DNA of 44,956 bases from an uncultured bacterium (GTDB taxonomy: Bacteria > Bacteroidota > Bacteroidia > Chitinophagales > Chitinophagaceae): assembly GCA_965652995.1 (NCBI GenBank), contig CBFGYQ010000001.1:1-44956 (forward strand). Direction: 5' to 3'. Shown one piece after another: positions 1 through 44,956 of this stretch. Within the stretch, counting starts at the first letter, position 1. Each line of letters starts with the position of its first letter. The position numbers were made by a program, and so were the translations under genes. The notes under the pieces are model-generated. The model did not search any database. It saw nothing but the letters and a program-made list of their open reading frames with translations, and was not told the DNA's origin.

Positions 1-1062
1 AATGTTCAACGCATCTGCGTCCAATACTAACGGTTCTTTTTGTTCTTCGATAAAGTTTTCAAGTGCCTCTGCGGTTCTTCTCGCTAACCCCATGCCCGGT
101 CCAACACCTGTAGCATTTACACCTAAGCTATTCCGTATTTCTGTTATGTAGTTTTCTCCGCTGGTCAAGCACATAGCCTCTACAACTTGGTTTTGAAAAA
201 TAGCAATTCCCATATCCGGTATCAAAGCTGTGACCTTACCAACACCACTTCTTAAAGCAGCTTTAGCACAAAGTGCAATAGCACCCATCATGCCATAACT
301 ACCACCCACTAGTAGAGTATGACCGTAATCACCTTTATGTGTAAAAGGATCTCTTGGTTTGTATATTTTCTTGATCTCTTTCTGGTCAATAGTAAAATAG
401 TGGGTTGCTGTTTGTTCTATAAATGTTGGATGTAAACCGATATCTAAAATGTGAATGTTCCCGGTGTATTTTGCAGCTTCTGGATGCAGAAAACTTCTTT
501 TATAAAACTGAAAGCTAAGAGTATGTTGTGCTTTAAAAATAGCATTATTGCTAGGTAAATCGTCAGAAGAAAGTCCACTGGGAATATCAATAGCTAGTTT
601 TAAATTAGGTAGTTCATTTATCTGATGAATGAATTGTTTGAGCCAGCCATCTACCGGTCTGTTTAGTCCGGTTCCTAATATAGCATCTAAGATGACAATG
701 TGCGGAGCTAAATCAGTAATAAACGTATCTTGAGGAACAGTGGAAACAAGACTTTCGTCAATGTTTTTTAGGTTTTGAAGATTAGTAGCACAATTGGGAG
801 AAAGCTCACTGCTATACTCCAACAAAAATGCTTTTGCAGCATAACCGTTTTGATGAAGCAATCTTGTAATTGCCAATCCATCACCACCATTATTGCCTGT
901 ACCACAAAGTACTACATAGAGCGTATTGTCTGCCAAGTGAGACTTCAGCCAGTTGGTACATTGAGAAGCAGCTTGTTCCATAAGCTCTATGGAAGTGATA
1001 TTCTTTGCTTGTACTGTATAGCTATCGCATGCTTTTATTTGTTCGGCAGAAAATATTTTCAT
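1..1062 (-). CDS. nnr: Bifunctional NAD(P)H-hydrate repair enzyme (YjeF-N epimerase + ADP-dependent dehydratase); 3' end cut by the window edge
   Basis: Absent from the ORF track because it runs off the window. The reverse complement from 1062 reads MKIFSAEQIKACDSYTVQAKNITSIELMEQAAS...LYVVLCGTGNNGGDGLAITRLL, which contains the YjeF-N GNNGGDG motif. The same frame reaches position 1 as ...VNATGVGPGMGLARRTAEALENFIEEQKEPLVLDADALNI, typical of the carbohydrate-kinase-like dehydratase domain. 1062 nt is exactly 354 codons. Confidence 0.8.
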   Translation of the reverse strand, partial: MKIFSAEQIKACDSYTVQAKNITSIELMEQAASQCTNWLKSHLADNTLYVVLCGTGNNGGDGLAITRLLHQNGYAAKAFLLEYSSELSPNCATNLQNLKNIDESLVSTVPQDTFITDLAPHIVILDAILGTGLNRPVDGWLKQFIHQINELPNLKLAIDIPSGLSSDDLPSNNAIFKAQHTLSFQFYKRSFLHPEAAKYTGNIHILDIGLHPTFIEQTATHYFTIDQKEIKKIYKPRDPFTHKGDYGHTLLVGGSYGMMGAIALCAKAALRSGVGKVTALIPDMGIAIFQNQVVEAMCLTSGENYITEIRNSLGVNATGVGPGMGLARRTAEALENFIEEQKEPLVLDADALNI

Positions 1063-1332
1063 TTAGAGAAATGTTTTGTGTGGTTTTAATGATGGTTGCT
1101 TCATCGATAAATACGGACGACCCCATTCAATAAACTCAGGGCAGGCTGTGCATTGCAAATCGAGTTTAATAGTAGTGGGCATTTTGAATGAATAAAAAAG
1201 TCGCTCCATATCTACAAAGGAAATTGTCATGAAAATTTCAAAAAACAAATTAAGGGAAATAAATCTTGCAGAAATATTACAATAAACACAAAATATGGAT
1301 TGCTTAGCTGATTGAACCCAATGTGGAATCCC

Positions 1333-1340
1333 TATCTTTG
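1333..1340 (+). promoter_or_regulatory. Bacteroidota sigma-A -7 box (TATCTTTG, consensus TAnnTTTG) upstream of the TonB-dependent receptor gene
   Basis: Exact match to TAnnTTTG, 41 nt upstream of the ATG at 1381, inside a 318-bp divergent intergenic region. Confidence 0.4.
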
Positions 1341-1380
1341 TTTGCTTCAAAAAAACAATCTGTTTAAACTAGTCCTATTC

Positions 1381-3729
1381 ATGCAATTACGTAGTCGCTT
1401 GCTTTTTGCCTTGTTGTTCGCTTGCAACATAGCCTTTGCACAATCAAGTACAGTTCGGGGTTTTGTTTATGAAAAGAAATCAGGGGAGGCGATGAGTTAT
1501 GTCATCGTTGCATTGCAGGGAACAAACTTGGGAACTCAGACAGATGTGAACGGGTATTTTTCTATCCCTCAGGTTCCTGCCGGCAATTACAACCTGTTTA
1601 CAACAACAATGGGCTACGATACAGCGTTGGTAGCTGTTGAGGTAGGAACAAACGATATCATCACACAAAAACTATATATAGATCCGTTGCCACGCACTCT
1701 AAAAGATGCGGTGGTAAGTGCACGTCAACAAGAAAAGATAACTCAAGTAAATGCAGGTACTACTACTATTACTCCTCGTGAGATAAAACTATTGCCAAGT
1801 TCTGGTGGTGAGCCGGATATAGCACAATATCTACAAGTGGTACCGGGTGTTGTATTCACAGGAGACCAAGGTGGACAGTTATACATTAGAGGTGGTTCTC
1901 CGGTGCAGACAGGTATTTTATTAGATGGTGTCACTATTTATAATCCTATTCACTCGATTGGGTTGTATTCCGTTTTCGAGACAGATGCCATTCGTAACGT
2001 AGATGTTCAGTCAGCAGGGTTTGGCGCACAATACGGTAATCGTACCGGTGCAATGTTGGATATCAGATCCAAAGATGGTAACAAAAATCGTCATGCAGGA
2101 AAATTGTCTGTATCTCCCATAATGGCACGTGCTATGTTAGAAGGTCCTATTTCTAAACCTAAAACAGAAGGAGGTGGAAGTATTACATATTTACTCTCAG
2201 CTAAGCACAGTTATTTAGAAAGTACCAGTAAGTCTATTTATGGTGGCTTTGGAGAACCTTTCAAAAGTGGATTGCCATATTCATTTACAGATTTGTATGG
2301 TAAAGTAACTATCAGTGGAGATAATGGCAGTAAGCTCAATTTGTTTGGATTTAATTTTGACGATAAAGCAAGAGTGTTAGACCCTGTAACAGCTGCTGAA
2401 CGTGCAAACTTCGATTGGAATGCACGGGGTGGTGGAGCTACATTTGTTGTTACACCAGGGAATTCTGCCACACTTATTAGTGGTCGTTTTGCCTATTCAA
2501 AATATGATATTTCAGCTAATGAAATTGGAGCGGCTATTTCAAAAAACACAGATCGCACAAGCAGTATAAAAGGCTTTGAAGGAGCTGTAGATTTTACGAG
2601 TTTTTTACCCAACTATAGCATGGTAAAATATGGCTTGGAAGTAAGTGGTTTGAATACAACTCTTAACTATGTAAACTCTGCGGATGTAAACACCATTTTA
2701 GACCGAAATAATACTACTGCTGCATTATTCGCTATTTATCGAAAAAATTTTGGGTCTAAGTTTGTGTTAGAACCTAGCGTACGTTTGCAATATTATTCTT
2801 CAATTTCCAAATTATCTCCAGAGCCTAGACTAGGGATGAAATTTAATGCAACGCCTAATGTTCGTTTCAAAGCGGCAGCAGGGTTGTATTCTCAGAATAT
2901 CATCAGTACAAAATCAGATCGTGACATCGTGAACTTCTTTACAGGCTTTTTACTAAGTCCTGACCAATCAATCAAAGATGTGGATGGAAATGATGTACCT
3001 ACCAATTTGCAAACAGCTTACCACTTAATTGCCGGAGTAGAAGTAGATGTGCGAGGAGTTGAGTTCAATCTTGAACCTTGGTATAAAAACTTTACAAGAA
3101 ATATAGAATTGAACCGTGTGAAGAAAAATACGAATGATGCAGATTTCATTGCAGGTACCGGTAGTGCATATGGTATAGACCTTTCTGCCAAATATGTCAA
3201 AAACCGAGTCTTCTTTTATACAGCAGCATCTTTTCAGCGTGTAACGTATGTAACACTTGTTGCACAATCTGTTCTTGAAACTCCTGAAAGACAAGAATAT
3301 CCGGCTCCTTTCGACCGTCGTTTCAATTTGAATATAGTAGGGTCGTACAGCGCAGGAAAGAAAAAAGATATTGAGCTTTCAGTACGTTATAATTTAGGTT
3401 CTCCATTTCCATTCACTCAAACCCAAGGATTTTACGAAAACCCTAACATCATCGAAAATGGAATTAACACTAACTATCTTCAAACAAATGGATCTATCGG
3501 AGTTTTGTATGCTAAAGAACTTAATGGAGGTAGACTTTCTTGGTATCATCGCTTAGACCTTTCAGCGAAGAAACGTTTCCAATTATCAGAAAATAATAAT
3601 ATTGAAACTTCGTTGACCGTAACAAATGCTTACGATCGTAACAATATTTTTTACATTGAAAGAACTCAAAACGTAAGAGTTTATCAATTGCCTATATTCC
3701 CAAGTATCAACGTAACTTGGAACTTCTAA
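1381..3729 (+). CDS. TonB-dependent receptor-like outer-membrane protein with N-terminal carboxypeptidase-regulatory-like domain and plug
   Basis: Signal peptide MQLRSRLLFALLFACNIAFAQ starts at the ATG at 1381 (the track ORF starts at a TTG at 1312). CarboxypepD_reg-like segment VRGFVYEKKSGEAMSYVIVALQGTNLGTQTDVNGYFSIPQVPAGNY. Plug-like segment ITPREIKLLPSSGGEPDIAQYLQVVPGVVFTGDQGGQLYIRGGSP...LLDGVTIYNP. Long beta-rich remainder ending ...SINVTWNF. Confidence 0.8.
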   Translation: MQLRSRLLFALLFACNIAFAQSSTVRGFVYEKKSGEAMSYVIVALQGTNLGTQTDVNGYFSIPQVPAGNYNLFTTTMGYDTALVAVEVGTNDIITQKLYIDPLPRTLKDAVVSARQQEKITQVNAGTTTITPREIKLLPSSGGEPDIAQYLQVVPGVVFTGDQGGQLYIRGGSPVQTGILLDGVTIYNPIHSIGLYSVFETDAIRNVDVQSAGFGAQYGNRTGAMLDIRSKDGNKNRHAGKLSVSPIMARAMLEGPISKPKTEGGGSITYLLSAKHSYLESTSKSIYGGFGEPFKSGLPYSFTDLYGKVTISGDNGSKLNLFGFNFDDKARVLDPVTAAERANFDWNARGGGATFVVTPGNSATLISGRFAYSKYDISANEIGAAISKNTDRTSSIKGFEGAVDFTSFLPNYSMVKYGLEVSGLNTTLNYVNSADVNTILDRNNTTAALFAIYRKNFGSKFVLEPSVRLQYYSSISKLSPEPRLGMKFNATPNVRFKAAAGLYSQNIISTKSDRDIVNFFTGFLLSPDQSIKDVDGNDVPTNLQTAYHLIAGVEVDVRGVEFNLEPWYKNFTRNIELNRVKKNTNDADFIAGTGSAYGIDLSAKYVKNRVFFYTAASFQRVTYVTLVAQSVLETPERQEYPAPFDRRFNLNIVGSYSAGKKKDIELSVRYNLGSPFPFTQTQGFYENPNIIENGINTNYLQTNGSIGVLYAKELNGGRLSWYHRLDLSAKKRFQLSENNNIETSLTVTNAYDRNNIFYIERTQNVRVYQLPIFPSINVTWNF

Positions 3730-3739
3730 CGAATACTGA

Positions 3740-6700
3740 ATGAAAAAAATATCAGCAGGTAAAACATGCTGCATCATGGCAGGTGTTTTTTTCTCGCTTG
3801 GTTACGCCAATAAATCTATTGCGCAGGATCATCTTATCAATCAGCCTCAATACAGTTGGCTGCGATTGGCAGAAGAACAATATCGACAAGGGCATTATGC
3901 AATGGCTGCACAATCGGCAGAAAAATACTTATTGCTAGATTCGAAAACTGTTTATAACAATACCGAAGACTCTCGTGAAACTGCAAAGTATTATCAAACA
4001 CTTGCACAAATAAAACTGCATACGGATGGAGTGGAAGATTCTGCATCCAATTTTATTTTATACAGTACCAATCCGGTTTACAAGCAACGTGCTTCATTTG
4101 CATTAGGTCAGTATCATTTTGAAAATCAGCAATACGCAAAAGCGATCCCTTACTTCGAGCGTGTAGAAATTGTGAATTTGAACAATGAGGAAATTGTCGA
4201 TTTAAAATTCGAATTAGCCTATAGTTATTTCAACAATAAGCAATTCGACAAAGCGGCTCCACTTTTTGAAGCGGTTAACGGTTTAGGTGGTCGCTATGCA
4301 AATGCAGGTACCTACTATCACGGTTTGCTTGCCTATAATGAGGGGCGTTATGAAGACGCACTTGCTAGTTTCAAGAAAATTGATAATGATCCAAAATACA
4401 AAGACATTGTTTCTTTTTACGAAGCAGAGATCTATTACTTCACCGGTAAACAACAAGAGGCATTAGATAAAACGCTCGATCTCATCAAAAACAATAATAA
4501 GACCTACTATGATAATGAGCTGCATCTGCTGGCAGCCCAAGTCTTATTTGAGCAAGGACGTTATGGAGACGCACTTCCTTATTTCGAACACTATTATGAT
4601 AATTCTGACAAGATAAGAAAGGAGGAATTGTATGAAATGGGGTACAGCTATTATCAAGTAAATGAATGGAAAAATGCCATTGAAAAATTCAAACCATTAA
4701 GTAATTCGCAAGATTCGTTGGGGCAGACAGCAATGTACCTTTTAGGAGATTCTTATCTAAAAACAGGTGATAAAGCAAGTGCCCGCAACGCTTTTGGGAT
4801 AGCAAGTGACATGCCCATCAACAAACATCAGCAAGAAGCATCACTTATGATGCACGGCAAGCTTTCCTACGAAATGGGCTACTATGATGATGCCATAAAA
4901 AGTTTTAGAACCCTATTCAACGAATTTCCTAACACATCATTTGCCGGCGAAGCACGCACGCTACTTTCCGGTCTTTTGCTAAGAACCAATAATTATGAAG
5001 AGGCGTATTCTTTATTGCAAAAAGTAGGTGAGCGAAATACAAACTATTGGGATATCTATCAAAAAGTGACGTATGGCTACGCGATGGAGCAGTTGCAAAA
5101 AGGAAACCTAAATGAGGCAGACAATTTGTTGATGCAATCATTAGATCAGCCGATTAATGTTGACTATCAAATGGCGGCGAATTTTTGGAGAGGAGAAATC
5201 GCATACAGGAATAGACGCTATCAAGATGCTTATAGCTATTCTAAAATATTAGTAGATGCAAATGATAATTCAGCTAGCCGGATAAGCTCGCAAGCAACGT
5301 TAGCCAATGCCAATTTGAATTTGGGGTATGCAGCGATGGAATTGAATGACTACAAAGGAGCACAAGGCTTTTTCAAAAATGCACAAGAAGGTACATCTGG
5401 TAGTTCATCATTATCCAATACAGCGATTTTACGTGAAGCAGATGCATATTTTATGCAAAAGAATTTTAAGGAAGCGAATAGCCTCTACAATAAAGTAATT
5501 GCAGCAAACACAACGGAGTCGGATTATGCTCGTTTACAGAAAGCGATCATTGCAGGTATAGATGGGAATACCGATGAAAAAATACAATTACTTAATCAGG
5601 TAATTAATAAAAAGCCAGCAACAACCTACGCTACACAAGCTCGCTATGAATTGGGACTTACGCATATTGAAAACGATAGGTATCAAGCTGCAATTACAGC
5701 GTTGCAACCCTTGCTGGATGATAATATAGGAAAGGAGTATGCTGTGAAAGCATGGATGAAAACTGCATTTGCATACCAACAGCTCAACAAAGATGATAAA
5801 GCAATAGATGCTTATAAGCACATTGTGGTCAACTATCCTTCATCAGAAGAAAAAGATGATGCATTGGAAGCGATTAGAAATTTATATATCGAAAACAATC
5901 AACCTGATGCTTATGCTGCGTTGCTAAAAGAAAATAGTATCGGTACGAATGCAGAGCAGTCATTGGACTCAACTTATTATGCTGCTGCAGAAGCACAAAT
6001 AGCTGCTGCTAAGTGGAGTGAAGCAAAAACTTCATTGACCTCTTATCTTCAGAAATACCCTAATGGAATATTTACCACTAGAGCGCATTACTATCTTGCA
6101 GAAAGCAATTATCAATTGAAAAGTTATGATGAGGCATTAAAGAATTACGATCAAGTGTTGAATATGCCTTGGAATGAATTTTCGGAAAACAGTGCTAAGA
6201 ATGCTGCCTCAATAGCTTACAATAAAAAGGATTATCAACAAGCCAACAAATACTATGCATCGCTTCGCAGAAGTGCTATGAGTAAGGAGAATCTACAGTT
6301 AGCCTATGTAGGCTTATTACGAACAGAATACAATAATAAAAACTATGATGTAGCAGCAACATACGCTGATACCTTGCTCACGCTACCTGATGTAGATGCA
6401 AAAGCAGTAGATGAAGCACAATTTTTTAAAGCGAAATCGCTACAACAGCAAGGAAAGCATGACGAAGCATTAGCTGCTTACATGCAACAGAAAACTTCAT
6501 CAAATCAAGAAGTGGCAAGTGAAACAAAATATAGAATTGCTGAACTCTATTTTATAAAGGAAAATTATAAGGATGCAGAATTGCAAGCCGCTGAAAATGT
6601 GAAAACGAATTCGGGCAATAATTATTGGGTAGTAAAATCCTATATACTTCTTGCTGATATTATGACAAAGCAGAAAGACTATTTCAACGCAAAGGCTACG

Positions 6701-6814
6701 TTACAAAGTATTATTAAGAACACCAAATACGAAGATTTGAAACAAGAGGCTGGTCAAAAATTGAAAAATGTGAAGAATTTTGAAAAAGGACAGAGCAAAC
6801 TCTTAGTAGAATAG
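3740..6814 (+). CDS. Large secreted tetratricopeptide-repeat (TPR) protein, 1024 aa
   Basis: N-terminal signal-like segment (IMAGVFFSLGYANKSIAQD), then about 1000 aa of repeated TPR-type units such as YYxGxxxYxxxxYxxAxxxF and GDALPYFEHYY. Starts 10 nt after the upstream receptor gene stop. Confidence 0.75.
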   Translation: MKKISAGKTCCIMAGVFFSLGYANKSIAQDHLINQPQYSWLRLAEEQYRQGHYAMAAQSAEKYLLLDSKTVYNNTEDSRETAKYYQTLAQIKLHTDGVEDSASNFILYSTNPVYKQRASFALGQYHFENQQYAKAIPYFERVEIVNLNNEEIVDLKFELAYSYFNNKQFDKAAPLFEAVNGLGGRYANAGTYYHGLLAYNEGRYEDALASFKKIDNDPKYKDIVSFYEAEIYYFTGKQQEALDKTLDLIKNNNKTYYDNELHLLAAQVLFEQGRYGDALPYFEHYYDNSDKIRKEELYEMGYSYYQVNEWKNAIEKFKPLSNSQDSLGQTAMYLLGDSYLKTGDKASARNAFGIASDMPINKHQQEASLMMHGKLSYEMGYYDDAIKSFRTLFNEFPNTSFAGEARTLLSGLLLRTNNYEEAYSLLQKVGERNTNYWDIYQKVTYGYAMEQLQKGNLNEADNLLMQSLDQPINVDYQMAANFWRGEIAYRNRRYQDAYSYSKILVDANDNSASRISSQATLANANLNLGYAAMELNDYKGAQGFFKNAQEGTSGSSSLSNTAILREADAYFMQKNFKEANSLYNKVIAANTTESDYARLQKAIIAGIDGNTDEKIQLLNQVINKKPATTYATQARYELGLTHIENDRYQAAITALQPLLDDNIGKEYAVKAWMKTAFAYQQLNKDDKAIDAYKHIVVNYPSSEEKDDALEAIRNLYIENNQPDAYAALLKENSIGTNAEQSLDSTYYAAAEAQIAAAKWSEAKTSLTSYLQKYPNGIFTTRAHYYLAESNYQLKSYDEALKNYDQVLNMPWNEFSENSAKNAASIAYNKKDYQQANKYYASLRRSAMSKENLQLAYVGLLRTEYNNKNYDVAATYADTLLTLPDVDAKAVDEAQFFKAKSLQQQGKHDEALAAYMQQKTSSNQEVASETKYRIAELYFIKENYKDAELQAAENVKTNSGNNYWVVKSYILLADIMTKQKDYFNAKATLQSIIKNTKYEDLKQEAGQKLKNVKNFEKGQSKLLVE

Positions 6815-6844
6815 TTGATGACAAAATACAACCATATTTATTCC

Positions 6845-8452
6845 ATGATGAAAAAGACGTTCTATTTTGTATTCGGTTTTTTTCTTTGCCATACAAGTTA
6901 TGCGCAAAAGAAAGATACTGTGCTTAAAGATCAAACCATAGAAGTAATACAATCTTACAAACCGGAAGTAAAGCAAGCTCCTAAGCCAATCTTTACACCT
7001 GACATGCCACCGCGCGAAACCACAACGCCAACATTTCAGTACGATGTACCACAGCAAGTGCTGTCTTATTCATATACAGCAATGCCTATTCGTCCACTGG
7101 CACTAGGTAGAGATTCTGTTTCGTTACCATTTCCTAACTATGTGAAATTTGGCGGAGGTAATTTATCAACCATTTATTTAGATGCTGGGATTGGGAGTTT
7201 TAATGGAGAAAGGTATAACACAGCTATTCATTTACATCATCTTAGCCAACAAGGTGCTATCAAATATCAGCGTACTGCATTGAGTGGATTAGAAGCAAAA
7301 GGAAGTTTGCGTACAAAAACAATGAGGTATAACGGAGCATTAGAAGTTTTGAGAAATCAGTACGCGCTTTATGGAGGATTTACTGATACAGGAAGTGCTG
7401 CTCCAAAACATGTTTATGGGGGTGTTTCTGCTTCGGTAGATGCTTCTAATGAAGTTGAAAATTCAATCGGTATCAATTATCATCCTGCTGTAAAGATTGG
7501 TTATTATGGCAGAGAAGGTATATCCGAAACGATGTTTAATTTATCGGCTCCTATTTCTAAAAAATTGGATAAACATTTTACAGCGTATGCAAGCGTAAAT
7601 CTGTTTTTAGCAAATTTGAATGATGTCAATGGCAATGCACGCAATAATAATGTTTTGCAGTTTGCGCCAAAGATCGCTTACGAAAATGCTGGGTTTAAAG
7701 CACATTTAGGTATCAGTCCTACATTGGGTAGAGGAGATAATAGTTATATTCTTCCCGATATATATTTGAGTTATAAATTACCCAATACACCATTTGCAGT
7801 ATTTGCCGGTTGGGACGGTACATTACGCCAAAATACATTTCAGCAGTTAACTACTTATAATCCATATCTCTCTTCCAGCTATTTAATTCGCCAAACAAAA
7901 CAAGACGAAATATACGGTGGATTGAGTGCAGGATTGGGTAACCATTTTTCTCTTTCTGCAAAATTGAGTCATAGAGATTATAAAGACCTGCCGCTTTTTT
8001 TGAATAATTATATTACAGAAAATACCTTTTTCATTGTGTACGACAATGTAAAAGCAGTTTCTGTAGAAGCTACCATTCGTTACGATATTGCCGATATATT
8101 CTCGCTTAAGTTGGGAGGTTCTTACTTCAATTATTACGAATATACTTATTCGCGTGTATGGCATGAACCGAGTCTACGTTTTAATGCAGATTTCAGTTTC
8201 CGTCCTTTTAAAGATTTGACTTTTACAGCTTACAGCCGCGTGTTAGATGGTATTTACACTATAGATGCAACTGGTGTGGAAGTGAAAAATAAAGCAGCCT
8301 TTGATGTAGGTCTTGGCACTGAGTACAATATTGTTCCAAGATTATCAGCCTTCTTAAATGTCAATAACCTTTTTGACAACAGATATCAACGGTGGTATAA
8401 TTACGAAGCATATGGGTTCAATATATTCGGAGGTATAAGAGTTAAATTTTAA
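6845..8452 (+). CDS. Outer-membrane beta-barrel protein (putative porin / receptor-barrel-like)
   Basis: Signal peptide MMKKTFYFVFGFFLCHTSYAQ from the ATG at 6845. The track ORF begins at TTG 6815 / ATG 6818, right after the TPR gene stop at 6812-6814. Alternating beta-strand pattern with an OMP-type C-terminus ...NVNNLFDNRYQRWYNYEAYGFNIFGGIRVKF (terminal Phe). Confidence 0.7.
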   Translation: MMKKTFYFVFGFFLCHTSYAQKKDTVLKDQTIEVIQSYKPEVKQAPKPIFTPDMPPRETTTPTFQYDVPQQVLSYSYTAMPIRPLALGRDSVSLPFPNYVKFGGGNLSTIYLDAGIGSFNGERYNTAIHLHHLSQQGAIKYQRTALSGLEAKGSLRTKTMRYNGALEVLRNQYALYGGFTDTGSAAPKHVYGGVSASVDASNEVENSIGINYHPAVKIGYYGREGISETMFNLSAPISKKLDKHFTAYASVNLFLANLNDVNGNARNNNVLQFAPKIAYENAGFKAHLGISPTLGRGDNSYILPDIYLSYKLPNTPFAVFAGWDGTLRQNTFQQLTTYNPYLSSSYLIRQTKQDEIYGGLSAGLGNHFSLSAKLSHRDYKDLPLFLNNYITENTFFIVYDNVKAVSVEATIRYDIADIFSLKLGGSYFNYYEYTYSRVWHEPSLRFNADFSFRPFKDLTFTAYSRVLDGIYTIDATGVEVKNKAAFDVGLGTEYNIVPRLSAFLNVNNLFDNRYQRWYNYEAYGFNIFGGIRVKF

Positions 8453-8509
8453 GTACGCATCATTGTCATCTGTAATTCTTAATTTGCGCAGCATATTAGT
8501 AGGTATATA

Positions 8510-9463
8510 ATGGATATTGCTAAATACATAGGGCATTTTTTGCTTAAAAATAATTTCGTGTATATACATGGATTAGGAAACTTGGAGCTGAAAAAGAAAT
8601 CATCAAAGCACGATGGTGAGTCACTCACGGCTCCCACTTATGAAATAGTGATGACCCAGCTGGGTTCTATTGATGATAACCTGGCGAATTTTATTGCAAC
8701 CAACGAACAAATCAGCATTAGCAAAGCATCTAACGCACTACGTGAATTTAGCATGCAAGCTCGTGCAGACATGCATACGGGCAAAGCTGTGGAAATACCG
8801 GCTGTTGGTAAATTTGTAGAAGAGCGTGGGAAAGTAGTGTTTGTTACAGATCCAAATTTTGTACACACGCCTCCTCCTATTCCTACGATGAAGTTTACTA
8901 AAAGGGAAGAACCGACTTATCCTGAAACAACATCTACTTACAACAGTACATCTTCTGAAACCATCCAATCTGAAAGAGATATACATTCCTATCAGGCAGA
9001 TGATTCTAATGGAATAAGTTGGGCGAAGATCGGTGTTTGGGTAGCGATTTTAGCGGCTTTGGGTGTATTGGCTTATTTCGGCATTCGCTACATGAATCAA
9101 AACAGCGGGACGAAAGATATGCCGCTTATCGTTGAGCCACAAAAAGACAGCAACCAATCTACCTCTAGCGCACCTGTTACTGATACTACATTATCAGTAG
9201 AGCCAACTGCAACTATTGCAAATGCAGACGGTATGTTGAGCTTTGATGTAGTGCTTAATACTTACAACGATATGGGCAAAGCAATGCGCAGAGCAGATAA
9301 ATTGAAAAGCTATGGTAATGATGTATCGATGAAATCATCGGCTGATTCAACTGTTTTCTATGTGGTAATGCCGGTAGCAAATGTAGCCGCAATAGATACT
9401 GCTTCGTTGCTTGATTCATTACGTCGCAATTTCAATCCGAATGGAGTGAGTATCATGAGATAA
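8510..9463 (+). CDS. HU-like (HU-CCDC81-type) N-terminal domain / single TM / C-terminal SPOR domain protein
   Basis: N-terminus MDIAKYIGHFLLKNNFVYIHGLGNLELKKK... is typical of Bacteroidota HU-domain proteins. TM segment WAKIGVWVAILAALGVLAYFGI. C-terminal SPOR-like segment FDVVLNTYNDMGKAMRRADKLKSYGNDVSMKSSADSTVFYVVMPV. Confidence 0.7.
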   Translation: MDIAKYIGHFLLKNNFVYIHGLGNLELKKKSSKHDGESLTAPTYEIVMTQLGSIDDNLANFIATNEQISISKASNALREFSMQARADMHTGKAVEIPAVGKFVEERGKVVFVTDPNFVHTPPPIPTMKFTKREEPTYPETTSTYNSTSSETIQSERDIHSYQADDSNGISWAKIGVWVAILAALGVLAYFGIRYMNQNSGTKDMPLIVEPQKDSNQSTSSAPVTDTTLSVEPTATIANADGMLSFDVVLNTYNDMGKAMRRADKLKSYGNDVSMKSSADSTVFYVVMPVANVAAIDTASLLDSLRRNFNPNGVSIMR

Positions 9464-9475
9464 TTCTTTGGAGCG

Positions 9476-10396
9476 ATGCAAAAGTTTAAAGCTGTTTTAG
9501 ACATTATCGGCATCAATCCATTTGTTTTTGTCCCTGAAAAAATTTTAAAAACGCTTTTTGCAAAAGCAGGAAAAGAAACCGCACCTATCCGTATAAAAGG
9601 TACAGTAAACGAGAAATCGTACAAACAATCATTAGTACGCTATGCGGGTCAATGGAGATTGTATATCAACTTGCAAATGCTCGACAACTCTCCAAAAAGG
9701 ATAGGTGAAACTATTCGTGTAACGATCGAATACGATCCGGAAGAACGTACTATTCCTTTTCATCCTAAATTAAAGGCAGCTTTAAACAACAATAAAAAGG
9801 CAAAACAAGTTTTTGATGAATTAAGTCCATCTCGCAGAGCAGAGGTCAATAAATACATCAGCTTTTTAAAAACAGATGAGAGCATTGATCGAAATATAAA
9901 ACGAGCGATAGGGTATCTGTTGGGAGAAAATACATTCGTAGGAAATTATAAGATAGAGAATTCAGGAAAGGCGAATAAACTATCTCTCCGACTTGCATCT
10001 ATTGTAGCGAATTTGCCTTTACGTAATGGAATTCGTGTACTGGAGATTGGTTGTGGAAGCGGTTTAACTGCAAAAGCAATAGCACAAAAAATTGGCAAGG
10101 GACATGTAACGGCAATCGATCGTTCTGCAAAAGCAATAGCACAAACTCAGAAAAATTGTAGCGAAGAAATAACAACCGGATCAATTAATGTGAAGAAGGT
10201 AGCAATAGAAGATTTTGCTTTAGGAAAAGGGGAGAAAAAATTTGATCTGATATTTGCTGTTCGTGTCGGTACTCTTGATGGTAGACACCCAGAAATGGAA
10301 AAACAAGCTTTAAGTGCAATCAAAAAAGCATTAAAACCTAACGGTCAGTTTTTTATAGATGGAGGAGATCCACTCAAAGAAATTGTATTGAAATAA
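9476..10396 (+). CDS. Fusion protein: DUF1905 / YdeI (OmpD-associated)-like N-terminal part + class I SAM-dependent methyltransferase C-terminal part
   Basis: N-terminal region ...PIRIKGTVNEKSYKQSLVRYAGQWRLYINLQM... followed by ...KLKAALNNNKKAKQVFDELSPSRRAEVNKYISFLKTDESIDRNIKRAI (YdeI-like). C-terminal SAM motif I VLEIGCGSGLTAKAIAQKIG and ...LKPNGQFFIDG. Confidence 0.65.
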   Translation: MQKFKAVLDIIGINPFVFVPEKILKTLFAKAGKETAPIRIKGTVNEKSYKQSLVRYAGQWRLYINLQMLDNSPKRIGETIRVTIEYDPEERTIPFHPKLKAALNNNKKAKQVFDELSPSRRAEVNKYISFLKTDESIDRNIKRAIGYLLGENTFVGNYKIENSGKANKLSLRLASIVANLPLRNGIRVLEIGCGSGLTAKAIAQKIGKGHVTAIDRSAKAIAQTQKNCSEEITTGSINVKKVAIEDFALGKGEKKFDLIFAVRVGTLDGRHPEMEKQALSAIKKALKPNGQFFIDGGDPLKEIVLK

Positions 10397-10399
10397 ATA

Positions 10400-10786
10400 T
10401 TATTTTTCTAGCCTTAGCTCCTTTATTATACAGTCTTTGCCACCTTTCACTACCATGTACAAACGATAATCTCCTTTAGAAGTTGTAAGCTTCCCAATGG
10501 CGTAATTGCAACTGTTATTATTTCCGCTGCGCTCAATGCTTACATTTGTTACATCCTTATTTTTAAGAAAATCATTTAGTATCATTTCGGCCTGAGCACT
10601 GCTGTAAGTGCCTTGTCCACCCGCAACGCTGAGCGATAGATTTTTATCGAAATGCGTAGCTACAGCAGCGGCATTTCCGGTTCCTAATTTCTTTCCTATT
10701 TCATCAATACAATTGCCGGCAAAGGAGAATATCGATTGAAAAAGAAGGAAACTGAATAGAATAATATGTTTTATGGTGCGGTTCAT
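10400..10786 (-). CDS. DUF4783-like small secreted protein
   Basis: Signal peptide MNRTIKHIILFSFLLFQSIFSFAGN from the ATG at 10786 (track ORF starts at TTG 10816). The body GTGNAAAVATHFDKNLSLSV...GTYSSAQAEMILNDFLKNK...NYAIGKLTTSKGDYRLYMVVK...IIKELRLEK matches my recollection of the DUF4783 pattern. Confidence 0.65.
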   Translation of the reverse strand: MNRTIKHIILFSFLLFQSIFSFAGNCIDEIGKKLGTGNAAAVATHFDKNLSLSVAGGQGTYSSAQAEMILNDFLKNKDVTNVSIERSGNNNSCNYAIGKLTTSKGDYRLYMVVKGGKDCIIKELRLEK

Positions 10787-10862
10787 GATAATATTCACAC
10801 GGGTTCTCGCCAACAAGATAATGATTATCTAAAATAATGCCATTTATTGCTTGTGACTGGTT

Positions 10863-10870
10863 TAATTTTG
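10863..10870 (+). promoter_or_regulatory. -7 box TAATTTTG placed 4 nt before the gpmI ATG (implies a leaderless or near-leaderless mRNA)
   Basis: The sequence is TAATTTTGcgccATG. It matches TAnnTTTG exactly and resembles the other boxes in the window, which are followed by GC(G/A)C. Confidence 0.4.
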
Positions 10871-10874
10871 CGCC

Positions 10875-12398
10875 ATGTCAAAAAAAGTAATGCTCATCAT
10901 TATGGATGGGTGGGGACATGGACAAGTTCCTTCTTCAGACGCAATTGCTAACGCGAACGTCCCTTTTGTAAAATCATTATACGACAAATACCCTTATACA
11001 GAATTGGTAACCTGTGGTGAGGCAGTTGGTTTGCCGGATGGACAAATGGGAAACTCTGAAGTGGGACACTTAAATATTGGTGCAGGAAGAATTGTCTATC
11101 AAGAATTGCAGCGCATCAATGTAGCTGTGAGAGACGGAGAATTGGAACAAAACAATGTGTTACATGCACTTTTTGACGTAGCAAAAGTGAATAATAAAAC
11201 AGTACATTTTATCGGATTGGTAAGTGATGGTGGAGTGCATTCTCATATCAATCATCTAAAAGCCCTCTGCTCTCTTGCACAAAAGAATAACGTTCCTAAA
11301 GTAGCTGTACATGCATTTACCGATGGACGTGATACAGACCCTAAGAGTGGATTGGGATTTATTGAAGAATTAAATGAACATCTAACAACAACAGGTGGTA
11401 AGTTAGCTACGGTTTGTGGTCGTTATTATGCTATGGATAGAGACAAACGCTGGGAGCGAGTGAAAATAGCTTATGATGCACTTACAAAAGGAATTGGAGT
11501 TCATACAACAGATGCTCTCGAAGCTATAGAGAATTCATATGCAGAGGAAGTGACAGATGAATTTATACAACCGATCATCATGTGTGAAGAGAATGGCAAT
11601 CCTGTTGCGCTAATTGAAGAAGATGATATTGTGATATGCTTTAATTTTCGCACAGATCGCTGTCGCGAAATAACGATTGCGCTTACACAACAGGCCTTTC
11701 CTGAGCAGGAAATGTATCCATTGAATCTTAATTACGCAACCATGACGGAATATGATGCTACTTATAAAAATGTAGGTGTGTTCTTTCATAATGATAATCT
11801 GACACATACACTAGGCGAAGTGATAGAAGCTAATGGACTCAAGCAAATACGCATTGCTGAAACCGAAAAATATCCACACGTTACGTTCTTTTTTAGCGGT
11901 GGAAGAGAGGCAGAATTTGTTGGCGAAAAACGTATCATGATGCCTTCTCCAAAGACAGTACCCACTTACGATCTAAAACCTGAAATGAGTGCTTATGATT
12001 TGAAGAATGCAATACTTCCTGAAATTAAAAATCAAACAGCAGATTTTATTTGTCTCAACTTTGCAAATGCTGATATGGTTGGGCATACCGGTGTTTGGGA
12101 AGCTGTGATAAAAGCTGTAGAAACAGTAGATGAATGTGTAAGTGAGATAGTGCCACTTGCTCTGGAGAATGGCTACACGATATTTTTAACTGCAGATCAT
12201 GGCAATGCAGATTATATGATAAATGCGGATGGCTCGCCCAATACAGCTCATACGCTCAATCCGGTTCCATTATTCATTATTTCTAATGACTTTACAGGAA
12301 CAATTCAATCCGGTAAACTCGGAGATATTGCACCCACGATTTTGAAAATCATGGAATTGGAAAAACCTGCAGAAATGAGTGGTGATGTGTTAGTGTAG
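10875..12398 (+). CDS. gpmI: 2,3-bisphosphoglycerate-independent phosphoglycerate mutase
   Basis: 507 aa. Contains LIIMDGWGHG, GQMGNSEVGHLNIGAGRIVYQ, GLVSDGGVHSH, HAFTDGRDT, NFANADMVGHTG and LTADHGNA, the iPGM signature blocks. Confidence 0.95.
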   Translation: MSKKVMLIIMDGWGHGQVPSSDAIANANVPFVKSLYDKYPYTELVTCGEAVGLPDGQMGNSEVGHLNIGAGRIVYQELQRINVAVRDGELEQNNVLHALFDVAKVNNKTVHFIGLVSDGGVHSHINHLKALCSLAQKNNVPKVAVHAFTDGRDTDPKSGLGFIEELNEHLTTTGGKLATVCGRYYAMDRDKRWERVKIAYDALTKGIGVHTTDALEAIENSYAEEVTDEFIQPIIMCEENGNPVALIEEDDIVICFNFRTDRCREITIALTQQAFPEQEMYPLNLNYATMTEYDATYKNVGVFFHNDNLTHTLGEVIEANGLKQIRIAETEKYPHVTFFFSGGREAEFVGEKRIMMPSPKTVPTYDLKPEMSAYDLKNAILPEIKNQTADFICLNFANADMVGHTGVWEAVIKAVETVDECVSEIVPLALENGYTIFLTADHGNADYMINADGSPNTAHTLNPVPLFIISNDFTGTIQSGKLGDIAPTILKIMELEKPAEMSGDVLV

Positions 12399-12415
12399 CC
12401 TGCCAGACAATATTT

Positions 12416-12469
12416 TCACGTCATTTCTCGCTTCGTTATGCAAAGTTCTAAATGACGTGAGTATTTTTT
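12416..12469 (+). terminator. Rho-independent terminator candidate after gpmI
   Basis: Perfect 11-bp inverted repeat tcacgtcattt (12416-12426) / aaatgacgtga (12450-12460) with a 23-nt loop, followed by gtaTTTTTT. Lies in the convergent gap between gpmI and the PTPS/QueD gene. Confidence 0.55.
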
Positions 12470-12478
12470 CCCGAATTT

Positions 12479-12889
12479 CTATCCATAATACTCCACATAG
12501 ATCTTTGGAGTCTCATAGAGTTTTACGCAATGTAGTATTGCTTTGTTTTTTTCAACATGTGGTTGTAGTTCATTCCAAATGCCAATAGCAAAGTTTTCTG
12601 CACTAGTAAATTTATCTTTCATGAAGTCTACATCCACATTGAGGTTTTTATGATCCGCTTTCTCCACGATCACATCTTTAATGATGTCGCCCAATGTTTT
12701 TGCATTGAAAACGAAACCTGTTTCTAAATTAGGCTCACCTTTCACGGTCACATGCAGTTCGTAATTATGACCGTGCCAGTTAGCATTGGCACACTTTCCA
12801 AATACTTCTACGTTCTTTTCATCACTCCAATCTTTATTGAAAAGACGATGTGCTGCGTTAAAATGTTCTACACGGGTTAAATAAACCAT
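12479..12889 (-). CDS. 6-pyruvoyl-tetrahydropterin synthase family protein / 6-carboxytetrahydropterin synthase (QueD-type)
   Basis: 136 aa. VEHFNAAHRL...FGKCANANWHGHNYELHVTVKGEP...TGFV...DHKNLNVDV...LYETPKIYVEYYG aligns by eye with PTPS (C-x5-HGH zinc/catalytic motif). Confidence 0.85.
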   Translation of the reverse strand: MVYLTRVEHFNAAHRLFNKDWSDEKNVEVFGKCANANWHGHNYELHVTVKGEPNLETGFVFNAKTLGDIIKDVIVEKADHKNLNVDVDFMKDKFTSAENFAIGIWNELQPHVEKNKAILHCVKLYETPKIYVEYYG

Positions 12890-12906
12890 CTTGATTATTT
12901 ATTTTG

Positions 12907-12914
12907 CAAAAGTA
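12907..12914 (-). promoter_or_regulatory. -7 box TACTTTTG (minus strand) upstream of the PTPS/QueD-family gene
   Basis: The reverse complement of caaaagta matches TAnnTTTG, with 17 nt between the box and the ATG at 12889. Confidence 0.4.
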
Positions 12915-12946
12915 GTATCGCACAGCGGTTTCACAAAAATCTATCC

Positions 12947-13618
12947 ATGCACTTACTTCTCACAGCTGCCACTCATTTAGAAATTGCGCCCTTCATTCAT
13001 CATTTACAAAGCAATTACAAACAACTGGGAAGCGACATCTTTTTCAATGACAATCATAGAATTCAGCTCTTGATTACCGGTGTAGGAATGGTTGCTACCA
13101 CATATTCTTTGACAAAAGTATTAAGTGAGAAAACGTTTGATCTGGTTATACAAGCAGGTATTGCAGGTAGTTATGATAGAAGTTTGTTGTTGGGAAATGT
13201 TTATGCAGTAAAAACAGAAATTTTTGGTGATATGGGTGCAGAAGATCATTATAATTTTCTGGATTTTTTTGAGCTGGGATTAGAAGAAGAAAACAATTTC
13301 CCTTTTTCTGAAAAAATACTTACAAATTCTACGGAAGAGTTTTCTTTTATAATAGATACTCCTTGGGTTTCAGGTATTTCGGTAAACAGCGTTACTGGAA
13401 GTGATGTGACTGCAAGTTTGCGAGAAAAAAAATACAATTGCCAAATAGAAACTATGGAAGGTGCAGCTTTTCATTACGTATGCCTTCAACAACAAACAGC
13501 TTTTTTACAAGTGCGTAGTATTTCCAACTATGTAGAAGCACGTGATAAAAGTAAATGGAAAATGAAAGAAGCTGTTGAAAATTTGAATAAGTGGTTGCTG
13601 TCGGTTGTTGCTGATTAA
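12947..13618 (+). CDS. mqnB: Futalosine hydrolase (alternative menaquinone pathway)
   Basis: 223 aa PNP/UDP-phosphorylase-fold protein. MHLLLTAATHLEIAPF..., LITGVGMVATTYSL, VIQAGIAGSYD and ETMEGAAFHYVC fit the MqnB family. Confidence 0.75.
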   Translation: MHLLLTAATHLEIAPFIHHLQSNYKQLGSDIFFNDNHRIQLLITGVGMVATTYSLTKVLSEKTFDLVIQAGIAGSYDRSLLLGNVYAVKTEIFGDMGAEDHYNFLDFFELGLEEENNFPFSEKILTNSTEEFSFIIDTPWVSGISVNSVTGSDVTASLREKKYNCQIETMEGAAFHYVCLQQQTAFLQVRSISNYVEARDKSKWKMKEAVENLNKWLLSVVAD

Positions 13619-13626
13619 CTCATTTA

Positions 13627-14967
13627 TTATTGCAAAAGGATTTCAGTTGTAGTATTACTTCTCACGATTACTTTTACTGATTTTTCCATAGAAGATTGAA
13701 ATGCTGCATTCTCTTTATACCGGATCTCATAAGCTCCGGGTTTCAGCATCTTTTTTTGTAAAGCAGGATTTCCATTCACATCTATTGCATCAAACTTAGA
13801 AAACATGTCTCCATTCTGGTAATAAAGCGATGCGCGGCCTAAACTATTGGTATTTGTAATGCTCAAATAGCCCGGCTCATCTATCTGGATAATAAAATCT
13901 GTGGCAAAATCCAGATCAATATAAAAACGTGAAATAGGGTTTGTGTTTACTTCAATATGATAGCTGCCCGATTCGTAAAATTTTTCTTCTATACAAGGTT
14001 GGGTCATGACTGGTCCTGGCTCAAAATTCTTTTTTACCAATGCTGTAAATTCATCTATTGGTCGCTCAAAGTTGTCGGTATATCTAAAGCTCAATGTGCC
14101 GTTAGTTGCAATAACAGAAACTTTGTTGTTATTGTTAGCGAGTATCGTCACATTTTTCGCTCTGAAATTTCCCTTTTTACCAACAAGAACCGTATAGGTA
14201 CCCGGAGGTATATTTTGTGGGTCAGGGTTGCCATCAGGACCAACTGTTCTGTAAAAACGTTTTATTTCTTTATTGGTCTTGGAATCAAGCAATGCAACCG
14301 GTGGCGTAGTTTGATAGAATTTCCCTTTCCCATCTGTGAAAAAAACTTGAAGTGTAGTGTTTGTCGCAGGTTCTGTCTTTACACTAAAAGAAGCATCTTT
14401 GATCACTACTCTGTTAGGAGTTTTGGGCACAATAGGTTTTGCTGTGGCTGGTCTTACCGGTGCAGGTTTTGGTGTGTTTGCGGAAGCTATTATCGGTGTG
14501 GGTTCTTTTGGTGGTATTGTGATACGTTCTATGGGTCTTTTCTTTAATGATGGTGTAGACCAAAACAATCCAAAACTTCTAAGATTGGTATTTGTTTTTA
14601 GTTTAGCTATTTCTTCTTTTTTAAGTGCTACGATAGGTTCTTCTTCTCTTGCCGGTAATCCTATCTTCGCAATAGCTCTTTTGCGCATCGTAGGACGGAT
14701 GTCATTTTTTACCAGTAAACGATGCGTAGTGCGCGGTTTTAACTTTGCAATCTTTTCTTTTTTAATCGCAACAATTGGCTTTGGTGATATTGGTACTACT
14801 GGTGTGGGTTCTGCTTCTTTTGTTGGTAAGGGAATAGCAGGGATTGTACGTTCCGGTAATGCAGGTTTGGTTGTAGGTTCTTTTGCAATATCACGATTGT
14901 TATTTCTGGTGACAGGTTCTATGTTCTCTTTTTCTTTTACAGGAGTGACAACTATCGGGGGGGGCAT
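13627..14967 (-). CDS. Pro/Lys-rich linker + repeated beta-sandwich-like domains; probably the C-terminal part of the upstream VWA protein (frames differ by one C in a C8 tract)
   Basis: 446-aa ORF whose only ATG sits immediately 5' of the C8 tract. The first ~190 aa are low-complexity PxxPKP with an internal repeat (PIVAIKKEKIAKLKPRTT / PIVALKKEEIAKLKTNTN). The rest is beta-rich (GTYTVLVGKKGNFRAKNVTILANNNNKVSV..., PGAYEIRYKENAAF...). Confidence 0.6.
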   Translation of the reverse strand: MPPPIVVTPVKEKENIEPVTRNNNRDIAKEPTTKPALPERTIPAIPLPTKEAEPTPVVPISPKPIVAIKKEKIAKLKPRTTHRLLVKNDIRPTMRKRAIAKIGLPAREEEPIVALKKEEIAKLKTNTNLRSFGLFWSTPSLKKRPIERITIPPKEPTPIIASANTPKPAPVRPATAKPIVPKTPNRVVIKDASFSVKTEPATNTTLQVFFTDGKGKFYQTTPPVALLDSKTNKEIKRFYRTVGPDGNPDPQNIPPGTYTVLVGKKGNFRAKNVTILANNNNKVSVIATNGTLSFRYTDNFERPIDEFTALVKKNFEPGPVMTQPCIEEKFYESGSYHIEVNTNPISRFYIDLDFATDFIIQIDEPGYLSITNTNSLGRASLYYQNGDMFSKFDAIDVNGNPALQKKMLKPGAYEIRYKENAAFQSSMEKSVKVIVRSNTTTEILLQ

Positions 14968-15670
14968 TTTTTACCGCTGGCTCCACGGGTTTAGCTATAG
15001 GTATATTTAAAACACGTTTATAATCTTTGGCTATCTCACGAATGGTATTGTCCATCGTGTTAGGGGTGGATGCCAGCAAATAGTTGCCAAGACAGGCATA
15101 TTGGTCACGTAACGGTTGATAGTCAACAAGACTTATGATGTAAGGTTTGAATTCAATTCGCTTGTCTAATAAATTTTTCACCACATCGCATATATTTCCA
15201 TTACAGCTTTCACCACCGTCAGTTATTAATACCAGACTGTAAGCGTAATTGTAGGAATCATTGAAATCTGTTTCTGCTGCTTCCTTCAATGAATAGGCAA
15301 TTGGTGATACGCCGATGGGTTTCAATGATTCCAGGCGCAGTAGCATTTGTGTATAATTGTCCTTGCTAAAATTGACCTCTCTTTTGGTGTCAAAGCAATT
15401 CTTTTCCGGCACACTGTGCTGATGGCCATACACACGCAAAGCAAACTCTACATTAGGATTGAAATGATAAACGCTATCCATGAGCCTTGTCACAATAGAA
15501 CCTGCTGTCTGGAATCGTGTTTGGTTATTGTTCCATTTTTCGATCATGCTTGATGAACCATCCAAAAGAATAAGAATACGGTGTTGTTTATAGTCGTTTT
15601 TCTTTTGGCTAAATACTGTAGAACAAGTAACAACGAGCAATAAAGTGATAAAGGATTTCTTTAGCAACAT
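14900..15670 (-). CDS. Secreted von Willebrand factor type A (VWA) domain protein; ORF ends 18 codons after a C8 tract
   Basis: Signal peptide MLLKKSFITLLLVVTCSTVFSQ. VWA MIDAS-type start ILILLDGSSSM and ...LVLITDGGESCNG. The tail after the C8 tract (DSCHSCKRKREHRTCHQK) looks like out-of-frame read-through. Confidence 0.75.
   Translation of the reverse strand: MLLKKSFITLLLVVTCSTVFSQKKNDYKQHRILILLDGSSSMIEKWNNNQTRFQTAGSIVTRLMDSVYHFNPNVEFALRVYGHQHSVPEKNCFDTKREVNFSKDNYTQMLLRLESLKPIGVSPIAYSLKEAAETDFNDSYNYAYSLVLITDGGESCNGNICDVVKNLLDKRIEFKPYIISLVDYQPLRDQYACLGNYLLASTPNTMDNTIREIAKDYKRVLNIPIAKPVEPAVKNAPPDSCHSCKRKREHRTCHQK
14957..14964. repeat. G8/C8 homopolymer at the junction of the two overlapping minus-strand ORFs
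   Basis: The plus strand reads actatcGGGGGGGGcat. On the minus strand this is AAA AAT GCC CCC CCC GAT in the VWA frame, and A ATG CCC CCC CCG ATA in the downstream ORF frame. Confidence 0.95.
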
Positions 15671-15687
15671 GATTAAGTCAATCCACG

Positions 15688-15695
15688 CAAACCTA
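15688..15695 (-). promoter_or_regulatory. -7 box TAGGTTTG (minus strand) upstream of the VWA gene
   Basis: The reverse complement of caaaccta matches TAnnTTTG, with 17 nt between the box and the ATG at 15670. Confidence 0.4.
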
Positions 15696-15861
15696 CATTA
15701 AAACTCCCAACCATCATGAGATTTAGCATAGTTTGAAACTATTTACCGGCACTTTGTCCAGTTCATCTAACAAAACTCCCAGTTCATACAAACACATTTT
15801 AGAAATTCATTTATTTGAGTTAAAATTTGTAATTCAAAATCCATTAAAAAAATAAACGCTT

Positions 15862-16971
15862 ATGAAAAAATATTACACTAAAAACAAGCTCTCGCTTTTT
15901 GCTATAATCGTTGTTGGGGTCGCATCTATCCATTCTGCATCAGGTCCGGCAACCAATCTTGGACAAAATGTTACAGGTGCGCCTTTCGATAATGGTATTT
16001 GTACCAATTGTCATGGCGGTGGCTCTTTTTCTCCTTCTGTCTCTTTACAACTTCTTTCAGGAAGCACACCTGTTACGAGTTATGTACCCGGTGCGAGCTA
16101 TACAGTGCGAATTACGAGAAGTGCTTCAGGTAATCCTGCCGGTTTTGGATTTCAAATGACCTGTGCCACGGGCTCCGGAAATACTAATTACAACGGTTGG
16201 GGAAGTGCTTTGCCGGCAAACATTACCAATGAACCACTGGGAGGTAGGAATTACATAGAACACATTGCTATGCAACCTATTAGCACCACACAAGTAAACA
16301 TCCCTTGGACCGCCCCTACTGCAGCTACACTTGGCAATGCAAATTTTTGGATCGCGCTCAATACGGTTAATGGCAGCGGTGACCCTAGTGGAGACCATGT
16401 CACAAGCACAACAATGTCTATTCCAATAAGCCCTACACCGGTTACTTGGTTGTATTTCAGAGGAAAAGATGTAGCGGAAGGTGCTTTGCTGGAATGGGCT
16501 ACTGCTAGGGAAAAAAACAATAGTCATTTTACTATCGAAAAAAGTAACGATGGGAAAAATTTTGAGTCATTAGCAACAATTACCTCTAAAAAAATGGTTG
16601 GAAAAAATGAGTATTCATTCTTAGACAAAGATCCATTTGCGAATGGTTTTTATCGTATTGCTCAGGTTGATATAGACGGAACACCTAGCTACTATAATAC
16701 CATACAACTAGCGGTAGATAGTAAAAGGAAAACATCTTCGCATTTTGTAGAAGGAAACAAAATCATAATTCAACTACATCAAGAAAAAGAAATAATGACT
16801 GTAACCAACATTTACGACCTATCAGGAAGAAAAATAACTGGAAAAAATAGCTTGCTTGGAGATAGGGATAACACAATTACAATGGATAAACCGCAACATA
16901 GTGGGTTGTACATTCTAACTGTTCAATCAAACAATAAAATAATTTACACAGGAAAAGTCTTTGTGGATTAG
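15862..16971 (+). CDS. Secreted protein with N-terminal CXXCH-containing domain and T9SS C-terminal sorting domain
   Basis: Signal peptide MKKYYTKNKLSLFAIIVVGVASIHSA. CTNCH at codons 47-51 (nt 16000-16014). Central LEWATAREKNNSHFTIEKSNDGKNFESL... module common in Bacteroidota secreted proteins. C-terminus ...GLYILTVQSNNKIIYTGKVFVD is typical of the Por secretion tail. Confidence 0.7.
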   Translation: MKKYYTKNKLSLFAIIVVGVASIHSASGPATNLGQNVTGAPFDNGICTNCHGGGSFSPSVSLQLLSGSTPVTSYVPGASYTVRITRSASGNPAGFGFQMTCATGSGNTNYNGWGSALPANITNEPLGGRNYIEHIAMQPISTTQVNIPWTAPTAATLGNANFWIALNTVNGSGDPSGDHVTSTTMSIPISPTPVTWLYFRGKDVAEGALLEWATAREKNNSHFTIEKSNDGKNFESLATITSKKMVGKNEYSFLDKDPFANGFYRIAQVDIDGTPSYYNTIQLAVDSKRKTSSHFVEGNKIIIQLHQEKEIMTVTNIYDLSGRKITGKNSLLGDRDNTITMDKPQHSGLYILTVQSNNKIIYTGKVFVD

Positions 16972-16991
16972 GTAGGGGTGTGTATGCAAAT

Positions 16992-17018
16992 GGGGCAATT
17001 TATAATTGCTCCATTTTT
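16992..17018 (+). terminator. Hairpin + T-run after the T9SS cargo gene, overlapping the last codons of the convergent Hpt gene
   Basis: ggggcaatt (16992-17000) / aattgctcc (17004-17012) gives a 9-bp stem with one G-U pair and a 3-nt loop, followed by aTTTTTgc. Confidence 0.45.
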
Positions 17019-17350
17019 GCTTTTATAATGGGTTCAGCTTTATCGAAAATAGCAGTTATCTCCAGCATTAGTTCTCCGATCACTTCCCGTTCTTTTTTAG
17101 TTCGGGCATTTATTTCCATTTGTTGCAACCGCTCATGCAAACCTTCTACTTTTACTATCCCAAAACTTGATTTAAGAAAGTGCGCTTGCTTGTGGATTTT
17201 ATCAAAATTTGCTCTGCTACTCACCAATTGTTCCAATTCCTTCAAGCCTTTTGGTGTATTCTCCATAAAAATTGTAAGCACTTGCTGTACAAATTCAGCT
17301 TTGCCTTCAGCCATATCTTCGAGGTAGGAAAAATCAACTATGGAACTCAT
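17000..17350 (-). CDS. Stand-alone histidine phosphotransfer (Hpt) domain protein
   Basis: 116 aa, all-helical, with the phospho-accepting motif HKQAHFLKSSFGIVKVEGL (HxxKGS-type). Confidence 0.8.
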   Translation of the reverse strand: MSSIVDFSYLEDMAEGKAEFVQQVLTIFMENTPKGLKELEQLVSSRANFDKIHKQAHFLKSSFGIVKVEGLHERLQQMEINARTKKEREVIGELMLEITAIFDKAEPIIKAKMEQL

Positions 17351-17354
17351 AAAT

Positions 17355-17362
17355 CAAAGGTA
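17355..17362 (-). promoter_or_regulatory. -7 box TACCTTTG (minus strand) placed 4 nt before the Hpt ATG
   Basis: The minus strand reads TACCTTTGatttATG, the same geometry as at gpmI. Confidence 0.4.
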
Positions 17363-17577
17363 GTAAATATATAGAGCTGTTTTAGTTGTTATGAAAATGG
17401 TTATAAATAAAAAAACAAATAGATAGGCTGTTCTTTTCTTTATTATGGATTTTGAGTAGTAGAATTTACATAGTATTACTAACTGGAAAATTAAACCAAT
17501 GATAGTAGCTAAGTGATTTTTTTTCAATTTAGAGATACTTCCAATCAAAACTGACTATTCTACCACTCCGTTATAAT

Positions 17578-17585
17578 TATCTTTG
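17578..17585 (+). promoter_or_regulatory. -7 box TATCTTTG upstream of alaS
   Basis: The sequence is ttaTATCTTTGcaccc, with 22 nt between the box and the ATG at 17608. Confidence 0.5.
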
Positions 17586-17607
17586 CACCCTCAATTTATC
17601 AATACCC

Positions 17608-20316
17608 ATGCTTACCGCAAACGAAATACGCCAACAGTTCCTAGATTTTTTCAAATCGAAACAACATACTATTGTTCCTTCCGCGCCTATCGTGGTGAAG
17701 AACGACCCTACTTTGCTCTTTACCAATGCGGGTATGAACCAGTTCAAAGATTATTTTCTGGGCAACCAGCAAGCACCTTACAAGCGTGCAGCCGACACAC
17801 AAAAATGTCTGCGGGTAAGCGGCAAGCATAATGATCTGGAAGAAGTGGGCGTAGATACCTATCACCATACCATGTTTGAGATGCTGGGCAACTGGAGCTT
17901 TGGAGATTATTTTAAAAAAGAAGCTATCGAATGGAGTTGGGAATTGCTGACGGAAGTGTATAAAATTCCGAAAGACAAATTGTATGTGACGGTTTTTGAA
18001 GGTGATCAAAAAGAGAATTTACCCTTCGACCAAGAAGCTTATGATGAGTGGAAAAAATACATTGCTGAAGACCGCATTTTGAAAGGCAATAAGAAAGATA
18101 ATTTTTGGGAGATGGGTGATACAGGACCCTGCGGACCTTGCAGCGAGATACATGTGGATTGCAGGAGCGAGGAAGAAAGAAAATCGGTTGATGGAAGAAC
18201 TTTAGTGAACAATGACCATCCGCAAGTGATAGAAATTTGGAACAATGTATTCATGGAGTTCAATCGCTTGAAAGATGGAACATTGCAACCCTTACCCGCA
18301 AGGCATGTAGATACAGGTATGGGCTTTGAAAGATTGGTGCGTGTGTTGCAAAACAAACAAAGCAATTACGATACGGATGTCTTCGCACATACTATTCACG
18401 AAACAGAAAAGATCGTCAATAAGAAATATGATTTCAGTGATAGCAAAGAAGCAATAGCTTTCCGCGTCATCGCCGATCATATTCGTGCTATTGGTTTTAC
18501 GATTGCAGATGGACAACTTCCTAGCAATACAGGTGCGGGCTATGTGATACGCCGCATTCTTCGTCGTGCTGCGCGTTATTATTATTCTTATCTTGATTAT
18601 AAACAACCGTTGTTGTCGCAGTTGTTGCTAGTGTTGGCAAAGCAATTTGAAAATGTATTTCCCGAATTGCAACAGCAGATAGATTTAGTAAGTAGAGTGG
18701 TGAAGGAAGAAGAAGAAGCATTTTTGAGAACATTGGATAAGGGCATTAAACGTTTCGAAGAATACTATGGACAACGTGTTACAGAGCTTTCTAACAAAGC
18801 ACCGATTAGTGGTTCTATATTAGGAACTTCTACGGAAGCAGTCATCAATCAGTTGGAGCAAGACAATATTGTGATTGACGGAAAGTTTGCTTTTGAATTG
18901 AATGATACGTATGGCTTCCCGATTGACCTTACACAATTGATGGCACAAGAAGTAAATGCTTCAGTAGATGTGAAAGCCTACGAAGCGGAAATGCAACAAC
19001 AGAAAAACAGAAGTCGCGCGGCTACACAAATAGATGCGGAAGACTGGACACAATTGAAAGAAGATACCGCTGTGAAGTTTGTGGGTTATGATGATTTGCT
19101 TGTAGAAACGGAAGTGATAAAATATAGAAGTGTAAAAGCAAAAGGCAAAGAGCAGTTTCAAATTGTGCTGGCTACAACTCCCTTCTATGCAGAAAGTGGT
19201 GGACAAGTAGGCGATACCGGAACGTTGCAATTTGGTGATGAAAGCATTCAGGTATTAGATACCAAAAAAGAAAACGATCTCATTCTTCATTTAGTAAATA
19301 AACTTCCTTCTAAAGAAAATATCGGCAAACCTGTTACTGCAAAAGTAGATTGGGAGCGTCGCTTGAATACAATGTACAATCACACTGGAACGCATTTGCT
19401 ACATGGAGCTTTACGCGATGTACTGGGCACGCACGTTGCTCAAAAAGGTTCGTTAGTATCACCTGATACCTTGCGTTTTGATATTTCTCACTTCTCGAAG
19501 GTGAGTGATGAGGAAATCAGAAAAGTGGAGCAAATTGTGAATGATAAGATACGCGAAAACATTGCGGTAAACATCAAAGAAATGCCGAAAGAAGAAGCGA
19601 TGCAATCGGGAGCGATGGCATTGTTTGGAGAAAAATATGGTGATAAAGTTCGTGTGGTAACTATCGATCCGAAGTTTTCTATTGAGCTTTGCGGTGGTAC
19701 GCATGTGTCGCATACCGGTATGATAGGAATGTTGGTAGTGACTTCAGAAGCTGCCGTGGCTGCGGGTGTGCGCCGTATAGAAGCGTTGACGGGTCCTTCA
19801 GCATTCAAATATCTTTCTGATAAACTAACGCAACACAAACACCTCAATGAGTTGCTGAAAACAAAAAATCCGATACAAGCCATTGAGAAATTGATCAACG
19901 ATAAACAAGATTTGGAAAAGCGCATTGCTCAAATGGAAGCGAAAGAAGTAGCGATGATGGCAACGGCTTTAGCAGAGCAAAAAGAAATGATTGGTGACGT
20001 AGCGTTTATTGGTCAACAAGTGGAAGTGTCGAATAATGATGCATTGAAACAATTGGCTAATCAGCTAAAAGCTAAATTGGATAACGCATTCATTATACTC
20101 GCAGCAAGCATCAATGAAAAACCTTTTGTAGTAGTTTGTATGGAGGAGAAAGTGGCAGAAGCTAAAAACCTAGATGCAGGAAAGATCATCAAAGAACATA
20201 TCGCTCCCATCATCAAAGGCGGCGGTGGCGGACAAAAAACATTAGCAACAGCAGGCGGGCAAGATGTGAGCGGCTTGAAGGAAGTGATTGAAAAAGTGAA
20301 AAGCTTGCTAGTGTAA
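17608..20316 (+). CDS. alaS: Alanine--tRNA ligase
   Basis: 902 aa. FTNAGMNQFK, RVSGKHNDLEEVG, HHTMFEMLGNWSFGDYFK, NDTYGFPIDLT, editing-domain HTGTHLLH and CGGTHV, C-terminal DHHA1-like GGGGGQ. Confidence 0.97.
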   Translation: MLTANEIRQQFLDFFKSKQHTIVPSAPIVVKNDPTLLFTNAGMNQFKDYFLGNQQAPYKRAADTQKCLRVSGKHNDLEEVGVDTYHHTMFEMLGNWSFGDYFKKEAIEWSWELLTEVYKIPKDKLYVTVFEGDQKENLPFDQEAYDEWKKYIAEDRILKGNKKDNFWEMGDTGPCGPCSEIHVDCRSEEERKSVDGRTLVNNDHPQVIEIWNNVFMEFNRLKDGTLQPLPARHVDTGMGFERLVRVLQNKQSNYDTDVFAHTIHETEKIVNKKYDFSDSKEAIAFRVIADHIRAIGFTIADGQLPSNTGAGYVIRRILRRAARYYYSYLDYKQPLLSQLLLVLAKQFENVFPELQQQIDLVSRVVKEEEEAFLRTLDKGIKRFEEYYGQRVTELSNKAPISGSILGTSTEAVINQLEQDNIVIDGKFAFELNDTYGFPIDLTQLMAQEVNASVDVKAYEAEMQQQKNRSRAATQIDAEDWTQLKEDTAVKFVGYDDLLVETEVIKYRSVKAKGKEQFQIVLATTPFYAESGGQVGDTGTLQFGDESIQVLDTKKENDLILHLVNKLPSKENIGKPVTAKVDWERRLNTMYNHTGTHLLHGALRDVLGTHVAQKGSLVSPDTLRFDISHFSKVSDEEIRKVEQIVNDKIRENIAVNIKEMPKEEAMQSGAMALFGEKYGDKVRVVTIDPKFSIELCGGTHVSHTGMIGMLVVTSEAAVAAGVRRIEALTGPSAFKYLSDKLTQHKHLNELLKTKNPIQAIEKLINDKQDLEKRIAQMEAKEVAMMATALAEQKEMIGDVAFIGQQVEVSNNDALKQLANQLKAKLDNAFIILAASINEKPFVVVCMEEKVAEAKNLDAGKIIKEHIAPIIKGGGGGQKTLATAGGQDVSGLKEVIEKVKSLLV

Positions 20317-20331
20317 TATACTAGCAAGCTT
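20301..20331. terminator. Bidirectional hairpin between convergent alaS and ychF
   Basis: Perfect 12-bp inverted repeat aagcttgctagt / actagcaagctt with the 7-nt loop gtaatat. The alaS stop codon (20314-20316) lies in the loop. Confidence 0.6.
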
Positions 20332-20361
20332 TCAACGTAATATTTGTACTGGTATAGGTAT

Positions 20362-21459
20362 CTATACATTAAATCTGAAATGCAACACGTCTCCATCGCT
20401 TACTACATACTCTTTCCCCTCTATTCGTAGTTTTCCATTCTCGCGACAAGCAGTTTCGCTTTTGAATTGCACATAGTCATTATAAGAAATTGTTTCTGCT
20501 TTGATAAAACCTTTTTCAAAATCGGTATGAATGACACTTGCTGCTTGAGGAGCTTTCCAGCCTTTGAGGATCGTCCACGCACGGACTTCCTGCACTCCTG
20601 CGGTAAAGTAAGTAATAAGATTTAATAGTTTGTAAGCCGCACGTATTAGGCGATTCAGTCCCGGCTCTGTCAATCCATATTCTTCTAAAAATAACGCTTT
20701 ATCATCCTCGCTTTCCATCTCAGAGATCTGTGCTTCAATATTGTTATTCATTACGATTACTTCAGCCCCTTCTTCTTGTGCAACTTTAGTAAGTGCTTCA
20801 GAATATTTGTTGCCTGTATGAATACCAGCTTCATCTACATTAGCTACATAAAGAACCGGTTTTTCAGTAAGTAAAAACAAATCTGCAACCGCTTCCTGAT
20901 CTTCACCTTCCAGTTGCAAACCACGAATATTTTTTCCTTGCGACAAATGCTCTTTACAACGCATCAATACATCGTAAACAGCTTTGGCTTTCGGGTCGTT
21001 CTTAGCGATTTTTTCGTACTTGGCTATCTTCTTTTCTACACTGTCCAAATCTTTAAGCTGTAGTTCCGTATCAATGATTTCTTTGTCTGCAATGGGGTTG
21101 ATAGCACCTTCGTCACGCAAAATATTTTCATCTTCAAAGCAACGGATCACATGTACTATCGCATCTACTTCACGTATATTCCCTAAAAATTTATTTCCCA
21201 ATCCTTCCCCTTTGCTTGCCCCTTTTACTAAGCCGGCAATGTCCACAAACTCAATGGTGGTAGGCACTACACGATTGGGCTGTACCAGTTCTGCCAGTTT
21301 ATCTAAACGCTCATCGGGGACATCTACCTGACCTACGTTAGGGTCTATGGTGCAGAAACGATAGTTGCTAGCCTGTGCTTTTGCGCTATTGCTTACAGCA
21401 TTGAAAAGAGTTGATTTTCCTACGTTGGGGAGACCTACGATACCTACTTGTAAAGCCAC
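20362..21459 (-). CDS. ychF: Redox-regulated / ribosome-binding ATPase YchF
   Basis: 365 aa. VGIVGLPNVGKSTLFNA P-loop, DIAGLVKGASKGEGLGNKFL, TGS-type C-terminal domain ...GKEYVVSDGDVLHFRFNV. Uses a GTG start (cac at 21457-21459). Confidence 0.95.
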   Translation of the reverse strand: MALQVGIVGLPNVGKSTLFNAVSNSAKAQASNYRFCTIDPNVGQVDVPDERLDKLAELVQPNRVVPTTIEFVDIAGLVKGASKGEGLGNKFLGNIREVDAIVHVIRCFEDENILRDEGAINPIADKEIIDTELQLKDLDSVEKKIAKYEKIAKNDPKAKAVYDVLMRCKEHLSQGKNIRGLQLEGEDQEAVADLFLLTEKPVLYVANVDEAGIHTGNKYSEALTKVAQEEGAEVIVMNNNIEAQISEMESEDDKALFLEEYGLTEPGLNRLIRAAYKLLNLITYFTAGVQEVRAWTILKGWKAPQAASVIHTDFEKGFIKAETISYNDYVQFKSETACRENGKLRIEGKEYVVSDGDVLHFRFNV

Positions 21460-21480
21460 AGTTTTCTAAATTTTTGGGTG

Positions 21481-21488
21481 CAAAGGTA
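21481..21488 (-). promoter_or_regulatory. -7 box TACCTTTG (minus strand) upstream of ychF
   Basis: The minus strand reads ttaCCTTTGcaccc, with 21 nt between the box and the GTG start. Near-identical context to the alaS and atpG boxes. Confidence 0.5.
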
Positions 21489-21537
21489 AGGGATGAGAAG
21501 GGTAATATTTTCGATATCGCTAAAACCTAGTAGAATG

Positions 21538-24500
21538 CTATCTTTTTGCAATTCTTCTTCTAGCAAGAAAAAATCCACCAATTATTACCAATCCTCCAGC
21601 AAGCCAATAGATATATTTCGAAGAAGAAGATTCTAATTTTACGGGAGAAAGGTCACCCATAATAACCAAACCTGCCCAGTATTGTGGTGCTACCGTTCTC
21701 CCTTTTGCCGACGCGAGGTAAGACAGTTTTGCTTTTTGCAAGGCTTCATCTTTTGTCATGCCATCTTCCAAATTTTCGTAGAATGCTTCAGTGATGATGG
21801 CACTTGATTGCTCGTCCAATTTCCACAATCCGGTCATGATACTTTCGCTGCCGGCATAGTTGAATGCATGCGCCATGGAGATCATTCCTTCTCCATCTTG
21901 GTAACCGGGCTTGCCACTTTCGCATGCAGTAAGTACAGCCAGATCAGCCGTTAGGTTGCAGTCGTAAATATCATAGAGATAGACAGAGTTTTCTGCATTC
22001 GGCTTCTCATGATTTTTAGCAAATATCAATCTGGAATACTCAGGATAATCATTATTGCTTTCAGCATGTGTGCCAATATGAATGATGTGATGATTGCCAG
22101 CCTGATCACGGAAGGCTTTGGAAGTGGATGTGTTTTTACTGAATAAAATTCCACCGAATTTACTCCTGATCTTTTCCGCAAGGTTTGAGGTGAAAGGCAA
22201 TGGCAGCAATGACATATAGGTATTGTCCAACTTCAAACTGTCTTTTTTAGCAACAGCTAAATATTGTCTTTTATCCTCATCAGAAAAACCAGGTGTAAAG
22301 GCAATAAAATTGTCTTTTATCTCTGTTGGTTTCCGTTGCATATTCATAGCCAAAACACTATAGTGATAGGAGAATGCATACTTGTTCAATAAACATTTTT
22401 GAGACAATTCTGTAAACGACTGTGTAGCTACAGGACTCAGCATTTCAAAACTTACATTATACAACACTTCGTCAGGAATGACAGTTACACGTTTTGTTTT
22501 TATGTGTTGCTGTATCGGTTGCCAAAGAGAGTTGTAAAGGTCATGCGATAATGCGCAGATTTTTTTGGCATCGGTTATATCATGAAGTGCTGTGATTTTT
22601 TCTTTTAGATTTTTGTTGCCAAGCGGTACAAGCAACTGTTTTTCTTTTGAGGCAATCAATACTAGCAATTCATCTTCTGAAAATATATAACGTATGAGTG
22701 TAAGATTCTTTGGAATAATTGTGCTTAATTCTTTTAGAGAGACGTCCGTAGATGCATACCGCATTTTATAATACTCGGGATATTCTCGTTGCAGTTTTTT
22801 TTGAAAATTGTCCCAGTCTTTCACTGCTTGCAAATAGTCCATCACTTTATCGTCTGCAGTTGCTTCTCCCTTTAGTATGTTCTGTAGTTTTTGTTTTAAG
22901 GCAGTTTCCTGCTCCTGCACATGCTTAGGTACTTTAGAAAAACGTATGGCATTTTGGTGTTCCATGCGAGATCGGACTCTGGTGTAGAGTGCACTTTCAT
23001 GTACGTTCAGGATGTTGTTAATGTATTCTTTGTTATCAGAAAGCTTAAATAATTCGTAGTTTAGTTTTTTGATGAAGTCGGTGAGTTCTTTATTGTCAGC
23101 TATTAAGGAGTTTATATCATCTTGTTGTGAAAAGATGTGTTTCCGTTGCTCTAATAGCCGAGCGGCATCGTTAAGTTCGTGCAGTAATTGTTCAATAGAG
23201 GTAGAATCTTTTTTTGAAAGCATGTAATATTTCGCTTTGGTTCTAGCAAGAATAGCCTTGGGTTTCTTAATTTCTATACTTATAGAATCTAACATAGATT
23301 CTCCGGTTGCAACCATCTTAGTTATCGCTGCTAAAGAGCGATTACTATACATGAGTGCTTTATCATAGTTTTTGAGTGTCAAGTAGATATTTGCCATGTC
23401 AACCATCTGATATATTGTTATCAAGGATGCTTCACCTTGATTTTTAAGTGCATACTTTACACTTCTTTCTGAGGTTGTAATGGCTTTCTCCGTTTGTTTA
23501 TTATTTGCATAGAAATAAGAAGCTTTCGACAGAAATCTTAAGTATTCTAAACTGTATTCTTCCCCATTAATTACTTGATATAGTTTATCTGCTCGTTCGT
23601 ATTTTATACTCGCTTCATTTACTCTCTGTCGTTCTTCATTTAAGTAGGCTAAACAAGCTACGCTTTGTGCCAACCAGACACTTGGTTCTTTTTTTTCCCA
23701 AAAAGCAATTGATTTGTTTAAGCTTTTCTCGGCTTTGTCATAGTTTCGTTGATCGAAATAGACGGTTGCAAGCATTGCAAGAGACTTGTATGCTTCAGGG
23801 TTGTTGTCTCCAAATGCTCGAAGCCGACCATTGTAAGAATATTCCATTAATTCTTGAGCATGCGAATAGTTGCCTAGTTCCTGATAGCAATTACCAAGAT
23901 TTAAAATAACCATATAGTACCCTTTTGTCCCTTTTTCTTTTTCGTTCTCATTTTCTGCATACTTGCTGTAGTGTTTATAATTAGCGATAGCCTGTTCTGC
24001 TTTCTGAATGGATAAATCAACTTTGCCGAGCTCCCAATAAACATTACTAAGATTCCCCTGTATCATAGCTCTTCGTAAATACTTGTTAGCAGGGGTTTGT
24101 TTTGCCTTGGTTAAAGTTTTTTCTGCTTCCTTCATGTAGTATAAGGTACTGTCAACCTTTGATGCATTCCACATTACAATGCCCATAGTATTGTACACTG
24201 TATACAACTCAATAACATCGTCCGAACGAAATTGTCGTATAGCTTCTCTGAAATGCTTAGATGAAAGATTTTTATTGCCTATCCTCATCGCAAAAGTCCC
24301 AAGGCTATTATGCATTGTCGAAAGACGCTTTGATATAATGTCTTCCTTGCCTTTAAAATACTGTAACAACTCGATTACCAAATCATAGGCGAGATCATCT
24401 TCCCCTTTTTTACTAAAAAAATCTGCCGCATCTAAATAAATTACGGGCAAGTCTTTTGAATATGGGAACTGTGATTTTGTTTTTTCAAGTGTAGCCAGCA

Positions 24501-24753
24501 CTTCTTTTTTTGCCGTTTGAAAGCCATTTAATGCATCGCTAGTAGTGCCAAGGTATTCGATGTAATAAGCTAGAGTATCAGGGCTGCCATTTTTTAGAAG
24601 GGTTGTAATTCTTTGATTCGTTAATTTATATGCTGATTTGTAATCTTCTTTAGTCAGCAAATCTTCCAACTCACTGATCGTATTTATAATTTGTTGAGCC
24701 CTTAGGTTTACAGTAGAACAAAGAAGAAAAAAAAATAGGGTCAGTAGTTTCAT
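21538..24753 (-). CDS. Exported TPR-repeat + CHAT (caspase-family) protease-domain protein with C-terminal membrane anchor
   Basis: 1071 aa. Signal peptide MKLLTLFFFLLCSTVNLRAQQ. About 500 aa of TPR-like repeats (e.g. LGNCYQELGNYSHAQELMEYS). CHAT core HIIHIGTHAE (His codon 22066-22068) ... ADLAVLTACESG (Cys codon 21922-21924). C-terminal TM YIYWLAGGLVIIGGFFLA followed by RRRIAKR. Confidence 0.85.
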   Translation of the reverse strand: MKLLTLFFFLLCSTVNLRAQQIINTISELEDLLTKEDYKSAYKLTNQRITTLLKNGSPDTLAYYIEYLGTTSDALNGFQTAKKEVLATLEKTKSQFPYSKDLPVIYLDAADFFSKKGEDDLAYDLVIELLQYFKGKEDIISKRLSTMHNSLGTFAMRIGNKNLSSKHFREAIRQFRSDDVIELYTVYNTMGIVMWNASKVDSTLYYMKEAEKTLTKAKQTPANKYLRRAMIQGNLSNVYWELGKVDLSIQKAEQAIANYKHYSKYAENENEKEKGTKGYYMVILNLGNCYQELGNYSHAQELMEYSYNGRLRAFGDNNPEAYKSLAMLATVYFDQRNYDKAEKSLNKSIAFWEKKEPSVWLAQSVACLAYLNEERQRVNEASIKYERADKLYQVINGEEYSLEYLRFLSKASYFYANNKQTEKAITTSERSVKYALKNQGEASLITIYQMVDMANIYLTLKNYDKALMYSNRSLAAITKMVATGESMLDSISIEIKKPKAILARTKAKYYMLSKKDSTSIEQLLHELNDAARLLEQRKHIFSQQDDINSLIADNKELTDFIKKLNYELFKLSDNKEYINNILNVHESALYTRVRSRMEHQNAIRFSKVPKHVQEQETALKQKLQNILKGEATADDKVMDYLQAVKDWDNFQKKLQREYPEYYKMRYASTDVSLKELSTIIPKNLTLIRYIFSEDELLVLIASKEKQLLVPLGNKNLKEKITALHDITDAKKICALSHDLYNSLWQPIQQHIKTKRVTVIPDEVLYNVSFEMLSPVATQSFTELSQKCLLNKYAFSYHYSVLAMNMQRKPTEIKDNFIAFTPGFSDEDKRQYLAVAKKDSLKLDNTYMSLLPLPFTSNLAEKIRSKFGGILFSKNTSTSKAFRDQAGNHHIIHIGTHAESNNDYPEYSRLIFAKNHEKPNAENSVYLYDIYDCNLTADLAVLTACESGKPGYQDGEGMISMAHAFNYAGSESIMTGLWKLDEQSSAIITEAFYENLEDGMTKDEALQKAKLSYLASAKGRTVAPQYWAGLVIMGDLSPVKLESSSSKYIYWLAGGLVIIGGFFLARRRIAKR

Positions 24754-25496
24754 TATTCTTTCAATTTACGAAGCAATGCTTCTTTATCGGGGTGCTCCGT
24801 TTTTTGTAATAAATTGATGGCTTCTTGTTTATTTCCTTTATTTAATAATATTAACGCTTTGTACCATTGCGCATCTTGAAGAAAGACGGAGTTGGTGCTG
24901 CCTATTACTTTGTCAAAAAAAGCAAGAGATGATTCAGGATTGTTATCTGCTAGATGGGCGGATGCAATGAAGTAATTTAATGTGTCGTTATTTGCATTGT
25001 CTTTCAACAGTCCTTCCCAAGTTTTAAGTGCCTTGTCATAGTCGCCCATTTTATAATCTACCATCGCCTTGTCAAATTCATAGTTGTCAGAAACGCCCAT
25101 TAAGGTTGGCAATCCGGGATCTGCTTGGTAATAGTTTGCGAACAGTTGCTCATTAACTGTTTTTTTAAAAAATAGTAGCCAACTCAATGTACCCACAACA
25201 AGTATTGTAGATGCGGCTACTGCTAGCCTTTTCCCCCAATTTATTTCAATGCTTTTCTGTGTTTTGCCATTCGCTTCTACATTTAGTGATGAATGAAAGT
25301 TATTCAACTTTGCACTAAGTGTTGATTCTTGAATACCAATAGACATGAAACGTATTTGATCAACTTTATCACGCCAAGTCTCATCATCAGCTAACTTTTT
25401 TTCAAAAGCTGCCAACTCGCTTTCGGGGAGCTGTTTGTTCAGGTATTTGTCTATCAGTTCCAATTCTTCTTGGGTTATATTAAAATCGTTGTTCAC
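24753..25496 (-). CDS. Single-pass membrane protein with periplasmic TPR domain; anti-sigma-factor-like by position and topology
   Basis: 247 aa. A ~90-aa N-terminal helical region (MNNDFNITQEELELIDKYLNKQLPESELAAFEKKLADD...), TM LAVAASTILVVGTLSWLLFF, then TPR-like units (YDKALKTWEGLL..., AQWYKALILLNKGNKQEAINLL). Starts 18 nt after the sigma gene stop. Its TAA shares one base with the CHAT gene ATG (TAATG). Confidence 0.6.
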   Translation of the reverse strand: MNNDFNITQEELELIDKYLNKQLPESELAAFEKKLADDETWRDKVDQIRFMSIGIQESTLSAKLNNFHSSLNVEANGKTQKSIEINWGKRLAVAASTILVVGTLSWLLFFKKTVNEQLFANYYQADPGLPTLMGVSDNYEFDKAMVDYKMGDYDKALKTWEGLLKDNANNDTLNYFIASAHLADNNPESSLAFFDKVIGSTNSVFLQDAQWYKALILLNKGNKQEAINLLQKTEHPDKEALLRKLKE

Positions 25497-25514
25497 CTTT
25501 TTATCGTTGGATTT

Positions 25515-26066
25515 TTATTTAGTCATCATGGCACGTAAACGTTCCATGCATCTGTATTTATTATTCTTGGCTGTTGCTTCAGTCCAGTTTAGCGCATCGG
25601 CAATTTCTTTTAGCGATTGCTTTTTGTAGTAGAATCTTGTCAGCAATTCGCGACAGTTTTCGCCTAGATCACTAAACTTTTCTTTTATCAATTTCAGTCT
25701 TTCTACATCATTATCGTTCAGCTCTTCAAAAGTCATCGCTTGCTGATGCTTTTCTTCTAATGTTGTAGTTTTTTTAACAATTGTTGAACGTAAATGGTCC
25801 ATCCATTTGTTTTTTGCAATCTGAAAAAGATAGGCATTTAAGGCTCCATTGCCGGTAGGGGTGAATTTGTCAAGCTGTATATTTCTCCAAAGTGCTATAA
25901 AAGCTTCCTGATAAATATCTTTTGCTTCGTCTATAGTGCCACTATTTTGTAATATGAACTTTTCTACTTGTGGGTAATTGGCTTTATACAATTGCTGCAA
26001 CGCCCGTTCATCGTTCGCCTTTATAGCTTCAATCTGTTGATAAGGAGTAAAAGCTTCGGTTGCCAT
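25515..26066 (-). CDS. ECF-type RNA polymerase sigma-70 family factor
   Basis: 183 aa. Region 2 (...EAKDIYQEAFIALWRNI...YLFQIAKNKWMD) and region 4 HTH (CRELLTRFYYKKQSLKEIADALNWTEATAKNNKYRCMERLRAMM). Confidence 0.85.
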   Translation of the reverse strand: MATEAFTPYQQIEAIKANDERALQQLYKANYPQVEKFILQNSGTIDEAKDIYQEAFIALWRNIQLDKFTPTGNGALNAYLFQIAKNKWMDHLRSTIVKKTTTLEEKHQQAMTFEELNDNDVERLKLIKEKFSDLGENCRELLTRFYYKKQSLKEIADALNWTEATAKNNKYRCMERLRAMMTK

Positions 26067-26218
26067 AGGTCATTTTAACAAGGTCAAAAGATACATATTT
26101 TATTTTTGTGAAGCCCTTTTCGTTAACTCAACAACTTTTTATTTACAAATCCAATTTGAGCGGTTATGACCGTGAGAGATAAGTTTCATTTAAGCCCAAA
26201 ATCTTTGTATTTTATCAT

Positions 26219-26226
26219 TACCTTTG
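26219..26226 (+). promoter_or_regulatory. -7 box TACCTTTG upstream of atpG
   Basis: The sequence is cattaCCTTTGcgcagc, with 36 nt between the box and the ATG at 26263. A second match, TATTTTTG, lies at 26101-26108. Confidence 0.45.
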
Positions 26227-26262
26227 CGCAGCTTTTCTATAAAAGCGAAATAATCATCATAT

Positions 26263-27147
26263 ATGTCAGGACAACTTAAAGAAGTTCGTAACAGAATACA
26301 GTCAGTAACATCTACACAGCAGATCACAAAAGCGATGAAGATGGTGAGTGCCGCAAAACTACGTCGCGCGCAAGATGCGATTTTGCAAATGCGTCCTTAT
26401 GCAGAGAAGTTGCAAGAAATGTTGAGCAATATTGTGAGCAGTGCATCGGGTGATATGGAATTGCATTTGGCAGATGAACGTGCGGCAGAAAAAATATTAT
26501 TGATTCCTATCACAAGTGATCGTGGATTAGCAGGTGCTTACAACACCAATGTGATCAAGATGACGCGTGAGGTAATCAAAGAAAAATACAGCGCACAGCA
26601 TTCGAAAGGGAACGTAACTATTCTTCCTTTAGGTAAAAAAGGTTATGAATATTTCTTGCGGTATGGCTATAAGGTGGTAGATAATTTCTGGACTATATTC
26701 ACCGATCTTAGTTTTGATAATGTTCGTAATGCTGCAAATTATGCACAGGAAGCATTCCTAAATAAAGAATATGACCGTATAGAATTGGTGTATAGTCAGT
26801 TTAAAAATGCTGGTACACAGACATTTGTTACGGAACCATATTTACCGATACCAAAGGTGGCTGGTACTGATGATAATAAGAAAAGCGTAGATTTCATTTT
26901 TGAGCCGGATATGGAAACACTTATCAATGAATTGATGCCGAAGATATTGAGTACACAAGTTTATAAAGCGGTATTGGATGCCAATGCTTCTGAACACGGT
27001 GCGCGTATGACAGCTATGGATAAAGCAAGTGAGAATGCGAATGAGTTACTTCGCAATTTGAAGATAAGCTACAACCGTGCTCGTCAGGCAGCTATTACAA
27101 CTGAGCTTACAGAGATCGTAAGTGGTGCAGCAGCGTTGCAGGGATAA
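26263..27147 (+). CDS. atpG: F0F1 ATP synthase subunit gamma
   Basis: 294 aa. LKEVRNRIQSVTSTQQITKAMKMVSAAKLRRAQ at the N-terminus and ...YNRARQAAITTELTEIVSGAAAL at the C-terminus. Confidence 0.95.
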   Translation: MSGQLKEVRNRIQSVTSTQQITKAMKMVSAAKLRRAQDAILQMRPYAEKLQEMLSNIVSSASGDMELHLADERAAEKILLIPITSDRGLAGAYNTNVIKMTREVIKEKYSAQHSKGNVTILPLGKKGYEYFLRYGYKVVDNFWTIFTDLSFDNVRNAANYAQEAFLNKEYDRIELVYSQFKNAGTQTFVTEPYLPIPKVAGTDDNKKSVDFIFEPDMETLINELMPKILSTQVYKAVLDANASEHGARMTAMDKASENANELLRNLKISYNRARQAAITTELTEIVSGAAALQG

Positions 27148-27170
27148 TAGTTGAGTGTTACATAATATAT

Positions 27171-27199
27171 AAATGAGGCAGATTATTTCCGCCTCATTT
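27171..27199. terminator. Hairpin terminator after atpG, shared with the convergent membrane-protein gene
   Basis: Perfect 9-bp inverted repeat aaatgaggc / gcctcattt with an 11-nt loop, followed by tcTTTTTaag. The minus-strand gene's stop codon (27194-27196) lies in the right arm. Confidence 0.65.
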
Positions 27200-28981
27200 T
27201 CTTTTTAAGAGAATTATCCCGTCTAGATTTAAGGAAGATCTGTCCTCCGATTTCTCATTTGTACCTGAAAGTTGATTGTAATAAACGGTTATTATCCAGT
27301 CATTCGTTGTAAACCTCTGTTGCATTTCTTCGTTTTCGATTTTTACATCACTGTTATTAGTTGTTTCACCATATTTTTTCAATAAGGATCGGAGCAAATC
27401 TCGAGGGTGAATAGTCGCAATTTTCTTGTTTTTTTCAAATAGTTCCAACTGCTCGTCATTGTAGTCGTAAAAAGCGTAGAGGTCTGTACCTGATGTGTCG
27501 AAGCCATATTGTTTTATTGTAACGAGATAGTCATAACCAGAGATTGCAATATGATGATTGCTTGAAGTGTAAGAATACCATTTGTTATCTACCGATGTAG
27601 AATTATCTTCTTTGGAATAGCTATCAACATAAGTGAGTCCCATTGAGTTCATTACAATAGTAGTGTTACTGTAAGAGCTATATTTTTCATTTTTAAGCGT
27701 ATCTGTACGAAACCAAGGTTGTAAACTTTGTGTGCCATGAATAGAAATTAGATATTCTACAACAGACGACAATCTTTTTCTATCTACATAAGGTACTTTT
27801 TGATCTTCCTTTATTTTCCCTGCTTTATTGTTGGACAACAAATTGTTTTTTACAAGCAGTTCTTTCAGCTTTGCTCGTTGGCTAGCTTTAGAAATTGGAA
27901 ATGCAGTAACGGTCAACATCAAACCTATGAAAGCGAGGCTAAGCGGTATAATGCGAATATCTCCATTCGGTTTTATTAAATAGAAAAAGGAGATGCATGT
28001 AAGCCAAATAGCTAATGCCAATACAAACAGTCTTTCTTCCGTAAAGCCATAAGCATTGATGCGTGTAAGAATTGCTACAAACATCAACACTACCAAAGGG
28101 ATAAGTAACACATAAAACCATTTTGCAAATGTTTTTATCCAATTATTCCCCACCATACTTCTGATGGGATAAACAAGTAAAAGACTAAGAATACCAGCCA
28201 CTCCATACGCCAGTATCAAGTTGCTTACCCAGCCTTCAGGCAGTTTCCACTGAATTATTATTTTAGTTTCATAAGCTAATAGAATGATGAGGTAAATAAT
28301 GACCAAAGGAACTAATACAAACTGTGTAAATACTTTGAGAATTTTAGGATAATCATTTTGCTTTTCCAGTTCATCTGCGTTTTGTGGAACACTGGCTAGG
28401 AAAAACCATGTATTAAAAATAGATGCAACCACAATAAACAATCTGAAATACCAACGTTCCGGAATGTTGAGATGGAACAATACATCAACGGCTGCCAAAG
28501 CGCCTGAAAGACCTGCAAAGAAAACACCACTAAAAATAACTGCTGTAATAATCCGTAGAAAAAGTTCTTTATTGAATTGCCAAAAAGCATGAGTGCTACC
28601 TCTGTTTACAAAACCTGCACAAGAAACCATAAGGTGCGCAACTACATTGAGTAAGAAAAACCGGATAACATCTTTGGTTCGGATAGGATTGTCAATACTC
28701 CAGAAAAATAAAATAAGGATAGCAGTTACAATGCCGTATTCGATCCATCTTCTCTGAACACTGAATTTCCTAAAACGACTTCTGATAGTAACTGCCAAAT
28801 AAGACGGTAAAGCTAGAGCTGCAATGAGCAATATCTTTATTACCGCATCTTCGCTTTTAGTTTCGTAAGATAGCTCTATTCCCGCAGCCATGCCTACTAT
28901 GGAAGTGATACATTCTAAAGGATAATCATTAATAACCTTTATTGTTTTGTCGATTATGTTTTGAAAAGATGGGAAACGCAT
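27194..28981 (-). CDS. Polytopic membrane protein (DUF4153-like) with ~220-aa C-terminal soluble domain
   Basis: 595 aa. Roughly 10-11 hydrophobic helices across the first ~370 aa, then a hydrophilic C-terminal region. The family assignment is from recollection of Bacteroidota DUF4153 proteins of this size and architecture only. Confidence 0.5.
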   Translation of the reverse strand: MRFPSFQNIIDKTIKVINDYPLECITSIVGMAAGIELSYETKSEDAVIKILLIAALALPSYLAVTIRSRFRKFSVQRRWIEYGIVTAILILFFWSIDNPIRTKDVIRFFLLNVVAHLMVSCAGFVNRGSTHAFWQFNKELFLRIITAVIFSGVFFAGLSGALAAVDVLFHLNIPERWYFRLFIVVASIFNTWFFLASVPQNADELEKQNDYPKILKVFTQFVLVPLVIIYLIILLAYETKIIIQWKLPEGWVSNLILAYGVAGILSLLLVYPIRSMVGNNWIKTFAKWFYVLLIPLVVLMFVAILTRINAYGFTEERLFVLALAIWLTCISFFYLIKPNGDIRIIPLSLAFIGLMLTVTAFPISKASQRAKLKELLVKNNLLSNNKAGKIKEDQKVPYVDRKRLSSVVEYLISIHGTQSLQPWFRTDTLKNEKYSSYSNTTIVMNSMGLTYVDSYSKEDNSTSVDNKWYSYTSSNHHIAISGYDYLVTIKQYGFDTSGTDLYAFYDYNDEQLELFEKNKKIATIHPRDLLRSLLKKYGETTNNSDVKIENEEMQQRFTTNDWIITVYYNQLSGTNEKSEDRSSLNLDGIILLKRK

Positions 28982-29129
28982 AAAGAGTTTTTTGATAATA
29001 ATGTAAATATATCAGATGCAGAAGTTGTAATAAATACATAAACCTAACCCTACAAAAGAATAGCTCTAATAATACGATATTGTATAAAATTATAACTTTA
29101 CTCTTAACGAAATCATCTTATAATAATAC

Positions 29130-30068
29130 ATGTTGTCAGTCTTCAGAAGGTTAAAAGCTGCCTATAGTTTCTACAACTATTTTCATAGAAAGGAATTGGT
29201 CCATAATGAGGGCTTGTATAAAAAATATGGCATCCGAAAGAAATATTATTCTCCTATATCCAGTAAAGATTTTGCACATCTGAATAATAAAGTAAATCAA
29301 CAATCTGCACAGCAGGCTATTACCGAAACTGAATTTTATAAAAATCTATCTCCAGAAAATCAAGAAAGTGCACGTCATTATGATGATAATGGTTACATCA
29401 TTATTAAGAATTATTTGTCACAAGAAAAAGTAGCCGCTATAAATACAGAAATAGAAAGGCTGATGCGAGAGCAAAAGATAAAGTTTAATACAGTCAACAA
29501 ACTCATGTTTGCTATTCATCAATCATCATTATTAAGAGGTATAGGAGAACAAACACAATTGAAAGATTTTCTAGGGGTGTTACTTGATGGAGAGGCCGTG
29601 CTTTTTCAAAGTATCAACTTCATAATGGGTAGCGAGCAACATACCCATTCTGACTCTATTCACATGACAACTTATCCGCTTGGTGGGCTTTTAGGCGTTT
29701 GGATCGCATTGGATGATATAACAACAGAAAATGGACCACTCCATTATTATCCCGGCAGTCACAAACTTCCATACTATCTCAATTCTGATTATGACAATGA
29801 AGGGAATGAATTCTTAATCGGCGAAAAATCATACAAGGCTTATGAGGAAATGATCGAAAACAAGATCCAAGAAAAAGGTTTGAAAAAAGAAGTGTTCTTG
29901 GCGAATAAAGGGGATTTGTTGATATGGCATGCCAATCTTTTTCATGGAGGTGAGCCGCATCATGATAAGAATCTTACAAGAAAAAGTATGGTATTACATT
30001 ACTTCAAAAAAGATTCTATTTGCTATCATGAGATCACCCAACGACCGGCATTGATAAAGACTAGCTAA
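29130..30068 (+). CDS. Phytanoyl-CoA dioxygenase (PhyH) family Fe(II)/2-oxoglutarate-dependent oxygenase
   Basis: 312 aa. HTHSDSIH (HxD facial-triad region), WIALDDITTENGPLHYYPGSHKLPY, LLIWHANLFHGGEP (distal His). Confidence 0.75.
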   Translation: MLSVFRRLKAAYSFYNYFHRKELVHNEGLYKKYGIRKKYYSPISSKDFAHLNNKVNQQSAQQAITETEFYKNLSPENQESARHYDDNGYIIIKNYLSQEKVAAINTEIERLMREQKIKFNTVNKLMFAIHQSSLLRGIGEQTQLKDFLGVLLDGEAVLFQSINFIMGSEQHTHSDSIHMTTYPLGGLLGVWIALDDITTENGPLHYYPGSHKLPYYLNSDYDNEGNEFLIGEKSYKAYEEMIENKIQEKGLKKEVFLANKGDLLIWHANLFHGGEPHHDKNLTRKSMVLHYFKKDSICYHEITQRPALIKTS

Positions 30069-30102
30069 AATCGTTGTAACTTCAAGACAAAGAAGTTGTG
30101 TT

Positions 30103-30534
30103 ATGAAAGATATTACCAAACAATACTCTAATGGTGAAGTTACCGTAGTGTGGAAGCCTGATATCTGTATACATTCTGGTATTTGCGTAAAGGGTTTGCA
30201 TAGTGTATTTAACACAAAAGCATCTCCTTGGATCAATATTAACGGTGCCGGCACAGATGAAATTATCAAGCAAGTAGAAGCTTGTCCTTCCGGAGCGTTA
30301 AGTTATTATATGAATGGCGATGCGAAAAATGATGCAATAAAAACCGAAGTAGAAAGTGTGGTAGAGATCATGAAAAACGGTCCGCTTATGGTGTTTGGGA
30401 ATATTACTATCAAAAAGCATGATGGAAGCGAAGAAAAGAAACATAAGGTCACTGCATTTTGTCGCTGTGGTGCTTCGAAAAACAAACCTTATTGTGATGG
30501 AACCCACACAAAGATCAGTTTTAAAGACGAATGA
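30103..30534 (+). CDS. Small iron-sulfur protein: divergent 4Fe-4S mono-cluster domain + CDGSH-type domain
   Basis: 143 aa. N-terminal half VVWKPDICIHSGICVKGL...VEACPSGALSYY. C-terminal CRCGASKNKPYCDGTH (CDGSH signature). Confidence 0.7.
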   Translation: MKDITKQYSNGEVTVVWKPDICIHSGICVKGLHSVFNTKASPWININGAGTDEIIKQVEACPSGALSYYMNGDAKNDAIKTEVESVVEIMKNGPLMVFGNITIKKHDGSEEKKHKVTAFCRCGASKNKPYCDGTHTKISFKDE

Positions 30535-31160
30535 TTTTGGATATAGAGAAACTTAAAACCCGTTTACAACAAGAACTTCCCGGGAAAGAAGCACAAAATA
30601 GAATGATGTCACGCGTGAGAGCAATGCCGGGTGAAATACCTAAAGACGCAAAGCCAAGCGCGGTGTTGATTTTAATGTATCCAATAGAGGGAATCTGGAA
30701 TATCCTATACATACAGCGTGCGAAAGATGGTCACGCCCACAGCGGACAGATAAGTTTTCCGGGTGGTAAGCAAGAGCCGGATGATGCAGATCTGAAAGCG
30801 ACTGCTTTAAGAGAAGCCCATGAAGAAGTTGGTGTGATGAGTGAGGAAGTGGAAATAGTGGGGTCGCTTACCTCTTTGTATATTCCTATCAGCAACTTTA
30901 ATGTGTATCCATTTGTTGCAGTTGCTAAAAACAAACCTCAATACCGTCTTCAGAAAAGTGAGGTTGCAACTATTTTTGAACTTCCGGTAAGCCAACTTCT
31001 AAATGCTGATTTGAAAGATAACATAGAAGTTACCTCTCCGATTGATAAAACATTCATTCGAAAAGTGCCGGCATATCAAATTGCCGAAAATGCAATTTTG
31101 TGGGGTGCGACTGCCATGATAAGTTCTGAGTTGGAAGTGATCTTAGAAGAGATTTTTTAA
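30531..31160 (+). CDS. NUDIX hydrolase, CoA pyrophosphatase type
   Basis: 209 aa. ILYIQRAKDGHAHSGQISFPGGKQEPDDADLKATALREAHEEVGV contains the CoA-type upstream motif plus the Nudix box GGx5Ex7REAxEExG. Its ATG overlaps the preceding stop (ATGA). Confidence 0.8.
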   Translation: MILDIEKLKTRLQQELPGKEAQNRMMSRVRAMPGEIPKDAKPSAVLILMYPIEGIWNILYIQRAKDGHAHSGQISFPGGKQEPDDADLKATALREAHEEVGVMSEEVEIVGSLTSLYIPISNFNVYPFVAVAKNKPQYRLQKSEVATIFELPVSQLLNADLKDNIEVTSPIDKTFIRKVPAYQIAENAILWGATAMISSELEVILEEIF

Positions 31161-31268
31161 GCATATGAAAAATCAACAATTTCAATATTAATTACATTGT
31201 TTTTTGTTGCTTTGTAGATAATTTCCTCCCTAACTGAATACGGTACAATTTTTTATAGATAGGAACTG

Positions 31269-34200
31269 ATGCGGAAAGCCCTGAAAATAACGCTGTGGAT
31301 ACTTGGTAGCTTATTGTTCATTATTCTCATTGTGGTCATTTTATTAATGACACCGCCGGGGAAGGAATTTGTGCGGAAGCAAGCGGAAAATTTCCTCCGT
31401 AAAAAGCTAAAAACCACCGTCAATATTGGCCGGATAGATTACAGCTTACCGAAATTCATTGAGCTTAATGAAATCTTATTTCTTGACCAAGCACAAGACA
31501 CGTTACTAGCCGGACACAAGATAAAGGTGGATATTGCAATGCTGAAGCTTCTCAATAGCAATGTGGACGTGCAGGAAATTCATCTCGAAGGAATAAACGC
31601 ACATATCTATCGAAATATTCCCGACACCAATTTCAATTTTCAATACATCATTGACGCATTTGTGACAGCACCAACGGGAGAAACTACTGCAAAAGACACT
31701 AGTGGCGGAAGCACGTTAACGATGAGCGTTGATAAACTAAAACTGGATAATATTCGTTTTCGTTTTGATGATTATACTGGTGGTAGTCGCTTTGCTGCGA
31801 ACGTGAATGAGTTGATGCTCACAATGAATAAGATCGATCCTGAAAAACTGATTTTCAATATTGAAAAACTGCATGTAAATGGATTGGATGGAGCGTTTGT
31901 GATGGATACATCTTACTTACCACCAACACCTGACGAACCTCCCGGACCTATCACCTTTCAGCTTGCTGCAAAAGAATTGGATTTGAAGAATGTTCATTAC
32001 AACCAGCAAAGTGTTTTGGATAAATTTTTCATGGATATCAATGTGAGTAGATTATACGGACATCCTCATAAAATTGATCTTCCCAACCAAACCATTGAAA
32101 TAAAAGACTTATTGCTTGATCCTTCGCAAGTAAAAATATCAATGGAGAACAAAGTGGCGAATGCGGCCGTTGAAGTGATAGATACTTTGGTGGAAAGCGA
32201 TCCATTGCCATATATGAAGTGGAGAGTTTTGGGAGATAAATTGAACATCAAGAATCTTGATTTTAAGTTTGATAATCTTAGCCTTCCAAAACAAAGATCA
32301 GGAATGGATTATGCGCATTTAGATGCGAAAGGATTGACGCTTGACGCAGAAAAAATTTATTACACCACCGATACGATCGCAGCTTCTATCAAGCATTTGG
32401 CATTAAAAGAACAATCCGGTTTTGATCTGCGAGAATTCAAAACAGATTTTGTGTATCATCCGCAAGGTGGTTATTTGAAAGACCTTTATCTGCAAACCGA
32501 TAATACCATCTTGCAAGACTATGCTTGGGTACAATATCCCTCACTGGAGGCTCTGACGAAGAACATGAACCTGATGCAGTTGAAGATCAATCTTCAAAAA
32601 AGTATCGTTGGTGTAAAAGATATTTTGCTGTTCGCTCCACAACTAACACAGGAAGAATTTTTCAGAAAGAATAGAAACGGTATGGTGCGGTTGGATGCAA
32701 AATTAGATGGAAGATTAGATGCTGTAAATATTCAACAGTTTGCTATGTCTGGTTTGGGAAGTACTGAAGTTATATTGTCTGGAAAGGTTTATGGAATGCC
32801 CGATGCTAACAAGTTGCGTTATGATCTAAACATAGCAAAGCTGTCTTCTTCACGCAGAGATATAGAAGCCTTACTGCCACCTTCTGCAACGGCACAAATA
32901 AGTTTACCCGAACGCTTTGCCGCAACGGGAACCATTTCAGGAACGACTTTAGCTTATCGCCCAAATTTATTTATTACATCTTCTGATGGTAATGCAAGAC
33001 TGAATGGCTTGGTATCAATGGAAGGTGGGACGGGAAATGAACGATATGATATTGATATTAGTACTAAGTCGCTAAACCTTGGAAAGATCTTAAAGAACCC
33101 ACAATTAGGTTTTATCTCAGCAGACATCAAAGCAAAGGGAACGAGCTTCGATATTAATAAAATGAATGCCGTTGCTAGCGGAACTATTCATGCTGCAACA
33201 TTTAATGGTTACACTTACAATCGTATAAATTTCAAAGGAGATATTGCAAAGAAAATTGCCAACTTCAAGGTAGCATCTAAAGACAGCAACATGCATTTGG
33301 ATTTGATGACGCATGTAAATCTCAATGGAAAATATCCGGCGATAAGAGCTTATGGAGATATTGACAGCATCAACCTTTATCAATTAAAATTCTATTCTAA
33401 AGAAATAAAAATTCGTGGTAAACTGGATGCAGATATACAAGAATTAAATCCTGATTATCCTGTTGCAACGGTTGTTCTGCGCGAACCTTCTGTAGGAACA
33501 GGTGGCGAAAATTATTATCTCGATAGCATTTACATTGTTTCAAAACCAACACCAGATAGCGGCAATAATATTTTTGTGAATGCACAAGCGTTGGTGGCAA
33601 ATGTTTGGGGACATACGCCGCTTACCAAAGCTGGAGCTGTTATTCAAGAACAGATAGATAAGCACTACACATTCGATGATAGCACGTACCAAGCACAGAA
33701 AGGAATGGTGAAAGTAGATACGTTGGGCAATTATGATTTGAATGTAAAAGCACGTGTCAATCGTCATCCGGTGTTGTATGCGTTGGTGCCGGATTTGAAA
33801 CGAGTGGATAGCATTGATATTACAGGAAATGTTACCCCGAATAATTTGGTCTTGAATGTAGATGCGCCAAAAATTGTTTACAGTACGATGGATATCAATG
33901 GTGCGAAACTGCGCGTAAATGGAGATAATGCCAACCTCACTTATTTGGCTTCGTTAGATTTACTTAATCAAGGAACGATGCAATTTTGGAACCCTACCAT
34001 CGCCGGAAATATTCAACAAAATGCAGTCACTTCAAAAGTTTCTATAACTGATCAAGATAGTACGGAAAGGTTTAGATTAAGTGCATTGTTACGACGTAAT
34101 GGTGATGATCAAATATTGCAATTGCAAAAAGGTTTGCTGTTGAATTATGAAGAATGGCAAGTGGCGGATGGGAACAGAATTGTCTTAGCACAACCTGGAA

Positions 34201-36359
34201 TGTACATTCAAGATTTTGCTATCAACAAAGGAAGCGAGAGCATTCGCATCAACAGTGAAACGCCAACTTACAACGCACCCCTTACAGCAGATATCACCAA
34301 CTTTTTATTGTCAAATGTGACAGGCATTATTAGCAAAGACACGTTGTTTGCAAATGGCTCTTTAGCAGGGAATGTAAAAGTTTCGCAACTGCAACCGAAC
34401 CTCATGTTTACTTCAGCATTGAACGTTGCCAACCTTTCTTTTATGGGCGATACGGTTGGTAACGTAAAAATCAATGCGAACAGTATTGATGCGAACACTG
34501 TAAATGCCAATGTAGGTCTCACAGGTTTTGGAAATGACGTGCGCGTAGCCGGTAAATATTTTATAGAGCCGGTGAACGGAGATCAGTTTGATATGAATTT
34601 GGTCTTGAATCCTTTGAATGTAAAATCAATTGAGGGCGTTACCAACTACATGATAAAAAACAGTTCCGGTACCATCACGGGAGAATTAAAAGTGCGCGGA
34701 ACACCTACAGAACCTGAATTGAATGGCGAATTAAAAACCAATCAACTCACTACCAATATTGCCATGCTCAATCAGCCTTTTACAATGCCGGATGAGATCA
34801 TCACATTTACAAGGGGTGGCGTACGGTTCAATAATTTTGAAATATTTGATAGTGCAAGAAACAAGTTAGAGGTAGATGGACGTATCATCACTCGTGATTA
34901 TCAAAATATGAACCTTGCGATGCGAATTAATGCGCGCAATTGGCAAGCTATGAATTCCACCGCTAAAGACAATAAAGACTTTCACGGCAAACTTTTCCTA
35001 ACTACCAATATGGATATATACGGTCCGATGACGGCACCGAATGTAGATGGTAGATTGAATATCTTGAAAGGAACAGACATGACTGTCGTGATACCTGAAC
35101 AGCAAGTGGCAATACAAGATCATGAAGGCATTGTGAAGTTTGTGAACATGAAGGATACAGGTCGATATCAATTGACAACGCAAGTAAAAGATACTTTTAA
35201 AAAGCTAGCTACTGTGCCAAAAGGTTCTGAAATCAATTTGAATATTAATCTTAATGAAGAAGCCAATTTCAGCGTGATCATTGATGAAAGCACAGGAGAC
35301 TTTTTGAGAGTGCGTGGTGAAGCGGATTTGAATACGACAGTCGCGCCGGATGGCACGCTTGGTTTGTCCGGTGTTTTAGAAATTAAGGATGGACAATATC
35401 AATTGAACTATAACCTTATCAAACGCCTTTTCCGAATACAACCCGGAAGCACTTTGGCTTTTTCGGGAGACCCAACGCAAGCGCAAGCTAATGTTACTGC
35501 TATCTATGAAGCTATTGTGCCGCCTTATGATTTAGTATCGCGTCAAGTAGATGAACAAGAACTCGTGTATTACAAACAGAGACTTCCTTTTGAAGTACAC
35601 ATGAAACTGACAGGTGAATTGATGAAGCCTGAAATTAGTTTTGATATTCAACTGCCTGAAGAGAAAGCGTATGCTGTTGGTTCTATCGTAAGTGATTTGG
35701 TGCAAGCACGTTTGGCAGAACTTCGTAACAGTCCATCGGACCTTAACAAACAAGTTTTTGCATTGATCATTCTTAATCGTTTTGTGTCGGAAAATCCTTT
35801 TGAAAGTGGTGCAGGTAGAGACGCGGAAAGTATTGCAAGGCAAAGTGCTAGCCGTTTTATTTCAGAACAACTCAACAAGTTTGCCGGCAATTTGGTACAA
35901 GGTTTAGACCTTACGATGGACTTAGCAACATCTGATGATTATACAACAGGACAAAGAAGAAATCGCACCGATCTCAATCTTGCAGCTTCTAAAAAATTAT
36001 TGAACGATAGATTGACACTTACGGTCGGCAACAGCTTTCAGTTAGAAGGTCCGCAATCTAATTCTACGCAAGGTACTTCGTTCATTCCCGGAAACCTTGC
36101 AGCAGACTATGATCTTTCGAAAGACAGAAGATATAGAGTGCGTGTGTACAGAAGAAATGAAGATATGGGTATTGTAGATGGTTTTGTGGTGAAGACAGGA
36201 ACGAGTTTTATTATGACATTGGAATACAATAATATTAGAAGAGCATTTATGAGCCGTAAGAAGAAAGAACAATTGCGTGAGCAAAGAAGAAAGCAACGTC
36301 AGGAAAATAGAAAGATAGAAGAACAAAAGAATGCGGAGATGGAAAAGGTGGAAGGGTAG
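31269..36359 (+). CDS. tamB: Translocation and assembly module subunit TamB (AsmA-like, C-terminal DUF490)
   Basis: 1696 aa. N-terminal signal-anchor LKITLWILGSLLFIILIVVILLM and a very long beta-rich repetitive body. It is followed by an Omp85-family gene. It carries an unusual 36-aa K/R/E-rich tail. Confidence 0.85.
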   Translation: MRKALKITLWILGSLLFIILIVVILLMTPPGKEFVRKQAENFLRKKLKTTVNIGRIDYSLPKFIELNEILFLDQAQDTLLAGHKIKVDIAMLKLLNSNVDVQEIHLEGINAHIYRNIPDTNFNFQYIIDAFVTAPTGETTAKDTSGGSTLTMSVDKLKLDNIRFRFDDYTGGSRFAANVNELMLTMNKIDPEKLIFNIEKLHVNGLDGAFVMDTSYLPPTPDEPPGPITFQLAAKELDLKNVHYNQQSVLDKFFMDINVSRLYGHPHKIDLPNQTIEIKDLLLDPSQVKISMENKVANAAVEVIDTLVESDPLPYMKWRVLGDKLNIKNLDFKFDNLSLPKQRSGMDYAHLDAKGLTLDAEKIYYTTDTIAASIKHLALKEQSGFDLREFKTDFVYHPQGGYLKDLYLQTDNTILQDYAWVQYPSLEALTKNMNLMQLKINLQKSIVGVKDILLFAPQLTQEEFFRKNRNGMVRLDAKLDGRLDAVNIQQFAMSGLGSTEVILSGKVYGMPDANKLRYDLNIAKLSSSRRDIEALLPPSATAQISLPERFAATGTISGTTLAYRPNLFITSSDGNARLNGLVSMEGGTGNERYDIDISTKSLNLGKILKNPQLGFISADIKAKGTSFDINKMNAVASGTIHAATFNGYTYNRINFKGDIAKKIANFKVASKDSNMHLDLMTHVNLNGKYPAIRAYGDIDSINLYQLKFYSKEIKIRGKLDADIQELNPDYPVATVVLREPSVGTGGENYYLDSIYIVSKPTPDSGNNIFVNAQALVANVWGHTPLTKAGAVIQEQIDKHYTFDDSTYQAQKGMVKVDTLGNYDLNVKARVNRHPVLYALVPDLKRVDSIDITGNVTPNNLVLNVDAPKIVYSTMDINGAKLRVNGDNANLTYLASLDLLNQGTMQFWNPTIAGNIQQNAVTSKVSITDQDSTERFRLSALLRRNGDDQILQLQKGLLLNYEEWQVADGNRIVLAQPGMYIQDFAINKGSESIRINSETPTYNAPLTADITNFLLSNVTGIISKDTLFANGSLAGNVKVSQLQPNLMFTSALNVANLSFMGDTVGNVKINANSIDANTVNANVGLTGFGNDVRVAGKYFIEPVNGDQFDMNLVLNPLNVKSIEGVTNYMIKNSSGTITGELKVRGTPTEPELNGELKTNQLTTNIAMLNQPFTMPDEIITFTRGGVRFNNFEIFDSARNKLEVDGRIITRDYQNMNLAMRINARNWQAMNSTAKDNKDFHGKLFLTTNMDIYGPMTAPNVDGRLNILKGTDMTVVIPEQQVAIQDHEGIVKFVNMKDTGRYQLTTQVKDTFKKLATVPKGSEINLNINLNEEANFSVIIDESTGDFLRVRGEADLNTTVAPDGTLGLSGVLEIKDGQYQLNYNLIKRLFRIQPGSTLAFSGDPTQAQANVTAIYEAIVPPYDLVSRQVDEQELVYYKQRLPFEVHMKLTGELMKPEISFDIQLPEEKAYAVGSIVSDLVQARLAELRNSPSDLNKQVFALIILNRFVSENPFESGAGRDAESIARQSASRFISEQLNKFAGNLVQGLDLTMDLATSDDYTTGQRRNRTDLNLAASKKLLNDRLTLTVGNSFQLEGPQSNSTQGTSFIPGNLAADYDLSKDRRYRVRVYRRNEDMGIVDGFVVKTGTSFIMTLEYNNIRRAFMSRKKKEQLREQRRKQRQENRKIEEQKNAEMEKVEG

Positions 36360-36370
36360 AAGGGGTTTCG

Positions 36371-36504
36371 CACAGAGCGCACAAAGAAAAAAGAGGCGCA
36401 AAGAACTCTGTGAACTCAAAAACTCTGTGACCTCTGTGTGAAACATGCCGAATACAAAAAAGAACGTAGAAGAGTGCAACGCCCGCCTGATCGGACGGGC
36501 AGGC
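36371..36504. repeat. GC-rich REP-like intergenic element with CACAGAG/CTCTGTG motifs and short GC stems
   Basis: CACAGAG at 36371-36377. CTCTGTG at 36406-36412, 36423-36429 and 36432-36438. The 10-nt direct repeat aactctgtga occurs at 36404-36413 and 36421-36430. GC stems gcccg/cgggc (36481-36485 / 36496-36500) or gcctg/caggc (36484-36488 / 36500-36504). Confidence 0.6.
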
Positions 36505-36558
36505 AACGATGCTCAATAGTAGCAACCAAGATGACTAAATAAAGAATAACAAACAGAA

Positions 36559-38847
36559 TTGAAAAACAAACTAACTCTTTTATACATTCTCACTTTCACA
36601 TTGCTTGCGTCATCATGCAGTGTCACGCGTAATTTAAAACCCGGAGAGACTTTGTATACAGGCTCTTCTGTAAGCGTGAAGAGTGAAGGATTATCGTCAA
36701 AAGAAGCGAAAGTGTTGAAGAATGATTTGGACGGAGCAATACGACCCCGACCCAATTCCAGCTTCTTAGGAATAAGGTTTAAGTTAATGATTTATAACCT
36801 TGGTGGTAAAAGTGAGAAAGATAAAGGTGTGAGAAAGTTTATTCGAAATTTGGGTGAAGCTCCGGTGTTAGGCAGCAGTTTCGATGCTGTGAAGAATGAA
36901 AAAATCTTAGAGAATATTCTTTACAACAAAGGATTTTTTTATCCTGACTTAAAATCGGAAACGGTTACAGATACAGGAAAGAAAACCACACGCGGAAAAT
37001 TCGAGATCGTAAGCGGTCCACAATATATCATCAAAGAAGTTTTCTTTCCCGAGCCGACAAATCTTATCACGCGGCATATTGATAGCATCAAAGACAAGTC
37101 TTTATTAAAACCTGATCTACCTTACAACTTAGACTTGATAAAAGGAGAACGAGATCGTATATCGCGCGCGCTTACTGAGAAAGGGTATTATTATTTCAAG
37201 TCAGATTATTTGCTAGATGTGGTAGATACTTCTATCGGTGACATGAAAGCGAATATGTACATGACGTTGAAGGAAGAAGAAATGCCGACGGAAGCTTCTT
37301 ATGTTTACAAGATAAACGATGTGCTAATTTATCCTAACTACCGCATCAATGCACGTAGGGAAGATACCAGTAAGAAAGGTGCGGTGTTTTATAATGGTTA
37401 TAATATCGTTGACAGAAGAAAGACTTTCAAGCTCCATGTTTTTCGTCAGGCTATGCAATTTCAACCCGGAGATATTTACAACAGAACCGAACAAAATTTA
37501 TCACTCAATCGTTTGGTGAATTTGGGAACATTCAAGCTTGTGAAAAATCGTTTTGAAAGTATTGACAATCCTGAAAATCCCTTGCTAAATGTATTCTACT
37601 ATCTCACTCCATATCCTAAAAAATCATTGCGTTTTGAGTTGGGTGTTGAAAGTCAAAACGATAGTCGTCTTGGCACACAATCAAGCATAAGCTGGCGCAA
37701 TAAAAATACGTTTGGTGGTGCAGAGTTGCTGACTGTGAGCCTTCGTGGTGGTTATGAAGCACAGTCGGGTGGTAGTAGTGGTGTGAAGCGTCCTCCGGCT
37801 TTGGAAGGTGGTGCGGAAGTGAGCATCAGCGTTCCACGTTTTTGGTTGCCGTTTTTTGATATTCTTCCCAGAGGAATGTACGTGCCTCGCTCCATTGCGA
37901 AGTTGGGTTATGATGCGACCATTCGTCAGGATCTATACCTAATTCATTCTTTCAATACTTCATTGGGCTATGTATGGAAGGAGGATATTCGTAAAGAGCA
38001 TCGTTTGTTTCCCATCAATATCAACTATGTAAGAACAGATACTTTAGCGAGCCAAAACAATGCATTAAACATTAACTATAGCAACTTGATCTTTAACGGA
38101 CTTATCATCGGACCTACTTATGAATACACGTTCAATAGTCAGGCTACGGGTATAAGAAGACACAATTTTTATTTTAATGGATTGATTGATTTTTCTAACA
38201 ATATTCTTGGTTTAGCACAAGGAGCGAATGACCCCCAAAATCAGAAGGAGATAATCGGAACACCCTATGCGCAATACATGAAATATCAGGTGGATGGTCG
38301 CTACTATATGAACTATCGCGTGCATAAGAATAATATGTGGGCGACAAGATTGTTGATAGGCTATGGCGTGCCTTATGGCAACTCCGATCAGCTACCCAAC
38401 ATCAAACAATTCTTTAGTGGTGGTGCAAGTAGCTTGCGAGGTTTTCGTTCGCGCTTAGTGGGCCCGGGTACATACAATGAACAATATCTTAATCCTGGAC
38501 AAACACCACAATTTGTCGAGACATTAGGTGATATCAAATTAGAGTTCAGTACAGAGTTGCGCACGCATATTTATCAGTTTATCAATACAGCCATATTTGT
38601 AGATGCAGGAAATATTTGGACACGCAAAGATGATCCGCGTTTTCCGGGTGGTCAGTTCACCAACAAATTTATGCAGCAGTTGGCAGTAGATGCCGGCATT
38701 GGTTTGCGATTAGATTTTGATATACTTATCCTTCGTTTAGATTTTGCATCTCCACTTCGCCGTCCTTGGTTGCCAAAAGGAAAAGAGTGGACATGGGATA
38801 GTGGCAGCAGACCTGTTTTCAATTTGGCGATCGGGTATCCGTTTTAG
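36559..38847 (+). CDS. Omp85/BamA-family outer-membrane protein, lipoprotein TamL-type partner of TamB
   Basis: 762 aa. A TTG start gives the lipoprotein signal MKNKLTLLYILTFTLLASSC. Has a POTRA-like region and a surface-antigen (D15) barrel ...FFSGGASSLRGFRSRLVGPG... ending ...FNLAIGYPF. Confidence 0.85.
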   Translation: MKNKLTLLYILTFTLLASSCSVTRNLKPGETLYTGSSVSVKSEGLSSKEAKVLKNDLDGAIRPRPNSSFLGIRFKLMIYNLGGKSEKDKGVRKFIRNLGEAPVLGSSFDAVKNEKILENILYNKGFFYPDLKSETVTDTGKKTTRGKFEIVSGPQYIIKEVFFPEPTNLITRHIDSIKDKSLLKPDLPYNLDLIKGERDRISRALTEKGYYYFKSDYLLDVVDTSIGDMKANMYMTLKEEEMPTEASYVYKINDVLIYPNYRINARREDTSKKGAVFYNGYNIVDRRKTFKLHVFRQAMQFQPGDIYNRTEQNLSLNRLVNLGTFKLVKNRFESIDNPENPLLNVFYYLTPYPKKSLRFELGVESQNDSRLGTQSSISWRNKNTFGGAELLTVSLRGGYEAQSGGSSGVKRPPALEGGAEVSISVPRFWLPFFDILPRGMYVPRSIAKLGYDATIRQDLYLIHSFNTSLGYVWKEDIRKEHRLFPININYVRTDTLASQNNALNINYSNLIFNGLIIGPTYEYTFNSQATGIRRHNFYFNGLIDFSNNILGLAQGANDPQNQKEIIGTPYAQYMKYQVDGRYYMNYRVHKNNMWATRLLIGYGVPYGNSDQLPNIKQFFSGGASSLRGFRSRLVGPGTYNEQYLNPGQTPQFVETLGDIKLEFSTELRTHIYQFINTAIFVDAGNIWTRKDDPRFPGGQFTNKFMQQLAVDAGIGLRLDFDILILRLDFASPLRRPWLPKGKEWTWDSGSRPVFNLAIGYPF

Positions 38848-38883
38848 AGAATAATTGTTGCATGGTTATAGCTAGCAAAATCC

Positions 38884-40545
38884 GTGCTGCCACGTATTAT
38901 TTTCTTGAAGTGCTTCTGCTACATTTATCCTATCAAAAAATTAAGTCAATACACGATTGCAGTATTTATTTTTTTAACTGCATATCCTTTGTGGTCTTCT
39001 GCAAACAAGGCAATGGATTCCCTCTATCAAAAAGCGCAGCAGAGTTTTGAAGTTGGCAATTATGCCATGAATTTAGAATACACTCTCAAAGCGTTGGAAC
39101 TAGCAGAAACTTGCAGTGATAAAGCCGCAGCAAATTTTAAAGTAGGAGGTTCTTATTATCATTTACAGCAAAAGACAATGGCCATTAGCTACTTTGCAGA
39201 AGCACACACTATCGCAGCAAATTGCAACGATTCGGTATTGTGGATTACAGCACGCGTGCTTGGCAGCACTTACTTAGAGTTAGGTAAAAGAGACTCATCT
39301 ATTTATTACTTAAAGAAAGCTGAAGCACTACTCTTGAAGACAACCAATTGGAGAGGTCTGGGAATGTTGTATGCCATATTTGGGGAAGTGTATAGAAAAG
39401 ATAAAGGGAAATACTATTTCGATCTTTCTGAGCAGTATGCCATAAAAGCAAATGATACGATAGTCAGGGCATTTGCAAACGTAAAGCAGGGATCTTTAGC
39501 AAGCGAAATAAATGAATGTGTCGAAGCCGAAAAATACCTTCAAAAAGCATTGGCACTTTATAGAAAAAAGCATTATGTAGAAGGAGAAATGTATGCTCTT
39601 ATCATTATGGCAAGGTCATATCGGAATTGTGGTGATGCACTGAAAACATACGAAGCTATGAACAAGTATGCTGCCTTAAGAGATTCAATATTTAAAAAAG
39701 AAACAGCTAATAAAACAGCACACTACCACACACTATACGAAACCGAAAAGAAAGAAAGAGAAAATTCGGAGCTTGTAAAGAATAGACGTTTATTAATTGC
39801 GTGTTTTGTTATCAGTCTTTTATTGTTAAGTCTAGGTTTTCTATTCTTCTATTCCAGATACAAATTAAAAAAACAAAAAGAAATAGAACAGCATAAAGCA
39901 GAACAAGAGCAACAACGATTTGCAGCGGTAATAGAGGCAGAAGAAAATGAACGTAAACGAATAGCAAGTGATCTGCACGACGGGGTTGGACAAACAATGA
40001 GTGCAGCGAAGATCAATCTTTCAATGCTGCAAAATGAGTTGCAATTTAAAGATGATAACCAATTGCATAGTTTCGAAAAAGTTGTGGGTCTGGTTGATGA
40101 AAGTTGTCGTGAGGTGAGAAGTGTTTCGCATAGTATGATGCCAAATGCATTGTTGAAATCCGGATTGGCAACTGCTATTAAGAACTTTGTAAATCAGATA
40201 GACCATAGAGCACTAAGCGTAGATTTTTATAGTGATGGCTTAAATGCTCCATTGAATACGAATAATGAAGTGGTTCTGTATCGTGTCATTCAGGAGTGTG
40301 TAAACAATGTGATAAAACACGCCAACGCTACGAAACTTTATATCTCACTCATAAAAGATGAAAATGAAATATCAGTGACGATTGAAGATAATGGAAAAGG
40401 GTTTGATGCTTCTAAAGCAGAGAATTTCGAAGGAATAGGATTAAAGAATATTCAAACTCGTATCAATTACCTGAAAGGAACGGTGGAATGGGATTCTGCT
40501 TTGGGGAAGGGCACTGTGGTAACTATTAATATTCCTTCAACATAA
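38884..40545 (+). CDS. Sensor histidine kinase: N-terminal TPR sensor region, TM, HisKA_3 + HATPase_c (NarL/LiaS-type)
   Basis: 553 aa. TPR-like units, TM LLIACFVISLLLLSLGFLFFY, coiled coil, H-box ERKRIASDLHDGVGQTMSAAKINL, N-box VIQECVNNVIKHANA, G-boxes EDNGKGFD and GIGLKNIQTRI. The start (GTG at 38884) is uncertain. Confidence 0.85.
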   Translation: MLPRIIFLKCFCYIYPIKKLSQYTIAVFIFLTAYPLWSSANKAMDSLYQKAQQSFEVGNYAMNLEYTLKALELAETCSDKAAANFKVGGSYYHLQQKTMAISYFAEAHTIAANCNDSVLWITARVLGSTYLELGKRDSSIYYLKKAEALLLKTTNWRGLGMLYAIFGEVYRKDKGKYYFDLSEQYAIKANDTIVRAFANVKQGSLASEINECVEAEKYLQKALALYRKKHYVEGEMYALIIMARSYRNCGDALKTYEAMNKYAALRDSIFKKETANKTAHYHTLYETEKKERENSELVKNRRLLIACFVISLLLLSLGFLFFYSRYKLKKQKEIEQHKAEQEQQRFAAVIEAEENERKRIASDLHDGVGQTMSAAKINLSMLQNELQFKDDNQLHSFEKVVGLVDESCREVRSVSHSMMPNALLKSGLATAIKNFVNQIDHRALSVDFYSDGLNAPLNTNNEVVLYRVIQECVNNVIKHANATKLYISLIKDENEISVTIEDNGKGFDASKAENFEGIGLKNIQTRINYLKGTVEWDSALGKGTVVTINIPST

Positions 40546-40549
40546 GTCT

Positions 40550-40849
40550 TTATTCTGTGTCCATTATTTTCCAAGCCTTCATGCCGCCTACCAAATTATA
40601 CAAATTGATATAGCCCATTTCTTCCAGTCGTTGAATAATGATTTGGCTTCTAATGCCTTTTTCACAATAAATAACGACATTATTTTCTTTTGAAATTTCA
40701 TCTTTTCTCTGGAGAATTTCTGAAAGTGGAATATGTGTACCACCGATATGAAATTTGCTTCTTTCCCAATCTTCACGTACATCTAAAAGCTGAAATGCTT
40801 TTCCCTCGTCCTTCCATTTTATAAGTTCTTGTGCTGTGATTTCCTTCAT
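40550..40849 (-). CDS. Rhodanese-like single-domain sulfurtransferase
   Basis: 99 aa. ...FQLLDVREDWE... and the active-site loop VVIYCEKGIRS. Confidence 0.85.
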   Translation of the reverse strand: MKEITAQELIKWKDEGKAFQLLDVREDWERSKFHIGGTHIPLSEILQRKDEISKENNVVIYCEKGIRSQIIIQRLEEMGYINLYNLVGGMKAWKIMDTE

Positions 40850-40907
40850 TTTCGCAAAGTTTATTTAAACATAAACAAACTTTATTGTATGAAACAAGTC
40901 ACAACCT

Positions 40908-40915
40908 TATTTTTG
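40908..40915 (+). promoter_or_regulatory. -7 box TATTTTTG upstream of the YceI-family gene
   Basis: Exact TAnnTTTG match, with 27 nt between the box and the ATG at 40943. Confidence 0.4.
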
Positions 40916-40942
40916 CCCCTTCTAAAAAATCAAAAATCAAAA

Positions 40943-41608
40943 ATGAAAAAAACGATCTTAGCATTAAGCGCGGTAACAACGTTATTTTTTACCGCTTGTC
41001 AAGATGCTCCTAAAGCAGACAATGCGGAAGCTACCGATGCACAACAAGTAGATGGTGCAGCCGCTGGAACAACTTACAATGCCGATCTTACGCAAAGTAC
41101 AGTACAGTGGACAGGTACTAAGCCTACCGGACAACATAACGGTACGTTCAATCTTAAATCCGGTACACTTACTGTTGCTGAAGGTAATATTACCGGCGGT
41201 AAATTTGTTTTGGATATCAATTCTTTGACTATAATTGATAAAGACACTTCTGGTGCCAGCAAGTTAAAAGGACATTTGTTAAGTCCTGATTTCTTCGATG
41301 CAGCGAATAATCCTGAAGCAAGTTTTGAAATCACAAGCGTTACAGCAGGTATAGACACTACTAATAAAGAATTAGTAATGAAAGATGCTACGCATACCAT
41401 CACTGGTAATCTTATGCTAAAAGGAACAAACAAAAGCATTTCTTTCCCTGTGAAGGTTTCTATGAGCGATGCTAATGTCACTGCAGACGCAAATTTTAAC
41501 ATCGATCGTACACAATGGGGACTAAACTACGGTAATGATAAAAGTCTAGGTGACAAGTTTATTAATCCTACTGTAAACATAGTCTTGCACCTTGTAGCTA
41601 ATAAATAA
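40943..41608 (+). CDS. YceI-family (polyisoprenoid-binding) lipoprotein
   Basis: Lipoprotein signal MKKTILALSAVTTLFFTAC from the ATG at 40943 (the track ORF starts earlier, at 40829, overlapping the rhodanese gene). YceI-like body ...STVQWTGTKPTGQHNGTFNLKSGTL...GHLLSPDFFDAANNPEASFE.... Confidence 0.85.
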   Translation: MKKTILALSAVTTLFFTACQDAPKADNAEATDAQQVDGAAAGTTYNADLTQSTVQWTGTKPTGQHNGTFNLKSGTLTVAEGNITGGKFVLDINSLTIIDKDTSGASKLKGHLLSPDFFDAANNPEASFEITSVTAGIDTTNKELVMKDATHTITGNLMLKGTNKSISFPVKVSMSDANVTADANFNIDRTQWGLNYGNDKSLGDKFINPTVNIVLHLVANK

Positions 41609-41629
41609 TTCTAATTTTTTTAGGAATGT

Positions 41630-41656
41630 AAAAGCACTCATTGATTGAGTGCTTTT
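41630..41656. terminator. Hairpin terminator shared by the convergent yceI-family and second CHAT genes
   Basis: Perfect 11-bp inverted repeat aaaagcactca / tgagtgctttt with the 5-nt loop ttgat and a T-run after it. The last six codons and the stop of the minus-strand gene lie inside the hairpin. Confidence 0.65.
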
Positions 41657-44600
41657 TGTCTCTTGTAAATCAATATAATGAATATAGCTATTGCGCTACA
41701 AACTATAAGTCCCCAAAATACTATCTCTCCAATATTGCTGGCATTTCCTGCACCGGCTATAGTCACATCATTACCTACTAGCACCAACCCAGACCAATAG
41801 AGTGGATTGTATAAAGCATCTTTATGCGTTTCTGAAAGGTATTGTTTTTTGGCATTGGTAAGAGATAGACTTGCTGTTAGCTTGTTTTGTGTATTGTCGA
41901 AAAAACTGCGAAGAACATTAGATGTTTGTTGATCGTCTATTGACCACAGACTCACCACAAGTGAATTACAACCTGCATAAGTGAATGCACTGGCCAATGA
42001 TATGACGCCTTCTCCACTTCTGATGCTTCCGTACCCTGTAGCGCAACCTCCTAGCACCACCATGCTTGCCTCCAACGGAGAGCGGTAGATTTCATAAGCG
42101 TGTAAGTAACCATCATTTTCATCTTCTGTTTTAGAAAAAACTAGCATAGAATGCATAGGATCTTCATCATCAGGAAATGCGTGTGTCCCGATATAGATAA
42201 CGTTTGCAGAAGCAGCTGTATGATTATATCGTGTTTCTGTTGCCGTGAAACCTGTGTAAGTGGATGCACTATACTGTTTACGGAGATCTGTGGCAAGTTG
42301 TTTAGCCCAGGGTTGTTGTAATAAAGTGCTGTATAAACTATCTTTTTCTAATGTCTTATCTTTTTCGTTTTCAAAACCGGGTGCAATAGCTATCCAGTTG
42401 CTTGTATTCTTTTCGATTGTTTGTTCTTTCAAGAGTAATGCAGCATTGAATGAATATTTCCAGTTGCGATCGTATATAGCATAGTGCAATTTTTGGAAGT
42501 ATTTAGTTTGTGCTGTAGGCTCTTTGGAGAGTAGCGACTCGAAACTTAAATAGCAAATTGCTTCATCTGGTATGATAATGATTTGATTTGCGTTAAGTAG
42601 TAATGGGTTCAATAATTTCTTATAAAGCAAACTACCAACTTTTGCGAAAGATGAAGGATCAGATTTAAGTAAAGACAAACGGTAAGTATTTACAAGGTCA
42701 GTCAAAGAGTCTGGGTGTATTTTTAAACTAGCAAATTTCAAATTATCAGCATCAATCTCTATCGCATATATATTATCGTTCGTTGCCGTATAAGAGATTA
42801 TTGCTGTCTGATTTTGTTTTGCATACTGTTTCAATTGCTCTATGTTAGTTGTTTCCGTATTTAGTTTCAATTTGTAATAAGCAGGATATTCTTTGCCAAT
42901 TTTTTGAGAGAAGATGGCATATTCTCTTTGTAGCTGCAGCAATTGTTTTTTCCAACCTATAGCTATACTATCTGGTATTTCACTGCTTGTTGCATTCAAT
43001 ACTAGTTTTTCCAATTGAGCTTTATTGATTCGTATGAGTTCTTCTTTTCGAATAATACTATCCGGGACTCCGGCAAATTTGTTGGCGTTGTAATGTTGTA
43101 GTGAGAGCCGGATGCTTTGAGCTCTTGTTAGTTCAGCAAGATCGAATGCCGTTTGAATGTATTTTTTATTGTTTGTAAGAGTGTAAAGTTTATGGCATGC
43201 AGCCACGCCATTTTTAATCGTATTTATTATTTCTTCCGCTTGTGCAAAATGACTTCCTTCCAGCAAAACATTCCCTAGAAATTCCTGATAAGCATTGGAT
43301 AGGTCTAAATATGACTGTAGACATTTCTCCCAATGGCTACTGTCATTATCGTTGTTTTGCGGTGCAAGTATTTCAGTTTTTAATGTCAACAATTGTAGGT
43401 GAGATCTGCTAATAAATCTTGATTGATTTACTGATGTAAGTGGATTTGTTTTGCTTTCAACCAATAATAAAGCCTGTTGTTTTTTATTATCAGTAAATAG
43501 TTGATAGGCTATATAGTAAGCACATTGTAGTACATACGGATGTTGACCGCTTCTTTGTTTTAGGAAAATAGTCAGGGCATTTTTGGCAAGTTTTGAACTT
43601 TGTTTATAATCTCCTTTTTCATGATAAAGTTTTGCTTGTTCTAATAACACTAAAGCGGTTTGGTCGTTGTCAAAACCTAACGTTTGTTGCTTTAAGTTCA
43701 AGGCTTTATTTAAGGCAACTGCTGCACTGTCATATAATTTCATTTTACGAAAACGTGTCCCTTGAAGTGAATAGATATCCGAAAACAACAAAATGGAGGT
43801 GTCGCCTATGCTTTTCAATACTTGTAGTGCCTTGTCTAAATAGATGCCTGCAATTGTTTCTTTCTCTGCATATATACAGCACTCGCTAAGTAGCATTAGA
43901 CTTTGGGCAAGTTCAGTATGATTTCTGCCTTTGTGTATTTCCTTGTAAATATCATATTGTCGTTGCGCATAATCCATCATCTGTGTTTTGAAACCAATGT
44001 CTTTGTAACACAATGCTATTTCCCCATAGATTTCCGCCAAATAGCTTTTGATATCAGTTTTCTTGACAGAATCTTCTGATGTCTGTAATAGTTGCAATGC
44101 ATTTCTATAATCTCCTTTTTTTCTAAAGCAACTTGCTATCAATAATTGATAATACGCTTTTGATTCTAATGGGGCGTTTGCTTTTAGTAAACTATCGTAA
44201 GCTTCTTGCAGATATGCAATGGCTTTATCATAATCTCCTAATGCATTGTAGCATTCTCCGGTATTTCCTATCACCCATGGCAAGTTAGACGATTCTTCTA
44301 TCAGACCTTTTCTTCTGCATTGTTTGTAAACTGAAATTCCTGATTCTCCATAATAGGCTGCATTCCAGTAGTTGCCAGTGTTAGATTCAGCAATGTTTAA
44401 GTAATCATACACATCTCCTATCAGTGGATGTTCATTCCCTAATAATCGTTTTCGTAAATCTAATGCCGCAAGCAAAGTATCTCTTGAAACGATTGGTAAT
44501 CCGGATACATAGAGCAGTTCACTTCTTCGTACCCAAATCTTGCTTAGTAATATAGAATCTACAATACTTTGATTTTTATAATGACTTTCCAATTCATTCA

Positions 44601-44913
44601 AAAACTGATGTGCCGGTTCTATTCGGTAAATTCTACTATTGGAGATAATGTATTTTTCCGACCAATCAATAATGCTATCCCATTGATTTTTTTGTTTGAA
44701 AACTTTAAAGGCTTTGTCCCATGTATAGATAGCAGAATCGTAACTGCCTTTTAAATAATAATCTAAAGCAGTCGCAGTAAGCGTTTGTGATGCTGTAGTC
44801 GGATGCTTTCTTTCTTTGCAGCCAATTGTAAAAACAAAAATGCATAGCAACATAAAGTTGTATGCATTTTTTGCATTTGTGATAGAAAAACTGATTTTAA
44901 GGCATGGTTTCAA
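41638..44913 (-). CDS. Second exported TPR-repeat + CHAT protease-domain protein with C-terminal membrane anchor (paralogue of 21538-24753)
   Basis: 1091 aa from TTG 44913. The alternative ATG at 44853 gives MLLCIFVFTIGC, a possible lipobox. TPR-like repeats. Shared EYPAYYK motif (EYPEYYK in the paralogue). CHAT core VIYIGTHAF (His codon 42181-42183) ... MVVLGGCATG (Cys codon 42043-42045). C-terminal TM IVFWGLIVCSAIAIFIILIY followed by KRQKALNQ. Confidence 0.85.
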   Translation of the reverse strand: MKPCLKISFSITNAKNAYNFMLLCIFVFTIGCKERKHPTTASQTLTATALDYYLKGSYDSAIYTWDKAFKVFKQKNQWDSIIDWSEKYIISNSRIYRIEPAHQFLNELESHYKNQSIVDSILLSKIWVRRSELLYVSGLPIVSRDTLLAALDLRKRLLGNEHPLIGDVYDYLNIAESNTGNYWNAAYYGESGISVYKQCRRKGLIEESSNLPWVIGNTGECYNALGDYDKAIAYLQEAYDSLLKANAPLESKAYYQLLIASCFRKKGDYRNALQLLQTSEDSVKKTDIKSYLAEIYGEIALCYKDIGFKTQMMDYAQRQYDIYKEIHKGRNHTELAQSLMLLSECCIYAEKETIAGIYLDKALQVLKSIGDTSILLFSDIYSLQGTRFRKMKLYDSAAVALNKALNLKQQTLGFDNDQTALVLLEQAKLYHEKGDYKQSSKLAKNALTIFLKQRSGQHPYVLQCAYYIAYQLFTDNKKQQALLLVESKTNPLTSVNQSRFISRSHLQLLTLKTEILAPQNNDNDSSHWEKCLQSYLDLSNAYQEFLGNVLLEGSHFAQAEEIINTIKNGVAACHKLYTLTNNKKYIQTAFDLAELTRAQSIRLSLQHYNANKFAGVPDSIIRKEELIRINKAQLEKLVLNATSSEIPDSIAIGWKKQLLQLQREYAIFSQKIGKEYPAYYKLKLNTETTNIEQLKQYAKQNQTAIISYTATNDNIYAIEIDADNLKFASLKIHPDSLTDLVNTYRLSLLKSDPSSFAKVGSLLYKKLLNPLLLNANQIIIIPDEAICYLSFESLLSKEPTAQTKYFQKLHYAIYDRNWKYSFNAALLLKEQTIEKNTSNWIAIAPGFENEKDKTLEKDSLYSTLLQQPWAKQLATDLRKQYSASTYTGFTATETRYNHTAASANVIYIGTHAFPDDEDPMHSMLVFSKTEDENDGYLHAYEIYRSPLEASMVVLGGCATGYGSIRSGEGVISLASAFTYAGCNSLVVSLWSIDDQQTSNVLRSFFDNTQNKLTASLSLTNAKKQYLSETHKDALYNPLYWSGLVLVGNDVTIAGAGNASNIGEIVFWGLIVCSAIAIFIILIYKRQKALNQ

Positions 44914-44956
44914 AACTTGTATACTTTATATCTTTTGTGTTTACAATAGTATTAGG

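Follow-up and report, generated by a model that had tools for sequence, protein, structure and literature searches.

The classical cases of regulated intramembrane proteolysis (RIP) acting on ECF anti-sigmas are RseA/DegS/RseP in E. coli and RsiW/PrsW/RasP in B. subtilis. In the type III CRISPR system CalpL-CalpT-CalpS, a signal-activated protease cleaves an anti-sigma, freeing an ECF sigma factor. A single protein of Myxococcus xanthus, DdvA, described in 2024, joins an anti-sigma domain through a TM helix and a scaffold to a TPR-CHAT region in the periplasm, and its partner is the ECF sigma factor DdvS; structures from this system are available (PDB 8ROT/8RW5). DdvA has been proposed to cut its own linker as a site-1 protease before RseP acts. 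This CHAT cleavage is itself a hypothesis, and mutants of the dyad had no phenotype with the unknown signal absent (PMC11506125). In the Craspase of type III-E CRISPR systems, the TPR-CHAT protein Csx29 cleaves Csx30, thereby controlling an ECF-like sigma (PMC10028731; PDB 8EEY). Finally, the neighbourhoods of EACC2-caspases contain an ECF sigma factor together with a TPR protein of DUF1822 type (Kaur, Iyer, Burroughs and Aravind 2021; PMC8195603).

The window, a stretch of 44,956 nucleotides from a member of the Chitinophagaceae, carries three ORFs between positions 21538 and 26066, in the order sigma factor (gene 1), TPR protein (gene 2) and TPR-CHAT protein (gene 3). All three, like every feature given below, are on the minus strand. 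Their positions, 25515-26066, 24753-25496 and 21538-24753, are those of the original prediction, and Pfam and TIGR02937 agree with the identities that it assigned. The genes had also been called translationally coupled. The sequence does contain the 18-nt gap between genes 1 and 2 and the one-base overlap, TAATG, at the gene 2/gene 3 junction; genes 1 and 2, however, lie close together without sharing a base.

Gene 1 (25515..26066) encodes an ECF (group IV) sigma factor of 183 aa with the sigma-2 and sigma-4 regions only. It matches Sigma70_r2 (E=3.9e-12), Sigma70_r4 (E=4e-6) and TIGR02937 (81.9 bits, cut-off 42.9), and its PDB sequence matches are SigL, SigW and RpoE-type ECFs. Orthologues in related loci show 40-72% identity.

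Gene 2 (24753..25496) encodes an anti-sigma-like, single-pass protein of 247 aa. The GTG start is backed by the N-termini of orthologues, MNNxxNI(T/S)xEELE. In the AlphaFold2 (AF2) model (pLDDT 88), residues 1-86 (25239..25496) form a cytoplasmic domain of three helices (9-19, 25-37 and 39-73), which may be an anti-sigma domain of class I. The hydrophobic segment RLAVAASTILVVGTLSWLLFF follows as a TM helix, residues 87-110 (25167..25238), and a periplasmic TPR domain of about three repeats occupies residues 139-246 (24759..25082). For the latter, Pfam gives TPR_16 at residues 142-199, with TPR_2 and TPR_6 also matched, and the best Foldseek matches are 3-repeat TPR modules with a TM-score to target of about 0.8. 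The single TM helix and the TPR ectodomain were thus predicted correctly, as was the lack of an HxxxCxxC motif; the N-terminal domain has no zinc ligands. In the model, an exposed, non-helical juxtamembrane loop separates the TM helix from the TPR domain and contains the most conserved segment of gene 2, YYxPDPGLPTxM(G/S), here YYQADPGLPTLMG (residues 122-134; 25095..25133). In alignment A2, G128, L129 and M133 are kept in 51/51 sequences and D126 in 50/51. It is tempting to see in this loop a candidate recognition or cleavage site.

The assignment of gene 2 as an anti-sigma is probable, judging from sequence similarity below threshold. Orthologue N-termini match Pfam zf-HC2 with a best E-value of 3.2e-4 (21.2 bits, cut-off 22.2; 4/26 members), and NCBIfam NF052375, 'antisigma', matches residues 16-106 weakly (E=0.011). 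No anti-sigma domain was found in a PDB profile search with the N-terminus, and none of the curated anti-sigma models scored above threshold on the family. Homologues in public sources are named only 'TPR protein' or 'hypothetical'. These names and the sub-threshold scores would suit an ordinary periplasmic TPR protein, merely co-transcribed with its neighbours and with no part in regulatory proteolysis. We consider this very improbable, in view of the near-threshold zf-HC2 matches that recur across the family, and of the protein's N-in orientation, size and gene position, which together with its topology are exactly those of ECF anti-sigmas. Gene 2 is the next gene 3' of the sigma gene in 64 or more loci, usually with a gap of -8 to +20 nt. 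The family comprises 685 clusters at 50% identity (E<=1e-30), and among the best 150 of these nearly all members are about 240-255 aa long.

Gene 3 (21538..24753) encodes an exported, membrane-tethered TPR-CHAT protease of the caspase family, 1071 aa in length. An N-terminal hydrophobic signal sequence, MKLLTLFFFLLCSTVNLRA|QQ, covers residues 1-20 (24694..24753), with the cleavage site predicted from the sequence, and its position is kept across orthologues. Residues ~26-665 (22759..24678) form an all-helical TPR/TPR-like superhelix of about 30 helices, matched in Pfam by TPR_12 (three times), TPR_MalT and others; it is likely a sensor or docking surface. The CHAT domain, an alpha/beta fold, spans residues 736-1034 (21652..22548) and covers positions 4-289 of the 289-position profile PF12770 (E=1.1e-42). 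The dyad, predicted earlier at 22066-22068 and 21922-21924, corresponds to His896 (GTHAE) and Cys944 (TACESG), respectively. Neither residue varies in alignment A1, in alignment A4 or in any of the 81 orthologues, a sign that selection acts on catalysis. The chain ends in a TM helix and a basic cytoplasmic tail, RRRIAKR, as had been claimed (residues 1044-1071; 21541..21624; AF2 helix 1044-1070). By a Kyte-Doolittle threshold, 73/81 orthologues have a C-terminal TM segment, the window protein itself falling below the threshold, and nearly all orthologue tails carry 2-7 K/R; no conserved sorting motif precedes the TM segment in the orthologue alignment. The ectodomains of gene 2 and gene 3 are both predicted to be periplasmic, in one compartment, each of them tethered to the inner membrane. 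In Foldseek searches with the AF2 model (pLDDT 89.5, pTM 0.82), the best matches are separase (7e-15), Csx29 (8.5e-15, 8eey_B) and DdvA (5.9e-14), the resemblance to DdvA being no closer than that to separase or Csx29. Against PDB sequence profiles, DdvA is the sole match to the CHAT region, and a marginal one (8rot_B, E=0.097).

The trio is conserved as a unit. A search of GTDB species representatives for relatives of gene 3 gave 420 related stretches, and linkage was counted in 80 species-level loci, of which 3 were uninformative. Sigma and gene 2 are linked to the CHAT gene in 72 of the 77 informative loci; the other five are orphans, with neither gene within 6 kb of the CHAT gene. The three genes stand side by side on the same strand in 64/80 loci, another four loci with adjacent genes run into a contig end, and in 4/80 the order is CHAT...sigma-gene 2. 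Starting instead from gene 2 homologues, 3/3 were found in a sigma-gene 2-CHAT trio. Trios of this kind do not include the distantly related TPR-CHAT proteins (<=26% identity); linkage to sigma and gene 2 is therefore specific to this CHAT family. Order and adjacency persist across several orders of Bacteroidota while the flanking genes vary from locus to locus, a further argument against a chance association of co-transcribed neighbours.

Our preferred proposal, which we rate at slightly below an even chance, is a three-component ECF module in which gene 3 cuts the anti-sigma, gene 2, in trans and so frees the sigma factor. The mechanism would be as follows. Gene 2 would tether the ECF sigma at the inner membrane through its zinc-less, zf-HC2-like three-helix cytoplasmic domain. 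Gene 3, exported by its signal peptide and anchored by its C-terminal TM helix, would sit at that membrane too, on its periplasmic side. An envelope signal would activate the CHAT protease, which would cut gene 2 in trans on its periplasmic side, in a site-1-type cleavage, the most plausible place being the YYxPDPGLPTxM loop or its vicinity. The shortened gene 2 would become a substrate of a site-2 protease and then of cytoplasmic proteases, and the sigma factor would be freed. In most relatives, it would then transcribe its own operon from TGATGAC(A/C)TTTT-N-CGAT(G/A)TA promoters, along with a group of exported proteins, most of which resemble lipoproteins and have no assigned function. That gene 3 cleaves gene 2 we infer from their linkage, their common compartment and the analogous systems; sigma binding by gene 2, the cleavage site, the involvement of a site-2 protease and the nature of the signal are likewise presumed. 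No gene 2-CHAT fusion occurs among the best 150 of the 685 strong gene 2 family representatives, so support of the fusion type comes only from a distant phylum.

The promoters bear on both the regulation and the direction of the pathway. The original prediction saw no sigma-A box before the sigma gene and took this absence to fit autoregulation. The observation holds for the exact form TAnnTTTG only, and the argument built on it fails: at 26085..26093, some 19 nt before the ATG of the sigma gene, there is a -7-like box of sigma-A type, TATCTTTT(G) / TATCTTTTG, and it is conserved. TATCTTTTG or the similar TATATTTC is found upstream of the sigma gene in most orthologous loci, and TAnnTTT occurs in this zone in 58/71 of them, as against about 23 in shuffled sequences. 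What does speak for autoregulation is that 33/74 orthologous loci have an ECF-type promoter before the sigma gene. This motif, TGATGAC-N15/16-CGATGTA, is strongly enriched: the expression TGATGA[CT]-N15/16-CGAT has 120 matches in related loci totalling 1.08 Mb, where about 1.4 are expected, and conservation extends to positions outside the expression. We count the enrichment as a sign, drawn from sequence, that the sigma factor is active. In this window, neither the regular expression nor the PWM finds a clear ECF promoter upstream of the sigma gene.

The same motif precedes genes for exported proteins, mostly lipoprotein-like, beside the trio; the families are a ~384-aa protein (17 loci), a ~840-aa protein, a 256-aa protein, a beta-lactamase-like protein and an OMP beta-barrel. 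In one of the five orphan loci, L050, it lies directly before the CHAT gene, an arrangement that fits CHAT as an output of the regulon equally well as an input. These motifs and the orphans suggest a second reading, in which sigma and gene 2 answer envelope stress through another site-1 protease, of DegS, Prc or CTP type, and the TPR-CHAT protein is a periplasmic effector that acts on other envelope proteins, e.g., the regulon lipoproteins; its long TPR array could take many substrates. We regard this as possible but rather unlikely. CHAT genes of this family, and not distant ones, are linked very tightly to sigma and gene 2 (72/77), the putative substrate genes differ by lineage and are missing from this window, and the inner-membrane tether would not leave the protease free in the periplasm but hold it next to the anti-sigma. 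Moreover, both functions are physically joined in DdvA (PMC11506125).

Two weak candidate ECF-type promoters lie within the trio itself. One, cGATGACTTTT-N-CGATAAT (25707..25741), is in the sigma-2/sigma-4 linker of the sigma gene; its PWM score of 11.3 is the third best of ~90,000 window positions, and two separate clades without an upstream promoter have a counterpart at the same position. The other, TGATGACTAAA-N-CGATAAA (25497..25531), spans the sigma stop and the start of gene 2, and is both the sole strict regex match and the top PWM score (13.1) in the window; it may be a chance match since it is not found at that position in close relatives. Candidate promoters in or after the sigma gene, seen in two clades including the window, would drive only gene 2 and gene 3. 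Such an arrangement would suit a co-anti-sigma or sensor role for the CHAT protein, in which its TPR array shields the TPR domain or loop of gene 2 without cutting it, as RseB does on RseA. A signal would then cause autoproteolysis or dissociation of the CHAT protein, exposing gene 2 to generic proteases, and renewed, sigma-driven synthesis of gene 2 and gene 3 would provide negative feedback. The two TPR modules are anchored on the same membrane face, and caspase-family proteases often self-cleave. For DdvA, autocleavage in trans has been proposed (PMC11506125). We nevertheless think this role unlikely. Autocleavage sites in the CHAT protein are without support, the most conserved non-catalytic element is the loop of gene 2 and not one of gene 3, and the internal sites score 11-13 in the window as opposed to 20-26 in Flavobacteriaceae.

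With cleavage in trans as the preferred reading, the trio can be set beside the known systems. It shares with classical RIP a single-pass anti-sigma whose cytoplasmic domain binds the sigma factor and a site-1 cut on the extracytoplasmic side near the membrane (both predicted here), and an autoregulated sigma regulon. The classical site-1 proteases, however, are serine or metalloproteases encoded elsewhere, whereas the operon considered here itself includes the gene for a cysteine protease of the caspase family. CalpL-CalpT-CalpS follows the logic proposed here, a protease cutting an anti-sigma to free an ECF sigma, but employs a cytoplasmic Lon-SAVED protease activated by cyclic oligoadenylate. 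Craspase has the TPR-CHAT fold, and its output is proteolysis of a sigma-inhibiting partner, which by analogy may hold for the trio too. Unlike gene 3, which is exported and membrane-anchored and has a transmembrane anti-sigma as its candidate substrate, Craspase is cytoplasmic and RNA-activated via Cas7-11; no cas genes and no Csx30/31 are present at this locus. In the EACC2 neighbourhoods, too, genes for an ECF sigma and a TPR protein recur beside that of a caspase-family protease, and the protease has been proposed to trigger transcription. They are conflict systems with variable sensor domains, for which an exported, C-terminally anchored architecture has not been described, and Pfam detects neither EACC2 nor DUF1822 in the trio proteins.

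Novelty had been implied for a periplasmic TPR-CHAT protein coupled to an ECF anti-sigma, but this has already been published for DdvA/DdvS (PMC11506125). Both systems place an ECF sigma under a single-pass anti-sigma and have a membrane-tethered periplasmic TPR-CHAT domain with a conserved His/Cys dyad, and in both the CHAT domain is proposed to be the site-1 protease ahead of RseP. DdvA is a single chain of 991 aa, which would cleave itself or act in trans within a dimer, whereas here separate genes encode proteins of 247 aa and 1071 aa, gene 2 having a small TPR domain of its own and gene 3 a signal peptide and a C-terminal TM helix. In DdvA, the anti-sigma domain is a zinc-binding one of CHCC type; gene 2 lacks zinc ligands. 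DdvA has a CBASS/CRISPR defence island under its control, in contrast to the trio, which lies among housekeeping genes and gave zero matches in a PADLOC defence search. DdvA has been reported only in Myxococcota and one Comamonas, and the trio is spread across Bacteroidota. A description of the split, trans-acting version on two polypeptides was not found in the searchable literature. The trio looks, in effect, like the Myxococcus DdvA anti-sigma divided into two polypeptides and native to Bacteroidota.

Gene 1, the ECF sigma gene (25515-26066, minus strand), encodes 183 aa, gene 2 (24753-25496, minus strand) encodes a TPR-containing single-pass protein of 247 aa that begins at a GTG codon, and gene 3 (21538-24753, minus strand) encodes a TPR-CHAT protein of 1071 aa. 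The three ORFs lie exactly at the coordinates of the original prediction, with a spacer of 18 nt between genes 1 and 2 and an overlap of one base, within TAATG, between genes 2 and 3. HMM searches with the CHAT (PF12770), Sigma70_r2/r4 and TPR models return matches to all of them. The gene 1 product is composed of the sigma-2 and sigma-4 regions only, with Sigma70_r2 at residues 26-94 (3.9e-12) and Sigma70_r4 at 133-179 (4e-6), and its length falls within the ~170-200 aa of ECF (group IV) factors. It scores 81.9 bits against TIGR02937 (cut-off 42.9), and its PDB relatives are SigL, SigW and RpoE-type ECFs. The assignment as an ECF sigma thus stands, and none of the narrower Bacteroidetes- or species-specific NCBIfam subfamilies is matched above cut-off (TIGR02985, 81.8 vs 126.4).

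The G+C content of the window is ~38%, and its nearest relatives are Chitinophagaceae, e.g., Niabella and Flavipsychrobacter. The trio is flanked by housekeeping genes, with ychF downstream and a divergent atpG upstream; an alaS-like gene is also a neighbour. Elsewhere in the window, a TamB-like protein of 1696 aa (PF04357) and an Omp85/POTRA protein of 762 aa, encoded at 31269-38847 (plus strand), form a TAM-type outer-membrane assembly pair. At 1312-8452 (plus strand), a TonB-dependent-receptor-like protein (CarboxypepD_reg and Plug), then an all-TPR protein of 1024 aa and a protein of 545 aa without a Pfam match are encoded in what is apparently one operon. A proline-rich protein of 446 aa without Pfam matches is encoded downstream of, and overlapping, a VWA-domain protein gene (14900-15670) in the segment 13627-15670 (minus strand), and a 369-aa protein without a Pfam match is encoded at 15862-16971.

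In gene 3, the CHAT domain (PF12770) extends over residues 736-1034 (1.1e-42) and follows a long TPR array. The AlphaFold2 model (pLDDT 89.5, pTM 0.82) runs from an N-terminal hydrophobic helix through ~30 TPR-like helices to an alpha/beta CHAT domain, a C-terminal helix at 1044-1070 and the tail RRRIAKR. The histidine and cysteine that had been read as an intact catalytic dyad are H896 (GTHAE) and C944 (TACESG), and both are invariant in 81/81 orthologues. A Foldseek search of the model against the PDB finds human separase (9hn0_B, 7e-15), the Craspase protease Csx29 (8eey_B, 8.5e-15) and DdvA, the Myxococcus anti-sigma fused to a periplasmic TPR-CHAT (8rw5, 5.9e-14; 8rot_A, 5.5e-13); the similarity to DdvA is not measurably above that to separase or Csx29. 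When the family sequence profile is compared with the PDB, DdvA is the sole match, a marginal one that covers the dyad region (8rot_B, E=0.097). As modelled, gene 3 is a bona fide TPR-CHAT protein of the separase/Csx29/DdvA architecture, and proteolytic activity is predicted for it.

The C-terminal hydrophobic helix and its K/R-rich tail are kept in nearly all gene-3 orthologues. A sortase- or exosortase-type sorting signal was considered for this segment and rejected; since no conserved motif precedes the helix, we take the C-terminus to be a plain anchor. The signal sequence, the C-terminal TM helix and the basic tail together predict that the whole TPR-CHAT protein is periplasmic and tethered to the inner membrane.

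A second TPR-CHAT protein, built overall like gene 3, is encoded at 41638-44913 (minus strand). It has a TPR array, a CHAT domain (PF12770, 1.3e-37) in which the His (GTHA) and Cys (GGCATG) are kept, and a C-terminal TM helix with a KRQK tail. Its identity to gene 3 is only 26%, over the C-terminal half, and its N-terminus looks lipoprotein-signal-like (MLLCIFVFTIGC). The window ends before its upstream region, and a TPR-containing HisKA_3 histidine kinase is encoded nearby, at 38884-40545.

The only Pfam matches of gene 2 are to TPRs, within residues 140-235. Its AlphaFold2 model, built from 51 homologues (pLDDT 88), begins with a cytoplasmic domain of ~85 residues formed by helices 9-19, 25-37 and 39-73, followed by a linker, a TM helix at 87-110, a non-helical loop and approximately three TPRs at 139-246. 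With K/R residues (WGKR) ahead of the single TM helix 87-110 and the TPR ectodomain after it, the protein is predicted to be N-in/C-out. The anti-sigma topology of the original prediction is thereby borne out, at the level of prediction, as is its placing of the CHAT domain and the gene-2 ectodomain in one compartment, both being predicted to be periplasmic.

The HxxxCxxC motif of the ZAS domain, noticed earlier to be missing, is absent from gene 2, whose equivalent positions carry neither Cys nor His (...FEKKLADDETWRDKV...). If the N-terminus is indeed an ASD, it would be a non-zinc one. Its sequence ...LIDKYLNKQLPESELAAFEKKLADDETWRDKV... is similar to the zf-HC2 pattern minus the zinc ligands, a pattern that we take to be LxxYLDGELxxxExxxxExHLxxCxxC. 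The zf-HC2 model does not match the window's own gene 2; it matches four of 26 orthologue N-termini, at best with E=3.2e-4 and 21.2 bits, below the gathering score of 22.2, in an alignment of orthologue residues 14-35 with profile positions 5-26. The NCBIfam model NF052375, ‘antisigma’, gives a weak match to gene 2 itself (E=0.011). A PDB profile search with the gene-2 N-terminus found no anti-sigma domain structure; its best match, TorD (E=0.011), is probably spurious. Searches of the PDB with the single sequences of gene 2 and of gene 3 were uninformative, as they matched nothing but generic TPR proteins such as kinesin light chain and designed TPRs, and in the Foldseek search of the full gene-2 model the TPR domain dominated the matches and masked the N-terminal domain. 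Gene 2 lies directly downstream of the sigma gene, and its position, size and topology fit those of a cognate anti-sigma. Thus, position, topology, the three-helix domain and the weak zf-HC2 and NF052375 matches have to be weighed against the null PDB profile search and a Foldseek result swamped by the TPRs, and on these sequence and model data we consider gene 2 probably anti-sigma-like.

By an exhaustive profile search (E<=1e-30), the gene-2 family comprises at least 685 clusters at 50% identity. Among the best 150 of these 685, none is a CHAT-sized fusion of gene 2 with CHAT, and almost all are ~240-255 aa long. In public sources the homologues are called ‘TPR protein’, ‘hypothetical’ or similar, and none is named anti-sigma. 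Conservation within gene 2 peaks outside both the TPRs and the cytoplasmic domain, in the juxtamembrane loop YYxPDPGLPTxM(G/S) on the periplasmic side (residues 122-134), where 50 of 51 sequences have D126 and all 51 have G128, L129 and M133.

Relatives of gene 3 were sought in one genome per GTDB species, and 420 stretches were found in these species-representative genomes. The best 80 of the 420 are full-length orthologues, with 35-54% identity, from Chitinophagaceae, Flavobacteriaceae, Cyclobacteriaceae, Sphingobacteriaceae, Prolixibacteraceae, Lentimicrobiaceae and one MAG labelled Chlorobiota. In 64 of these 80 loci, the sigma gene, gene 2 and the CHAT gene stand side by side on one strand, and in four more they are adjacent but interrupted by a contig end, so that the trio is a conserved unit, as had been proposed. 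In another four loci, of Cyclobacteriaceae, the CHAT gene comes first and the sigma/gene 2 pair follows one or two genes later; five have no sigma/gene 2 pair within 6 kb of CHAT, and three are uninformative. The flanks of the trio vary between loci. When the search starts from gene 2, 3/3 homologues (36-41% identity) lie within the same trio. A generic tie of Bacteroidota TPR-CHAT proteins to a sigma/anti-sigma pair is rejected: three distant TPR-CHAT paralogues (<=26% identity to gene 3) are none of them preceded by such a pair, and the linkage is therefore particular to the gene-3 orthologous family rather than to CHAT in general. In our view it is highly probable that the three proteins belong to a single signalling module, and very improbable that the three genes are merely co-transcribed.

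The original prediction had argued for autoregulation from the lack of a sigma-A box upstream of the sigma gene. This argument does not hold. A Bacteroidetes sigma-A-type -7-like box, TATCTTTTG, is present at 26085-26093 (minus strand), ~19 nt before the sigma ATG, and most orthologous loci have this box or one like it (TATCTTTTG, TATATTTC) at the corresponding position. Of 71 orthologous loci, 58 carry TAnnTTT there, compared with ~23 by shuffle, and in some Flavobacteriaceae loci a TTTG element, read by eye, lies ~19 nt upstream of the box. The box suggests basal, sigma-A-driven expression of the operon. Evidence for autoregulation at the sequence level comes instead from an ECF-type bipartite motif, TGATGAC(A/C)TTTT-N-CGAT(G/A)TA, that precedes the sigma gene by 80-200 nt in 33/74 orthologous loci. 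In 1.08 Mb of related loci, TGATGA[CT]-N15/16-CGAT occurs 120 times vs 1.4 expected (maximum 4 in Markov simulations), and the positions that the search pattern leaves free are also conserved.

The motif is also found ahead of the gene directly after the CHAT gene and of genes just upstream of the trio. The protein families that it precedes are exported and mostly lipoprotein-like, without Pfam domains (one of ~384 aa in 17 loci, others of ~840 aa and ~256 aa); a beta-lactamase-fold hydrolase and a small OMP beta-barrel are preceded by it as well. Examples are the sites at 9254 and 10608 in the related locus L047, 4512 and 9218 in L055, and 205 and 4977 in L067. From their upstream sequences, the genes behind the motif are a candidate regulon of this sigma family. 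None of the motif-preceded families is encoded within the window. In L001, which is the closest metagenomic relative (64% identity), genes for an FHA-trypsin protein, a PP2C phosphatase and a Ser/Thr kinase come after the trio (9486-13862), and the motif has a match at 12093, immediately ahead of the kinase gene.

Upstream of the sigma gene, the ECF motif is absent from the window and from its nearest relatives. The window's two highest-scoring same-strand PWM matches, both weak, lie inside the operon: an internal copy in the sigma-2/sigma-4 linker, ~220 nt before the stop codon (25741-25707, minus strand, PWM 11.3), and a site at the junction of the sigma stop and the gene-2 start (25531-25497, minus strand, PWM 13.1). 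A match at 14694 (plus strand) is antisense inside a gene and was dismissed as chance. The internal site recurs at the same position in the window's clade and, with much higher scores of 20-26, in one Flavobacteriaceae clade (the two clades comprising loci L001, L005, L006, L009, L012, L049, L051, L052, L060, L066, L069, L075 and L081), and the encoded amino acids at this site differ between the two clades. It is in these two clades that the sigma gene has no upstream copy of the motif. As a lead only, since the pattern amounts to two phylogenetic events, an internal ECF promoter may drive genes 2 and 3 alone, giving negative feedback.

The position of the motif bears on a second reading of gene 3, namely that CHAT acts at the output end of the regulon, as an effector, instead of triggering it. 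Orphan CHAT genes exist, and the one in the related locus L050 has the motif directly in front of it; these two observations keep the output model alive, although we think it rather unlikely.

In the mechanism that we propose, gene 2 would sequester the sigma factor. The periplasmic TPR-CHAT protein, tethered beside gene 2, would sense a signal through its TPR array and initiate regulated proteolysis of gene 2, whose degradation a site-2 protease and cytoplasmic proteases would presumably complete, and the sigma factor would then activate its regulon. No site-2 protease gene is encoded within the window. The invariant loop of gene 2, exposed and 12-24 residues past the membrane, lies where one would expect a docking site or the cut of a site-1 protease. 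Cleavage of gene 2 by CHAT at site 1 is a serious possibility, one that we hold tentatively. More tentative still is the full proposal of a widespread Bacteroidota pathway, in which an inner-membrane-tethered periplasmic CHAT would act in trans on a separate anti-sigma as its dedicated site-1 protease, cutting at the invariant PDPGL loop and so inducing a regulon of uncharacterised lipoproteins via TGATGAC-N16-CGATGTA promoters. CHAT could alternatively be a shielding co-anti-sigma or a sensor that is itself cleaved or displaced; this we consider unlikely.

To our knowledge, sigma release is understood for only a few of the many ECF groups, and very little of it in Bacteroidota. A caspase-family periplasmic trigger has hitherto been proposed for Myxococcus DdvA alone, and there the idea could not be tested because one protein combines protease and substrate and its signal is not known. 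In the trio, protease and putative substrate are separate genes, which makes the idea of a caspase-like site-1 protease directly testable. Trans-cleavage, mapping of the site and definition of the regulon are all within reach, given a large family, a candidate promoter to serve as a reporter and cultivable genera in which that family occurs (Flavobacterium, Winogradskyella, Dokdonia, Algoriphagus, Terrimonas and Niabella). If the proposal is true, this widespread and unannotated system would provide the first caspase-like site-1 protease outside the cytoplasm whose substrate is separable, a tractable test of a mechanism so far hypothesised for DdvA only, and a function for a gene presently annotated just as ‘TPR protein’.

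Full-text literature searches found no description of the Bacteroidota trio. Another neighbourhood of caspase, ECF sigma and TPR (DUF1822) genes was described by Kaur et al. 2021 (PMC8195603). CHAT is not mentioned in the main text of the ECF reclassification paper (Casas-Pastor 2021), and the trio may already be catalogued as the conserved context of some ECF group.

The closest known system is DdvA-DdvS, the latter being the ECF sigma of DdvA. DdvA of Myxococcus xanthus is an anti-sigma of 991 aa in which a TM helix joins a cytoplasmic domain that binds zinc to a dimeric TPR-CHAT in the periplasm, and in the proposal of its authors the linker is cut in trans by the dyad, ahead of RseP; DdvA-like fused proteins are reported in Myxococcota and one Comamonas only (PMC11506125). 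The trio resembles a split DdvA: anti-sigma, TM helix and TPR-CHAT are in one chain in DdvA, whereas they are divided over genes 2 and 3 here. The DdvA anti-sigma domain binds zinc, in contrast to gene 2, which is without zinc ligands, and DdvA controls an adjacent anti-phage defence island, whereas the trio's neighbours (ychF, atpG, the alaS-like gene) are housekeeping genes. Lacking a fusion, zinc ligands and a defence island, the trio is outside the DdvA family; since PADLOC gives no matches in the window, it is not a catalogued defence system either. The original prediction had likened the trio to a CRISPR-independent, envelope version of Craspase, in which Csx29 cuts Csx30 and thereby affects an ECF-like sigma. 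The parallel stands, in another compartment and apart from CRISPR, with no Cas7-11 or Csx30/Csx31 among the window ORFs scanned; the claim of novelty is reduced by the DdvA precedent. If confirmed, the trio would carry the recurring evolutionary link between TPR-CHAT proteins and ECF sigma factors from the cytoplasm, where Craspase acts, to the envelope.
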